From: an uncultured Planctomycetota bacterium
GTDB lineage: Bacteria; Planctomycetota; Planctomycetia; Isosphaerales; Isosphaeraceae
Length of the DNA stretch: 64,000 nt
Assembly (NCBI GenBank): GCA_963737655.1
Contig: CAVTTN010000002.1
Span: 2,624,001-2,688,000 of the forward strand
Direction of reading: 5' to 3'
Position 1 is the first letter of the stretch. Each line of letters starts with the position of its first letter. Below the pieces are notes generated by a model, which was not told the DNA's origin, ran no database searches, and was given only the letters and a program-made list of their open reading frames with translations. The position numbers were made by a program, and so were the translations under genes. This document shows, in pieces, positions 1 through 64,000 of this stretch.

Positions 1-1767
1 GCGAGGACGCCGAAGCTCGGGCCGGTCACCGCGACCTCGGCGACCATCACATTCACGCCCGAGTCGATGAGTGGCGTCTTCGACGAGCTGTACGCGGCGA
101 AGACCGTCGAGGCGAAGTCGGCGACGAAGTGGCCGGGAGACGCCGTTCTGAAGGAGGAGAAGATCGTCGAGAAACCGAACCCGAAGACGGGGAAGATGGA
201 GAAGCACAAGGTCTTCATCTACGACGTCGTCCAGCCCCAGGCCCCGGCGCTGGCGGCCCACCTCGGCGACGGCCGCGAGGGGTGGCTCGACCTGTGGAGG
301 CAGATGATCTGGGCGATCCCCCGGGGCGGCAACAACGTCCGGTCGCGGGCCCCGTTCCTGGAGTTCGCCGAGCGAGGGACGTGCGGCGAAGGGGCGGCGA
401 CGTGGGAATCGCTCCGGAAATCCGACCCGGCGTCGCCTCGCATCGAGCCGATCTCCGGCGCCCTGATGCTCGGGGCCCAGGCGGTCAACGCCGAAGGGGT
501 CCCCTTCGCGGGACGGGTCGATCAGAACCTCCTGCTCCACTTCTGGCAGGTGGTCGTCCATACGTTCGTCCCCCAGGTCGTCAGCAAGAAAGACGGCACG
601 GTCGAGCGGGCCGGCTACTCGCTGGCCATCCCCGACGTGGCCGACCTCCTGGAATTCCGCGCCGAATTCCCCGAGATCCTCCAGTCGCTCGCCGCGGACA
701 CCCCCGGCCACACGCCGTCGAAGGCCCGGCTCGACCTCCCTCAGCAAGCGGGCCTGGAGGTCCTCCGAATGGCCCGACGCCGGGCGATGGCCGCCGCCAG
801 GGCCGGAGTGCCGGGCGGGACTCCCGAGGCGGTGGAGTCGGCGGCCATCGCCTCGGCCGACCTGCACGAGGCGCGGCGCCTCGCCGGCCGACACGCGGGG
901 CCTTCGCCCGGTCGGAAGGCGGCGCGGCGGCTTCTCTCCGAAGGGGCCGTCGGCCTCTGGACCCAGAGCGTCCGCGCCGTCGAGACGTATCACATGCTCA
1001 AGCTCGGGAACAACGTGAAGCTCCTCGCGTTCGCTCGGGTCGCCGATCGCGCGGGCCTCGTCGATAAGTACGAGGGCATCGTCGAGAACTTCAAGAACCC
1101 GCTGTTCCGGGCCGCCCGCTGCCGGGCCCTGATCGAGGATCGCCCCTGGCATTGGGGGATGTCCGAGCTGTTCGCCGAGTACCCGCACCCGTTCTTCCTC
1201 GAAGGGGACGAGACGCCGAAGTACCTGCCCGGCTTCGGCCGCGACGTCGGCCGACTCTTCGGGGCCTATGAGAAGGAGATCCGCGACGTGAAGCCGGCCG
1301 AGATGGACAGCGACGAGCGGCTCAAGCGGCTCGGCACCATCATCCGCAACATGATGGTCAGCTACGTCAACCGCAAGGCGGCGAAGAAGCTCGGCCTCGA
1401 CTACGACGACTTCAGGGTCGAGGTGGTCGACGGCCGGAAGCGGAAGGTCGCGCCCGACCCCGAGAAGTTCCGCGAGAAACAGAGGCTCGTCTGCGACGAC
1501 GCCTTCCTCCAGATCCGGTCCCGCCACGACGAGGCCTTCCGCGACTTCTTCACCGACTCGATCCTCTCGGTCCCCCACTACTTCGACGCGAAGGCCGGGG
1601 ACCTCCCGTTCCTCATCCCGATCCTGATGACGCCCCCGGCCCGCGACCCCGTCGGCAACGCCCCCCTGAGCCGGGACGACATCCGGACCCTCGCGATGCT
1701 CGCCCTCTCCGCCCATTCGTCCAACGTCCGCAAGCGCGACCCCAGGAACGGAGACAACGCCCAGTGA
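1..1767 (+). CDS. cas8: Type I-B/I-MYXAN CRISPR large subunit Cas8 (Cmx8-like), probably 5'-truncated by the window edge
   Basis: Frame is open from the window start. Motifs LWRQMIWAIPRG, LGAQAVNAEGVPF, LLLHFW and LAIPDVADL resemble Cmx8. Lies directly upstream of a DevR-like cas7, with a GTGA overlap. Confidence 0.8.
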   Translation, partial: ARTPKLGPVTATSATITFTPESMSGVFDELYAAKTVEAKSATKWPGDAVLKEEKIVEKPNPKTGKMEKHKVFIYDVVQPQAPALAAHLGDGREGWLDLWRQMIWAIPRGGNNVRSRAPFLEFAERGTCGEGAATWESLRKSDPASPRIEPISGALMLGAQAVNAEGVPFAGRVDQNLLLHFWQVVVHTFVPQVVSKKDGTVERAGYSLAIPDVADLLEFRAEFPEILQSLAADTPGHTPSKARLDLPQQAGLEVLRMARRRAMAAARAGVPGGTPEAVESAAIASADLHEARRLAGRHAGPSPGRKAARRLLSEGAVGLWTQSVRAVETYHMLKLGNNVKLLAFARVADRAGLVDKYEGIVENFKNPLFRAARCRALIEDRPWHWGMSELFAEYPHPFFLEGDETPKYLPGFGRDVGRLFGAYEKEIRDVKPAEMDSDERLKRLGTIIRNMMVSYVNRKAAKKLGLDYDDFRVEVVDGRKRKVAPDPEKFREKQRLVCDDAFLQIRSRHDEAFRDFFTDSILSVPHYFDAKAGDLPFLIPILMTPPARDPVGNAPLSRDDIRTLAMLALSAHSSNVRKRDPRNGDNAQ

Positions 1768-2701
1768 ACCTCTTCGCCACCGTCCTGACCTACCCCGCCC
1801 CCTCGGCCAACTACCGCGGCGAGAGCGAGGAGAACCGCTCGGTGATCCAGAAGATCACCTACGGCCGGTTCGAGTACCCGATCATCTCGCCCGAGGCCAT
1901 GCGCAACGCCCTCCGCGAGACCCTGAGCGCGCTACGGCCTCCCCAGCAACCGCGAGCGGCTCCGCGACGAGGACCAACTCGCCGTCCGGTTCGCCGACTA
2001 CCCCGACCCGTCCCGGTATCGTCGACGACTTCTTCTTCGGCTACCTCGTCGCCGACCGCAAGAAGGTCGGCGAGGCGATGAAGAAGGCGGGCCGAGACAT
2101 CTCGAAGTTCCAGTACAAGCGCGACTCGATCCTCCGGATGAACCTGGCCAGGGGCCTCGAGCCCTACCGGAACAGCGTCGTCTTCACCCAGTCGCCCCTG
2201 ACGAAGACTTCCAAGGACGGGCCGGACTGGCAGAACTCCACCTCGTCGGCCCTCCTCCACCGCGAGACGGCCCTCACCGCCTTCCAGTACCCGCTGGCGC
2301 TGAACCTCGACGACTGCAAGCCGGCCATCCCGACTGGACGAAGGCCCTGCTGAAGGCCGTCGGCGAGCTGAACGACGTCGCCGGCAACCACGCCCGCAGC
2401 TACTTCGAGATGGCCCCGGCGAGCCTCGTCGTCCGCCTGACGAACCAACTGGTCGCCGGCTACGACACCTACGGATTCGACGCGGAGGGGGACTTCCCCG
2501 AGGTGATCGAGGGCATCCTCCGCGATCAGCCCGACTACCCGGGCCGCCGAGTTCTTCATCGCCGGCAAGATCGTCAAGGGGATGGCGGAGGACAGGCGGG
2601 CGAGGCTCGCAGACAAGGGCGTCACGCTCGAACGCGACCCGCGCCTCCTGCTCCAGGCCGTCGGCGACCGGGCCTTCCCGGCGAAGGGGAAGAGGCCATG
2701 A
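1764..2701 (+). CDS. cas7: Cas7 (DevR/Cst2-like), split by about 4 frameshifts (~1930, ~2018, ~2330, ~2543)
   Basis: N-terminus MNLFATVLTYPAPSANYRGESEENRSVIQKI...ISPEAMRNALRE. Later frames give DDFFFGYLVA, SALLHRE..TAFQYP and VAGNHARSYFEMAPASLVVRLT. Stop TGA at 2699-2701 overlaps the cas5 ATG. Confidence 0.85.
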
Positions 2702-3446
2702 TCCGGCTCCGCGTGGAGGCCCCCTTCGCCGCCTTCCGGCCGTTTGCCGCGGGCTGGTATCGGCCGACGGCGGCCTTCCTGGCCCACTCGGCCGCCTACG
2801 GCCTGGCGATGAACCTCGCCGGGGTCGAGACCCGGCGCGACGACGGGGTCTCGGACATGACCGTCACCCGGTTCGGCCTGCCCCGGGCCCGGGTCGCCGT
2901 CGGGGCCGACCCGGCCCGGCCCCTGCCGGCGGTGCAGACGGTCTTCCAGCAGCTCCACAACTACCCCGTCGGGGCCTCGGGCAAGGAGAGGAAGGAGGAC
3001 GCGAAGGGGAACAAGTACAACATCACCCCCGTCCGCCGCGAGTTCCTCTCCGACGTCCGCGCCGTCGTCGCCCTCGACTTCCTCGACGACCCCGAGGAGA
3101 TCGAGGCCCGCGTCCTCGAAGGGCTGCGCGGGGACCTCCTCGCTCGGGGACGCGGTACGGCCTGCCCTTCCTCGGCGACAACGCGTTCCTGATCGACCGG
3201 ATCGCGATCGTCGACGAGACGACCCCGGCCCGCTGGTACTGCCGCCCCGACGCCGACGCCGGGGCCGTCGAGGGTTCCACGCGACTGACGACGTGGATCG
3301 ACCGTCGCGACATGTCGAGGACCCGGTCCGACGTCTACGCCCCGGCGCCCGACGCGACCGCCGCCGTGCCCGAATCGGCCTGGGCGTCGATCGACCCCCC
3401 CGCCGATCCGGCGACCCCCGAGCCGAAGGCCCGCAAGAAAGGGTGA
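2698..3446 (+). CDS. cas5: Cas5 (DevS/Cmx5-like), one frameshift near 3150
   Basis: MIRLRVEAPFAAFRPFAAGWYRPT...SAAYGL..NLAG, QQLHNYPVG, KGNKYNITPVRREFL. Continues in another frame as RYGLPFLGDNAFLID to TGA at 3444-3446. Confidence 0.85.
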
Positions 3447-3454
3447 GATCCGCC

Positions 3455-5107
3455 ATGATCGCGACGGCACAAGACCCGCCCCTGCGGGTCATATCGCTCC
3501 ACGACCTGGGTTATTGCCATCGGCTGTTCTACCTGGCCGAGGTCGAGGGACTCCAGGCCCCCAACGCCGCCATATACGCTGGGAGGGAGCTCCACGCCTC
3601 GCTCGCGGCCGACGAGGACGGCGAGCGGACCCAGTTCGAGCTGGCCGATCCTGCCCTGGGCCTCGTCGGCAAGGTCGATGCCGTCCGCCGCCGTGATGGC
3701 TCGCTCGTTCCGTATGAGCACAAGCGCGGCAAGGCCCGGCGGGCCGACGACCGGACCCCCGAGGCGTGGCCGTCGGACCGCCTCCAGGTCGTCGCCTACG
3801 CCGCCCTGATCGAGTCGGCCACCGGCCAGGCCGTCCCCGAGGGCCGCGTCCGCTACCATGCCGACGGCGTGACCGTCCGCGTCCCCGTCGACGAGGCCGC
3901 CCGTGCCGACCTGGCCGGGGCGATCGCCACCGCCCGACGCCTCCGCGAGTCCACCGAGCGGCCCCCGGTCGCCGAGAACGAACGCCTGTGCGTCCGCTGC
4001 TCGCTCGCCCCGGTCTGCCTGCCCGAGGAGGTCCGCCAGGCCGAGAGGCCCGACCACCAGCCCGTCCGCCTCTACCCGCCCGACCGCGACGGCGCCAGCC
4101 TCCACGTCGTCACGCCCGGCGCGAAGGTCGGCCGCTCGGGCGATACCCTCGTCGTGACTCCCCCCGACGGCGACCCGCCCACGAAGCACGCCATCCGCGA
4201 GGTCGACTCACTCCTGCTCCACGGCTTCGCCCAGGCCACGACCCAGGCGCTGCAGCTCTGCGCCGAGAGGGGCGTGCCGGTCCACTGGGTCTCGGCCTCG
4301 GGCCACCACTCGGCCAGCCTCACGGCGTCGGCCGGGCAGGTCCAGCGGCGGCTCCGCCAGTACCGCGCCCTGGCCGACGAGGCGACCTGCCTCCGCCTGG
4401 CCAGGGCCCTGGCGCTCGGCAAGGTCGAGGGCCAGCACCGCTACCTCCTCCGCGCCTCCCGGGGCGACGAGGCCCTCCGCGAGGCGATGGCCCCGGACCT
4501 CGTCCCGATCCGAAACGCCCTGGCCTCGATCGCCGGGGCCGCCGACCGCGACTCCCTCCGGGGGCTGGAAGGCTCGGCCGCCGTCGGCTACTTCCGCGGC
4601 CTCGCCCGGCTCCTGGCCCCCTCGGTCCCGGAGGACCTCCGCTACTCGACCCGGACCCGCCGCCCCCCTCTGGACCGCTTCAATGCACTCCTGGGGTTCG
4701 GCTATGGCCTTCTGCACACGGCCGTGATGAGGGCCATCCTCGCGTCGGGACTTGAGCCGTCGCTCGGGTTCTTCCACACGCCCCGGAGCGCCGCCTACCC
4801 GCTGGTGCTCGACCTCATGGAGCTGTTCCGCGTGCCCCTCTGGGACATGGTCCAGGTCGGCTCGCTGAACCGGGGGCAGTGGGACCCCGACGCCGACTTC
4901 GTCGCCACGAAGGCCAAGGTCTGGCTCTCCGACGCCGGCCGGAAGAAGGCCATCGGCCTGTTCGAGGCGAGGCTCGACGAGTCGTGGAAGCACCCGGTCG
5001 TCGGCTACTCGCTGTCGTACGCGAGGGCGATCGAGCTGGAGGCGAGGCTCCTGGAGAAGGAGTGGAGCGGAGAGCCGGGCCTGTTCGCCCGGATGCGGCT
5101 CCGCTGA
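3455..5107 (+). CDS. cas1: Cas4-Cas1 fusion endonuclease
   Basis: Cas4 part: YCHRLFY, GKVD, YEHKRG, Q..AY, C..CSL..VC. Cas1 part: LRGLEGSAA, RRPPLDRFNALLGFGY, GFFH, LVLDLMELFR. Confidence 0.95.
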   Translation: MIATAQDPPLRVISLHDLGYCHRLFYLAEVEGLQAPNAAIYAGRELHASLAADEDGERTQFELADPALGLVGKVDAVRRRDGSLVPYEHKRGKARRADDRTPEAWPSDRLQVVAYAALIESATGQAVPEGRVRYHADGVTVRVPVDEAARADLAGAIATARRLRESTERPPVAENERLCVRCSLAPVCLPEEVRQAERPDHQPVRLYPPDRDGASLHVVTPGAKVGRSGDTLVVTPPDGDPPTKHAIREVDSLLLHGFAQATTQALQLCAERGVPVHWVSASGHHSASLTASAGQVQRRLRQYRALADEATCLRLARALALGKVEGQHRYLLRASRGDEALREAMAPDLVPIRNALASIAGAADRDSLRGLEGSAAVGYFRGLARLLAPSVPEDLRYSTRTRRPPLDRFNALLGFGYGLLHTAVMRAILASGLEPSLGFFHTPRSAAYPLVLDLMELFRVPLWDMVQVGSLNRGQWDPDADFVATKAKVWLSDAGRKKAIGLFEARLDESWKHPVVGYSLSYARAIELEARLLEKEWSGEPGLFARMRLR

Positions 5108-5129
5108 GGGGCCGAGGGAGGCCGCCGAG

Positions 5130-5429
5130 ATGAACGACGCGAAATGGTGGCTCGTGTCCTACGACGTCCACGACCCGGGCCGCCTGAAGCGATGCGCCGG
5201 GGTGCTGGAGGGCTCGGGCCAGAGGATGCAGCACTCGGTCTTCCGCTGCTGGATGACCCCGGCGCAGATGCACCGGCTGAGGTGGGAGTTGACGGGGGTC
5301 CTGGAACCCGAGGACGAGGTCCTGATCATCCCGCTGTGCCCGAGGTGCGTGGCCGGGATGGAGACGACGCACTCGGCGAAGAACGCCCCCGACTGGCCCG
5401 AGGCCCCGGAGGGCTACCGGATCGTCTGA
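5130..5429 (+). CDS. cas2: CRISPR-associated endoribonuclease Cas2
   Basis: WLVSYDV..., G.RMQHSVFRC; 99 aa directly after cas1. Confidence 0.93.
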   Translation: MNDAKWWLVSYDVHDPGRLKRCAGVLEGSGQRMQHSVFRCWMTPAQMHRLRWELTGVLEPEDEVLIIPLCPRCVAGMETTHSAKNAPDWPEAPEGYRIV

Positions 5430-5691
5430 GGGCCGTCCGGGCCGATCACGTACCGGTGGGCGCGCCGGTGGCGACCCGGCCCCCGGCCCGGTAAGCTACG
5501 GCAGACCCGGCACTTGCGGCTCATTCTCAATGAGGACGATGGATGAACGATCGGAAGAGCAAGGGCAGCCACCGCTTGCGTCCAGCCGAGCGCCCGGGCG
5601 AGCGATCCTCCCGACCCGAGCGTCACCCTCGGGGAGATGCTTGAAAGGCAAGGACCGTTCCCCCATAATCGCAAGGAGTTACGAGCGGGCC
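5430..5691 (+). promoter_or_regulatory. CRISPR leader region
   Basis: Non-coding stretch between cas2 and the first repeat, slightly AT-richer near the repeat. Confidence 0.6.
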
Positions 5692-8600
5692 GTGACCCCG
5701 ACGACGAAGCCTTCGGGCTTTGAGCAGCCCTGACCGACCAGTTCGCGGCCGACGTCGCGAAGGTGACCCCGACGACGAAGCCTTCGGGCTTTGAGCAGAT
5801 CGACCCGCTGTCGGCCCGGCTCTGGGACTCGAGTGACCCCGACGACGAAGCCTTCGGGCTTTGAGCAGACATCCTCTGGCAGGGGGCCGCGCTGACGACC
5901 GACCTGTGACCCCGACGACGAAGCCTTCGGGCTTTGAGCAGCATCCGTTCGAATCGGTCTCGGCGGCGGCGTTGCCGGTGACCCCGACGACGAAGCCTTC
6001 GGGCTTTGAGCAGTCCCGACCGTCGCCGAGCTGCTCGGGACCAGCGCGTGACCCCGACGACGAAGCCTTCGGGCTTTGAGCAGCGAAGTCCACCGACAGC
6101 TCCAATTACGATCCCGCCGTGACCCCGACGACGAAGCCTTCGGGCTTTGAGCAGCCGACCTGGCCGCGCTCGACGCGGCGCCCCGGCGCGTGACCCCGAC
6201 GACGAAGCCTTCGGGCTTTGAGCAGAGCTTGCCCACCGGCAGCGTGATCGGCTTGCCGCCGTGACCCCGACGACGAAGCCTTCGGGCTTTGAGCAGATCT
6301 TGTAGGCCAGGCCGGTCGGCTCCTGGGCGGGTGACCCCGACGACGAAGCCTTCGGGCTTTGAGCAGCTCTCGCTACTCTGGATGTCCCGGGCGCGATGGT
6401 GTGACCCCGACGACGAAGCCTTCGGGCTTTGAGCAGCCATGCAGAAGCTGAGGGCCGGCCTCGCCGGCGAGTGACCCCGACGACGAAGCCTTCGGGCTTT
6501 GAGCAGACACGCAAACCGGGACTTCCGTGCTCAGCGGCGACCGTGACCCCGACGACGAAGCCTTCGGGCTTTGAGCAGCCGCCGCCCTGGTGCTCGCCCG
6601 CGCGGCCTGGGAGCTGTGACCCCGACGACGAAGCCTTCGGGCTTTGAGCAGCCATCCTGGAGGCCATCGCGCTGCGGGTATCCCACCGTGACCCCGACGA
6701 CGAAGCCTTCGGGCTTTGAGCAGCGGAAGCCCTGACGCGGCCCGTCCGGCGCTGGGGGTCGTGACCCCGACGACGAAGCCTTCGGGCTTTGAGCAGATCG
6801 AGTCCGAGGTCTGCCCGGCCGCCGACGCCTTCGTGACCCCGACGACGAAGCCTTCGGGCTTTGAGCAGAAGCCTACGCGACGGCCGAGGCGAAGGAGGCC
6901 CGGGTGACCCCGACGACGAAGCCTTCGGGCTTTGAGCAGCCCAGCGAATTGGGGGGCAGCCCGCTGGAGACCTGGTGACCCCGACGACGAAGCCTTCGGG
7001 CTTTGAGCAGCCCTGGCCGCCGACCTCTCGCCTCCAGCTCCGGCGTGACCCCGACGACGAAGCCTTCGGGCTTTGAGCAGTCCTTAAGGCCGGGAGCGAT
7101 CTCAATGAGACCCTGGTGACCCCGACGACGAAGCCTTCGGGCTTTGAGCAGTCGCCCCCTACGCGCTGATCTTCCTCCGGCCGTCCGGTGACCCCGACGA
7201 CGAAGCCTTCGGGCTTTGAGCAGAGTTGCCGTTGTGCGTGATGAGGACCACGCTCGGGTGACCCCGACGACGAAGCCTTCGGGCTTTGAGCAGATCTCGC
7301 CCTCGTCCTCCAGCGCCTGGAGCGACCGTGACCCCGACGACGAAGCCTTCGGGCTTTGAGCAGAACCAGCGGGCCGTCGCCCAGCTCTCGGCCGCCGGCG
7401 TGACCCCGACGACGAAGCCTTCGGGCTTTGAGCAGTCCTCGCGCCGGAGGAAGAGCGCCTCGTCCCGCCTCGTGACCCCGACGACGAAGCCTTCGGGCTT
7501 TGAGCAGCGACGAAGGACGGCCAGGCAGGCGGCGATCGCCCGAGTGACCCCGACGACGAAGCCTTCGGGCTTTGAGCAGATCAGCCGGGCGGTGTGGCCG
7601 ACGGGGCCCTCGGGTGTGACCCCGACGACGAAGCCTTCGGGCTTTGAGCAGAATGCCCGGATCGTCGGCGCGTCGCTGGGCACCGACGGTGACCCCGACG
7701 ACGAAGCCTTCGGGCTTTGAGCAGTGTACGAGCAGGGCCTCGTCCTCCAGAACCTCTGGGTGACCCCGACGACGAAGCCTTCGGGCTTTGAGCAGATGGA
7801 TCGCTCGGTCGGGACCGCCTCGTCCACCGGGGTGACCCCGACGACGAAGCCTTCGGGCTTTGAGCAGCATCCGGCCCGGTGTCCCGCCCGCTGTTCAGGA
7901 GAGTGACCCCGACGACGAAGCCTTCGGGCTTTGAGCAGATCTCGGACGTCCCAACCGGCTGACCCTGGCGACGTGACCCCGACGACGAAGCCTTCGGGCT
8001 TTGAGCAGATCCTCGGCGACGGCTCGGGCGCCACGGCGTTCGCCAGTGACCCCGACGACGAAGCCTTCGGGCTTTGAGCAGCCGTCTGGGTCGGCGTGGC
8101 CCCGGCCCCGGGCACCTCGTGACCCCGACGACGAAGCCTTCGGGCTTTGAGCAGGCCACGATCAGGACGAGGGCCGTGACGTCGCGGGTGTGACCCCGAC
8201 GACGAAGCCTTCGGGCTTTGAGCAGTCTGGGAGGATCGCCTCGACCTCGATCCCCCGAGGGTGACCCCGACGACGAAGCCTTCGGGCTTTGAGCAGCTGA
8301 AGGTGGTGGACGTGACGGCCCCGATCAGGAAGTGACCCCGACGACGAAGCCTTCGGGCTTTGAGCAGCCGGGTACGACGCGATCCCCGAGGCGCTGCAGG
8401 CGTGACCCCGACGACGAAGCCTTCGGGCTTTGAGCAGTCGGCACGGACGGCTCGGAGATCGTCGCGGCCGGGCCGTGACCCCGACGACGAAGCCTTCGGG
8501 CTTTGAGCAGCCGTTCGGCCGATGGACGACCCTCGGGACGCCCTTCGTGACCCCGACGACGAAGCCTTCGGGCTTTGAGCAGATCCTCGTCGGGAACCGG

Positions 8601-11600
8601 CGAAGGCTCGGGCCGTGCGTGACCCCGACGACGAAGCCTTCGGGCTTTGAGCAGACCTCACGGGCTACGAGTCCGGGGGCCACGTCGTCGTGACCCCGAC
8701 GACGAAGCCTTCGGGCTTTGAGCAGATCATGAACCAGCGCGACTCCGGCGTCTCGAATGAGTGACCCCGACGACGAAGCCTTCGGGCTTTGAGCAGTCGA
8801 GGAGCCATAAGTCGCGATGATCCGCCGGGTCGTGACCCCGACGACGAAGCCTTCGGGCTTTGAGCAGGACATCTTCAAGGAAAAGGACCGGACCGGCGAG
8901 CAGAGTGACCCCGACGACGAAGCCTTCGGGCTTTGAGCAGTGATGGCGCAAGTCATCGACGCCGCGGCCCTGTTCGTGACCCCGACGACGAAGCCTTCGG
9001 GCTTTGAGCAGGGGATGTTCACGTTCACGGTCTGGCCGAAGGTGCCCTGTGACCCCGACGACGAAGCCTTCGGGCTTTGAGCAGATGAATCCACCAACAC
9101 GCTCGGCATCCGGCTGGAGTGACCCCGACGACGAAGCCTTCGGGCTTTGAGCAGTCGTAGGAGACCGGCGAGCCCCGCCCGCTCCAGGCGTGACCCCGAC
9201 GACGAAGCCTTCGGGCTTTGAGCAGCTGCGCGGGGGGAAGTGAAGTGAAGCGATCGCTCGTGTGACCCCGACGACGAAGCCTTCGGGCTTTGAGCAGCCT
9301 CGTTCATGGCGACGGGAGCCAACGGCATCGTCCCGTGACCCCGACGACGAAGCCTTCGGGCTTTGAGCAGCAGCACGAAGCCGCTCGGGCGTTGGGCCTC
9401 TCGCAATGTGACCCCGACGACGAAGCCTTCGGGCTTTGAGCAGCCACCTACGAGGCCACCCCGCGCCGGATCGGCTTTGTGACCCCGACGACGAAGCCTT
9501 CGGGCTTTGAGCAGTGGTAATCCGAGTCGGGGATCGCCGCGAGGTCCGCGTGACCCCGACGACGAAGCCTTCGGGCTTTGAGCAGACCGCGAAGGGAGGC
9601 TCCATGCCGTGGGTGCGTAAGCGGCGTGACCCCGACGACGAAGCCTTCGGGCTTTGAGCAGGCCTGATCTACGAGACGGTGCGCGACCTGTGCTGTCGTG
9701 ACCCCGACGACGAAGCCTTCGGGCTTTGAGCAGCAGACCATCGGGCCCCCGAACCCGAGCGACCGGGCGGTGACCCCGACGACGAAGCCTTCGGGCTTTG
9801 AGCAGTTTAAGGGCAATGGCAAGGAGGAACGCAAGCTGGTGTGACCCCGACGACGAAGCCTTCGGGCTTTGAGCAGCGGAAGGCCGCGGAGTGGCTGAGG
9901 CGCAAGCTCGCCGTGACCCCGACGACGAAGCCTTCGGGCTTTGAGCAGCCCAGGAGGATCGACAGGTCACCCTCTTGACCGGGTGACCCCGACGACGAAG
10001 CCTTCGGGCTTTGAGCAGCATCGAAGGCGAGCGATCTCAAGATGCGTGTAAATGTGACCCCGACGACGAAGCCTTCGGGCTTTGAGCAGACCTCGGCCGC
10101 CCACGGGTTCTCGGTCGGGCAGGCGGGTGACCCCGACGACGAAGCCTTCGGGCTTTGAGCAGCCGCGCGGAACCTCCGGGCGATGAGGCACGCGCGATGT
10201 GACCCCGACGACGAAGCCTTCGGGCTTTGAGCAGGTGAACGTGTTGCGGGCCATGGGGCACCTCGGGGGAGTGACCCCGACGACGAAGCCTTCGGGCTTT
10301 GAGCAGTAATTGCTGGAGTCGCAGGAGTCGGCCATGCCCTTGTGACCCCGACGACGAAGCCTTCGGGCTTTGAGCAGCTGAGGCGAACAGGGGCAGCGGC
10401 CCGGGAGGCGTGTGTGACCCCGACGACGAAGCCTTCGGGCTTTGAGCAGCCGAGCGGGCCGAGGCCGCCGCCTTCCTCGGCCTGTGACCCCGACGACGAA
10501 GCCTTCGGGCTTTGAGCAGAACTCCTGGGGGACGCGGGGCCGGGGCGGCGGCTGGCGTGACCCCGACGACGAAGCCTTCGGGCTTTGAGCAGCCGTAGCC
10601 GTACTCGTCCTTGCACCACTGGAGGAGTGACCCCGACGACGAAGCCTTCGGGCTTTGAGCAGTTGACCTTGCCCGACGGGAACGGCGCCGCCGGGTCCGT
10701 GACCCCGACGACGAAGCCTTCGGGCTTTGAGCAGTGGAGACCTGGAAGGAGACGCGGCGGGTGATCGAGTGACCCCGACGACGAAGCCTTCGGGCTTTGA
10801 GCAGACGCATGACGGGCTGTGGAACCGTTATAGCAGCAGTGACCCCGACGACGAAGCCTTCGGGCTTTGAGCAGCTTCAGGCGTTTGGGGAGGGGTTCTC
10901 CGCCGGGGGTGACCCCGACGACGAAGCCTTCGGGCTTTGAGCAGTCTTCCGCACCGGCACGAACGGCCCGGCGATCGAGTGACCCCGACGACGAAGCCTT
11001 CGGGCTTTGAGCAGCCCTCAGCCCTGCGTGATGGCGACGGATACGTTCGGTGACCCCGACGACGAAGCCTTCGGGCTTTGAGCAGTGTTCATGGCCGGCA
11101 AGCCAGGGGAAGCGGCGGAGAGTGACCCCGACGACGAAGCCTTCGGGCTTTGAGCAGGAGTCGCCGACCTCCATAGCGCCGACGGAGACGCCCGTGACCC
11201 CGACGACGAAGCCTTCGGGCTTTGAGCAGCACGTCAGGACACCTCCACGATGCGCATGTCGGCGGGTGACCCCGACGACGAAGCCTTCGGGCTTTGAGCA
11301 GTCCTTGACCAGCGCGACCATCGCGCCGAGCGACCGTGACCCCGACGACGAAGCCTTCGGGCCTTGAGCAGCTCTGGGCCACCTGGCTCCCGCTGGAGCC
11401 GGAGGGTGACCCCGACGACGAAGCCTTCGGGCTTTGAGCAGAGTCGAACACATCCCCTTCGCCGGGGACGTGGCGACGTGACCCCGACGACGAAGCCTTC
11501 GGGCTTTGAGCAGAACGGACAGGAGCCCCGCGCCGGACCCTCGTCTCGTGTGACCCCGACGACGAAGCCTTCGGGCTTTGAGCAGTCGGGGTGTGTCGAG

Positions 11601-11730
11601 ATGGGCACCACCCGCCGGAATTGTGACCCCGACGACGAAGCCTTCGGGCTTTGAGCAGCTCACGACCCTCCCCGGGAACCCGCTGCGCCGCCTGGTGACC
11701 CCGACGACGAAGCCTTCGGGCTTTGAGCAG
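5692..11730 (+). CRISPR. CRISPR array: 85 repeats of 36 bp (GTGACCCCGACGACGAAGCCTTCGGGCTTTGAGCAG) and 84 complete spacers, mostly 34-37 bp (one of 40 bp)
   Basis: Repeats counted by hand at a period of about 71.5 bp. One variant noticed (repeat at 11336, GGGCCTTG). The 3' end TTGAGCAG resembles the TTGAGCAC handle of I-B/MYXAN repeats, supporting + orientation. Confidence 0.99.
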
Positions 11731-11744
11731 GCCCTCGACAAGGT

Positions 11745-12804
11745 CCGCACTTTCCGCGACTTCAAGCATCTGAGCCGCTGAGAAGCGGCACGCAGACGAG
11801 GGCCGGCCCGACCGGGACGATGGCGGTTACCACGCCAGCCGATCATCCCAGGCGGAGCCGGCCCCCGATGATATCCTCGCATCCGCTCGCCGCCCCGTGC
11901 CAGTGGTTCGCGCGATTGGCCGGGGCCCTCGATCGCCGATCCGCGCCCCGGCTCGCCCTCCTGTTCCTCGGCGCCGTCCTGGCCCGGGGGCGGCGGACCG
12001 TCACCAGCTGGATCAGGGCGGCGAGGCTCGGCCCCCAGTTCCGCCCCTGCTACACGGCCGTCGCGGCGGCCGGCAAGAAGGCCGACGCCGTCGCCGCTCG
12101 CCTGGCCCTCGCGGTCGTCGGGCCGCTGGTCGCCGATGCCTCGCGGCTGACCCTCGCCCTGGACGACACCCCGACCCCGCGCCACGGGCCGCACGTCCGG
12201 GGGCCGGCGTCCACCACAACCCCACCCCCGGGCCGGCTGGGTCGCCGTACCTCTACGGCCATGTCTTCGTCGTCCTGGGGCTCCTCGTCGCCCACCCGGC
12301 CTGGGGCGCGATCGCCCTGCCACTGCTGGCCCGGATGCATGTCCGCAAGGTGGACCTCGCCGGCATCGACCCGAGGCACCGGCCCGCGTTCCGGACCAAG
12401 TTGGAGCTGGCCGTCGAGCTGCCGCGATGGGCGAGGGCGTGGCTCGGGCCGCTCGGCAAGCCATTCTGGGTGGTCGCCGACGGGGCCTATGCCAAGGCGA
12501 GCTTCCTCAAGCCGGCGATCGGCCTGGGGATGACGGTCGTCAGCCGGCTCCGCAAGGACGCCGCGTTGCGGACGGTGCCCGGCCCGCGACCGCCGGGGCG
12601 TCGCGGCCGCCCTCGGAAGTACGGCGAGGGCGTCATCGACCTGGCCAAGCGGGGCGGCCAGCGGCGGGGCTGGCGTCGCGAATTGCTGGGCGAGGAGATT
12701 GGTGCGACTCTACGCCCGGGGGCGACCGAGGCGGAAATTCAGGCCACAGCTGAGAGGCTGCTCAGCCTGGCTGCATGACATGCATGGTCCCTCGGAAAGT
12801 GCAG
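11745..12804 (+). mobile_element. IS701-like element, internally deleted and frameshifted transposase (ORF pieces ~11868-12778)
   Basis: 12-bp terminal IRs CCGCACTTTCCG (11745-11756) and CGGAAAGTGCAG (12793-12804), 1 mismatch. DDE pieces LALDDTPT, RTKLELAVEL, VADGAYAK, VSRLRKDAAL. No target duplication found. Confidence 0.85.
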
Positions 12805-12813
12805 GACCCGGCC

Positions 12814-13529
12814 ATGGGGCCCAAATCTCCGACCCACGCACGCAACGGTCGCGGGCCGGCCGGATCGCTGGCGGCATTCGCCTGCCCCGACCCCGACTGC
12901 CCGCTGTTCAACCGCTTCGACGCCGGCAACCTCTCGGTCGTCGAGTACACAGGCAAGCACAAGGACATCCGCCGCCTGTACTGCTCGGCCTGCAAGCGCC
13001 GGTTCAGCGAGCGGCAGGGGACGCTCCTGCGGTACTCGAAGCTCCCCGAGGAGGCCGTCGTCCGCATCGTCAAGTGCCTGGGGCACGGCTGCTCGGTCGA
13101 GGCGACCGCCGACATCTGCGACGTCGACCCCTGCACCGTCGGCCGCATCCTCGAGCAGGCCGGCCGCCGCGCCGAGGACTTCCACAGGCTCCAGCTCGAC
13201 CGACTGGAAGCGGCCCCCGAGGCGGTCCAGCTCGACGAGCCGCACGGCCGGGTCAGCCCCGAGCCGGCGAAAGAGGGGGCGCCGATCGGCTCCTCGCCGC
13301 GAACCGACCGAGGCCGGGGACGCGGCGGGGTGGCCGCCGCGGCCACCCATCCCGACCGGGTCCTCCTGACGAGGAGCCTCGGGGTCGTCCCTCTACTCGA
13401 CGAACGCCGAGCCCAGGAGGTCCCTGGCCGACCCTCTCGGCCGGCGGGCCCGAGGCCGACCGCGTACAGAAGTACCGGGACATCCATCCACGGCGTGGAC
13501 GCGGCGTCCACGTCTACCGGATGACTACC
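12814..13529 (+). mobile_element. IS1-like transposase remnant (Zn-finger plus HTH), degenerate, possibly with a further IS fragment at ~13350-13477
   Basis: CPDPDC...YCSACKRRFSERQGT zinc ribbon, then HTH (GCSVEATADICDVDPCTVGR) and QLDE. Ends in ...GGATGACTACC (rc GGTAGTCATCC), an IS1-like end. Confidence 0.65.
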
Positions 13530-13662
13530 GGATCAGCCGGCCGGATACCGCGATTCCCCGCGTTTTCTTGAGCCGGTAGGCGAGGGCTTGCAAGAAATCG
13601 TCCCGGGCGTAAAATGAGGCCGGGCTGGGACTTCTATCGGCTTTCCCCCGGCCCCGTGGGTC

Positions 13663-13706
13663 GCCTCCGAAGCTGAAGGTTACAGGTTCAAGTCCTGTCG
13701 GGCATA
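13663..13706 (+). pseudogene. 3' half of tRNA-Arg(CCG), probable att-site remnant
   Basis: GC-CTCCGAA-GCTGA anticodon arm (3' side), T-arm ACAGG-TTCAAGT-CCTGT and acceptor 3' strand CGGGCAT-A. No D-arm or fully matching 5' acceptor strand upstream. Confidence 0.8.
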
Positions 13707-13715
13707 CTGCGACGC

Positions 13716-13745
13716 AAACCCCTGGGAGACCGGGGGTTTCTTTTT
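13716..13745 (+). terminator. Rho-independent terminator after the tRNA fragment
   Basis: AAACCCCTGG-GAGA-CCGGGGGTTT stem-loop followed by CTTTTT. Confidence 0.7.
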
Positions 13746-14057
13746 GCGCCGAGGGGCCAAACCGTAACCCTTCGGAGTGCCTCCGTCGTTCTACGAAGTC
13801 GTTTTACGGTCCGCAGATGGCTCGAATCGAGCCTCTTGTCGGACCGAATGGTTGGCTTATTTGAAAAATGAAAAAAGAACGTTATATTTGACGCGCGATC
13901 CGTGGGAAGGCGCGGACTCCGAACCCCTTCGTCGCGGAAGGGCGGCCCGGCGTCGGGTGGCCGTGCGGTTCGTCCCCGGACCTCCTCGGCCCGTCCGTCT
14001 TCCGGCGCCGGCCTGCCGAAGACGGATTGTCCTCCTCCCCAACGGAGCCCATCGGGC

Positions 14058-17000
14058 ATGCGGCACGCAAGGAGAGGACGACGGCGAGCCGACCTCGGCC
14101 GGTCCCTGGCCGCCTCTTCCTCCGACCCGATGGGCCCCGGCCTGGCCGGGGCGTCCGTGCCCCTGGGCGAGGCTTTGGAAGAGAGGCTCTTGCTCAGCGG
14201 GCCCGACGGCGGTGCCCCCGGGACGACGTTCACCGTCACCACGACGGCCGATTCCGGGCCCGGCTCGCTCCGCCAGGCGATCCTCGACGCCGACGGCAAC
14301 CCCGGGCTCGATCGGATCGCCTTCGCGATCGGGACCGGCCCGCAGACCATCCGGCCGTCATCCCCATTGCCGGTGATCGTGGATCCGGTCCTCCTGGACG
14401 CCCGGACCCAGCCGGGTTTCTCGGGATCGCCCTCGATCGAGATCCGGGGAGACGCCGCCGGGTCGGGGGCCGACGGGCTCCAGGTCCGATCGGGTGGGAG
14501 CGCCGTCCTGGGGATCTCGATCGACGGTTTCGACGGGGCGGGCATCGAGCTCGACGCCGGGGGCCAGGACCTCATCCAGGGGGACCGGATCGGGCAGGAC
14601 CCCGAGTTCTCCGGGTCCGTGGGGAACCGCGAGGGGCTCCTGGTCGTCGGATCGGCCGGGAACACGATCGGAGGGGCCGGGGGGACGTTGACCGACGTGA
14701 TCTCGGGCAACCGGGGGGACGGCGTCCACCTCGTCGGCCCGCTGAGCTCGGGGAATTGGATCGGCGGCGACTTCATCGGGGTCGATCCGACCGGGGCGAA
14801 CTACGACGGCAATTTCAGCAGCGGGGTGTTCCTGGACGGGGCCGGCGGCAACACGATCTCGGGCGTCCTGCCGGTCCAGGGCGCCACCCCGGGCGTGGCG
14901 ACCCCGGGCGAGACGGTGATCTCGGGCAACCTGAACGACGGGGTCCGGATCGCCGGGGCCTCGGCGGCGAGCAACGTGATCTCGGGGGCCCTGATCGGGC
15001 TGAACGCGGGGGGGACGGCCCCGATCAGCAACGGCTTCTCGGGCGTGGCGATCCTCGACGCGCCGGGGACGATCGTCGGCGGGCCGTCCGGGGCGAGCGG
15101 GGACGTGATCTCCGGCAACGGGCTGATCTACCTCAACTCCGCCTCCGACCCGATGTCGGCCTCGGGCGTCCTGGTCTCCGGCGCCGGCTCCTCGGGCACC
15201 CGGATCCAGAGCGACCGGATCGGCACCACGGCCGACGGCCGGCTCGACGCCGGGAACCTCGGCGACGGCGTCCGGATCGAAGGGGCGGGGAGCGTCACGG
15301 TCCGGGGGGACGTGATCTCGGCCAACGGGTTGGCGACCGTCGGCCAGACGGCCGGGGTCCACGTCCTGGGCGCCGGGGCGACCGGGAACCTGATCGCCGG
15401 GGACCTCATCGGGACGGACTTCGCCGGCATCGACGCCCTGGGGAACAAGCAGGACGGCGTCCTGATCGAGCTCGGGGCCTCGGGCAATACCGTCGGCGGA
15501 ATCACGGAGGCGGACCGCGACGTGATCTCGGGGAACGACCAGCCGGTCTCCGCGATCCTCTCGACCGGGCCGTTCGGCTATGCCTCGGCGGGCGTCCACC
15601 TGGCGCTCGGCGCGGCCGGGAACCTCGTCGTCGGCAACTTCATCGGCCTGGACGTCGGGGGGATCGAGGCCGTCGCCAACCGTCAAGACGGGGTCCTGAT
15701 CAGCTCGGGCGCCTCGGGCAACACGATCGGCGGCACCCACGTCGGGGCGGGCGACGCGATCTCGGGCAACGCCTTCAATGGCGTCCAGGTCGTCGATTCG
15801 ACGTCCTCCGGGAACGTGATCCTCGGCGACCGGATCGGCACCGATCCCTCCGGCGAGTTCTCGGCGAGGGCCACCGGCAACCTCGGCAACGGCAACGAGG
15901 GGGTCTGGATCGTCGACGCCCCGGGCACGACCATCGGCGGCCCGGGCTCCGGCGCGGCCGACGTGATCTCGGGCAACGGAGGCGCCGGCGTCCTGATCGG
16001 CGACCCCTCCGACCGGCCGCCCACCTCGGACGCCTCCGGGGCGGTGATCCAGGGGAACCTCATCGGCGTGGACGTCCTTTCCGCGAATCGCTTGCCGAAT
16101 GCCCTGGGCGGCGTCTACATCGCGAACCTCCAGGGCGATGCCTCGGCCCCCTCGGTCCAGGTCTTCCAGGACGTGATCTCGGGCAACAACGGCGACGGCG
16201 TCTTCGTCTCGGATTCGTCCGGCGTCCTGTTCCTGGGCGACCGGGTCGGGACCGACTCGAGCGGGACCGTCCCCCTCCAGAACGCGGGCTACGGGGTGAT
16301 CCTCGACGAGTCCTCGGCCGTGACTCTCGGCGGGACGGCCGCCGGGGACGCCAACGTGCTCTCGGCGAACCTCCTGGCCGGGGTCGCCCTGGTCGGCTCC
16401 TCCGGGAACCGGATCCAGGGCAACTTCATCGGGACCGACCCGGCCGGGGCCCTGGACCTCGGCAACCACGACGACGGCGTGATCCTCTCGCTCGGGTCGG
16501 ACGACAACACCCTCGGCGGCGACGCCCCGGGGGCCGGCAACGTGATCGTGGCGAACGTCGGCTCGGGGGTCCTGATCCAGGGGGCCGACGACGACCTCGT
16601 CGCCGGCAACTTCCTCGGGACCCGGGACCTCGGGAACCACGTCGATGGCGTCAACATCATCGACTCCGCCGGGATCGCCGTCTCGTCCGGCAACGTGATC
16701 GTCGCCAACGGGGCCAACGGCGTGGAGATCGTCGGCTTCTCGGCGAGAAACCTCGTCCAGGGCGATCGGATCGGCATCGATCTCGACGACCGGCAGGACG
16801 CCAACGGCGGCGACGGCGTGAAGGTCGTCGGGACGTCGGGCAACACGATCGGCGGGACGTCCCCGGCGACGGGATCGCCCTCGGGCAACCTGATCTCGGG
16901 CAACGGGTCGTCGGGCGTCCACCTGATGTCCGGCGCCTCGGCCAACCTCGTCGCGACGAACTTCCTCGGGCTGGACAGCTCCGGGGCGATCGCGGTCCCG

Positions 17001-19753
17001 AACCGGCAGACCGGCGTCGAGATCGACGATTCGGGCGGGAACACGATCGGGGGGTCGTCGGCGGGGTCGCGGAACGTGATCTCGGGCAACCGCGGGGCCG
17101 GCGTCCTGACCTCCGGGTCGCCCAAGGACGGGCCCGGCAACCTGATCGCCGGCAATTTCCTCGGGACCGACGCCTCGGGGCCCGCCCCCTCGGCAACGGC
17201 CTGGACGGCGTCCAGATCGTCGATTCTCCGGGCAATACCGTCGGCGGGGCCTCGGCCGGGCTCCGCAACGTGATCTCGGGCAACCGCGAGGGCGGGATCC
17301 GACTCTCGGGCCCGGACTCGACCCGAAACGTCCTGGCCGGGAACTTCATCGGGACCGACGAGACGGGCGAGGCCGGCATCGACGACCTCGGCCGGTCGAT
17401 GGGCAACGGCCTCGACGGCATCCTCCTGACGTCCGCCGGCGGGAACCTCATCGGAGGCCCCTCGGCCGACTCGCGGAACCTGATCGACGACAACCTCGCC
17501 GACGGCGTGGCGATCCTGGGCCTCTCCGAGGCCAACGTCCTGTCGGGCAACTGGATCGGCCTGGACGCCCTGGGGATCGCGCCTCTGGGGAACCTGGGCG
17601 ACGGCGTGTTCGTCAACGGGTCGGGGTTCAACCAGATCGGCTCCGGGACGCTCGGGAACGTGATCTCCGGGAACCTCGGTAATGGCGTTCGGATCACGGA
17701 CAACACGATCCCCGGGACGTCCCCCCTGCTCCAGGGTTTCAACGAGGTCCAGGGGAACTTCCTCGGGACCACCGCCTTCGGGGGGCCGGCGACGGTCTCC
17801 GGCCTCGCCGTCCCCGCGGCCGTCCCCAACGGGCTCGACGGCATCCTGATCGACAACGCCCTGGGCGACCTGATCGGAGGCCCCGGGGGCGGAGACCTCG
17901 GCCAGAGCCGCTCCCCCCTGGGCAACGTGATCTCCGGGAACGCCCAGAACGGAATCCACGTCCGGAACTCGGTCCCCGGGGGCGACCAGAGCCGGAGGGT
18001 CGTCATCCAGGGCAACGACGTCGGCCTGGACGCCTCGGGCACCTCTCCCGTCCCCAACGGCGTCGATGGCATCTTCCTCGACAACTCCGGGTCGGTCGAG
18101 GTCGCCGACAACCTCGTCTCGGCCAACCGCCAGAACGGCGTGGACGTCCTCTCCGGGCCTCTCGGCGCCCCCGATGCGTCCCACACGATCCTCCACAACC
18201 GGATCGGGACGGACTTCCTCGGGACGGCCCCCCTCGGCAATGGCGCGGCCGGGGTGTTCATCAATAACTCGTCAGACAACGTCATCGGAGGGATCAATCC
18301 GACGACGAACACCACGCCATCGCTCGGCAACGTGATCTCGGCGAACCTCGGGGCCGGGATCGTCCTCGAGGGCGACCTCTCGACGGGCGACCTGGTCCTC
18401 GGCAACTTCCTCGGGACGGACGCCTCGGGGACCGCGGCGCTGGGCAATCCCATCGGCGTCTACCTCCTGCATTCGAGCGGCAACACCATCGGATCGGCCC
18501 AGGCCGGGGCCGGGAACGTGATCTCGGGCAATCTCGCCGAAGGGGTCCGGGTCGAGGGCGGCGATTCCCTCTCGAACCTGGTCGTGGGCAACCGGATCGG
18601 GACCGACCCGGCGGGATCGCTCGCCGTGGGCAACCTCACCGGGGTGGCGGTCGTGGGCGCGGCCGGGACCACGATCGGCGGCCTCTCGGCGGGGTCGGGC
18701 AACGTGATCTCGGGGAACTCGGCGGCCGGGATCTCGATCCAGGCGGGAGCCGCGGAGACGATCGTCGAGGGAAACGTCCTCGGGCTCGGCGCGTCGGGCG
18801 AATCCCTTTTGGTCGGCCCCGATGGCCGGCCCGTCGTCGCGGACTCGGCCCGGCAGCAGGCCGGGGTCGTCGTCGATTCCTCCCCGGGCACGGTCCTCGG
18901 AGGGCCGTCGCCGTCGGCCCGGAACGTGATCTCGGGGAACCGCGTGGGGGTGGTCCTGGAAAGCCTGAACCCCTTCGCCCCGGGCCAGCCCGCCGGAGCC
19001 CTCGGGACGATCGTCCAGGGGAACTTCATCGGCCCGGGGGCCTCGGGAGCGGCCGGGACCTCCGTCGGCAACCGGTTCGGCGTCTACATCGACGGATCGA
19101 CGTTCAACCTGATCGGCGGGACCGCTCACGGCGAGGGCAACGTGATCTCGGGGAACTCGGCGGCGGGCATCGAACTCTTCGGCAACCTCGCCGCCGGGAA
19201 CCTGGTGGAGGGGAACTCGATCGGCACCGACGCGGCCGGGTCCGGGTCCCTGCCCAACGGCTCGGGCGTGTACATCGAGGGCGCCCGCCCCTTCGGCTTC
19301 GTCGATCCGACGAACCCCCAGGCGAGGCCCACTGTCCTGGGCAACACCATCGGCGGGAAGGCCGCCGGCGCCGGCAACCTGATCGCCCACAACGCCGCGG
19401 GCGTGTACCTGTTCGGAGGGGCGGCGGGCAACTCCGTCGTCGGCAACCGCATCCTCGACAACACGTCCTATGGCATCCTGCTGTTCAACTCGGCGGGGAA
19501 CTCCGACGACGCGAGCGCGAAGGGCAATACGGTCCGAGGCAACACCCTGGCCGATTTCCGCGAATACACCGGGCCGACGACCCCCCGGACCGACCCCTCC
19601 GCGGCTCCGCCGAGCCAGCCCATCCGCAGGGGGCGGGCCCATCGAGCCGCCCCGGGGTCGAAGGCGTCGCGACCGGCCCGCCATCGCCGGGCGTCGGCCG
19701 CCGTCGAGGTCGGCTCGCCCGTCCCCGGCGGCCCCCTGCGACGGGGCCTCTGA
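14058..19753 (+). CDS. Large secreted right-handed parallel beta-helix repeat protein (~1900 aa) with planctomycete LEPR-XLL-type motif; one frameshift near 17180
   Basis: EALEERLLLS, FTVTTTADSGPGSLRQAI, and many GNTIGG..GNVISGN..GV / GNFIGTD repeats that continue across ORFs 13902..17273 and 14027..19753. The frame switch is at a G run. Confidence 0.85.
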
Positions 19754-19765
19754 GGCTCAACCGCC

Positions 19766-21229
19766 TCAACCGCCGAGGAACGGCGTGGCCGTCTGCGACC
19801 GCCTCGGCGCCCCGAACCGGAAGTTCAGGAGGGCGATCGCCTCGACGCCGAACGGCCGGGGGTCGGTGACCGGCGCGGCCACCCCGAAGGTCAAGACGCC
19901 CCGCGACCGGATCTCGAAGTTCACGCCCGACGTCAGGTTCACCACGTCGGGCGTGGCGCCCTTGTCGAAGAGGCTGTAGGCGTCGCGGTGGTTGATCGGG
20001 GTCGTCACGTGGACCTCGAACGTGGGGACCACGGCGGTCAGCCACCGGCCCGGCGAACGGTCCTGGTAGAGGAAGTAGCCGAGCGCGGCATCGCTGTAGA
20101 TGATCGTCGGCAGGTTGTAGTTCTGGGGGACGTCGATCGCCTCGAACCCCTGGAGGAACAGCTTCCCGAAGGTCAGGTAGTAGCCGAAGAACGGCTGGAC
20201 GGTCGTGGTGTGGTAGGCCCGCGGCGTCTGCCGGAGGAACGGGGCCCCGGCGAACGTGGCCGGGCCGGTCGGCGGAGTCACGGCGAGCCCGACCGAGGCG
20301 AGGTTGTTCCGCCGGGGGTCGTAGGCGATCACGTACTTCAGGTACGGAGTGAGGTCTCCCAGGGCCGTCGAGGTCCCGCCCTGGCTCCGGAGCTGACCGG
20401 CCCGAGCCTCCGCCGAGGCCGTGTTCAGGGGGAGCCGGAGGCCGATCGACCCGTTCCCCTGGGCGAACGTCTTCTCGACCCCGAAGACGCTCCGATCCAC
20501 GCGGAGGTGATCGTAGGGCGTCTCGAACACCCGGTTCAAATGCTCGTTCACGTCGCTGAAATAGTTGAACGAATAATAGATGCGATCCTGGGGGAAAGGC
20601 GATTGGTTGTCGGCGATCTTGAACCCGCGGACCGTCGGGTTCAGGAGCGATCGGGAGTTCGGATTCGGCAGCCGGGGCGGGGAATTGGGCGGGAACGGCT
20701 GGGGGAGCACGGGCCCGCCCGGGACCGTCGCCAGTTGATGGATCGAGAACGGCCCCATGTCCCCGATCATGGGGAAGTAGCCGCCCCCGCCCCCGCTCAC
20801 GACACCCCCGAGGCCCGACGACGGCGAGGCCACCGCGCCTGCCCCGCCGAACGGATCGGCGCCCAATGCACCGTCCGAGACGGCCCCGCCCGGCCCGAGG
20901 CCCGGCGGTGCGATCGAGGACCGGCCGCCCTCCCCTCCGGGAACGGCCGACGAGGCGGCTCCCCCGTCGCCGGTCGAGCCCCCGATCTCCTCGGATCGAC
21001 CACGATCATTTCCCGGGCGGGTCCGGGGGACGTTCGACTGCGACGACGGCCGAGGCGCGGAATCCGTCCTCGACGGTGACGATCCTTGGGCCGCCCCGAC
21101 CGGGCCCGGCCCGGCGTCCCCAGGCTCCTGCGCGAACAGAGGGGCCGCGATCGCCAACCGCAGGCAAACGAGCATCCCGAACCTGCCCGCAAGACCGACC
21201 GCTTTCCTTCGTCGCATGGCGGGTCGCAC
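19766..21229 (-). CDS. Planctomycete conserved hypothetical protein, putative outer-membrane beta-barrel with signal peptide
   Basis: Signal-like N-terminus, low-complexity linker, FKIADNQSPFPQDRIYYSFNYF motif, alternating aromatic beta-strand pattern, ...LLNFRF near the C-terminus. Confidence 0.6.
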   Translation of the reverse strand: MRPAMRRRKAVGLAGRFGMLVCLRLAIAAPLFAQEPGDAGPGPVGAAQGSSPSRTDSAPRPSSQSNVPRTRPGNDRGRSEEIGGSTGDGGAASSAVPGGEGGRSSIAPPGLGPGGAVSDGALGADPFGGAGAVASPSSGLGGVVSGGGGGYFPMIGDMGPFSIHQLATVPGGPVLPQPFPPNSPPRLPNPNSRSLLNPTVRGFKIADNQSPFPQDRIYYSFNYFSDVNEHLNRVFETPYDHLRVDRSVFGVEKTFAQGNGSIGLRLPLNTASAEARAGQLRSQGGTSTALGDLTPYLKYVIAYDPRRNNLASVGLAVTPPTGPATFAGAPFLRQTPRAYHTTTVQPFFGYYLTFGKLFLQGFEAIDVPQNYNLPTIIYSDAALGYFLYQDRSPGRWLTAVVPTFEVHVTTPINHRDAYSLFDKGATPDVVNLTSGVNFEIRSRGVLTFGVAAPVTDPRPFGVEAIALLNFRFGAPRRSQTATPFLGG

Positions 21230-22284
21230 CTCGGTGGTCCTCGACGCGGGCTGGCTCGGGACGATGAACGAGTTCCCCGAGGGCCGGGACCGGCAGGCCG
21301 CCGGATCGGGGCGATGGGAGGCCCATCCCCCCGGACGTCGTTCGTGCCGACCGAAACGATCGTGTCGAATCTATCGGTTGCGGCGAGCGGAGAAGATGAG
21401 GCGATTCTACGCTCTGGGACGACGGCATCCGACCCGGGGCGCGATCCGCACGCAGGGCGGATACGCTCCTCGCCGGCCGGAGACGTGGCGGTGGAGTCCC
21501 GGGTCCGGAAAATTCAACGTCGGCGGAGTCATGAAATGATATGATATTATTTTTATATTGTTCGAATCCTAATTCAAATAATCGAGAATTTCCAAGAAGT
21601 TGACTACACTTTTCCCCGAAAAACGCGCCGGACCCAGGAAAAACCGCCATTTCCGGCGCGCAACGACTCGTGCCACAGGAAAAAACATCATAATTTAATC
21701 TGTCTAAATCTGCAGCCCATCGTTATGCTGGCGCGGGACTTCCGCCGCGGTCGAAATTTGCCGCGATCGGTCCCCGGGGGCCGAAAAAGTGTCCGGAGGC
21801 CCGCACGCTTCGGCCGCCTCGGACCGGGCCGAGGGGGATCGATCGCGGGCCGTCGAAGAGCGGGGCGTCCGCGGATCGCCTCGCGAAGAAATCGCATGAT
21901 CGCCGGCCCGGCCGGACGCGATCCTATCCCTCGTCGGGCGAAGAACCGAGGGGCCGGCGCGGGTCCTCGGGGCGTGATTGGCCCGAGAGATCGGGGGGAT
22001 TGACGATGCGTGACATGACTTGGCGTGTCAAACTCGGTGCCACGAATCCGGCGGATGTGGCGTCAAAGCCCCCCCAGACGGCGAGTTTTCCGGGAAAATC
22101 GGCGATCGACCCCCGAAAAACTCGGGAAAATCGCGCCTTCTCGGTGGAAAACGGCGATTTTTCCTGTATCTTTAGCGCATTCTCGTCGATCACGTTCCGG
22201 CAGGAGCCGCCGGTCTGGCCCTCAAGGGGAGGGCCCGGCCGGGAGGACCGTCGAGGACCGAGGACGAGGAGGACCGAACGACCC

Positions 22285-22680
22285 ATGGCCAAGAAAGCCG
22301 CGCCGAAGGCCGCCGAACCGAAGGCGGCGCCCGCCCCCACCCCGAAGCCGGCCGAGGGTGGCGACAAGTCCTCCCGGGCCAAGTCGGCCACCAAGGCCGA
22401 GGTCTACACCCAGCTTGCCGAGAAGACGAATCTCAGCAAGAAGGACATCGCCACGGTCTTCTCCGCCATGAGCGAGCTGATCTCCAAGGAGCTGGGCAAG
22501 AAGGGCCCCGGACTCTTCGTGATCCCCGGCCTGGTCAAGCTCAAGGTCGTCCGCAAGCCGGCGACGAAGGCCAAGCAGTCGATCAACCCGTTCACCAAGG
22601 AGCCGATGACGATCAAGGCCAAGCCGGCCCGCAACGTCGTCAAGGCCACCCCGCTGAAGGGCCTGAAAGACTTCGTCTGA
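22285..22680 (+). CDS. HU family DNA-binding protein with Lys/Ala/Pro-rich N-terminal extension
   Basis: TKAEVYTQLAEKTNLSKKD..FVIPGLVKL..INPFTKEPMTIKAKPARNVVK; RBS GAGGAGG upstream. Confidence 0.9.
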   Translation: MAKKAAPKAAEPKAAPAPTPKPAEGGDKSSRAKSATKAEVYTQLAEKTNLSKKDIATVFSAMSELISKELGKKGPGLFVIPGLVKLKVVRKPATKAKQSINPFTKEPMTIKAKPARNVVKATPLKGLKDFV

Positions 22681-22875
22681 TCCCGGGCCGATCGCCACGG
22701 ACGCCTCGCCGGCCTCGCCCTCCTGACTGGGGCCCCGGCCGGGCGTCTGTCGCCTTTTCCCGATTTCCGCGACGACGCCCGATCGACGGACGCGACGCAA
22801 CCCGGCATAATGGGACGAGGAGGCGTCCGGGCCAGGCTCTCCCCGGCGGCTCGCCCCCCGCCCGCGGCGACGGGG

Positions 22876-22960
22876 GCCGGCGTGGCGGAATGGCAGACGC
22901 TGGGGACTTAAAATCCTCTGGGGGGAAACCCCCGTGTGGGTTCGACTCCCACCGCCGGCA
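22876..22960 (+). tRNA. tRNA-Leu (anticodon TAA), long variable arm, CCA not encoded
   Basis: Acceptor GCCGGCG/CGCCGGC, D-loop GGCGGAATGGCAGACGC, anticodon arm GGGGA-CTTAAAA-TCCTC, T-arm GTGGG-TTCGACT-CCCAC. Confidence 0.95.
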
Positions 22961-23033
22961 GTCCCCGGACCGGACCCGTTCGTCTCGACTCGACTCGACT
23001 CGCCCCGGGACCGAAGGGCTCCCCTCGGCCCGA

Positions 23034-23231
23034 TCAGGCCGCGTGGGCCCCGATCGTCGGCGGGCGGACCGCATCCGTATCCAGGGGGACGATCTCCTCC
23101 CGGTATACCGTCACGTCGCCCGGGGCCTCGATCCCGATCCTCACCGAGTTCCGGTCGATCTTCACGATCGTGATCCGCACGTCCGGGCCGACCTGGAACC
23201 GTTGACCGAGCTTCCTGCTCAGGACCAACAT
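23034..23231 (-). CDS. csrA: Carbon storage regulator CsrA
   Basis: MLVLSRKLGQ...VRIGIEAPGDVTVYREEI, 65 aa. Confidence 0.93.
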   Translation of the reverse strand: MLVLSRKLGQRFQVGPDVRITIVKIDRNSVRIGIEAPGDVTVYREEIVPLDTDAVRPPTIGAHAA

Positions 23232-23506
23232 GGCTCTCTCCTCCGATGTGTCTCGTCCGTGAGGGACAACCGGCAGACCACGTTGTTGCCGATCCGGGAA
23301 ACCCTCCACGCATCCGCCGTGCCGGCCGCGCGGCCGACGACCCCGAAACACCGAGAAACCCTTCGCAAGTCATCTTCAACAATCCATTTGGGATTTTTCC
23401 GAGTTTCTTCAGGCCTCGTCCCATCGGCGGGACGACCGCGGATCTTGAGTCCATTTTGTAAATTGTTCCCCTTGTAACTTTTTCCAGAGCCGACCGGAGG
23501 ACCCTC

Positions 23507-25954
23507 ATGGAAGCCGAGCCCGGGAAACCCCGTCCGGGACGGGGGACGCTCGCCTTCCTCGCCATGATCGCCGCCGTCCTCGGCAACCTCTGGCCGATCG
23601 GCCTGGGCGGGCGGATGCCGATCGGCGGAGACGTCACGGCGTTCTCGATCGGCCCCATGGCCGTCCTCTCCCGGTCCCTCAAGGCGGGCCGGCTCCCCCT
23701 CTGGAATGACCTCTGGGGCTATGGGTTCCCCGCCCTGGCCGAGAGCCAGATGGGCGTGTTTTATCCGCTTCACCTTATCCTGTATGGACTTCTGACGACC
23801 GAGGCCGCCTTCACCGCCAGCCTCGTCCTCCACGCCCTCTTCGCCGCCGCCGGGACTTTCTGGGCCGCCCGCCGGTTCGGAGTCGGACCCGTCGGGTCCG
23901 CCCTCGCCGGTTTCGCCTGGACCTGCTCCGGCTTCTTTCAGATCCACCTGAGCCACCACTGGGCCTACCCCACCGCGAGCTGGATGCCCTGGGCCTGGGG
24001 CCTCGCCTGGAAAGTGGCCCAGGGAGGGGGAGGACGACGATCGGCCGCCCTCCTGGCCTCGGCCCTGGCCCTCCAGGCCCTCCTCGGCCACTTCCAGCTC
24101 GGCTTTCAAACCGGGCTGTGCGTCGGAATCATCGCCGCCTGGACCCTGATCGATCACCGCGGATCGTTTTTTTTGGCGGTTCGACGCTCGGCCGCCGTCG
24201 CCGCGGCCCTCCTGGCCTCACTCCTCCTCGCCTGGGTGCAAATTGGCCCCACCTGGGACCTCGCCCGGCTCACCGAATCGAGCCGAACACCCGAATACCT
24301 CGGGGCCTTCGCATCTCCCCCAACTCACTTCATCAACCTGATCGCCCCAGAGCTGTTCCATCGCTCCTCGCTCTGGAGGTCCGTCGCCTGGGACCCGTTT
24401 CGGGCCATGCCCGAGGAGCACTTGCCCTATCTCGGGCTGATTCCTTTATTTCTGGCCCTGGTGTCCTTGAAACGCCTGCGTGGCGATCCCCCCACACGAC
24501 TCCTGATGGTGCTCTGCCTCTCCGGCCTCGTCCTCAGCTTCGGACCCTATGCCCCGGGATTCGCCATCCTCGTCCAATGTCCTGGTTTCTCCTTCTTCCG
24601 CGCCCCGGCCCGCTGGGATACCTCGCTGCTCCTGGCCCTGGCGATCCTGGCGGGCAAGGGACTGGACCTGCTGGGCGACCTCCGCCGACCCGGTAGGGCT
24701 CTGGCCTTGTTTAGCGTTTTGGCGGGGATCGGGATTGGCCTTGCGGTCCTGACCGTCGAGGCCGCCCTCGCCTCGGGCGAGAGACCCGAGGCGGGCGGGG
24801 CCTCCGGCCTGTTCGATCGGGCCTTTCGACTCATCCCAGACTCGGAAGTTGGGGCCTTCTCGAAGGCGATGAGGGCCGCCCGGACGCCGCCCACCGACCC
24901 GATCGCCCGCCTCGGCCTGATCCGCGAGGGGGCCCGGCTTGCTGATCTCGATCGCTTGAGGTTCGATCGGAAACGTTTTGAAATCTACGGTGAAGAATTG
25001 ATCGAGACTGGCCTTTTCCTCGTCATCATCCTCGCGTTCACGCCCACGGTCGCCCGGCATCGACGAGTCGGCAAGGCCCTTCTGCTCCTCTGCACCCTGG
25101 TCGATTTGACCGTCCTCGCCCGCCACCGGGGGATGGAAACGGCCCCCATCCGCCCCTTGACCAAACAAAGCACGGTCCTCGCCCGGATGGCGGCCGAGCC
25201 ATACGGGGCCAGGACCGTGGATGGGTTGAGGAACCTGCCGATGGTGGCCGGAATGGCGCCGGTGGCCGCCTATCGAACACTCGACCGTCCCGCGGTCCCT
25301 GGGCTTGCCCAGCTTGCCCTGGGTCCCCCATCAAGTCCAACGACCCTATCTGCGATAAGGGCGGTCGGCGCGACCCTCCGCGTGTTCGAACCCCTGGAAG
25401 TAAGCCCCGAATCGGCCGTAACCGTCCATGACCCCGAGCTTTCCGCCTGGATCTACGGCCGAGCCTGGTCGGAATCGGCCGAGGGGAGGCGTGCGAGGGG
25501 CTTCCGCCTCTGGCGTCCGGTCGCGAACCCAACCCGCGCCTGGTTTGTCTCGGGAGACGGGGTTTCCAACGAAGCAAACCCGGAGGAAGTCCTCCGGGTG
25601 CTGGCCGAGGCCCGGCCCCTGGAGTGGCGATTCGACCTCGACCGCCGCGAGATGATCGTGGACCTGGCAACCGACCAGGCAGGCTGGGTGATCGTCAGCC
25701 AGCTCGACGACCCGGGGTGGTCGGCTCGCTGGACATCCGGCCAAAAAACGCAGCCCGCCTGGGTCCATCCCGCATTCGGAACACGTCGCGGGGGGGCCTG
25801 GCAGGCGGTCCAGGCTCCCGGGCCGGGAAGATGGACCCTTCAGCTGACCTATGCCAGTCGACCCGCCCGGATTAGGATGATCATGTCGGCCGGGGGCTGG
25901 CTCCTCGCGATTGCCGTGATCGCCTGGCCGAGCAAGAGGACGAAGGTCGGATGA
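23507..25954 (+). CDS. YfhO-like polytopic membrane protein (GT-C-type glycosyltransferase-like)
   Basis: GRLPLWNDLWGYGFPALAESQMGVFYP motif, many TM segments, FRAPARW, C-terminal PGWSA..LQLTY domain. Confidence 0.7.
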   Translation: MEAEPGKPRPGRGTLAFLAMIAAVLGNLWPIGLGGRMPIGGDVTAFSIGPMAVLSRSLKAGRLPLWNDLWGYGFPALAESQMGVFYPLHLILYGLLTTEAAFTASLVLHALFAAAGTFWAARRFGVGPVGSALAGFAWTCSGFFQIHLSHHWAYPTASWMPWAWGLAWKVAQGGGGRRSAALLASALALQALLGHFQLGFQTGLCVGIIAAWTLIDHRGSFFLAVRRSAAVAAALLASLLLAWVQIGPTWDLARLTESSRTPEYLGAFASPPTHFINLIAPELFHRSSLWRSVAWDPFRAMPEEHLPYLGLIPLFLALVSLKRLRGDPPTRLLMVLCLSGLVLSFGPYAPGFAILVQCPGFSFFRAPARWDTSLLLALAILAGKGLDLLGDLRRPGRALALFSVLAGIGIGLAVLTVEAALASGERPEAGGASGLFDRAFRLIPDSEVGAFSKAMRAARTPPTDPIARLGLIREGARLADLDRLRFDRKRFEIYGEELIETGLFLVIILAFTPTVARHRRVGKALLLLCTLVDLTVLARHRGMETAPIRPLTKQSTVLARMAAEPYGARTVDGLRNLPMVAGMAPVAAYRTLDRPAVPGLAQLALGPPSSPTTLSAIRAVGATLRVFEPLEVSPESAVTVHDPELSAWIYGRAWSESAEGRRARGFRLWRPVANPTRAWFVSGDGVSNEANPEEVLRVLAEARPLEWRFDLDRREMIVDLATDQAGWVIVSQLDDPGWSARWTSGQKTQPAWVHPAFGTRRGGAWQAVQAPGPGRWTLQLTYASRPARIRMIMSAGGWLLAIAVIAWPSKRTKVG

Positions 25955-26963
25955 TCGACGTAGCTATTGTAGGGGCCAGCGGTTACGCCGCCCTTGAGCT
26001 GATTCGAATCCTCCTCCGTCATCCCGGAGCGAGGGTCGCCGTCGCCACGTCCCGCGCCGACGAGGCCCCGCGGCTCGACGCCATCCATCCCAGCCTGACC
26101 GGCCGGATCGACCTGAGCTGCTCGACATTTGATCCAGCCCAGATTGCCCAGACCTGTCCATTTGCTTTCCTTGCCCTGCCGCACGCCGCGAGCCTGGCTT
26201 CCGCCCCCGAATTGCGACGGCGAGGGGTCCGCGTGATCGACCTTTCCGCCGACTATCGCCTCAAAGATCCGCTTATTTATGCTGACTGGTACGACCACGA
26301 ACACACCGATCCCGCGGGCCTGGCGGAGGCCGTCTACGGCCTTCCGGAGCTTTTCCGCGAGGCGATCCCCGCCGCAGGCCTGATCGCGAACCCGGGATGT
26401 TATACCTCGGCCTCGATCCTGGGACTCGCGCCTCTTTTGGCCGAATCGAAGATCGAACCGACCCGGATCATCATCGACGCCAAGAGCGGGGTCTCCGGAG
26501 CGGGTCGGGCCCGAAGCTTTCGACCCTGTTCCCCGAGTGCAACGAAAGTTTGTCCGCCTACGGGATTGGCCGACATCGCCATACCCCCGAAATTGACCAG
26601 ATTCTCACCCAGGTGGCCGGACAAGGCGTCGAAGTCCTCTTCACCCCCCATCTCGTCCCGATGGACCGGGGAATCCTGGCGACCATGTACGCCGACCCCA
26701 CGCCCGGGCCGGTCGTCGAGCATGACCTGATGGACCTCTTCCGCGAGTTCTACCGGAGATCCCCGTTCGTGAGGGTCGTCGATCGGCCGCCGGCGACCAA
26801 GGATTCGGCCTATTCAAACTTCTGCGATATCACCGTGAAGGTCGTCCGCGGGAAGGTGCTCGTCCTCTCGTGCCTCGACAACCTGCTCAAGGGGGCGGCG
26901 GGAGTGGCCATTCAGAACTTCAACCTCATGACCGGCCATCCCGAGGCCACGGCCCTGCCTTGA
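25951..26963 (+). CDS. argC: N-acetyl-gamma-glutamyl-phosphate reductase, frameshift near 26510
   Basis: [42 protein letters not shown]; then [28 protein letters not shown] in the second frame. Confidence 0.95.
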
Positions 26964-26997
26964 GGCGATCCCGATCGATCCCCAGGAGGGGGAGCCG

Positions 26998-28662
26998 ATG
27001 AATCGGCCCTGGACCCGAGGATGGCGTGCCTGGGCCGTGGCCCTCTTGCTGATGGCCCCGGCCTCGATCCCCTATCTCACCCATTTCCTGGAAAACCGGC
27101 CGTATTCGCGACCCTCCGGCTATATCCAGCCCGACATGCCGATTTACATGGCCAAGGCCCGCGAATACTTCGATTCCGGTCGGTTTTTCCCCGTTTACGC
27201 AAATCCCTGCGGAGGTTCCTTCGACGGACCCCGCCTCTATTTCCAGCCCTGGACCCTGGCCCTCGGAGCGATCCATCGATTCGGAGGGGTCCGTCCCATC
27301 CTCCTCTTCCCCGCCTTCTGGCTCGTCACCGCATGGACGTGCGCCCGGGTGGCCCTGGCACTCTACAACGAAATCGTGGGCACGGAAACCCGGGCGAAAC
27401 GGGTGGCCCTGGGGCTTTTTTTCTGGGGGGGAGGGCTTTTGTGCCTCGCGGGAGCCGTCGTGGCCCTGTTCAGGACGGGTCACGTCGCATGGGACGATCT
27501 GTTCGCGCTCGACCCCTTCGAGGGGTGGTGGTTCCTCAATTTTGGCCGAAACCTCGTGTATCCCACCGAGTCGCTCTATCACGCCCTGATTTTCGGCACC
27601 CTCCTCCAGATGCTTCGCGGCCGGAACGCACTCGGGTGGCTCCTCGCGGCGCTGACCGCCACCTGTTCTCCATTCGCCGGGGCCGAAATCCTGGCGATCC
27701 TGGGGGTCTGGAACGTCTGGGAGATCATCACGGCAAGAGAGAGCCGCCCCAAATTAGCCAATTTATTGGTACTTTTCGCATTAATTGGCGGATTCTTGTC
27801 TTATTATACTTTCCTGCTAGAGAATTATTCCGAACATCGCCAAATTCGGGAACAGATGTCGCTCGACTGGCACCTGCCTCTGGAAAGTGCCGTGCTCGGC
27901 GGGGCGTTCGTGATTCCTCTGGCGACACTAGGGGTCCTTTCCTCCCGGGCGTATGCATCTCCCCGAGGTCGGCTCTTGATGAGCTGGGCGATGGCCGCGT
28001 TCGCCCTGTCGGAACACGATTGGTTGATCCAGCCTCGTCAACCTCTCCATTTTACCCGTGGTTATGCCTGGACCGCCCTCTTCTTCCTCGCCGCCTCGCC
28101 GCTGATTGGCCTGATTGAGCGTTTGGGCACACTGCGCCGCCCGTGGCGAGGAATCGCGACGGCCCTCCTCGTCCTGGCCTTTGTCTCGGATAATACGCTC
28201 TGGTTCTCCGGATTCGTCCGGGATCGGAAATCCCCGGGGCGGAATGGCGTTCGATTTCGGCAGGACGAATGGGAAGTACTGAGAACAATGGATCGGCCCG
28301 AGAACCGTAACGTCCTGGTTCTCTGCCAGGACGATCGGTTGAGTTACTGGATCATCGCCGAGACTCCCGCTCGCTCGTGGGTCGGTCATCACCTCGAGAC
28401 CCCAGGCTACCCAGACCGCCGGGCCGAGATTGAGGCCCTGTTCCATCATGGTCGTTTCCTGGCGGAATGGGAGAATCGGGAAATCCTGGTCATCGAGGAA
28501 AGACAGTCGGACGTTGATCGCTCGATCGAATGGGTCAAGTCGAGGGGCGGTTTCCTCGTCCTAAGCAATCGCAAGTTTCGGCTGTACCGGATCGTAACAA
28601 AGTGTCGGGCATTGCAGTCGATCCCGGGAAGACATGGACCGGAGGAAACAAGGCCGGACTGA
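26998..28662 (+). CDS. Polytopic membrane protein (possible GT-C fold)
   Basis: Multiple hydrophobic segments, an early luminal-loop D motif (QPDMPIY) and a soluble C-terminal domain. Confidence 0.6.
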   Translation: MNRPWTRGWRAWAVALLLMAPASIPYLTHFLENRPYSRPSGYIQPDMPIYMAKAREYFDSGRFFPVYANPCGGSFDGPRLYFQPWTLALGAIHRFGGVRPILLFPAFWLVTAWTCARVALALYNEIVGTETRAKRVALGLFFWGGGLLCLAGAVVALFRTGHVAWDDLFALDPFEGWWFLNFGRNLVYPTESLYHALIFGTLLQMLRGRNALGWLLAALTATCSPFAGAEILAILGVWNVWEIITARESRPKLANLLVLFALIGGFLSYYTFLLENYSEHRQIREQMSLDWHLPLESAVLGGAFVIPLATLGVLSSRAYASPRGRLLMSWAMAAFALSEHDWLIQPRQPLHFTRGYAWTALFFLAASPLIGLIERLGTLRRPWRGIATALLVLAFVSDNTLWFSGFVRDRKSPGRNGVRFRQDEWEVLRTMDRPENRNVLVLCQDDRLSYWIIAETPARSWVGHHLETPGYPDRRAEIEALFHHGRFLAEWENREILVIEERQSDVDRSIEWVKSRGGFLVLSNRKFRLYRIVTKCRALQSIPGRHGPEETRPD

Positions 28663-29052
28663 GGCACCCTTGTTCGCCGCCACGGCCTCGGGAATATCAA
28701 TCGCTGAACCCAAAGTAAGCAGATTGCACTGCTTGAATGATCTGCGCAATCTGTGGTAAACGCGTCATTTGTGGTTATCGAAGATCCGTGCTTTTGGACC
28801 GCTCAAGCCAAAATTCACCCAGGACGAGTGACGATCGCCAGGCGCTTGTCTCCCCATTTTGCCGCCCACTCTCGACATCGTTCCGCTTTAATAAAACCTT
28901 GGAACACGAACGAACGGTGTCCAAGTGATGCAAAATCGAAATGGATTCGACCTTTCGCGGCCCGATTGCGTATGCTGGTGGTGTCGATGATTCTGGGAGC
29001 CGACCGGGGAAGGAACCTGGGTCCGGTTTCCAGGCCCCTGAGAGAATGGTTG

Positions 29053-29307
29053 ATGATTTCCGCAGCCCCCGCCCCGGGCGAGGCCGCCGCGCTGGCCGCG
29101 ACGGTTCGCCGCCTGGCCTTGCTTGCCCACCGCCTTCATGGCCCCCACCCCGACCCGAGGGATGCCCGCGATTTCGCGCGCCTGGCCTCCCGCCTCCGAG
29201 ACGACCTGACCGACCGGCCTGATAGCTCGCTTTCGGCCTGGCTGACCAACCTGGAATGCCGGGTTTCGACTCGGGGCATCCTGGCGGATTCGGCCGGCCG
29301 AAACTAG
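29053..29307 (+). CDS. Small hypothetical protein
   Basis: GC-rich coding-like 84-aa ORF end; start uncertain. Confidence 0.4.
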   Translation: MISAAPAPGEAAALAATVRRLALLAHRLHGPHPDPRDARDFARLASRLRDDLTDRPDSSLSAWLTNLECRVSTRGILADSAGRN

Positions 29308-29444
29308 CGGTCCGCCTCCCTCCGCCGCCCCATCGCCGATTCCGGACCGGCCCCGACGGTGACTCCGCCGGGGTGGTCCGTTAGGATGGGTCCGGGGCCC
29401 GATTCGGAGCGTCCTCCCGTGGGGCCCGCCGAGGAGGCATCTCC

Positions 29445-30284
29445 GTGCCGTCGTTCCCTTTTGCCGAAAGCCCCGAGTTTCTCCGTCTTCTCCGGGGCGA
29501 CGGCGAACCCGACCTCACCCGCCTGGCCCTCGAGATCGCCAGGGACGCCTACCCCTCGCTCGACCCGGCCGACACCCTCCGCCGGATCGACGCGCTGGCC
29601 GCTCGCGTTCGCGACCGGTGCCCCGACGGCGCCCGGCCTCGCCACATCGTCGGCCAGATCAACTGGGTCCTCTTCGTCGAGGAAAAGTATCAGGGGAACT
29701 CGGAAGATTATTACGACCCCCGGAATAGCTATTTAAATCAGGTTGTCGACCGAAAGTTCGGCATCCCGATCAGTCTGTCCGTGCTTTACATGGCGGTTGC
29801 CGAGAGGATCGGCCTGGAGATGGCGGGTGTGAACTTGCCCGCCCATTTCGTGGTGAGGACGGGCCGGGGGACTTCCACTCTCTTCGTCGATCCCTTCCAC
29901 GGCGGGGCGATCCTCGATCGCTCGGGGTGCGAGGCGCGGGTCGCCGAGGTCACGGGTCAGGATGTCGCCTTGCCCGACTCGGCGTTCGCCCCCAGCGGAG
30001 TCGGCGAAATCGCGGCGAGGATGCTTCGCAATCTCAAGGCGGTTTACCTGAGATCGCAAGACTTTGCGTCGGCGCTGCCGGTTCTACGGCGCCTGGTCGC
30101 CCTGTCTCGGGAAGACCCGATCGAGAGGAGAGACCTGGGCGTGGCCTGCCTGAAGGCCGACCGACCGGGGGAGGCCCTGGACCACTTGCCCGCCTATCTG
30201 GAAGCCCGGCCCGAGGCCGATGACGCGGACGTTGTCGCCTCGCTGGTCCGCGCCGCGCGGCGTCAGTTGGCGGGGTGGAATTGA
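29445..30284 (+). CDS. SirB1/YchA family transglutaminase-like plus TPR protein
   Basis: YYDPRNSYLNQVVDRKFGIPISLSVLY, GVNLPAHF, VDPFHGG, RMLRNLK, ERRDLG. Confidence 0.88.
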   Translation: MPSFPFAESPEFLRLLRGDGEPDLTRLALEIARDAYPSLDPADTLRRIDALAARVRDRCPDGARPRHIVGQINWVLFVEEKYQGNSEDYYDPRNSYLNQVVDRKFGIPISLSVLYMAVAERIGLEMAGVNLPAHFVVRTGRGTSTLFVDPFHGGAILDRSGCEARVAEVTGQDVALPDSAFAPSGVGEIAARMLRNLKAVYLRSQDFASALPVLRRLVALSREDPIERRDLGVACLKADRPGEALDHLPAYLEARPEADDADVVASLVRAARRQLAGWN

Positions 30285-30501
30285 CGCCAAATTGGGCGTT
30301 CGCTTCTTTTCGGGAAATTTGTGTGGAGAGGCACGGCCCTCCCCGCCGATGAGATCATATGGACTGCTCTCGACTGGCTGGCTCGGCCCGGGTCGAGGGC
30401 GGTTCGCCCGGGGCCAGCCTCTCGGGACGTCGGCCGGAGCGCCGACGGTGGCCCGGGGGAACGTCCCTCCGGCTGTCCCCCCTCGACTTGCAGGAGGCCC
30501 G

Positions 30502-32310
30502 ATGCGCACCCCCGATCTCCCCTCCCGAGCCGCGTGCCTCCTCGCCCTCGGCCTGGCTGGTTGCTCCTCGATGGCGGGCCGTCCCCCCGGGATGACCTCG
30601 CGGCTCCGGACCTTCGCCTCGTCGGGCGAGAGGCCCTTGCTGGCCGACGCCGGTTCCCCGTCGTCCGCCACCGGCTCGGAACTGGCCGGCCTAGAGCCCC
30701 GAACCCCGGCCGACGGAAGGATTTCCGGCCGCGTCGTCGATGAACGCGGCGAGCCCGTGGCCGGGATTGAGGTCCGCCTGGCCGACGGTGGCTCGCGAGG
30801 CGGTCGCGACCTGAAAGACGTGACCGACGACTCGGGCGCCTTTACCCTCAAGGGTTTACGACCCGGGGCATCGTATCAGCTCGTGGCCGAGGAAGACGGT
30901 CAGGAGGGGGCGGTCGGCCGGGCCTCGGCCAAGGCGCCCAACGGTCAGGTCAAGATTCGCCTGGTCCGTGACGACCCCGGCTCGACGGAAGCCCGCGCGG
31001 CGACGGCCTCGGAGGAGCCGGCGTCGCGGGTTCAACGGGCCTCGGGTCGCGCCGCGACCGACGAGACCCAGGAGCCGACCCCTCGGCGACGATCTCGGGT
31101 GAATGAGGAGGACCTTCCCCCGGCCGAGGAGGCCGAGGCGCTGACCTCATCGACCGCCTCCGCACCCGGCCGGCCGATCTGGAAGCGCGTGGGGGCGGCG
31201 GGTTCGGCCCTGGCATCGGCCGACCGAAGTTCTCTTCGAGACTCAACTTCCGGCCCATCCGCATCACCCCGATCCCCGGCAACTGCCCCGGCCGAGGAGG
31301 AGGCGAACCCGCTGCCTCCCGCCAAGGAGCCTCCGTCGTCCCCCGCCCCGACCCCCGAGCCGGGCCCGGCGGCCTCGCCGCGGCCCGCGCCGGCCACGGA
31401 GTCCGCAAATCCTCCCTCGGCAACGACTTCGGAACATCCGTCCCCAGCTCCGGCGGAGGCCCCGGCGAGCGAGCTACCGCCTTCGCCCTTCCCCGGCGAT
31501 CTGCCCGCCTCGCCCCCGCCCGAACCGAAGCCCGCCGCACCGACCCCGTCGGCCTCGCCCGATCCGTCGGCAGGCAATTCGGGCACGGTCCCATCGACGG
31601 CCTTGAATGCCGAGGCCGCCCCCAAGAAGAAGACCACCTGGCAGGAAGTGACCGACCGCGAGACCGCCCCGGTTCGGCTGGCCTCCTCCTTTCCCCGGTC
31701 GGTTCGGCGGTCGGCGGCATCCCCGTCGGCCGTTGAGGAACCCGGAACCGTCGCGAAACGTTCTGGATTATTCGCTTCGCGGGGCCGAGCGGAGTCGGAG
31801 CCGGGCCTGGTTGCGGCCTCCTGTCAGTTCGATTCACGCAAGCAGAGGATCGTGGACTTCGTCCTGCCTGACCTCAACGGCAAGCCGATCCGGTTCCGCG
31901 ATCTGGACTCGGACTTCGTCCTCCTGGACTTCTGGGGAACCTGGTGTGGTCCCTGCCGCGAGTCGATCCCTCACCTTGTTGATCTCCAGAAACAGTATGG
32001 GGAGAAGGGGTTAACGATCGTCGGCGTGGCCTCCGAACGGGAGGGGAGTCGCGACGATCAGGCCAGAACGGTCGATGACCTGGCCCGGAAACTGGGCATC
32101 GACTACCCCCTGGTGCTGAGCGGGGCCGACGGCAAACCCTGCCCTCTCCAGGCGGCCCTGCACATCCAGAGATACCCGACCATGATCCTCGTCGATCGGA
32201 CCGGCCAGATTCGTTGGAGGGCGGATAACAGCCAGGAGACCACCCTCAAGCGCCTGGATCACGTCCTCGCCCGGGTGGTTGAGGGTCCATCGGGGGTCGT
32301 CCGGCGGTAA
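30502..32310 (+). CDS. Lipoprotein with carboxypeptidase-regulatory-like domain, Pro/Ala/Ser linker and C-terminal TlpA-like thioredoxin
   Basis: Lipobox LALGLAGC; GRISGRVVDERGEPVAG; DFWGTWCGPC; YPTMILVDRTG. Confidence 0.85.
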   Translation: MRTPDLPSRAACLLALGLAGCSSMAGRPPGMTSRLRTFASSGERPLLADAGSPSSATGSELAGLEPRTPADGRISGRVVDERGEPVAGIEVRLADGGSRGGRDLKDVTDDSGAFTLKGLRPGASYQLVAEEDGQEGAVGRASAKAPNGQVKIRLVRDDPGSTEARAATASEEPASRVQRASGRAATDETQEPTPRRRSRVNEEDLPPAEEAEALTSSTASAPGRPIWKRVGAAGSALASADRSSLRDSTSGPSASPRSPATAPAEEEANPLPPAKEPPSSPAPTPEPGPAASPRPAPATESANPPSATTSEHPSPAPAEAPASELPPSPFPGDLPASPPPEPKPAAPTPSASPDPSAGNSGTVPSTALNAEAAPKKKTTWQEVTDRETAPVRLASSFPRSVRRSAASPSAVEEPGTVAKRSGLFASRGRAESEPGLVAASCQFDSRKQRIVDFVLPDLNGKPIRFRDLDSDFVLLDFWGTWCGPCRESIPHLVDLQKQYGEKGLTIVGVASEREGSRDDQARTVDDLARKLGIDYPLVLSGADGKPCPLQAALHIQRYPTMILVDRTGQIRWRADNSQETTLKRLDHVLARVVEGPSGVVRR

Positions 32311-32390
32311 GCCGACCCGTTTCTCCCGGGTCGCTGGACTTCCCGATTGCCGACCTGACTTCCCTTCCGAAACGACGATATCGCCTCGGG

Positions 32391-35300
32391 TTACGGCTTT
32401 GGTGACATCGTGGGAGTCGTCCTGAGGCTGGCGAGGAACGCGATCAGATCGGCGAATTCCTCTTTCGAAAGCGTATCCACCAGTCCGGTCGGCATGAACG
32501 AGACGTCGCCGAGCCGTCGCTCGTCGATTTCCGTCTTGCGGACCCGCGTGACCCGGGCGTCCGCGTCGATCAGCTCCAGGTCGGTCTCGGTTTCGGACTT
32601 AAGTAGGCCGGTGAGGACCTTGCCATCGGTCTTCGCGATGAGAACCGGCTGATAGCCGGTCGCGATCCGGGCCGACGGTTCGAGGACCGAGCGGATGATC
32701 TCGGCGCGGTCATATTTCAGGGCCAAGCCGGTGAGGTCGGGGCCGACGGCCGCCGATCCTAACCCGATGGCGGAGTGGCACTTCACGCAACCCACGCCCT
32801 TCGGGTCGATGAAGATCGCGCGCCCCCGGGCCGCGTCCCCGGGGTGATTGGCCGCGAAGCTCCGGAGGTCATCGAGCGAGACTTTTCCGGCCTTCGTGGC
32901 GAACAACGTCTCGGACGGGTCCGAGACCTGGACGCTGAATGACCAGGAGCCAATCCCCTGCCGGGTCCGTAGCAGGAGATGGTTTGTCCCCTTCTTCAGG
33001 GTCACTCGGACCCGGTCGGAATCCGGCCGGTAGGCTCGACCGATGGAGTTGCTGCCATTAAAGACCGGTTTTTGATTGAGCTGGACGATTAGCGACCCGC
33101 TGGAGCCGATCAGGAGGAGCGCCTGGCGGTCCTGATCGGAACGAATCTCGGCGAAGGCGAACGCGGCGATGTCGGGCGAGCCGTTGGTGTCGTAGCCAAA
33201 CCCGCCCTTATCGCCGTGCCCCGCCTTGAAATCGTCCAGGAGGACCCGTCCGGTTTCGGTCTGAGCCTTTCGGGGGGTCCAGGAAATGGTTCGGCCCTCG
33301 AGGCCGGTTTGGGGACGGGAGAAGTCGATTGAAGGCTCGTTCAGATAGATCTGGGCCGTCGTCCGAGGGAACGGGCCGATGACTTTCCAGTCGAGAATGG
33401 GGGTGAACCGGGTCAGGATTCGCTCGACGGCCTCGGCTGCGGTCGGAGACAGAACCCCCGAGCGGGCCTGGACTTCGAGCGTGCCGGCCACGAGGTCGCG
33501 GATCGCCAGCAAGGCGGTTTCCCCGGCATTTCGAAGGTCGGGATTGCGGTCGGAGAGGGCTTTGAGGTAGATGGGCAAGGCGCGGGGGTCGGGCAAGATT
33601 GCGAGGGCGAGGGTGGCCTCGGTTCGGGTAGCGTCCTGGTCGGCGAGGGCGATCAATCGAGGGATGGCCTCCCGGGCCTTCATCGCGGCGCAGGCGGCGA
33701 TCGCGGCCTTGCGGACTTCGGAGGCCGGATCGTCGAGCTTGAGGGCGACCGCCTGGCGGGCTTCGGGCGGAGGGGGCTGCAAGGCGGTGGCCGAGGAAAT
33801 CGCGGCGATTCGGACGGCCGGCGAGGGATGGTCGAGGAAGCCGAGCAGGTCATTCGCCGGGACGACCCCGGTGGGTGCGAGCGTAACGAGCGCCCGGGCC
33901 ATGAGATCGGGATCGGCGGCCCGATCGTAAAGCAGCCCGAGCCGGGCCATCGCCGGCTTCCGCCCCGGAAGTTGCGCGAGGGCATCCAGGGCCGCCTCGC
34001 GGACCGATTTTGGCCGATTCGGGTCGGCCAACCAGTCCGACAGGGTCGGAGCGGCGTCGGTCGCGTGGAGCCTCCCCAGCGCCTCGGCCAGGATCGCCTG
34101 ATTCGCGGGGTCCGTCTCCGCCGCCAATCGAGCCAGAAAAGGCGGGATGGCCGCCGGCCCGGCCGGGGCGAGGCCGACCAGGGCCGCCTTGCGGACCCGG
34201 GGGTCGGGGTCGTTCGCCGCCTTGCCGAGCGCCGAGACCACCTGGATCATCCCCTCGGTGCTCCACGGCTTCGTTTTCCTCGGTTGGTCGCCCGCCAGGG
34301 GGTTCGTCCCGAACCAGGCGCCGGACCATTCCGGGTATTTGTGGTAAAGACCGGCCAGATTCGTCACGATTCGTTCGCGAACGGCGGCGTCGGTCGTCGG
34401 TTCCAGGGCCGCGGCGAGGGCATCGACCACGGCGACCGACCAGGCGTCCTCGGTCAAGGCGAGCGCGGCGTCTCGTCGCCTGGGATCGACGAGCGCGGCG
34501 GTTATTTTGGGCGTGTCCCAGGCTTTCATGGACCGAATCGCATGGGCAATCGACCATCCGGCGAAGCGGTCGGCGTCGCCGAGGGCGTCATAAAGGCCCG
34601 AGACTGCGGCCGGGTCGCCGATCTCGCCCAGGGCAATGGCGGATTCTCGGCGAACGGCGGGATCGGGGTCCTTCAGGAGCTTCACCAGGGCGGGGACCGC
34701 GGCGCGGTCCTTTCGGATTCCGCGGGTCTTCGCGGCCTGGCGGCGGATCTCCGGGTCGCGATCGTTCAGGGCCTTGCGAATCGCCTCGGCCGAGGCGGGC
34801 GCCTGTTGTTCGCTGAGGATCCACAAGGCATTGGTCCGTGCGAGGATCGGGCCATGGGTTGCGACGAAATCGACGAGATCCTTCGCGTCTCCATTGTCCC
34901 CTTTCCGGGCCCGCTGGAGGTCGAGCCGGACCGTTCGCGACGGGTGGCCGAGGTCGTCGAGACCGAAGCCCCGGGCGGGCGGCTCGCTCGGCCGGGGCCG
35001 ATCGGCCCCCTCGTAGGTGATCTTATAAAGCCGTCCCGTCTTCGGTCCCTGGGCCAGCCAGCCCGAGAAGGCCCAATCGACGAGGTAGAACCCATCGCCG
35101 TGAGGCGCCACCCCCAGCGAGAAGGGGCGGAAGTCGCTTACGTCCCCCTTGGAGACGAAAAGGGTCTTTTCCTTCAATTTGAAGGTCCCTCCCGCCTTCT
35201 CGACCTTGTAGCGAGAGACCTCCTGCAGCCCCCAATCGCAGAAGAAGAGGTCGCCGCGGTACTCGTCAGGCAGGCCGTCTTCGAGGTAGCAGACGCCCTG

Positions 35301-36107
35301 CGTGCCGGAGCCGCCGATCTGGCCAGCCAAAATAGGCAAACAAAGCCTGGGATGGCTCAAGAACTGATAGGGATACCCATAATGACCGCCGACGATGTGA
35401 TGGGTCAGGCTATTGGGCCATTTCTTGCTGTCGTCGTCGTTGCCGTAGGTGAAGACCTCGTCGAACGCATCGAGGGCGACCGAGAGCGGATTTCGCTCGC
35501 CGGTGGAGACGACCTGGAGGCCGGTCCCGTCGGGCCGGATGCGGATCACGCCTCCGCCCTCGACGCGGATCGTGGTGCCGTCCTTGCCGACGCCTTTCGG
35601 TATCCCCTTGTCTCCAAACGAGATGTAGAGAAAGCCGTCGAGTCCGAGCCGGACGCCCGAGGGGACGTGGTCGTTGATCCCGCTGAAGCCGGGGACGGGC
35701 GGGCCGAGGCCCGTCATGAGGTCGATCCGCTGGTCGGCCCGGCCGTCGCCGTCGGCGTCGCGGAACGCCGAGAGGAACGGGGCGTGGACGACGATCAAGG
35801 AGTCGCCGACCCATTCCAGGCCCATCACGCTCCAGAGGCCGTCGGCGAAAACCCGGGCCTTGCCGTCCTTCAGGGCGACCACGGAATCGATCGGCCGGGT
35901 CGGCGGGCCGGGCATGTCCATGGGGTCCTGGCCGAGATAGACCGTCCCATCGCGGGAAATGGCGATCGCGGTGGGATAGAGGATCTCGGGGGCCTGGGCG
36001 ACGAGTTCGATCTTCCAGGACGGAGGGACGCGAGGCAGGGGGTCGGCCGCCGGGACCGACGCGACGGAAACGAGCAACAGGGCCAGGATCGGGGCGGTCC
36101 GGCTCAT
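32391..36107 (-). CDS. PVC-type heme-binding CxxCH protein (beta-propeller dehydrogenase domain, HEAT repeats, cytochrome c)
   Basis: Signal peptide, DADGDGRAD, G.RNP, HEAT repeats, GCVKCH, GPDLT, SFMPTGL. Confidence 0.9.
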   Translation of the reverse strand: MSRTAPILALLLVSVASVPAADPLPRVPPSWKIELVAQAPEILYPTAIAISRDGTVYLGQDPMDMPGPPTRPIDSVVALKDGKARVFADGLWSVMGLEWVGDSLIVVHAPFLSAFRDADGDGRADQRIDLMTGLGPPVPGFSGINDHVPSGVRLGLDGFLYISFGDKGIPKGVGKDGTTIRVEGGGVIRIRPDGTGLQVVSTGERNPLSVALDAFDEVFTYGNDDDSKKWPNSLTHHIVGGHYGYPYQFLSHPRLCLPILAGQIGGSGTQGVCYLEDGLPDEYRGDLFFCDWGLQEVSRYKVEKAGGTFKLKEKTLFVSKGDVSDFRPFSLGVAPHGDGFYLVDWAFSGWLAQGPKTGRLYKITYEGADRPRPSEPPARGFGLDDLGHPSRTVRLDLQRARKGDNGDAKDLVDFVATHGPILARTNALWILSEQQAPASAEAIRKALNDRDPEIRRQAAKTRGIRKDRAAVPALVKLLKDPDPAVRRESAIALGEIGDPAAVSGLYDALGDADRFAGWSIAHAIRSMKAWDTPKITAALVDPRRRDAALALTEDAWSVAVVDALAAALEPTTDAAVRERIVTNLAGLYHKYPEWSGAWFGTNPLAGDQPRKTKPWSTEGMIQVVSALGKAANDPDPRVRKAALVGLAPAGPAAIPPFLARLAAETDPANQAILAEALGRLHATDAAPTLSDWLADPNRPKSVREAALDALAQLPGRKPAMARLGLLYDRAADPDLMARALVTLAPTGVVPANDLLGFLDHPSPAVRIAAISSATALQPPPPEARQAVALKLDDPASEVRKAAIAACAAMKAREAIPRLIALADQDATRTEATLALAILPDPRALPIYLKALSDRNPDLRNAGETALLAIRDLVAGTLEVQARSGVLSPTAAEAVERILTRFTPILDWKVIGPFPRTTAQIYLNEPSIDFSRPQTGLEGRTISWTPRKAQTETGRVLLDDFKAGHGDKGGFGYDTNGSPDIAAFAFAEIRSDQDRQALLLIGSSGSLIVQLNQKPVFNGSNSIGRAYRPDSDRVRVTLKKGTNHLLLRTRQGIGSWSFSVQVSDPSETLFATKAGKVSLDDLRSFAANHPGDAARGRAIFIDPKGVGCVKCHSAIGLGSAAVGPDLTGLALKYDRAEIIRSVLEPSARIATGYQPVLIAKTDGKVLTGLLKSETETDLELIDADARVTRVRKTEIDERRLGDVSFMPTGLVDTLSKEEFADLIAFLASLRTTPTMSPKP

Positions 36108-36277
36108 GGGCGAATCCCTTCGTCGTTCGGTCCGAAGATCCGAGGCTGAGGCGGGGCCTGGGATTGTAACGGCCGGGGGCGGAGGGCTCAACGCGGGGAG
36201 TCTGGAGGCCGGAGGCTCGGCGCGGTAGACTCCTGGCTCGGATGATTTGACCCGAGACCGGGACAGGAGTCGCCTCC

Positions 36278-36661
36278 GTGGCCCAGACGCCGATCCTTCC
36301 GACAATGCAGAACCCCTTGCGCAGCCCGACCTATCCCCAGAGGGTCCACATCCGCGAGCGGGCCCACTGGCAGGAAGTCCTGAAGACGTGGTCGGACCGG
36401 ATCGAGGCGGCGATCGCGTCGAATGCCTCGCCTTCGGAGCCGGCGCGGAAGTTATTTGCGCAGATGCTCGGCGCCCGGGACCAGATCTTTGACGCCGCGA
36501 GGCGGATGCCGATGGAGGTGGGCGACCTTTATGAGGAGGACCATCATCGGCTGGAGGAGGCCGTGGCGGCCCTGGAGAGGCTGTTCGAGAAGGGGAGCGC
36601 CGAGGGCTTGATCTTCCCGAGGGCGGCGGGGGTGAAGAACCTGGACCAGGACCGCTCGTAG
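36278..36661 (+). CDS. Hypothetical helical protein
   Basis: 127-aa ORF with RBS-like AGGAG upstream and normal amino-acid composition. Confidence 0.6.
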   Translation: MAQTPILPTMQNPLRSPTYPQRVHIRERAHWQEVLKTWSDRIEAAIASNASPSEPARKLFAQMLGARDQIFDAARRMPMEVGDLYEEDHHRLEEAVAALERLFEKGSAEGLIFPRAAGVKNLDQDRS

Positions 36662-36757
36662 GGCGAGGCGCCCGGATCGTCGCGACCGGACCTGGACCGG
36701 GCCGGTCGCGGGGGCTGGATCGTGGCGGAGGGGTCCGCGGGATGGTAAAATCCGGGC

Positions 36758-39700
36758 GTGGTCATGTCGCCGCGACCCGCCGGGAAGTCCGTCTCCGGCC
36801 GTCGGCGCGATCGGTCTCGGGCCGCCTCCGGGCCCGTCGAGCGAAGGCTTGCCCCCTTGCGCCTCCTCGCCTCGAACCGCCTGGCGTTCGCCTTGCTCCT
36901 CGGCCTTGGGGCCTCGTCCCGGGCCGACGACCCGCCCTCTCGCGGGCCGAGCGACCCTCCGCCGATCTACGTGATCGTGGACGCGCCGACGGACCTGGAT
37001 TCCCTGCTGAAGAAGCTGGGGCGGCCGGATTTCGTGATCCTCAAGGGCGGGCAGTACGATCGGCTCCGGGCCCTGGAGGCGAAGCCGCCGACGCCCGACC
37101 CGCCGAGGGCGGTGGTGGAGGCGGTCTCGGCCTCGGGCGAGGTCGTCGATGACCTGGCCCACCTGACGATCGACCTCCGGGTCTCGCTCGTCGGTCCCGA
37201 GCCGTCGTGGGTGCCGATCCGGCTGGACGGCCCGACGGTCCGCGAGGCCCGCGAGGGGGACCGCGCCCTGCCGTTGAGGACGGTGGAGGGCTCGTGGCAG
37301 GTCGAGGTCCGGGGCGAGGGGACGCACAAGGTCCGGGTGGACGCGGTGTCTCCGGTGCTGACGGTCCGCGGCCTGCCGGACCTCCGCCGGGTCGAGTGGG
37401 CGATCCCCGAGGCGGCGTCGACTCGCGTGGAGCTGTCGCTGCCGGCGGGGGCCTCGGAGGCGTTCGCGATCGGTGGGGCGTCGGGTCGCGAGCCCCTGGC
37501 GGTCGAGCCGATCGAGGCGGGACAACGGGGGCGGATCGCGGCGAGCTTGACGCCCCGGAGGCGCCTGGAACTCACCTGGAGGGCCGCGCCGGACCCGGGG
37601 CCGGTGGGGCCTCCTCTGCTCACGGCGGTGGGCGAGATCGCGTTGACCGTGGAGCGAGGATCGGTCCGGGCCCGGTCGTCCTGGGACGTGCAGTCGCAGA
37701 GGGGGACGGCCCGCCGCCTGGAACTGCGGATCGACCCGGCCGACGAGCTCGTGGCCCTGGAGTGCGACGGCCGCCCGGTCTCGGGCGAAGGGCCGGTGGA
37801 CCCGGCCTCGGGCACGGTGGTCGTCCCCTTGCCGGAGCCTCTCCGGCCCCAGAGCACGACCCGCCTGGTGGTGACGACCCGACGGGCGCTGGCCCCGGGC
37901 TCGGCCTCCCGGATGACCTATCGCGGGGTGCCGCTGGTCGGGGTGGCGTCCCAGAGAGGGGTGATCGCCGTCTCGGAGACCGGCGGCGACCCGTGGGTCA
38001 GCGGATCGGCCGGTCGGGGGCTTCGCCGGGTCGATCCCAAGGGCGAATTGACCTCCGGGCTCCGCAATCAACCGTCGATCGTCCTGGCCTATAGCTTCAA
38101 TGAGCAGCCGTTCGAGCTGGGGTTGCAGGTGGATCCCAGCCCTCCGTGGGTCCGGGCGGAGTCCCGGACGACGGTGATCGTCGAGCCCGGCCGGGCCCGG
38201 GTGGATTCGTGGCTGGAGTTCGCGGTGTCTCGGGGGCGGGTCTTCGAGGTCAAGATCGCGGTGCCTCCGGGGATGATCGCCGAGACGATCGGCCCCGAAG
38301 GGACGATCTCCGGGTTCGAACGGACCGACGACGAGGCGGGCCCGGCCCTGGTGGCCCGGCTCTCGGCCCGGGCGTCCGAGGACCGGGCGTTCCGCGTCCA
38401 TTTGACGGGCTCCCAGGCGATCGAGACGGCCGGCCCGGCGCCGGTGGAGGTCGGCTTGTTCCGCCCGATGGGGGTGCAGTCGCGGGGCGGGCGGGTGGCG
38501 GTCCTGGCGCCGAGAGACCTGGGCGTGGACCTGCCGGCGACGGCGTCCTCGGCGTTCGTCCCGGCGGGCCTGGAGCCTCCGGCCGGCTGGGACTGGCCCG
38601 CCGATCGCGGGGGCGCCCCGTTGCCTCCGGCCCTGTGGCTCCGTCATGACGAGGCGGCCAGCTCGTTGCCGATCAAGGTCACGCCCCGAGTCCGGTCGAT
38701 TCGCGAGGAGACGACCGTGGAGGCGAGGATCTCCCGGCGAAGGCTGGATTTGCGGCAGGATTCGTGGCTGAGGGTCGAGGCCGCCGCCCTGACCCGCGTC
38801 GATGTGGCCGTCCCGGCCGAGCTGGAGGGGCGGTGGGAGGCCGAGGGGACGGAGGTGGCCCGTCGCGAACCCCTCGGCCCCGGCCCCGACGGCGCCCCCC
38901 GCCACCGGCTGACCCTGGCCCATGAGGTGGTCGATTCGGTCCGCCTGAGGTTCCGATCGGTCGTGCCGATCGACCCCGGGCTCGCGCCGGACCGCTCGGC
39001 GCCGGTGGATCTGCCCCGGATCGCGATCCTGGGGACTTCGGCCGAGCCGCCCCGGGTCGTCGTCTCGGCCGACGAGGGCCTGGACCTCAGCCCGGAGGGC
39101 CCCGGCTGGGCCCCGCCGTTGGCCGAGGACTCGGGGGCGGCCCGGGACGGCGGCCCTCCCGTCCGCCTGGTCCGCTCCGGGGTGCCGGCCTCGGGGCCTC
39201 CGGCCCGGGTCCGGGCGTCGGCCCTGGCGACGGCCGACCTGCCGACGATCGTCGCATCGCGTTGTCTGCTGAGGACTTCGGCCGAGCCGGACGGTTCGCT
39301 CCGCACCTCGGCCCACTACCGGCTCGAAGTCCACGAAGGGGGCCTCTCGCTGAGCTTGCCCGAGGGGGCGATCCTCTCCCGGGTCCGCGTGGGGGAGGAG
39401 GCGGCCGAGGTCGAGCGGCTGGGGGACCGGCCGGGGAGCTACCGCGTGCCCTTGCTGGCCGGGACGACCGGCCCGGCGACCGTGTCTCTCGACTTCGCCC
39501 TGCCCCGAGGCGGCGACGTGTGGTCGGCGCCCCGGTTGCTGGAGGGCGGGGTGGTCCAGGAGACCCTCTGGGAGGTCCGCGTGCCGTGGTCCTCGGCCGT
39601 GCTCGGGGTGCCCGAGGGCTGGTCCGACTCCAACGAGTGGTACTGGGCCGGCTACGCCCTGATGAGGCGCCCGGCGGTCCCGGCCGAGGGGCTGCGGGCG

Positions 39701-40213
39701 TGGGTGGGGGCCTCGGGGGCCGGGACGGCCCTGCCCGAAGCCCGGGCGAGCACCCATCCGTACCTCTTCGCCCGAGGCGGCGATGCGCCTTCGATTCGCC
39801 CGACCATCGTTTCGCGGGCGATGCTGGTGGGGGCGTGCTCCGGGGCGGCCCTGGCCCTGGCCCTCGCCGGCCTGCTCGTCCGTCCTCTGGGCTCGTTCGC
39901 CTTCAAGACGGCCCCGGTGGCGATCCTGGCGGCCGGGGTGTTGGTCCCGGCGAACCTGCTGATCGTGGCGGGGCAGTCGGCGGCGATCGGGGCGGTCCTG
40001 GCGATCGTGGCGGCGGCGACCCAGGCCGCCGTGGATCGAAGGCGGCCGACCCGCCCGGCGTTTTCGGACCCCAGCGGCCTGCTCGTCGCGGCCGGAGGCG
40101 TGGGGCCGGCGGAGGTCGGTTCGGAAGGTTCGACGATCGTCCGCCCCCGGGCCGGGACGACCGCCGACCACCTGCCGGCTCCGGCGGCGTCCCGGCCCGA
40201 TGGGCCTCCCTGA
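36758..40213 (+). CDS. Large membrane-anchored hypothetical protein (beta-sandwich-like repeats, C-terminal TM helices)
   Basis: 1151-aa ORF with a signal-like hydrophobic stretch, alternating beta patterns and 3 hydrophobic segments near the C-terminus. Confidence 0.7.
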   Translation: MVMSPRPAGKSVSGRRRDRSRAASGPVERRLAPLRLLASNRLAFALLLGLGASSRADDPPSRGPSDPPPIYVIVDAPTDLDSLLKKLGRPDFVILKGGQYDRLRALEAKPPTPDPPRAVVEAVSASGEVVDDLAHLTIDLRVSLVGPEPSWVPIRLDGPTVREAREGDRALPLRTVEGSWQVEVRGEGTHKVRVDAVSPVLTVRGLPDLRRVEWAIPEAASTRVELSLPAGASEAFAIGGASGREPLAVEPIEAGQRGRIAASLTPRRRLELTWRAAPDPGPVGPPLLTAVGEIALTVERGSVRARSSWDVQSQRGTARRLELRIDPADELVALECDGRPVSGEGPVDPASGTVVVPLPEPLRPQSTTRLVVTTRRALAPGSASRMTYRGVPLVGVASQRGVIAVSETGGDPWVSGSAGRGLRRVDPKGELTSGLRNQPSIVLAYSFNEQPFELGLQVDPSPPWVRAESRTTVIVEPGRARVDSWLEFAVSRGRVFEVKIAVPPGMIAETIGPEGTISGFERTDDEAGPALVARLSARASEDRAFRVHLTGSQAIETAGPAPVEVGLFRPMGVQSRGGRVAVLAPRDLGVDLPATASSAFVPAGLEPPAGWDWPADRGGAPLPPALWLRHDEAASSLPIKVTPRVRSIREETTVEARISRRRLDLRQDSWLRVEAAALTRVDVAVPAELEGRWEAEGTEVARREPLGPGPDGAPRHRLTLAHEVVDSVRLRFRSVVPIDPGLAPDRSAPVDLPRIAILGTSAEPPRVVVSADEGLDLSPEGPGWAPPLAEDSGAARDGGPPVRLVRSGVPASGPPARVRASALATADLPTIVASRCLLRTSAEPDGSLRTSAHYRLEVHEGGLSLSLPEGAILSRVRVGEEAAEVERLGDRPGSYRVPLLAGTTGPATVSLDFALPRGGDVWSAPRLLEGGVVQETLWEVRVPWSSAVLGVPEGWSDSNEWYWAGYALMRRPAVPAEGLRAWVGASGAGTALPEARASTHPYLFARGGDAPSIRPTIVSRAMLVGACSGAALALALAGLLVRPLGSFAFKTAPVAILAAGVLVPANLLIVAGQSAAIGAVLAIVAAATQAAVDRRRPTRPAFSDPSGLLVAAGGVGPAEVGSEGSTIVRPRAGTTADHLPAPAASRPDGPP

Positions 40214-40248
40214 GTCGGCCCGCGATTCCGGCCCGAGAGGTCCGCCCG

Positions 40249-43200
40249 ATGTCCCGTCTCCATCGGCCTTTGCGCCTCCTTTTCCCGCTCTTCCTGGCGA
40301 TCGTCCCCGGCATGATGGGGGCCGGTCCCGAGGTCGTCCGGGTCAGCGTGCCGGCGGGCCGGGTCAAGGACGTGTTTCCTCCGGGAACAGAGATCCGGTC
40401 GCTGCCCCGCGACGAGTTCGAGGCACTGGTGAAGGAGGCGAGCCGGCGAGGCTCTCGGGCCGTCGAGACCGCGCCCGGGCCCTCCGCGCCCGCCATTCGG
40501 CCCGGTGGGAGGCCGGGGCCCTGGTCGGACGATCCGAAGTGCTGGTGGAAGGGGCCGTCGGAGGCGGCCCCGGCCTGGCGAGCCTGGATCCCTGGTCGCC
40601 GGCCCTGGCACCTTCGGGCGACTCGGTGCGATCGGGGCCCGACGGCCGGCTCGGGCGGAAGGTCGCGGCCCCGGGGCCCTCGACGGTCACCCTGGATTGG
40701 GAGCAACGGGCCCGGCCGGGGACCGAAGGCCGGGCGTTCGACCTGGCGTTGCCGGACCTCGCCGCCACGAGCCTGACGATCGACCTGCCCGCCGGCTGGC
40801 TGCCCGAGGCCCCGGGCACGCTCCGGCAAGGGCCCGCGCCGGGGTCGTCGGCCGATCGGCGGTCGTGGCGGCTGGACGGGCCGGGCGGGGCCTGGGCCTT
40901 GACGCTCCGGGGCGCCGACGGTCCCGGCGCGCCGGCCGGGCCGTCCTGGGTCTCCGGGACGACCCGGATCGACCTGGGCGAATCCCCCCCGCGATGGCAG
41001 GCCGAGTGGACCGTCGATCCGGGGAGCGCGGGGCCTCGCTCGTTCTCGTTCGAGCTGCCGCCGTCCCTGGAGTGGATCGACGCGGCGGGCCCGGCGGTGG
41101 CGACGAGCCGGGCCGAGCCTTCGGGGCCGTCGGGGACGGTGGTGACGGTCCGCCTGAGCGAGGGAGGGCCGTCGTCGGTGATCGTCCGGGCGGTGGCGAA
41201 GGGGCCCGAAGACGGCCCGTGGACGGTCCCGGCGGCGATCCCCAGGGACGCGACCTGGACCGGGGGCCGAACGGTCGTCCGGCTCGGGGCGGCCCAGGTC
41301 GTGGCGTCCTGCCGGGAGAGGTCCGGCCGCCAGGTCTCGCCCCGGGCCGACGAGGCCGAGACCGCCCGGGGCGGGACGATCCTCGCCTTCGAAGGCGAGG
41401 CGCCGGGCCCGGTGGCCGATCTGGTGATCCGCCGCCCGCCGACGGACGTCTCGGCCGAGGTCCGCGGGACCTTGAAGCTCGGCCCTCCCCGGATCGAGGC
41501 CGCCGTGACGTGGCGGGTGGACCGAGGGCGGGTCTTCCCGATGGCCCTGGACCTGCCCCCGGGCTGGGTCCTCCAGGGCGTCCGGCTCCGGGGCGAGACG
41601 GCGGAGACCGCCTGGCACGTCGAGGCCCGCCCCGGAGGAGGCGCCCGGCTGGTGGTCCGCCCCCCCGCGGCGGCCGACCCGGCGGAGCCGATCGTCCTGG
41701 ACCTCTCGGCCGACGCCCCGTCGTCCGCTCGGTTCGGGCCCCTGGATTTGCCCCGGGTCTCGCCGGTGGGGGTGAGGGCCGGCGACGAGGTCTGGACGCT
41801 CCGGGCCGATTCGGCGGTGGCCGTGGCGCCGATCCGGGCCCGGGGGCTGGCGTGGATGGACCCGGCCTCGATCGCGGCCGATCCCGCCGGCCCGTCGCCC
41901 CCGGTCGCGTCCCCTCCGCCGATCCTGGCCTGGCGGTGGACGGCCGCCGACGGCCGGGGCGTCCTGGAACGGAGGAAGGCCGCCGAGATCCGCACGGCCT
42001 CGGCCTGGGTCCGGGCCTCTCTCGACGCCGACCGCCTCCGCCTGGACCTCTTCGCCTCCGTCCCCGAATCCGGCGACGAGGCCACGACCGTCCTCCTCGG
42101 GACCGACTCGCCCCTGGACCCTCCGCCAGTCTGGGAAACTCAGGATGGACGTGCGGTCGAATCGGCGGCGATCCCGGAGGCCGAGAGGGCGGCGCTGGGC
42201 CTGCCCGCCGGAGGATCGGCCTGGAGGCTCCGCGTCCCCAACGCCGGGGCGGGCCGCCCGGTCCTCCACGGCCGATCCGATCGCAAATGGACCGGCCAGG
42301 GCCGTCTGCCGATCCTGGCGATGCCCGGCGCCGATTTCGTTCGGGGCGGAACGCTCGTGGCGGTCGCCCGGGGGATGCGCTCGGTCGTTCGCGCGGAGGG
42401 CCTCCGGGCGCTGGACCCCTCGGCGGCGTCGGCCGAGTTCCGCCGGTCGATCCGGCCATCGGGAAGCGGGGAATCGGCGACGGCGCCGGGGGCCAGTCCG
42501 GGCCGAGTCGCCCACGCCTTCGCCCCCGACGGCCGGGAAGGCTCGCTCCGGCTGGAGACGTCCACCCTGCCCGCCGAGGGGCGGAGTGGCCTGGTCGAGA
42601 GGGCCGAGCTGGAGACGGGGCCCGGAGGCGCGGGGCCGTCGCGGGCCCGGCTGACCCTGCGGATCGTCCCCGGGACCGAGCCGGCCCTGAAAATCACCCT
42701 GCCCGACGGCGCCCGCCTGGAACGGGCCCGGCTCGACGGGCATCCGATCGTCCCGTCCGAGACGAAGGGGGCCTTGCGAATCCCCCTGCCCCCGGCCTCG
42801 ACCGATGGCCGGACCCATGACCTCGTCCTGGACTACGAGACGGCCGCGGGCGATCCCGCGTTGCCCTCGATGTCCGTGCCCTGCCTGGCTTTTGGCTGGT
42901 CGCTGGACGTCCGCGGATCGCTCGACCTGGAGCAGGTCGGGCCGGGGTTGATCGACTCGACCCCCCGTGCCGGCCCTCCCGAGTCGCCCAGGATCCTCCC
43001 CGGCTCGGCATGGTCGAACGCCCCTCCCGAGGCGACGAATCCGGCGATCCTCTCCGACCTGGACGCCCGGGCCCGGCGAATCGCCTCGTCCGGGCTGTCG
43101 CTGGGAGACTGGCTGACCCGCCTGGATTCGAGCCGATTTCCTTTGGTGATCGATCGCCGGGCGATGGAGGGCCTGGGTCTGGGGCCGAAATCGTCGCTTC

Positions 43201-46200
43201 CCCGGGGTCCGGCGGCCGGGACGGAGGTCCTCGGTGCCCTGGGACTTGGGGCGTGGCCCCTGGAAGGTGTGGTGATGCTCTCCGACCGCCCGCCGCCGAC
43301 GGCCGAGGCCGATCCCGAGGGCCGGTCGGCCTGGGCCGCCACGGTTCGGGCCGCGATCGTCGAGGGCTCCGACCCGGCCGATCGGTTCCAGGCCGTCGAG
43401 CGATGGGCTCGCGAGGCCGCGCCTCCTCCCCCGGCCGACGACCCGCCGGATTCCGGCCGGATCGTGGCCCTGGAAGCGGCCGGGTGGCCCGATCGCGGGG
43501 CGACCGTGACCCTGGACGACCGATCGGCGAGGCGGACCCGGGCCGTCCTCCTCTTCGCGGCCGTCGTGGGCCTGGGCGCGGCCTCGGGGCGTCGGCGGAT
43601 GCGAATCCGGGCCGGGATCTGGGCGCTGGGGACGCTCTCAGCGGCTGGAATCCTGGCGATCGGCCCGGCCGCGCTTCGCGAGGCCGCGTCGGCCGTCCTC
43701 TGGGGCGCCGTGGCAGTCCCGGCGATCTGGCTCGGACGGTCCATCCGTTCCGATCGGCCGGGACCGGGCCGGGACCCGCGCTCCCGGGCCTCTCGGCGGC
43801 CCTCGATGCGATCGGGCTCGACCCTGGCCGTCCTCGTCGCGACGTCCTGGGTCGTCGGCGCCCCGAGGGCCGACGACCCGGCGGGCGAGCCGCCGATCCT
43901 GGCGTTGATCCCCTACGATCCGCCGCTCGACCCCGAGCGGCCGGGGAAGGACGTCCTGTTGCGGCTGGAGGATGACGCCCGCCTCCGAAAACGGGCGACC
44001 GCCGCCGAGGACCGGCCCTCGACGTCCGCCGGGGTCTTCGGCGCCTCGCACCGGATCGCGGCCGACGGCCCGTCGGAGGCCCGGATCACCAGCGAGTTCG
44101 ACCTTGTGCTCGGGCCGACCGACGGCTCGGAATGGTCGTTTCCGATCGAGGGGGCCCGGGACGTGTCGGCCCGGCTCGACGGCAAGGACATCCCGGTCCG
44201 GATCACCTCGGGGGGCAAGTCGGGGACGATTTCGCTCGCGGGCGAGGGCGTCCACAAGCTGACCGTCGATCGGAGGATGGCCCGGACGAAGCAGGAGGGC
44301 GGCACCGGGCTCCGCCTGAGCGTCCCCCCGGTGGCGACGGCACGGGTCGCGGTCGAGGCGACGGCTCCGGGAGAGGCCGTGGACGTGCCCAACGCCCGGG
44401 GGCGCCTGGCGGAAATGGGCGGCGGGGTGGCCGGGCCTCTCGGGCCGGTCGGCTCGGTGGAAGTCCGGTGGACCCCCCGGGAGGCGGCGGGCCGGAGCCG
44501 ACCCCGCGGGGAGGTGGACGTCCTGGCCCTCTGGGACGTGGAGCCGGCCGGAGACCACGTGAGGCTCCGGCTGTCCCCGGCCTCGGCCGAGGGGCTGTCC
44601 CGCGCGGTGGTGAAGCTGGGGCCGGGGGTGCTGGTCCGGTCGTCGAGCCTCCCCGGCCGCCTTGTCCAGGACGAGAAGGGTTCGACCTGGTCGGCCCGGC
44701 TCGACCCGCCCCGGAAACCCGGCGAGTCGATCGCCCTGGAACTCTGGAAGGCCGCCCCGCCGATTTCCGCCCCGTCCGCGACGCCCTCGCCCAGACGGTT
44801 GCCTCGATTCGAGCTCTCCGAATTCGAGAAGGTCACGGGCCTGCTCGGGGTCCGGAGGCCGGGCGAGTGGACCGGGAGGCTCGGGCCGGCCCCGGGACGC
44901 GAGGCGGTCGCCGACGACGTGTTCGACCGGGCCTGGGGGCCGTTGCCGGCCGGAGGAGGGACGCTCGCCGGGGCCTTCCGGTTCGCCGGCTCGCCCGAGC
45001 TGGACTTCCCCACCGGCCCCGAAGCCCCGCGATCGGTCGTCCAGCCGGCCGTGCTCCTGGAGATCGGCCCGGGACGGCTCGACCTCCATTTCGAGGCCGC
45101 CTGGGCCGACCTCGCCGGCCGGACCCGGGAGGTCCGCGTCCGGGTGCCCAGAGACCTCCGCGTGGTCCGGGTCGAGGCCCCCGGATTGACCGACTGGGGC
45201 CGGTCGGCCGAGGACCGCCTGCGGTTCCGGTTCGACGGCCCGCCCAGCCCGTCGAGGACCATCCGCATCGATGGCTGGGTGCCGATCGACGGCGACCCGA
45301 TGGACCCCGGGACCGCCCGGAACCAGGCGGACGTCCCCTGGCCCGTCCCCCTGGACGCCGACCTCCAGCCCGGGACTCTCGCCGTGGCCGCCCCGGCGAA
45401 CGTCCGGTTCGAGCTCGTCGGGGCGGCCGAGGCGATCCCCTCCGCCCCCGGAGGGCCGATCCGCTCGACCTATCGCGTGCCTCCGGGCGAGGTGCCCGGC
45501 CGATTGGCCTGGGCCGCGGAACCCTCGGGGGTGAACGTCCTGGTCCGCAGCCTGTTGCGGGTCCATCCCGACTCCTCCGAATGGGCGGCCGTGGTCCGCT
45601 ACCGGATTCCCTGGGGCCCCTGCCCTCCGGTCCGACTCCGGTTGCCGACGGAGTGGGCCGAGGCGGCGAGGGTCGAGATCCTCGGCCGCCCCGTCGTGCC
45701 CGAGGCCCTGGTCCAGGGCGATTCGACCGTCTGGACGTTCCGGCCCGAGCCTCCGGCGTGGGGGTCTCTCCAGGTGGCGATCCGGGCGTCTCGCCCCCGG
45801 CCGCCCAAGGCCCCCCTGGCGTTCCCGGACCTCGTCCCCCTGGGCCGGGCCGCCGCCGACCGGGTCGATTCGTACCTCGCCGTGGCCGACGCCTCGGGCC
45901 TGGGCCTCGTCCCCGAAGGCTCCGCGGGCCTCCAGCCGGTCGAGGCGTCGCGCTGGGGCGACGGCGGGTTCCCCCTGCCGGCGGGGACCCGCGGCGTCTA
46001 TCGAGTCCTCAGCGAGGGCTGGTCCCTCCGGCTGATCCCCCGGTCCGAGCCCGCGGGGGAAATCGACGGCCTGTCCGTGCCGACGGTGACCCTCGCCGAC
46101 CTCCTCTGCGTGGTGGCGCCCGACGGCTCCAGCCTCGGCCGGGCCTCGTACCACCTCGACGATCCCTCCTCGGCCTTCCTCCCCCTGATCGTTCCGAACG

Positions 46201-47102
46201 GGATCGAGGCGCTCTCGGCGACCGTGGACGGCTCGGCCGTCTCGCCCAGACGCGACGGCCCCGATCGCCTGCTGATCCCCTTGCCCGACGGCGGGGCGTC
46301 GCGGGTCATCCTGTTGTGGAAGGCCCCGGCGGGCCCGGACCTCCCCGTCCCGGCGCTGATGACCAGGGGCGTGCCGACCCTCCTGGACGTGGCGGCCCCG
46401 GAGGCCGACCTCCTCCGGTCGAGCCTCCCGGCCAGCCCTCCCGACGCCCTCGGCGCCTCGCGGCTGGAGCAGCTCGCCCGGTCGATCGCCGATCGGATCT
46501 CGCGGATCGACCGCGGCTCGACCCGCGACCGCTCGGCGCTCCTCGGCGCCCTGATCCGGTTCGAGGCGACGGCCCGGCAAGTCGATCGGCAGGCGAGGTT
46601 CGCCCGACGAGGGGCCGCCGCGTTGCCCGAGCCGAGGGTCTCGGCCGCGAGGCAGGCGGTGGCCGAGGCGCTCTCGGGTTCGGGCCTGGAGGAATTCGGC
46701 CAATCGGCCCGGAGCCGTGTCGGCGAGGCGATCACCGACCCCATGCCCAGCCTCGCCACGCCGCCCCTCTCGCCCGAGCCCAACAACCTCCGCCGCCTGG
46801 GCAAGTCGAGGACGTTCCAGGGAATCCAGGCCGAGCCCGGAAGGCCCATCAAAGTCTCCCGGACGCCCCGCTCGACCCCAGTTCCCCGCCCGCCCGCCGC
46901 CCGATGGCTCCCGCCGTTGCTGCCGATCCTGGCCGGGCTCGTGCTGGTCGGCCTAATAGGCGGCCGAAGGTCGCGAATCTCCGCGGCGATCCTCACGGCG
47001 GCGGCCTCGGCCACCGCGACGATCCTCGGAGGAGGGCCCCTGGTTGCCGGGATCGCCGCGGGGGCCGTCGTTGTCGGCCTCGGTTGGCGCGGGACGAGGT
47101 GA
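40249..47102 (+). CDS. Giant (~2280 aa) membrane-anchored hypothetical protein, frameshift near 40475
   Basis: Signal peptide MSRLHRPLRLLFPLFLAIV in one frame joins the 2300-aa ORF in another; internal and C-terminal TM clusters. Confidence 0.7.
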
Positions 47103-47164
47103 AATGGATGTTCGGGAAACCGAGAAGCACGCCGTCTTGAAAATCCCTTGATGTTTTACAAGAA

Positions 47165-47183
47165 CACGGATTTTCAATCCGTG
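47165..47183. repeat. Short palindrome (REP-like) downstream of the RAYT gene
   Basis: CACGGATT-TTC-AATCCGTG, perfect 8-bp stem. Confidence 0.45.
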
Positions 47184-47221
47184 GATCGGCGAAGGAGATG
47201 GGTTCGGGCCTGGTCCCGACT

Positions 47222-47881
47222 TCACGACGCCTTCCTCGGCCGCCCCCGGCCCCGGAGGGTCGATCCCAGGCCGAGCCGCTCGGCGGTGCGGAGGGTCCAT
47301 TCGTCGGAGCCGAAGGGCCGCTCGCGTTCCACGGACACGCGGAGCCGCCGGAGGTCGCCGGCCGACAGCGGCTCGTTGACCCGCTCGACCCATCCCGGCC
47401 CCCGCGGGTCGGGCTCGCCTCGCCAGAGGAGGGCATCTCCCGCGAGCCATCCGGGCAGGCTCGACCACTTCCAGTGCTCGGCCCTTGCGACCAGCTCGGC
47501 CCTCAGGGGGTTGCGCTCGACGTAGCGGAGGACGGCGGCAAGGTGGTCGTCGTCCTGGACGGGGAAGGCCTTGTAGCGGCCCTGCCAGACGTGGCCGGTG
47601 GTGCCGTAGTGTCGGTGATAGCGGAGGGCGTGGGTGGTCAGGAGCCGACGCATCCACCGGCCGAGGTCGCCGTCGGCGTGGGGTCGGAGGACGAGGTGGA
47701 AGTGATTGGGCATCAGGCAGTAGCCGAGGAGGTCCATCGGCAAACGGCGGCAGGAGTCGGCGATGGCCTCGACGAAGGCGTCGTAGTCGGCGGGCTTGTG
47801 GAAGACGGATGCGCGGCGGTTCCCGCGGTTGAGGGCGTGGTAGGGGAGTCCGGCGACGGAGGCGCGAGCGGTGCGTGGCAT
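47222..47881 (-). CDS. rayT: REP-associated tyrosine transposase (RAYT, Y1 HUH transposase family)
   Basis: YHALNRGN, YCLMPNHFHL (HUH), GHVWQGRYKA, catalytic YVERNP, WKWSS, C-terminal RGRPRK. Confidence 0.92.
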   Translation of the reverse strand: MPRTARASVAGLPYHALNRGNRRASVFHKPADYDAFVEAIADSCRRLPMDLLGYCLMPNHFHLVLRPHADGDLGRWMRRLLTTHALRYHRHYGTTGHVWQGRYKAFPVQDDDHLAAVLRYVERNPLRAELVARAEHWKWSSLPGWLAGDALLWRGEPDPRGPGWVERVNEPLSAGDLRRLRVSVERERPFGSDEWTLRTAERLGLGSTLRGRGRPRKAS

Positions 47882-47887
47882 GTCGGG

Positions 47888-47916
47888 AGTCTAGGAACCA
47901 CGAATCGCGGCGTCAA
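47888..47916 (-). promoter_or_regulatory. Sigma70-type promoter of RAYT, leaderless configuration
   Basis: Minus strand reads TTGACG-17 nt-TAGACT-6 nt-ATG. Confidence 0.65.
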
Positions 47917-47940
47917 TAATTTCCTCCGTCCCCTTTTCCG
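47915..47940. repeat. RAYT-adjacent repeat AATAATTTCCTCCGTCCCCTTTTCCG
   Basis: Identical over 26 bp to 53073-53098 and related to the clusters at 53.75-53.94 kb and 55.06-55.55 kb. Confidence 0.85.
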
Positions 47941-48199
47941 CCCTTATAATTTTACAGGAATTACTAATATGCAAAATTCATCACTTTATAATAATCTATA
48001 TGAGTTTTCGTATTACCAGATTAATGACCAGTCCCCTAATACGAAAAACCAGGAGGATGGCAAACAAGAGCCTGCCCAGACGACGCCCCAACCCAAACCT
48101 TCGCCCGCACCTCCAGCTCTTCCTTCCAAACCCCTACCAAATAATGTGATTATACTTGAACCTGCGCTGCGCCAGTATGGAATCCATTTTTTCCCCTAA

Positions 48200-49814
48200 T
48201 CAGTAGTTTCCCTGGAAATCGACACTCTCGTCGCGACGTCGCGTAGCATCTCCGTCCCCTCGACGCCGCCGAGCGGCTCCCGAGGCCCTGAAAACCAGGC
48301 GTCCGACACCTTGAGTGCGTCGGATCCATCTGCGATACTTCATCGCGGCCTACACTCAGGCCACTTTCTCCTCGTGTTTCAGCCAGTTCGAGAGGAGACG
48401 CTGGATTTCCGGCCGATGACGCCTCAGCAACCGCTCCACGTCCAGCACGCTCGCTCGGTCCTTCTTCTTGTTCCACGGCGGCGGCGACCACCAATCCGTG
48501 CATCCTCGCTCATCCAACGCGAATTGCAACAGCCGCAGCAGGCTCATAGTGATCCATTGCACCTGCGTCGTCCGCTCGATCGGCGACTTCGTCCAGGCTC
48601 GACACTCCTCCCATCCCAGCCTCTGCTTCAGGTCCCGGAACCCGTCCTCCTGGCGGAACCTCGCGGCGAACAACTCGACCATCTCCAACCCGCTCAGACC
48701 CAACGCCGAACTCACCACCGTGAATCGCTTCTGGTAACCCTCGACCTCGGCCACCACCGCCTTGACCGTCACGTCATGTCCGAGCACCCGCCAGAGGCAG
48801 GCGATCTCCTTCCAACGGACCTTTCGCACCCGGCCGTAGATAAAGGCCTCGCCCTTCTTCCAATCCCCGGGCCAGCGTCCCCCCTGGCGAGGCGGGGACA
48901 GCTTCTTGCCCCACACGGGAGTCCGGCCTCGTTTCCCCTTGGGTCGCTTGGCCGGCGGCAGGGCGTGGAGTCGGGCGTCGTGCCGCAACCGGGTCAGGAA
49001 GTCGATGCGAGGCAAGCCCTCTTCGGCCATGACCAGTGGCCGAACGACATTCTTCAGGGCGTAGCCGCCGTCGAAGACGCCCAGGTGAGGCCCGGCGTTG
49101 ATCCGGGCCTGTTCCCGCAGCAGTTCGACGGCCAGTTCGCACTTGGTCCGGAAGACCTGCTTGGGGCCGGCGACGCCACAGCGGAAGGGGAGTTGCGACT
49201 TGCGGAAGTAGAGCCGCCCGGAGATCGGCAGATACCAGGCGGGCTGGCCATCGTTCTTGAGCAAGGCCCCGAGGCAGACCCAGTTGTGAGCCCGGACGGT
49301 GGTGGCCCGGTTGGGACAGCGAGCGGTGTATTCGTGGAAGGTGCATGTGCCCCAGACGTGCTCGCCCGAGCGATGGACCTTGGTGTCATCGACGGCCGAG
49401 ATCCGATAGCCGTGCCAGATCCGGCCGGGAGCCTCGTCGATGAGTCCGGAGAGGTTGCTGGTGAGGATCTCGGGCTTCCAGACGGCGTACTCGGCGAAGG
49501 ATTCCAGGGCCTTCCAGTCGGCCAGTCGCTCGATGGCGACGACCGACTGGGTGATGGTGTGCTCCTCGACGTTGAGGGATAGAGCGGTGACCCACTCGAC
49601 GAAGCGGCGGTAGCCGGGTCGAGTGAATGCGGAGGCGAAGGGTTTGAGGAGTAGTTGCCAGAGGGACCAGACGACTGTAGCCTGCCGCATCGGGGCATCT
49701 CCGTTTGCGGAGTTGATGGGAGGGTAAGCACCCATCAAGGTCCGCTGGGGAGATGCCCCGCTCAAGATATACGGAACTTCAGATCGGTTGCTCGATTTTC
49801 AGGGAAACTACTGG
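48200..49814 (-). mobile_element. IS701-family element, apparently intact (transposase 48356-49690)
   Basis: 22-bp IRs CAGTAGTTTCCCTG(G/A)AAATCGA at 48201-48222 and 49792-49813. CTAA flanks both sides (48196-48199, 49815-49818). DDE motifs AVDDTK, VFDGGY, RFRQEDGFRDLK. Confidence 0.9.
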
Positions 49815-49894
49815 CTAATGGTCTCTTCAGATTTCCGGGGGGTATACCCCGGCCAGATCAGGTGGAGTAAACTCGGACGATTGCTGCGGGGCTC

Positions 49895-52800
49895 ATGGTC
49901 AACACACCCTCTCCGACACGGGCCGGTTTGATGTCGAAGATTGCGAATGAACGCAGCCTCCTGTTCGGGTTGCTCGCGCTTCAGAATGACCTGATCGCGC
50001 CCTCGCAACTGGTCGCGGCGTTCCACGCCTGGAGCCGCGACGCCGCCCGGCCGATGGCGGAGAGCCTTCGCGAGCAGGGGGCGCTCGACGACAGCGACGT
50101 CGGTCTGATCGAGGCCCTGGTTGCCAAGCATATCGCCCGCCACGATCACGACACGGAGAAAAGCCTGGCGGCCGTCGTGATCCCGGCGGCCGTTCGTCAG
50201 GAGATCGGGACCGTCGAGGCCCCGGACGTCGAAGCGACCCTGGCGCGAGTCACGGTCCGGGGCCCCTCCGAGAACACGATGTCTTATGTGGCGTCCCCCG
50301 CCGTCTCGGGGCGATTCCGGGTCGTCCGGCCTCACGCCAGCGGCGGCCTGGGGGACGTCTCCGTAGCGCTCGACGCCGAGCTCAATCGCCACGTCGCGCT
50401 CAAGGAGATCCGCGGCAAGTTCGCGAGCGACCCGATGTGCCAGGCCCGCTTCCTGCTCGAGGCGGAGATCACCGGCTCTCTCGAACATCCCGGGGTCGTC
50501 CCCATCTACTCCCTGGGCCGGAACCCCGACGGTCACCCGTTTTATGCGATGCGGTTCATCAAGGGGGAGAGCCTGAAGGAGGCAAGCGACCGGTTCCACG
50601 ACCCGAAGGCGCCTCCTCGCGAGGAGGGCGAACGGTCGCTGGCCCTCCGCCAGCTTCTGAGGCGGTTCGTGGACGTGTGCAACACGATCGCCTATGCGCA
50701 CAGCCGGGGCGTCATCCACCGCGACGTGAAGCCGGCGAATCTCCTCCTCGGGCCGTATGGCGAGACGCTCGTCGTGGACTGGGGGCTGGCCAAGGTCGTC
50801 GGGCGAGGCGGCGCCCGCGATGCGCCTCGTTCGGCCGAGGCGTCCTTGCATCCTTCGGCCAGCGGGGCGGCGGAGACCGTCGACGGCTCAGCGATGGGGA
50901 CTCCGGCCTACATGAGCCCCGAGCAGGCCGCCGGGGAGCTCGACCGCCTTGGGCCGGCGAGCGACGTCTACAGCCTCGGCGCGACGCTCTTTTACGTCCT
51001 GACCGGCAAGCCGCCGTTCGAAGGGGAGGTGGCGGAGGTGTTGCGGAGGGTCCGCGTCGGCGATTTCCGGCCCCCTCGGCAGGTCAAGGCCGACGTCCCG
51101 GCGTCACTCGAGGCGATCTGCATGAAGGCGATGGCGCTCCGTCCCGAGGATCGCTATGCGTCGGCCCGCGCCCCGGCCGACGACGTCGATCACTGGCTGG
51201 CCGACGAGCCGGTCTCCGCCCGGGTCGAGCCCTGGACGGCTCGGGGCCGGCGCTGGGTCCGTCGCCATCAGGTGGGGGTCGCGGTCGGCGTGCTCGCCGC
51301 GGCGCTCGCGGGCGTCTCCGCGGCGGCCGTCGCCCTGATCAGCGACTCCGCCCGACGCTCCGAGCACACGGCCCGGCTCGCCCTCGACCGGTCACTCAAG
51401 GGTGAGGTCGCCGCCCACGCCGAGGCCAGGGACCGACTCTTCGAGGCCGGTCGTGTCATCGACAAGTTCCTCACGAACGTCAGCTACGACCTGGCCCGCA
51501 TCCCGGGCACCCAGCCGCTCCGCATGAAGATGCTGGCCGCCGCCGCCGCCCACTTCGAGACGCTCGCGAAGGAAGATCCCGCGGGATCGTTTTATGCGAA
51601 GGCCCAGGGCGCGAACAGCCTCTATCGCGTGGGCCAGCTCCGCCGACAGATGGGGGACGTCAAGGGCGGGATGGGTGCCCTGGGCGACGCAATCGCGCGC
51701 TATCTCGACCTGGAGAAGGAAAATGGCACGAGCCCCGTCACGCTCGACGGGCTCGGCAACTCCTACATCGAGCTCGGCCTGGCCCGCCGCGACCTCGGCG
51801 ACCTGAAGGGGGCCGAGGAGTCCTGGCGGCTCGCCATCACGGCCCACGAGGCCGAGAGGAAGTTCAAACCGTCCGACCCGGGGGTACTCACCAATATCAC
51901 GTCCAGCACGACGAACCTCGGCCTCGCCGCGGGCGACCTCGGGGATTCCGACGCCGCGCTCGCGGCCTTCCGAAGGGTCGTCGAGCTGCGGAGCGGGGCC
52001 TTGAAGATTCGCCCGGATTTCCCCCTCTACGAGAACTTCCTGGGATCGGCCCATTCCGTGCTCGGATCGACCCTCCACGATTGCGGACAACTCTCGAAGT
52101 CCCTGGACTCCCTGAAGGAGGCGATCCGGATTCGCGAGAGACTCCTCGCGCGCGAGCCTGAGAATCCGGACCTCGTCTCCGGCCTCCTCTGGAGCCGAAC
52201 CAGCGAATCGGCGGTGCTCCGGGACCTCGGCCGTCTTGACGAGGCCGCCGAGCTGGTCCGTCAGGGCGAAGATCGTGCGAAATCGCTTCTCGGCAGTAGC
52301 CCCGGCATCCCCGAATATCTCGAATTGTTGGGTCAGCTTCAGGTCGATCGGGCCCGCGTGGCGCTCGCAAGAAATCATCCCGACGAGGCGGAGGCCGCGT
52401 CGCGACGGGCTGTGGCCACCTTCGGCCTCGCGGTCGATCGCCAGCCGGACTTCCCGGCCATCCGGTCCCAATGGGACGAGACGAGAATCCTGCTCGCCGA
52501 GAGCCTGCGCAAGCTCGATCGCCCCCGGGACGCGCTCGACGACCTCGAACGCGTGATGAAGGACCTCGATACCCTGGCGGAAAAATTCCCCCATCTGCGC
52601 CGGATCGCCGCACGCCGGGCCTCGGCCCATGCCCAGCATGGTGCCCTCCTCGCCGCCATTCAACCCGACGACCCGGCCGAGGCGGCGCTCCGCGACGCGA
52701 CCGAGAGGGCCGCCGACCTGGCGCGTCGATTCCCGACCTATCACGAATATCACGGCCGTGCCGCCGAGGCGGCCCACGACCTGGCGCTCTTGCTGGTCGC

Positions 52801-52975
52801 CAGGAAGAAGGCGAAAGAGGCGGAGGCGGCCTACGAACTCGCCCTCCGACATCAGGCCGACGCGGTGAAGCTCTGCCCCGAGGCCTCCGCGTATCGCGAC
52901 CGCCTCGCCGCCTATCAAAGCGCTCGCGAGGAGCTCGCCAGCGTCCCGGCTTCGGCCGCTCCTGTCCCTCGTTAA
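49895..52975 (+). CDS. Serine/threonine protein kinase with TM segment and TPR repeats
   Basis: GGLGDV, VALKE, HRDVKPAN, VVDWGLAK, GTPAYMSPEQ, SDVYSLG; TM helix followed by TPR-like helices. Confidence 0.92.
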   Translation: MVNTPSPTRAGLMSKIANERSLLFGLLALQNDLIAPSQLVAAFHAWSRDAARPMAESLREQGALDDSDVGLIEALVAKHIARHDHDTEKSLAAVVIPAAVRQEIGTVEAPDVEATLARVTVRGPSENTMSYVASPAVSGRFRVVRPHASGGLGDVSVALDAELNRHVALKEIRGKFASDPMCQARFLLEAEITGSLEHPGVVPIYSLGRNPDGHPFYAMRFIKGESLKEASDRFHDPKAPPREEGERSLALRQLLRRFVDVCNTIAYAHSRGVIHRDVKPANLLLGPYGETLVVDWGLAKVVGRGGARDAPRSAEASLHPSASGAAETVDGSAMGTPAYMSPEQAAGELDRLGPASDVYSLGATLFYVLTGKPPFEGEVAEVLRRVRVGDFRPPRQVKADVPASLEAICMKAMALRPEDRYASARAPADDVDHWLADEPVSARVEPWTARGRRWVRRHQVGVAVGVLAAALAGVSAAAVALISDSARRSEHTARLALDRSLKGEVAAHAEARDRLFEAGRVIDKFLTNVSYDLARIPGTQPLRMKMLAAAAAHFETLAKEDPAGSFYAKAQGANSLYRVGQLRRQMGDVKGGMGALGDAIARYLDLEKENGTSPVTLDGLGNSYIELGLARRDLGDLKGAEESWRLAITAHEAERKFKPSDPGVLTNITSSTTNLGLAAGDLGDSDAALAAFRRVVELRSGALKIRPDFPLYENFLGSAHSVLGSTLHDCGQLSKSLDSLKEAIRIRERLLAREPENPDLVSGLLWSRTSESAVLRDLGRLDEAAELVRQGEDRAKSLLGSSPGIPEYLELLGQLQVDRARVALARNHPDEAEAASRRAVATFGLAVDRQPDFPAIRSQWDETRILLAESLRKLDRPRDALDDLERVMKDLDTLAEKFPHLRRIAARRASAHAQHGALLAAIQPDDPAEAALRDATERAADLARRFPTYHEYHGRAAEAAHDLALLLVARKKAKEAEAAYELALRHQADAVKLCPEASAYRDRLAAYQSAREELASVPASAAPVPR

Positions 52976-52978
52976 CGC

Positions 52979-53104
52979 GGAAGACCCGGAAAAGGGGAAG
53001 ATCCGGAAAAGGGGAAGACCCGGAAAAGGGGACGACGACCCGGAAAAGGGGACGGAGGAAATTTCAGCTGGAAATAATTTCCTCCGTCCCCTTTTCCGGG
53101 TCGT
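52979..53104. repeat. Repeat cluster A: four tandem CCGGAAAAGGGGA units ending in a perfect 29-bp inverted repeat with a 12-nt loop
   Basis: ACGACCCGGAAAAGGGGACGGAGGAAATT (53035-53063) and its reverse complement (53076-53104). Confidence 0.9.
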
Positions 53105-53146
53105 TTTCGGTCCCCGCACGAAAACGCTGACAAGAGCCAAATCGGT

Positions 53147-53356
53147 TCACGAGGAGGAGGTCTTATGCGCGGCCATGAGTTGGCGGACGGCCGGAAGAAG
53201 TTCCTCGGGGATCGTGATGACGGTCTGCCCGACCTGCTCGGTCATCGCCGCCTCGTCATCGGCCACCTGCTCGTCCTCGGTCATGCTCTCGTAGTAATCG
53301 ATCAATTTCTTGACACGATCCGCGTCCCAGCCGGCCGGGAATCTCGACTCACTCAT
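53147..53356 (-). CDS. Putative antitoxin
   Basis: 69-aa acidic ORF whose ATG overlaps the upstream toxin stop (ATGA); FPAGWD.DRVKKLIDYYE..TEDE motif. Confidence 0.65.
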   Translation of the reverse strand: MSESRFPAGWDADRVKKLIDYYESMTEDEQVADDEAAMTEQVGQTVITIPEELLPAVRQLMAAHKTSSS

Positions 53357-53628
53357 CGCCTCTTCCTCCGTCGATACGCCTGGAGTGCTTTACCCCGGAT
53401 CTCGTAGGCCGTAACCACGAAGACGCCATCGCCTTCTTGGTCGGGAACAAAGATGACGTGCAGGTATCGCCCGGAACACGTCTGCCCCAACACATGGCGG
53501 GAAGCGTCTCGGCCCGAGCGATCCTCGCCGGGATGCCGCAACACGTACTCCACCTCGTCCTCAGTGACCCCATGCCCGTAGATGTGCGGCAGGCCGGAAT
53601 CCGGGTCGAAGTGGTAACGAACATCCAT
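53353..53628 (-). CDS. Putative BrnT/DUF4258-like ribonuclease toxin
   Basis: HGVTEDEVEYVL...LGQT.SGRYLHVIF...FVVTAY..YRRR pattern typical of BrnT-like toxins. Confidence 0.7.
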   Translation of the reverse strand: MDVRYHFDPDSGLPHIYGHGVTEDEVEYVLRHPGEDRSGRDASRHVLGQTCSGRYLHVIFVPDQEGDGVFVVTAYEIRGKALQAYRRRKRR

Positions 53629-53744
53629 TGGCGAGCCTCGACGGCCCTAGGGAACACGCCCTCATCTTACCCAGAGGGCAGCTTCCGCTGCAAACTCGTC
53701 GTCCGCCCCTTCGGTCCTCGTCCACCTTGTCCCGACCGAACCTC

Positions 53745-53940
53745 AGGGCGGAAAAGGGTACGGGGGGGCGGAAAAGGCGACGGGGGAAATTATCAAAAGG
53801 GAACGGAGCGTTGGAGCGGAAGAGGAGGTGGAGTCAAGAATTCCCTCCGTCCCCTTTTCCACTCCCGTCCCCTTTTCCACTCCTCGTCCCCTTTTCCACT
53901 CCTCCGTCCCCTTTTCCACTCGTCGTCCCCTTTTCCACTC
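53745..53940. repeat. Repeat cluster B: two left-arm copies, a ~45-nt insert, and five tandem right-arm copies (CGTCCCCTTTTCCACTC)
   Basis: Read directly from the sequence; the arms are inverted relative to each other. Confidence 0.88.
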
Positions 53941-54176
53941 GTGCGGGATTGGAAACCGAGATCGTGATGCCGCTTTCCCCGAAACTCTGCCTCCACGGCA
54001 GCCACCAGCCAACGAATAATTACTCGTACGTGGAGGCCAAGCAGAAGGTCATCCGCGAGATCAATAAGCGGATCGTGAGTCAGGCCACCCGATTCGTCTA
54101 CGCGCCTGACAAGCCGACGTGGCTGCCCCCGCTTCAGGCCCGGAAGGATTTGGGCGTGATGCGGATCGGGTGGTGA
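53941..54176 (+). pseudogene. C-terminal gene fragment, DUF4238-like
   Basis: EIVMPLSPKLCL...IREINKRIVSQATRFVYA resembles DUF4238 C-termini. It starts abruptly at the repeat boundary. Confidence 0.45.
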
Positions 54177-54181
54177 TTCCC

Positions 54182-54880
54182 TCAATCGCGCTTCGACCGC
54201 ACGGCGTCGATCTCGCAGCCGTGCAGATAGTAAACCCCGTACACGCTCGCCAATTGTCCATCGAGGCGGGCGCGGGTCTGGTTGATGAGTTCGGATCGCC
54301 ACCGCCTCGGAAGGTGGCTCCAGGTGTCCACCCTGACGAGGATCGCGGTGAGCGGGTCGTACCGGCCCGACAGCACTTTCCTTTCCGCCCTCTCCAATGC
54401 GACTGCGATCCAGCCGTCGTACTGCTCCGCCATATCCGCCATGCGCAATGGGCGTAGCATTTTCTTCTTCCCGACCGTCTGCGACAGGGCGGGCCGATGG
54501 ACCGTGCCGTTCTCGGCCAACTGCTGGCGGGCGAACACGGTTTCCTCGGTTTCGGTGGTGGTGACCTCCACCCTGATTTCGAGAGGCCTGAACCCGGCTA
54601 CGCGCAGCGTGGCATCGTACGGCTGGCCGCCCGTCAGGCACCGGATGAAGACGTCCTGCATCGGCGCGACGAACCGCAGGCCAAGGTAGCCGACCGGAAT
54701 TACCTCCTCGATGAGCTTTTTGACGTTCCTTCCGCTCTGGTTGAAGTAGATCGAGTCGAAATCCGGGGTGGCTTCCATCGCGTTGAATTGCGCGTTGATC
54801 CACCGCCACATTTCAAAGATGTGCCGCTCCTGCTCGTAATCGGCGGTCTCGATTTCGAAGGGAGGAGCGACCATATGCAT
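54182..54880 (-). CDS. Hypothetical protein, possible PD-(D/E)xK-like nuclease fold
   Basis: Lower-GC ORF with a PYDA...IRVEVT motif; start uncertain (54874, 54880 or 54976). Confidence 0.55.
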   Translation of the reverse strand: MHMVAPPFEIETADYEQERHIFEMWRWINAQFNAMEATPDFDSIYFNQSGRNVKKLIEEVIPVGYLGLRFVAPMQDVFIRCLTGGQPYDATLRVAGFRPLEIRVEVTTTETEETVFARQQLAENGTVHRPALSQTVGKKKMLRPLRMADMAEQYDGWIAVALERAERKVLSGRYDPLTAILVRVDTWSHLPRRWRSELINQTRARLDGQLASVYGVYYLHGCEIDAVRSKRD

Positions 54881-55058
54881 GCACTCGGCTTGCGTGGTGG
54901 GTTTCGCCTTGAGTATACGGAACAACAGGGGTGGCGGAAAGGGAAGACACCGGGCAGGCGAGTTCGCGAGGCTCAACTTCCCGATGGCGGCATAGCTGTA
55001 CCAATCGGGGTGCCGCGTCGCCCCACACCTCTCGCCCGCACGATTTGGTACAGCGATT

Positions 55059-55551
55059 GGGATGGGAAAAGGGGACGGGGATGGGAAAAGGGGACGGAGG
55101 AAATTCTCGGCGTTTCGTTCCTCAAGATGCGGGAAAACGGGATGTCAGGCAAGTCCACATTCAACTTTCCAAAGCATATTTCTCTCCGTCCCGAATGCCA
55201 TGAACGTCCCGAATGCCATGAAGTTAAGGGTTAGTCGTTGCCATTTCGGGGGCTGCGCCCGGGGGCGTCGAATTCCTTAGAGGTTGTCGCTTGTGGACTC
55301 TAGGGGCTTGCTGAACTATGGCCTCGGGAATTCGCGGTTCGGCCAAGTTGCGGACGCCGACCGGATGCTCGAAGGGATTCGGCGTCCCCGGGGCAGCACC
55401 CGAAATGGCAACGACTAACCATTAACTTCATGGCATTCCTCTCCGTCCCCTTTCGCCGTCCTCGTCCCCTTTCGCCGTCCTCCGTCCCCTTTCGCCGTCC
55501 TCGTCCCCTTTCGCCGTCCTCCGTCCCCTTTCGCCGTCCTCGTCCCCTTTC
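55059..55551. repeat. Repeat cluster C: two left-arm copies, a ~72-nt insert, a right arm interrupted by a MITE, then six tandem CGTCCCCTTTC copies
   Basis: GGGATGGGAAAAGGGGACG x2, then GAGGAAATT; alternating 20/19-bp units at 55441-55551. Confidence 0.88.
55193..55438. mobile_element. Non-autonomous IS4-family-like MITE with ~68-bp imperfect terminal IRs and an 11-bp target duplication
   Basis: Ends GAATGCCATGAAGTTAA... and ...TTAACTTCATGGCATTC. CTCTCCGTCCC at 55182-55192 and 55439-55449. 18-bp tandem duplication at the left junction. Confidence 0.8.
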
Positions 55552-55613
55552 TCACTCACGACCTCCTCCCGCCAGGTCGGACCGGGCCTGATGCCGGGGC
55601 GAAGGCGGGCGGT

Positions 55614-56714
55614 TCACTTCATAACGATCTTGAACAGGTCGAGGTCGCCACCGCCGGGCGTGACCGTTCCCACGAAGGAGCAGCCCGTCGCGGACGTCTT
55701 CATGTTCTGCCAGGTCGTGTCCTGGTAACCCGTCGCCGTCTTGGTCCGGATCATCTGCTGGCTCCGCTCCGTCGAGGCGTGGAGGAGGTAGCCCCCGTCG
55801 GCCAGCGACTGCCAATCCACGTTACGGACCCACGCCGAGCAGACGATCTGGATCTCGGGCCTGTCGCTCAAGGGGTCGCCCAGCACTTCCTTCTCCAGGA
55901 CTCCTCGATTGTGGTCGAAACAGATCTCGAACCCGAAGTGGATGCCCCCTATCTGCTTCCTCCCCGTCTTGCACCCCGGAGGCGAGATATGAAACTCAGA
56001 ATCGTCTTTCTGGACGCCATGCAACTCCTTGTATCCCGCCTTCTTGACGTACTTGTGTTCCAGGTCCCCGTTGAGGAATACATACGCTTGATTTTTATAA
56101 ATATAAGATCCGACAAGAAAGAGGTCCGACTCCCGGGCCACGTGTTTGGCGAGCTTGTATTGCTTCTTGAAATCGGCCTCCGAGTCGGCGTTCTGCGTGC
56201 CGATCTGGGTCTTGAATTGCTTGAACTTCGCCGGGAGCTTCTCCGTTCGTGCGCCCTTGAACTTCTCGCCCAGCGGGATTCCGTCGGAGTCGAGCTCCAC
56301 CTCATTCCGAATGGTCGCGGCGGACTTCACCCTGGAGGGATTGCGGTTCTCGGCCCGTTCCATGGACTTGCGGAACGCGACCGTCCCCGGAACGAAAAGG
56401 ATCCCCTTCGCGGATCGGCTCATCGCCTGGAGCCTGATCAGGATCTCGTCCTTGTAGTTCTCCTCGATCGGATAGTCTGAGGTCTTGTTCCCCCCGAGAT
56501 TGATCTGCTTGCTCACCATGTATTCCGGTGCGACGAAGATGCCCTTGATTGTGTTGAGGGACGGGTTGGTCTTTGCGGCGAAGAGCATATTCTCCTGGAT
56601 CGATTCTTCGAACTTCCACAGTGCATTTCCGAGGCACTTCAATCGATCATCGATGCTCTTCTCTCGCATTTTATGACCGAGGGAGTAGAGGCCCACAAAG
56701 ATCAAGGTGCTCAT
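55614..56714 (-). CDS. Carbon-nitrogen hydrolase (nitrilase superfamily)-like protein
   Basis: IFVAPEY (Glu), ILFVPGT, YVKK (Lys), FGFEICFDH (Cys) in nitrilase order; Lys-rich, lower GC. Confidence 0.65.
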   Translation of the reverse strand: MSTLIFVGLYSLGHKMREKSIDDRLKCLGNALWKFEESIQENMLFAAKTNPSLNTIKGIFVAPEYMVSKQINLGGNKTSDYPIEENYKDEILIRLQAMSRSAKGILFVPGTVAFRKSMERAENRNPSRVKSAATIRNEVELDSDGIPLGEKFKGARTEKLPAKFKQFKTQIGTQNADSEADFKKQYKLAKHVARESDLFLVGSYIYKNQAYVFLNGDLEHKYVKKAGYKELHGVQKDDSEFHISPPGCKTGRKQIGGIHFGFEICFDHNRGVLEKEVLGDPLSDRPEIQIVCSAWVRNVDWQSLADGGYLLHASTERSQQMIRTKTATGYQDTTWQNMKTSATGCSFVGTVTPGGGDLDLFKIVMK

Positions 56715-56874
56715 GAGGGTCTCCGCCTGGAGTTCCGGCGCGATCGATCGGGCGTGAAGGGGAGGGTCGGATCACGGGACGGGTCGGCGTCGGAGCGGGA
56801 CCTCGTCGTCGATCGCCGAAATTGTCCACAGATCGTAGATGAATGCTAGCGCATTCTCCAGGACTCGGAAAAGG

Positions 56875-57165
56875 AAGCAAAAGGAGGTCAGATCCGTAAG
56901 CAAAAGGAGGTCAGGAGCGAATGGCACAAAGCGAAGCGAAAACCTCTGGTGCATCAGCAGTTAGAGCAGATTCCCGGCATGTTTCCGAGAATGAATGCTC
57001 GCATGCGCACGAACCGATCAATTCATGATGTCTGGTATATTGCTGTATATTTGATACATTTCACGTCTGCATTATATTCAGGAACAATAGCCGGGCATGA
57101 GTTGGAAACTTAATCGAGTTAAGGTTTTGCGCCTTCCTTTAGTGCCATTCGCTCCTGACCCCTTG
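56875..57165. repeat. Repeat cluster D: second inverted-repeat family around an AT-rich ~175-nt core
   Basis: GGTCAGGAGCGAATGGCAC (56909-56927) and GTGCCATTCGCTCCTGACC (57142-57160), perfect 19 bp and ~45 bp imperfect. AAGCAAAAGGAGGTCAG is duplicated at the left outer end. Confidence 0.8.
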
Positions 57166-57305
57166 TCACGCTCGGCCGCTTGACCTCCAGGATCAAGAGG
57201 TACACCCCTAGACCCGTTGTTCACGGGCGGGCCGATGCGTCGAGCGGCTGGTCCGGCTAGACTGGGACGGTTCTCGCTGGAACCTGGACCCGGTGGACCT
57301 TCGCC

Positions 57306-59318
57306 ATGAGCGTGCGTGTTGTCGCCTTCGCCCTCCTTGCTGGCCTTTCGTGTTCGGTCGCGATGGCCCAGGCGCCCGCTCCGGCGAAGCGGTTCACCCC
57401 TTCGGATGCCGACCTGGCCAACCTGGCCTCGAAGATGGACCAGCTTGAGACGCTCTTGAACGAGGCGAAGGCGAAATTCCTCGGGGATGACGCCGTACGT
57501 GGCCCCGACGCCCTCGCAGATGCCGCCGTGTTCCTCCACGCGGGACGCCGGATCGTCCGGCTTGGCGAGTTCTTCCAGGAAGACTCTGCGGCGAGGACCG
57601 TCGAGGCCCTCAAACTGGGCGAATCGCGGGCCCGGGACCTTGCCGAGGGGAAGCATCCGTGGGCGTCGGCCAGGGGCGGCGTCGCCCGGGGCTATGTCTC
57701 GAAGGTGGATGGCTCGATCCAGCCGTATGCGGTTTACGTCCCCGAGGCTTATGACGGCTCGAAGAAGGTCCGGCTCGACGTGGTCCTCCACGGCCGGGAC
57801 GCGAGCTTGACCGAGGTCAAGTTCCTCCTGGCCCATCAGGGGAAGCCCATGCCCGAGGGGGAATCGGGCCTGGTCCTCCACGTCTTCGGCCGGGGGAACA
57901 ACGCCTATCGCTGGGTCGGCGAGACCGACGTCTTCGAGGCCATCGAGGCCGTGAAACGGAACTACCTCGTCGATGACTTGCGGGTCGTCCTCCGGGGGTT
58001 CTCGATGGGAGGCGCCGGCGCCTGGCATCTCGGCCTGCATCACCCCTCGGACTGGTGCGCCGTCGAGGCCGGCGCGGGGTTCTCCGAGACGAAGGCGTAC
58101 GCGAAGCTCAAGGAACTGCCGGACTACCAGGAAAAGGCCCTGCACATCTACGACGCCGTGGACTACGCCCGAAATGCCTGGATCGTCCCGATCGCCGGAT
58201 ACGGGGGCGAGGACGACCCTCAGAAGAAGGCTTCGGAGAATATCGAGGAGGCGTTGAAGGCCCTCGGCGTGACGATGAAGACCGAGGGACTCGTGACGAA
58301 GGCCGAGGGGATCGACTTCCTCCGGGTCGTCGGCGCGAAGACCGGGCACCGGGTCGACCCCGAGAGCGCGAAGGTCCTCAAGGCGTTCCGCGACGACCAC
58401 GCGGCGAAGGGCCTGGACCTGTTCCCGAAGCACGTCCGGTTCGTCACGTATACCCTCAAGTACAACGACGCCGAATGGCTGTCGGCCCAGGGCCTGTTCG
58501 AGCATTACAAGCCGGCGACGATCGAGGCGACGATCGAGGGGGACGTGGCCACGGTGACGGCCGAGAACGTGGCGGTCCTCGGCGTCGAGAGGCAGGCGGC
58601 CGAGACGATCAAGCTGGATGGCCAGGTGTTGCCGTTGCGGACGGCCGTCCGCGGGCTCCTGCCGAACGTCTATTTCCGCAAGATCGAAGCCGGCTGGGAG
58701 ACGCTCGATTACGACCAGTCCCGCGCGTTCCAGGAGAACACCGCCGGGGGCAAGAGGCACAATCTCCAGGGGCCGATCGACGACGCGTTTACCTCCGCGT
58801 TCCTCGTGGTGAGGCCGACCGGGACGCCCTGGAACCCGAACGTGGGGGAATGGTCCAAGGCCCGGATCGACCGATTCGTCGCCGAATGGGCCGAATTCGC
58901 CCGCGCCGAGCTTCCGATCAAGGACGATTCGCAGGTCTCCCCCGAGGACATCGAGACCAAACACCTGATCCTCTTCGGCGACCCCGGCTCCAACGCCGTG
59001 ATGGCCCGGGTGATCGGCAGCTTGCCGCTGTCGTGGACGAAGACCGAACTGTCGCTCGGGGGCAAGTTCCCGTCGGCCGACCACGTCCCCGCCCTGATCG
59101 CCCCGAACCCGCTGAATCGGCTGAAATACGTGGTCCTGAACAGCGGGCCGACCTTCGGCGCGAAGGAATTCCAGGGGACCAATGCCCTGTTGTTCCCCCG
59201 TCTGGGAGACTGGGCGGCCCTGCGGATCGGCAGCCGGACCGAATCGGCCGAGACCTCGGGGTTTTTTGATGAACGCTGGCGGATGCCGCCGGGGACCGCT
59301 CCGAAAATCCGGGACTAA
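57306..59318 (+). CDS. Secreted alpha/beta-hydrolase (peptidase S9/esterase-like)
   Basis: Signal peptide, VVLHG, GFSMGG nucleophile elbow, GEDD, GH. Confidence 0.8.
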   Translation: MSVRVVAFALLAGLSCSVAMAQAPAPAKRFTPSDADLANLASKMDQLETLLNEAKAKFLGDDAVRGPDALADAAVFLHAGRRIVRLGEFFQEDSAARTVEALKLGESRARDLAEGKHPWASARGGVARGYVSKVDGSIQPYAVYVPEAYDGSKKVRLDVVLHGRDASLTEVKFLLAHQGKPMPEGESGLVLHVFGRGNNAYRWVGETDVFEAIEAVKRNYLVDDLRVVLRGFSMGGAGAWHLGLHHPSDWCAVEAGAGFSETKAYAKLKELPDYQEKALHIYDAVDYARNAWIVPIAGYGGEDDPQKKASENIEEALKALGVTMKTEGLVTKAEGIDFLRVVGAKTGHRVDPESAKVLKAFRDDHAAKGLDLFPKHVRFVTYTLKYNDAEWLSAQGLFEHYKPATIEATIEGDVATVTAENVAVLGVERQAAETIKLDGQVLPLRTAVRGLLPNVYFRKIEAGWETLDYDQSRAFQENTAGGKRHNLQGPIDDAFTSAFLVVRPTGTPWNPNVGEWSKARIDRFVAEWAEFARAELPIKDDSQVSPEDIETKHLILFGDPGSNAVMARVIGSLPLSWTKTELSLGGKFPSADHVPALIAPNPLNRLKYVVLNSGPTFGAKEFQGTNALLFPRLGDWAALRIGSRTESAETSGFFDERWRMPPGTAPKIRD

Positions 59319-59466
59319 CCACTTGCATCGGGGCGTTCGGTCGTCATACTAGGACGTGATTGCATGCACCGGCCGGAGCAGGCCGGGGCCTTCGTGGGAG
59401 GGTTGGGCCCGACTCGTCGAGAGGGCCTCGGGATCGGTCCGCGGGCGACCTGGGAGAGATCCGACG

Positions 59467-60565
59467 ATGTTCGAGCGACCGAGTCGAGCGGAGGCGGGCC
59501 GGAGGCGGTCCGCCCTGGAAGCGAGTCCTCATTGCGAGCCCCTGGAAGGCCGGACCCTGATGGCCGCCTCCCCGGTGGCGAGCACCTCGCCGGCCCTCGT
59601 CCTGATCAATCCGGGAGGACCGTCGATCAGCCCCGCGCTGCTCCAGGCGGTCAATCAGTTCATCAACGACTTCGACGGGTTCGCCAACTCGGGCAAGCTG
59701 GCCCAGGCCGGGGCCACCCTGCAATCGGACCTCGCCGCGATCACCCTCGCGGCCGGGGCCCCGGGGGCGAGGGCCGTGGGCGTCCTGTCCAACGACGTCA
59801 ACTCGATCGTCGAGGGCGGGACGTTCAACCAGCAACAGGCCACCCTGCTCAACGGCGACCTCGCCGGGGTGCTCGGCGTCCCGGGCCTGACCCTGGCGGC
59901 GATCACGTCCAGCATCGGCGGGCCGGTCACGGCGAACCGGGTCGCGGGCCTCCCGCCGACGGAGCTCAACCAGGTCCTGACCGACATCAACGCCGTGGGG
60001 ACCGCCACCTCCCAGGTCCCCAGAGGCCAGAGCGGCGGAGAGGCCGCGACGACCTCATCGCCCCTGAGCCCTGCCGGGACGCTCACGCCCTCCCCGGCCC
60101 CGGGCGCCTATTCCCGGCTTTTGGATGACCTGAAGACGATCCTGGGCAAGTCGCGAGGGGCTCTCGCCGGCCCAGGCCAACGCCGTCCGCAACGACTTCG
60201 CGGCGATCTCGGCCGTCGGCCATCAGCCCGACGCCCAGGCCGTCGCCAGCCTCCGGGCCGACCTCGCCCAGGCCGCCGCCGTCGGCCGGCTGTCGTCGAA
60301 CCTCAAGACGAAGGTCTCGCAGGACTTCTCGGCCGTCCTGAAGTCCTCCGGAGTCGCCCCGGGGCTGGTCCACCGCTCCTCTCAGGACCTCAACGCCGTC
60401 CTCCACTCGCCGGACCTCGCCCCGGCCGACCTGAAAACGCTGATCGAGGACCTGCTCTCGGTCCTCTCGGCCCGGCCCTCGGCCTCTTCCTCCGGCTCCG
60501 CGACCCCAGCCCTCCGAAGCGGCCTCGGCGCCTGGTTCGTCGGCGGCAAGCCGATCGGCTCGTGA
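59467..60565 (+). CDS. Planctomycete extracellular protein (LEPR-XLL-type motif), frameshift near 60160
   Basis: CEPLEGRTLMA. An internal helical repeat (SDLAAI.. / NDFAAI..) continues in a second frame to TGA at 60563-60565. Confidence 0.6.
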
Positions 60566-60657
60566 TCGGCCACCATGAATCCCAGGAGTCTGCCCATCGT
60601 TGATGGATGGGTCGTTGTCCGAATCGTGTAGGGTCCGCTCTTGCGGACCCTGCAGGA

Positions 60658-61131
60658 CTAGGGGCCGATCGGGTCTCCGGGAGCGGATTGGCCGTTGCTG
60701 GAGCCGGCGCGGCGGCGGCGGACCTCGGCTTCCAGGACGGCCCGGCGTTCCTCGATCAGGGCCCGGCGGTGGCGGAGGGCGTAGGCGCGATTGGCGAGCC
60801 AGTCGATCAGGGCGAGGGTCAGGAGGACGAAGACCAGGCCGATCACGCCGATCCAGACCCAGGCGAACAGCTTGCCCGAGGCCCGATCGACGGGCTTCGT
60901 CGGCATCAGCGACAGCCCGACGAACATCCCGAGAGAGACCAGACCCATCAGGAACGAGCCCAGCAACCGCCTGCGGTCCTTCCGGGCGAAATGGGCCCGA
61001 TCGGCCTCGGAGAGTTCGACCGATCGCCTTGCCCGTTCGGCCCACTGGCGATAGGCGAAGGTCGCGGCGATCAGGAGGACCGCCGAGGCGATCACCCTTC
61101 CCTCGGTCAGGCCGGTCCGCGAGCCGGCCAT
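60658..61131 (-). CDS. Small membrane protein (3 TM)
   Basis: Three hydrophobic helices; its ATG overlaps the stop of the HxlR gene. Confidence 0.7.
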   Translation of the reverse strand: MAGSRTGLTEGRVIASAVLLIAATFAYRQWAERARRSVELSEADRAHFARKDRRRLLGSFLMGLVSLGMFVGLSLMPTKPVDRASGKLFAWVWIGVIGLVFVLLTLALIDWLANRAYALRHRRALIEERRAVLEAEVRRRRAGSSNGQSAPGDPIGP

Positions 61132-61523
61132 CACGGGGTCTCCGAGGAAGAAGGAACCGGACAGGCGCCGGCGGGCTCGGAATCGCCCCGTCGCTGGTGG
61201 GCGAGGCCCCATCGACACATCAACTCGGTGATCGGGCGGAGGGTCTGGCCGTAAGGGGTCAGCGAGTATTCGACCCGGGGCGGGACTTCGGCGAAAACCG
61301 CCCGGCCGACGATCCCATCGGCCTCAAGCTCGCGGAGCTGCTGGGCCAGGACGCGCTCGCTGATCCCGGAAAGCTTCTTGCGAAGCTCGCTGAACCGAAG
61401 AGTGCCCTCCTTCAGCCAGAACAGGATCAGGACCTTCCACTTGCCGCCGATCACACCCAGGGTCGCCTCGACCGGGCAGGCCGGCGACTTCCTCCGTTTC
61501 GCCGTCGGGCCGACACTGGCCAT
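61131..61523 (-). CDS. HxlR family winged-helix transcriptional regulator
   Basis: CPVEATLGVIGGKWK..LRFSEL..L.QQLRELEADG..VPPRVEYSLT. Confidence 0.92.
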   Translation of the reverse strand: MASVGPTAKRRKSPACPVEATLGVIGGKWKVLILFWLKEGTLRFSELRKKLSGISERVLAQQLRELEADGIVGRAVFAEVPPRVEYSLTPYGQTLRPITELMCRWGLAHQRRGDSEPAGACPVPSSSETP

Positions 61524-61651
61524 GCTGACTCCCAGGTTCGTATCGAACCTCCTCGTGCGTTCTTGAGGGCCTCGGCGTCCCAGCCTACAATCCGCCCGCC
61601 CTGGGGGCCAGACGGCCGTTTGCTCGTTTTTTTCACGGAGGGAGACACGTC

Positions 61652-62506
61652 ATGATTCTCGTCCTCGGAGCGACTGGAACCAACGGCAAGGAACTCGTCG
61701 CCCGGCTGGCGGCCGGAGGCCATCCGGTCCGGGCCTTGGTCCGCGACCCGGCGAAAGCCGCCCGCCTGTTGCCCGAGAACGTCGAGCTTGTGGCCGGAGA
61801 CCTCGACGACCCCGCCTCAATCGTCTCCGCCTTCGATCAGGTCGATCGCGCCTTCTTCCTCGCCACGTTCGATCCGCGGTTCGTCGGCTGGTTCACCAAC
61901 TTCCTCGGCGCCGCTCGGCGCGCCGGCCGCCCCTCGATCGTGAAGTTCTCGGCGATGGGGGCGGCGGAAGCGTCGTCCGTGGAGATCCTCCGCCAGCACG
62001 GAGAGACCGATTCGGCCCTGATCGCCTCGGGCCTCCCGTCCACGATCCTCCGACCGAACTCCTTCCATCAGAATCTGTTGTGGTCGGCCGGAACGATCCG
62101 CGACCACGGCGCCTTCTACCTGCCCATCGGCGATGCGGCCCAAAGCCTGGTGGATGTCCGCGACATCACTTCCGTCGCCTTCGAGGCCCTGACAAAGCCC
62201 GGTCATCAGGGCAAGATTTACGAGCTTACCGGCCCGGAATCCCTGACGTATCATGAAGTCGCGAAAGGTATTGCGGACGCGATTGGCAAGCCCGTGAGGT
62301 ACGTGCCCGTCCCGCCCGAGGCCGCCCTGGACTCGATGAAGAAGGCCGGGACGCCCGAGTGGAACGCCCGCGCCCTGATCGACCTGTACACCATGTTCGC
62401 CGCGGGAGACGCCTCGAGGACGACCGGGACGATCGCCGAGGTCCTCGGCCGACCGCCGATCTCGTTCGCGCAATTCGCCCGGGAACACGCCGGGGCGTTC
62501 TCATGA
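61652..62506 (+). CDS. NmrA-like NAD(P)-dependent atypical SDR oxidoreductase
   Basis: ILVLGATGTNG, VRALVRD, LRPNSF, VDVRDI, YELTGPE; divergent from HxlR. Confidence 0.9.
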   Translation: MILVLGATGTNGKELVARLAAGGHPVRALVRDPAKAARLLPENVELVAGDLDDPASIVSAFDQVDRAFFLATFDPRFVGWFTNFLGAARRAGRPSIVKFSAMGAAEASSVEILRQHGETDSALIASGLPSTILRPNSFHQNLLWSAGTIRDHGAFYLPIGDAAQSLVDVRDITSVAFEALTKPGHQGKIYELTGPESLTYHEVAKGIADAIGKPVRYVPVPPEAALDSMKKAGTPEWNARALIDLYTMFAAGDASRTTGTIAEVLGRPPISFAQFAREHAGAFS

Positions 62507-62532
62507 GCCGGGCGAGCTGCCGAAAGCCTTGA

Positions 62533-63961
62533 TCAAAAGACGTCGGTGGTGGTCAACTGCTGCTCGACCCAGTCCCCTCGGCGGGCGATCTCGACGACGG
62601 CCGAGCGGATGTCGGCCGGGGTCACGTGGCCTCGGGGATAGGTCCGGGTCATCACGAACATGGGCTGGCCGTTGACGTCCCGCACGGACAGGCCGCCGAT
62701 CGTCAACTCGGCGTTGAGCTTCAGCGCGAACTCGTAATGGCGGGGGTCGGCCGGGGCGCACACGGAGAAGATCTGGAGGAGCCTCTCGTTCTTCCGGCCC
62801 TCGGCCACCTCGACATAGACCTCCTGGATGCGGTCGCCCGGCACGGGCACGATCACCCGGAAGCGGTCCCGGGCGCCCTGGATCAGGCAATCCACGCCTT
62901 CGAGGCTCTCGCGGACCAGGCCCTCGGTGTCTCGCAGGTGGCCCAGGACGACCTTGAGCTCCTCGGCCAGCTCGTCGGCCGAGGCGTGGCGGCGGGCCGG
63001 GTCCTTGTCCAGCAAGCGGGCGAGGATCGGCGGGAGCTCGTCGGGGATCGCCGAAACCAGGCGGCGGACGTCCGGCACCGGGGCCGATCGATGGAGCCGG
63101 ATCAGGCTGGCGAGGTCGTCCGAGGCGAACGGCAGGCGGGCCGTCAGGAGATAGAAGAAGGACACGCCGACGGCATAAAGATCGGTCTGAGGCCCGGCGG
63201 GCGACCCGTGGAACAGCTCCGGGGCCATGAAGGTGGGGGTCCCGGCGAGGTTCGAGCCCGAATCCCGGTCGCGCAGCCGGCGGACCAGCCCGAAATCGGC
63301 GAGCTTGGCCGAGCCTTCGGCCGTCAGGAGGACGTTCGCGGGCTTCACGTCCCGATGGACCAGCCCCGATCGGTGGGCGGCCGAAAGCGCCAGGGCGACC
63401 TGGCGGATCAGGAGCGAGGCGCGAAGCGGTTCGAGAGGCCCATTGCGGATCAGGGTCTCCCGGAGGCTGACCCCCCCGGCGACGTGCTCCATCTCGATGT
63501 AGTGATAGCCCCGGTCGCTGCCCAGGTTGTGGACCGTGACGACGTGGGGATGCACGAGGCCGGCGACCGCCCTCGCCTCGGCCCAGAACCGCTCGACGGT
63601 CCGGGGCTGGCGGGCCACGAGGCCGGGGCTGAGCACCTTCACGGCGCAGGGGCGGCCGAGCCCGGCGTGCTCGGCTCGGTAGACCCGGCCCATTGCCCCC
63701 TTGCCCAGGACCTCGGCGATCCGGTACTGGCCGAGCTCGGTGCCGACCAGGTCGTCGAGCTCCGGGAAGCCGTCGGAATCGAGCCCGGGGGTCGGCCCCC
63801 CATAGGCGATGGTCTCGCCGAGAGGGTCGTCGGCCGAGGCGCCGGGGACCATCGGGCAGCCGGTCTCTCCGTGGAACGGGCACGCGGCCGAGGGGCTCGC
63901 CCACGCGGGCCGGCTCGTCGCACAAGGGGCACGGACGTATCGCCGCCGCCCGGACGGGCAT
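62533..63961 (-). CDS. Ser/Thr kinase with C-terminal YbjN/T3SS-chaperone-like domain; the N-terminal Cys motif needs a frameshift (in-frame part 62533-63852)
   Basis: LGKGAMGRVY, AVK, HRDVKPAN, DFG, GTPTFMAPE; C-terminal ALKLNAELTIGGL..EIARRGDWVEQQL..DVF. Confidence 0.85.
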
Positions 63962-64000
63962 CTGCCTCGCCCTCACCGACCCATCCGCCGGTCCCATCGA

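Follow-up and report, generated by a model that had tools for sequence, protein, structure and literature searches.

A planctomycete TIRYT transposase gene with one terminal inverted repeat beside four gene-less mini-elements whose repeats probably spread and delete their flanks

The window analyzed here, a 64,000-nucleotide stretch from an uncultured member of the Isosphaeraceae (Planctomycetota), contains an island in which a transposase gene, its repeat and accessory DNA lie side by side (Table 1). The transposase gene is intact, as the preliminary description had stated. Its HUH motif is present as NHFH, the catalytic tyrosine lies in YVERNP in the arrangement Y---NP, and among 69 homologues H60 and H62 are invariant and Y120 is retained in at least 90%. 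By inspection against the published Table 1, NHFH, WQ, a WSS tail and the length of 219 residues fit TnpA-Y1 subclass 2.1, for which NH[YF]H, W[EQ], a tail "SS" and a length near 238 residues are given (Quentin, 2018; PMC6006769). The model (pLDDT 93.9) is closest to PDB structure 4er8, and the C-terminal tail, helical in the model and conserved in homologues, has no Pfam HTH match. The 22-mer repeat abuts the sigma-70-like promoter, which bears out its earlier description as fused to the promoter; the transcript is predicted to be leaderless, and relatives of the transposase have a similar arrangement of promoter and terminal inverted repeat (TIR). The closest relative (79%) carries the same TIR on both sides of the gene, and no 3′ TIR was found downstream of the stop of the window copy or in its 96% twin. 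We file the window copy as a one-ended remnant and not as a complete TIRtron. None of 30 records in the plasmid collection covers 80% of the protein. Automatic gene calls were used for neighbor genes only, and the caller had placed the transposase on the wrong strand.

Table 1. Features of the island, in window coordinates.
Feature	Coordinates	Strand	Remarks
TIRYT (Y1/HUH tyrosine transposase), intact, 219 aa	47222..47881	-	Pfam Y1_Tnp, E 7e-16
Sigma-70-like promoter, TTGACG-17-TAGACT	47888..47916	-	Ends 6 nt ahead of ATG
5′ TIR of transposase	47918..47944	-	GGGG foot at 47933, 11-nt outer arm
AT-rich orphan fragment adjoining TIR outer arm	47945..48200		GC ~50%
IS701-family element	48201..49813	-	NCBIfam IS701 above cut-off
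Ser/Thr kinase-TPR gene, whole	49895..52975	+	Opposite to transposase; expanded family member
Four tandem TIR units and 29-bp perfect inverted pair	52983..53104		12-nt loop
Toxin-antitoxin-like gene pair	53147..53628	-	DUF4258, 91 aa; partner, 69 aa
TIR mini-element	53745..53941		Two inward units, both degenerate, around a 48-bp interior; five tandem units
DUF4238 gene, 3′ remnant	53942..54176	+	aa 213-290 of 291-aa homologue
Orphan ORF, ~247 aa	54182..54925	-	Nuclease identity unconfirmed
Two nested TIR mini-elements, composite	55060..55558		Outer tandem arrays of 2 + 6 units
Whole ORF, 366 aa, putative nitrilase fold	55614..56714	-	
Second-TIR-family mini-element, island right end	56898..57173		GGGGTCAG foot, 196-bp interior

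Of the interval contents listed previously, the IS (an IS701), the kinase-TPR gene, the two-gene pair (DUF4258), the DUF4238 piece, and the nitrilase-like ORF are present. The IS701-family element, of which three other copies occur in the genome at 99.8-99.9% and whose ends are seen, is an independent recent insertion; the AT-rich fragment, which has no Pfam match and no twin in the genome, resumes ~90 bp past it. Homologues of the DUF4258 pair occur in 15 of 200 other genomes, and its toxin function is putative. The orphan ORF has a homologue in 0 of 200 other genomes, and its atlas matches are hypothetical clusters at 0.94-0.95, with DUF1780 at only 0.85. A nitrilase fold is likely for the 366-aa ORF: E64, K224, and C265 are invariant among 17 homologues, and CN_hydrolase is matched in three of 17 family members (best E 0.014), while a PDB sequence search with the family returned nothing useful.

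The inverted pairs reported earlier are real, and they form mini-elements in which the TIRs point inward around 12-350 bp of DNA, with tandem arrays on the outside. Since the pairs enclose only non-coding DNA, the genes lie between elements, outside the pairs. Part of the composite element (55060-55192) has five twins of 85-91% identity at C2:1.66 Mb and 4.02 Mb. Genes outside the mini-elements occur in both orientations; the co-orientation with the transposase that had been claimed holds for three intact small units, but the kinase gene and the DUF4238 piece are on the opposite strand.

Allowing up to three mismatches, the 22-mer matches the window six times (47918, 53042, 53076, 53770, 53839, and 55084; expectation 0.00 over 100 shuffles), and the rest of the window has no match. 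In the genome, however, the repeat is not local. The genome-wide count proposed as a check gave 11 exact matches and 36 at two mismatches or fewer, with its 16-mer core in 18 clusters. Loose TIR patterns match inside genes by chance, and stricter patterns were used for the counts. On its own, one repeat does not fold (z 0.63) and contains no GTAG, in agreement with the earlier statement that both a GTAG foot and an internal palindrome are lacking; the GTAG-footed palindromic REP of classical REPtrons is thus absent. Classical REP and CRISPR-like identities were rejected on repeat structure. The 53.0-kb pair folds (z -10.1), and the 53.8-kb and 55.06-55.19-kb pairs fold no better than shuffles. 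The second repeat family, previously placed at 56.9-57.2 kb, was found at 56909-57160.

The repeat is the TIR of the window transposase, as had been proposed. The transposase gene sits inside an inverted TIR pair at 47 of 76 homologue loci (a partly redundant set), and the suggested co-variation is present between the TIR interior and the identity of the proteins (Mantel test, rho 0.34, n = 37, 0 of 2000 permutations). The same TIR is found between housekeeping genes in Xanthomonadales.

The preliminary description knew of no account of such a gene-capture platform; the repeat class has been published as the TIRtron/TIRYT, a Y1/HUH gene tied to terminal inverted repeats (Di Nocera, De Gregorio and Rocco, 2013; PMC3733652). 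TIRYTs correspond to TnpA-Y1 subclass 2.1, occurring in ~15% of strains of that author's sample (Quentin, 2018; PMC6006769), and to RAYT group 1 (Bertels, 2017; PMC5581495). A GGGGWSAS-type motif is common to only some TIRs (PMC3733652); here the main foot reads GGGGACGG and fits the first six positions, and the second-family foot GGGGTCAG fits 8 of 8. The window system resembles TIRtrons in its Y1/HUH gene with non-GTAG TIRs and a GGGGWS foot, and in a moderate number of repeat copies that are scattered singly, as dimers, or in clusters, but differs in that its transposase copy lacks a 3′ TIR and its main foot is not GGGGWSAS. The accessible portions of this literature give no cleavage site, flanking deletions or duplications, or cargo link, and Figure 9 or the supplements (PMC3733652, PMC6006769) could contain the TIR family described here or a TIRYT from a planctomycete; in the literature searched, neither a cleavage site nor an activity of TIRYTs turned up. 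Compared with REPtrons, BIMEs, and REPINs (TnpA-REP groups 2 and 3; PMC3333891, PMC8266576), the fold is the same (4er8 being the best match), non-autonomous repeat dimers are shared, and the fixed-start tandem amplification in the window genome fits the REPtron nick-extend-rejoin model. However, the window repeat has neither a GTAG foot nor a single-repeat hairpin, and, going by the accessible parts of those papers, REPtron ends lie at CT/CA sites where the window TIR end is inferred at a fixed distance, and REPtron genes are not duplicated and mobile as the window type is. A subclass 2.1 TnpA-REP that adjoins prochlorosin genes has been proposed as a diversifying recombinase, the authors adding a note that the causal link is without strong evidence (bioRxiv 10.1101/2020.03.09.984088). 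It is of the same subclass, and its copies, some full and some truncated, lie amid variable genes, but those authors found no inverted repeats.

The transposase gene itself is duplicated and mobile, and the TIR-to-TIR units move without cargo: genome G024 has three such copies of 730-737 bp, 98% identical, on three contigs. In another host, one TIR pair was gained or lost without cargo. The ends of the elements keep a register relative to the GGGG foot. A start at -11/-12 fits 40 of 50 clean tandem duplications, against only 10 of 30 in other genomes, and long tandem units start at -10 to -12 in seven of nine cases (1.9 expected; P ~3e-4). Among 25 TIR runs with a repeated flank, the exact match in the outer flank never extends beyond -10, exact matching ending at any substitution; flank matches stop at -10 to -14 in 10 of the 25 and further out in 15. 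Duplication with a fixed start and a variable end agrees with model 7B of PMC3333891. On this register the elements end ~11 nt outside the foot, and the nick is predicted at ~11 nt 5′ of GGGG on the inward-reading strand.

Repeats lie at boundaries of accessory DNA, as claimed earlier, and sequence is missing next to some of them. Two IS110 copies (at C2:1680728 and C2:6792346) have a TIR pair in place of 1,019 and 1,269 bp, respectively, as measured against six intact sibling copies. These two deletions may stem from one insertion. In the island, the break in the DUF4238 gene falls no more than 2 nt from the -11 junction, where a TIR array has its outer end. For three mini-elements no sequence provides a clean empty allele spanning the site, because flanking DNA has been lost or belongs to different elements. 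In none of the relatives compared does the island's esterase flank adjoin its 2300-aa flank, the genomes searched include no close strain of this locus, and the order of events here is therefore inferred from other loci.

Stenotrophomonas, which carries the same TIR, provides such a locus. Its toxin-antitoxin (TA) module occupies a single locus in all 19 genomes having it; the TIR is absent there in eight of the 19, including all six full-length alleles diverged to 79-80%, and 17 of 20 TA-less alleles retain one TIR pair. Cargo has thus been lost between two repeat pairs, and the alleles indicate that the module is older than the repeats; its candidacy as a gained cassette was rejected on this basis. 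In hybrid single pairs the crossover falls inside the pair. The loss could reflect host recombination, and the tree of these alleles is poorly resolved. No gain of a unit at the same repeat was found in another host, where three of 20 retrieved G219 sites were compared; at two loci the alleles are best read as DNA lost between pairs. In Stenotrophomonas the comparison covered three of ~40 TIR sites.

We consider it probable that the island comprises a TIRYT gene with one TIR beside four gene-less mini-elements, and that the TIRs spread and delete their flanks. The enzyme would nick single-stranded DNA ~11 nt outward of the GGGG foot, and the nicked end would be joined to other 3′ ends, spreading repeats into accessory DNA, stacking tandem copies, and deleting flanking sequence. 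The nick would be made by the window transposase, with 5′-phosphotyrosine chemistry by analogy with TnpA-REP. Most island genes would then predate the repeats, and those between elements would be survivors of trimming, not cassettes. Because the repeats sit at trimmed DNA and the cut likely falls ~11 nt outside the foot, the locus is probably a deletion-prone cluster and not an integron-like array.

Long flank duplications at two other islands of the same genome (160 bp at 93% and 93 bp at 84%) leave a modest chance for one-ended capture, in which copying from the -11 nick would run across the element into the flank to a variable end, and the copied piece would be joined where a resident TIR is nicked. 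Islands would then grow as genes and fragments were captured imprecisely, with the rolling-circle elements IS91/ISCR as an analogy. TIRs bound the island with the 160-bp duplication at both outer ends, and it contains the genome's only Rhs core (toxin tip), in permuted order and with a 243-bp overlap at 98.8%; in G024, an 897-bp duplication ends 10 nt from a foot and an orphan Rhs tip begins at a TIR junction. Transposase copies with the 5′ part only (45-288 bp) include three that stop at -10 to -12 relative to the TIR that follows, the outer arms at TA locus L156 are identical on both sides, one G014 pair has the TIR and 1.2 kb of flank in common at 97.9%, and TIR flanks, counted with the other TIR elements in them, have a GC of 0.62 vs 0.69 (19 of 32 below the genome's 10th percentile). 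A duplicated 1,846-bp TIR-bounded segment in G024, tried as moved cargo, is really a DDE IS inserted into a TIR. Against capture, the cargo has no donor or twin in the window genome: none of 102 TIR runs has a match comprising flank, TIR, and interior, save nested mini-element parts, and 21 intervals have no gene-length twin once IS and dispersed repeats are set aside along with a local overlap. Moreover, insertion followed by one-sided deletion yields identical junctions, no flank duplication was found at the window island, and Stenotrophomonas shows loss and not gain. The wider proposal, that TIRYTs are rolling-circle shufflers of gene fragments that build islands and reshuffle planctomycete Rhs toxin-immunity tails, with the window as an accretion island, is likewise doubtful.

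It is quite unlikely that the repeats are passive, i.e., spread by the transposase while host recombination, slippage of the polymerase on the G-rich repeats, or other IS targeting these cause the deletions and duplications. The Stenotrophomonas crossovers inside pairs, and the DDE IS and IS110 located inside TIRs in G024, would fit, but where TIRs adjoin unrelated DNA the junctions concentrate 10-14 nt beyond the foot and show no homology, and slippage does not predict the common start of long tandem units. Integrons have IntI, attI, and attC, and the preliminary description had envisaged an integron-like capture platform enriched in defense and TA cargo. In such an array, a whole gene with a repeat pair would leave as a single-stranded circle and enter in order next to the transposase. 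Accessory genes do alternate with inverted repeat pairs near a recombinase-like gene, with three intact small units on the transposase strand; a similar alternation lies upstream of the TIRYT at locus L207, and same-strand nick sites would permit circles. Yet the gene is Y1_Tnp, with no IntI tyrosine recombinase or other recombinase among the scanned island ORFs, and in place of whole, co-oriented genes with one site each the island has mixed orientation, a cut gene, and a 5-kb interval. The repeats are genome-wide, and in other hosts lie between housekeeping genes. The L207 intervals include a glycosyltransferase and a VanZ gene of a polysaccharide-type run, and 17 homologue loci longer than 5 kb have at most four distant extra matches to their own TIR (seven have none). 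The claimed defense/TA enrichment did not materialize: for 22 proteins PADLOC returned nothing beyond generic-kinase and weak protease matches, one ParE and one DUF4329 were found among 85 scanned of 126 called neighbors, and TIRs lie on both sides in only one of 20 homologous TA loci. With movement free of cargo, no duplication of cargo with TIR, no evidence of unit gain, and loss in Stenotrophomonas, the integron-like array is largely refuted as a general mechanism and highly improbable here.

If the deletion reading is true, TIRs would be a source of kilobase deletions and of toxin-antitoxin loss; the capture variant, if true, would represent a new route of island building. For the predicted nick site, the window genome offers natural before-and-after cases.

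The transposase encoded in the window carries the motifs NHFH, WQ, YVERNP, and WSS, its residues H60 and H62 are invariant among homologs, and its structure is confidently predicted (nearest match 4er8). As the preliminary description held, this RAYT-type gene is intact, and one copy of a 22-nt repeat adjoins its promoter (TTGACG-17-TAGACT). Read inward, the main terminal inverted repeat (TIR) is AAAA-GGGGAC-GGAGGAAATT, and a second family has the foot GGGGTCAG; the foot of the main family is GGGG, and negative positions count nucleotides outside its first G. Di Nocera (2013; PMC3733652) gave tyrosine transposase genes lying between repeats of this kind the name TIRYT, or TIRtron when taken with both TIRs, and described TIR families occurring as singles, dimers, and clusters; in Quentin (2018; PMC6006769) they form subclass 2.1. 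The window gene is a TIRYT, a class already published. Homologs occur in 24 of the 41 genomes searched, counting this one (G000; a planctomycete, judging from its genes; 7.6 Mb, 68.7% GC), and 47 of 76 partly redundant homolog loci have the gene between the two arms of an inverted pair. Genome G024 has three TIR-to-TIR copies, 98% identical, on three contigs with unrelated flanks; the window copy and its 96% twin (C2:4.02 Mb) both lack the 3′ TIR. The TIR interior covaries with protein identity (rho = 0.34, n = 37, related sequences not being independent).

Tandem copies suggest where these elements end. In G000, a start at -11/-12 fits 40 of 50 clean tandem duplications; in short units a fixed start is indistinguishable from a fixed end, and the long units, which can separate the two, start at -10 to -12 in seven of nine cases against 1.9 expected (P ~3e-4). 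Dispersed pairs with a common 40-nt interior (n = 34) share 3-12 nt outward in 31 cases, the other three being part of a larger repeat. The outer flank is repeated in 25 of 123 TIR runs, where exact identity, read in from the flank, never passes -10 and in 10 runs ends between -10 and -14. Outside G000, a start at -11/-12 suits just 10 of 30 duplications; TIR families may therefore differ in register.

Within the window the 22-mer has six matches against 0.00 expected, and all copies but that at the promoter form inward-facing pairs carrying outer tandem arrays. The reported lack of an internal palindrome is borne out, as a single copy does not fold; of three pairs tried, only that at 53.0 kb folds better than shuffles. 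The local excess is real, but the repeat is not confined to the window, with 11 exact and 36 near matches genome-wide and its 16-mer core in 18 clusters. TIR flanks, which include other TIR elements, have a GC content of 0.62 vs. 0.69 for the genome, so in G000 the repeats do favor accessory DNA. The TTGACT beside one window TIR suggests, from sequence, descent from a TIRtron 5′ end. Insertions at several G024 loci indicate that TIRs are themselves IS targets. A few copies of the ~140-bp palindromic family lie inside TIR pairs, and the 2300-aa ORF has no credible Pfam match.

Coordinates of the transposase gene, TIR-associated loci, and neighboring features (window, C2:2624001-2688000; C2, contig CAVTTN010000002.1 of G000; L, loci taken from genomes)
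Location	Strand	Feature
Window 40200-47102		2300-aa ORF, conserved across 13 of the 15 genomes searched from the same family
Window 47222-47881	-	Y1_Tnp gene
Window 53147-53628	-	TA-like pair (DUF4258 gene and partner)
Window 53854-53835	-	TIR followed by TTGACT, as the transposase TIR by its -35 box
C2:290972-291115		Second dispersed repeat family, palindromic, ~140 bp; dozens more sites
C2:804829-805491 (L318:2300-2992)		Third TIRYT, 59-61% identical, own GGGGACATT-type TIR
C2:1662.7-1666.4 kb (L303:3180-6950)		Island, both outer ends TIR-bounded
L340:7150-7700		Orphan Rhs tip beginning at TIR outer end
L343:6812-10290 (G024)		1,740-bp tandem duplication with TIRYT remnant and YafQ-RelB pair
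L146:10043-11883; L342:2261-6085; L145:10343-12313 (G024)		DDE-family and IS110-family IS inserted into TIRs
L357:2036-4921		Radical-SAM and uracil-glycosylase (DUF4130-UDG) pair
L370:2067-2990		TA-like module before transketolase

Neighboring DNA is missing at some of the TIRs. Two TIR pairs in G000 sit within copies of a multi-copy IS110 element; in six intact siblings of that element, the places of the two pairs are taken by 1,019 bp and 1,269 bp. The junctions lie at -10 to -12, and both cases may reflect one insertion with separate deletions. The window DUF4238 piece corresponds to residues 213-290 of a 291-aa homolog and begins at most 2 nt from a -11 junction. We consider it probable that the window holds a TIRYT whose dispersed mini-elements (inward-facing TIR pairs without a gene) invade and trim accessory DNA; that the repeats are passive appears improbable.

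The window TIR also occurs in Xanthomonadales, with 50-95 matches in each of five Stenotrophomonas genomes, mostly as pairs between housekeeping genes at the loci inspected. One such pair is polymorphic, with no cargo accompanying it, and one of three sites compared (of 20 fetched) for genome G219 is unchanged. The radical-SAM/DUF4130-UDG pair is absent between two TIR pairs in one of five genomes and kept with a single TIR pair in another. The TA-like module occupies the same locus in all 19 holders among 147 genomes; eight of these alleles lack a TIR, including all six diverged full-length ones (79-80%), and 17 of 20 fetched TA-less alleles retain one TIR pair. The cargo was therefore likely there first and lost between repeats, although the tree is poorly resolved, and for both gene sets, comparison of alleles points to likely loss by crossover between two TIR pairs.

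The preliminary description had proposed integron-like capture of cassettes rich in defense and TA genes, which we now regard as very improbable. Across 102 TIR runs, the 10 matches crossing a TIR were all nested mini-element parts, and the 21 intervals tested yielded no gene-length twin except IS, dispersed repeats, and one local overlap. Of 200 other genomes, 15 hold homologs of the TA-like pair, at 20 loci in total; TIRs lie on both sides at one locus (L156), and two loci have weak single matches. Nor was the proposed enrichment seen: a Pfam scan of 85 among 126 called TIR-cluster neighbors found one ParE, one DUF4329, and two T6SS genes among TPR, protease, kinase, metabolic, and unknown genes, and PADLOC returned generic kinase matches and one weak protease match for 22 proteins. 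Some homologs of the TA-like pair use other platforms: a long direct repeat flanks that at L153, and a GCCTAAC box reminiscent of attC follows the stop at L154 and L157.

One-ended capture of flanking DNA by TIRYT ends, although unlikely, has more in its favor. In the C2:1.66 Mb island, a 160-bp flank duplication (93%) repeats the 5′ portion of a core gene; the island also holds the only Rhs core/Rhs-Hint toxin tip of G000, its pieces permuted with a 243-bp overlap at 98.8%. The C2:4.02 Mb island has a 93-bp duplication (84%), an 897-bp duplication in G024 ends 10 nt from a foot, and a G014 pair shares a TIR and 1.2 kb of flank, near contig ends of a 60% complete assembly. These duplications and Rhs cases fit one-ended capture but also insertion with one-sided deletion; the window island shows no flank duplication, and no relative among those fetched keeps both its flanks together. 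An Rhs core occurs in 6 of 35 TIRYT or TIR loci of relatives, a count without a matched control. TIR pairs or TIRtrons are found at, or close to, Rhs toxin-immunity tails in relatives (L340, L337, L149, L150, L144, and L146), likewise without a matched control.

The end register of the G000 TIRs fits model 7B for BIMEs (PMC3333891): after a nick, the 3′ end is extended and then joined again to the 5′ end that the enzyme holds. By analogy, a TIRYT would nick its substrate, synthesis would extend from the 3′ end, and the product would be rejoined to the enzyme-bound 5′ end. The open text searched yielded no TIRYT cleavage site, flanking deletion, or cargo capture. A link of subclass 2.1 to variable genes was proposed and later qualified by its authors (10.1101/2020.03.09.984088). 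The register offers a sharp, testable nick-site prediction for a widespread enzyme class of predicted activity.
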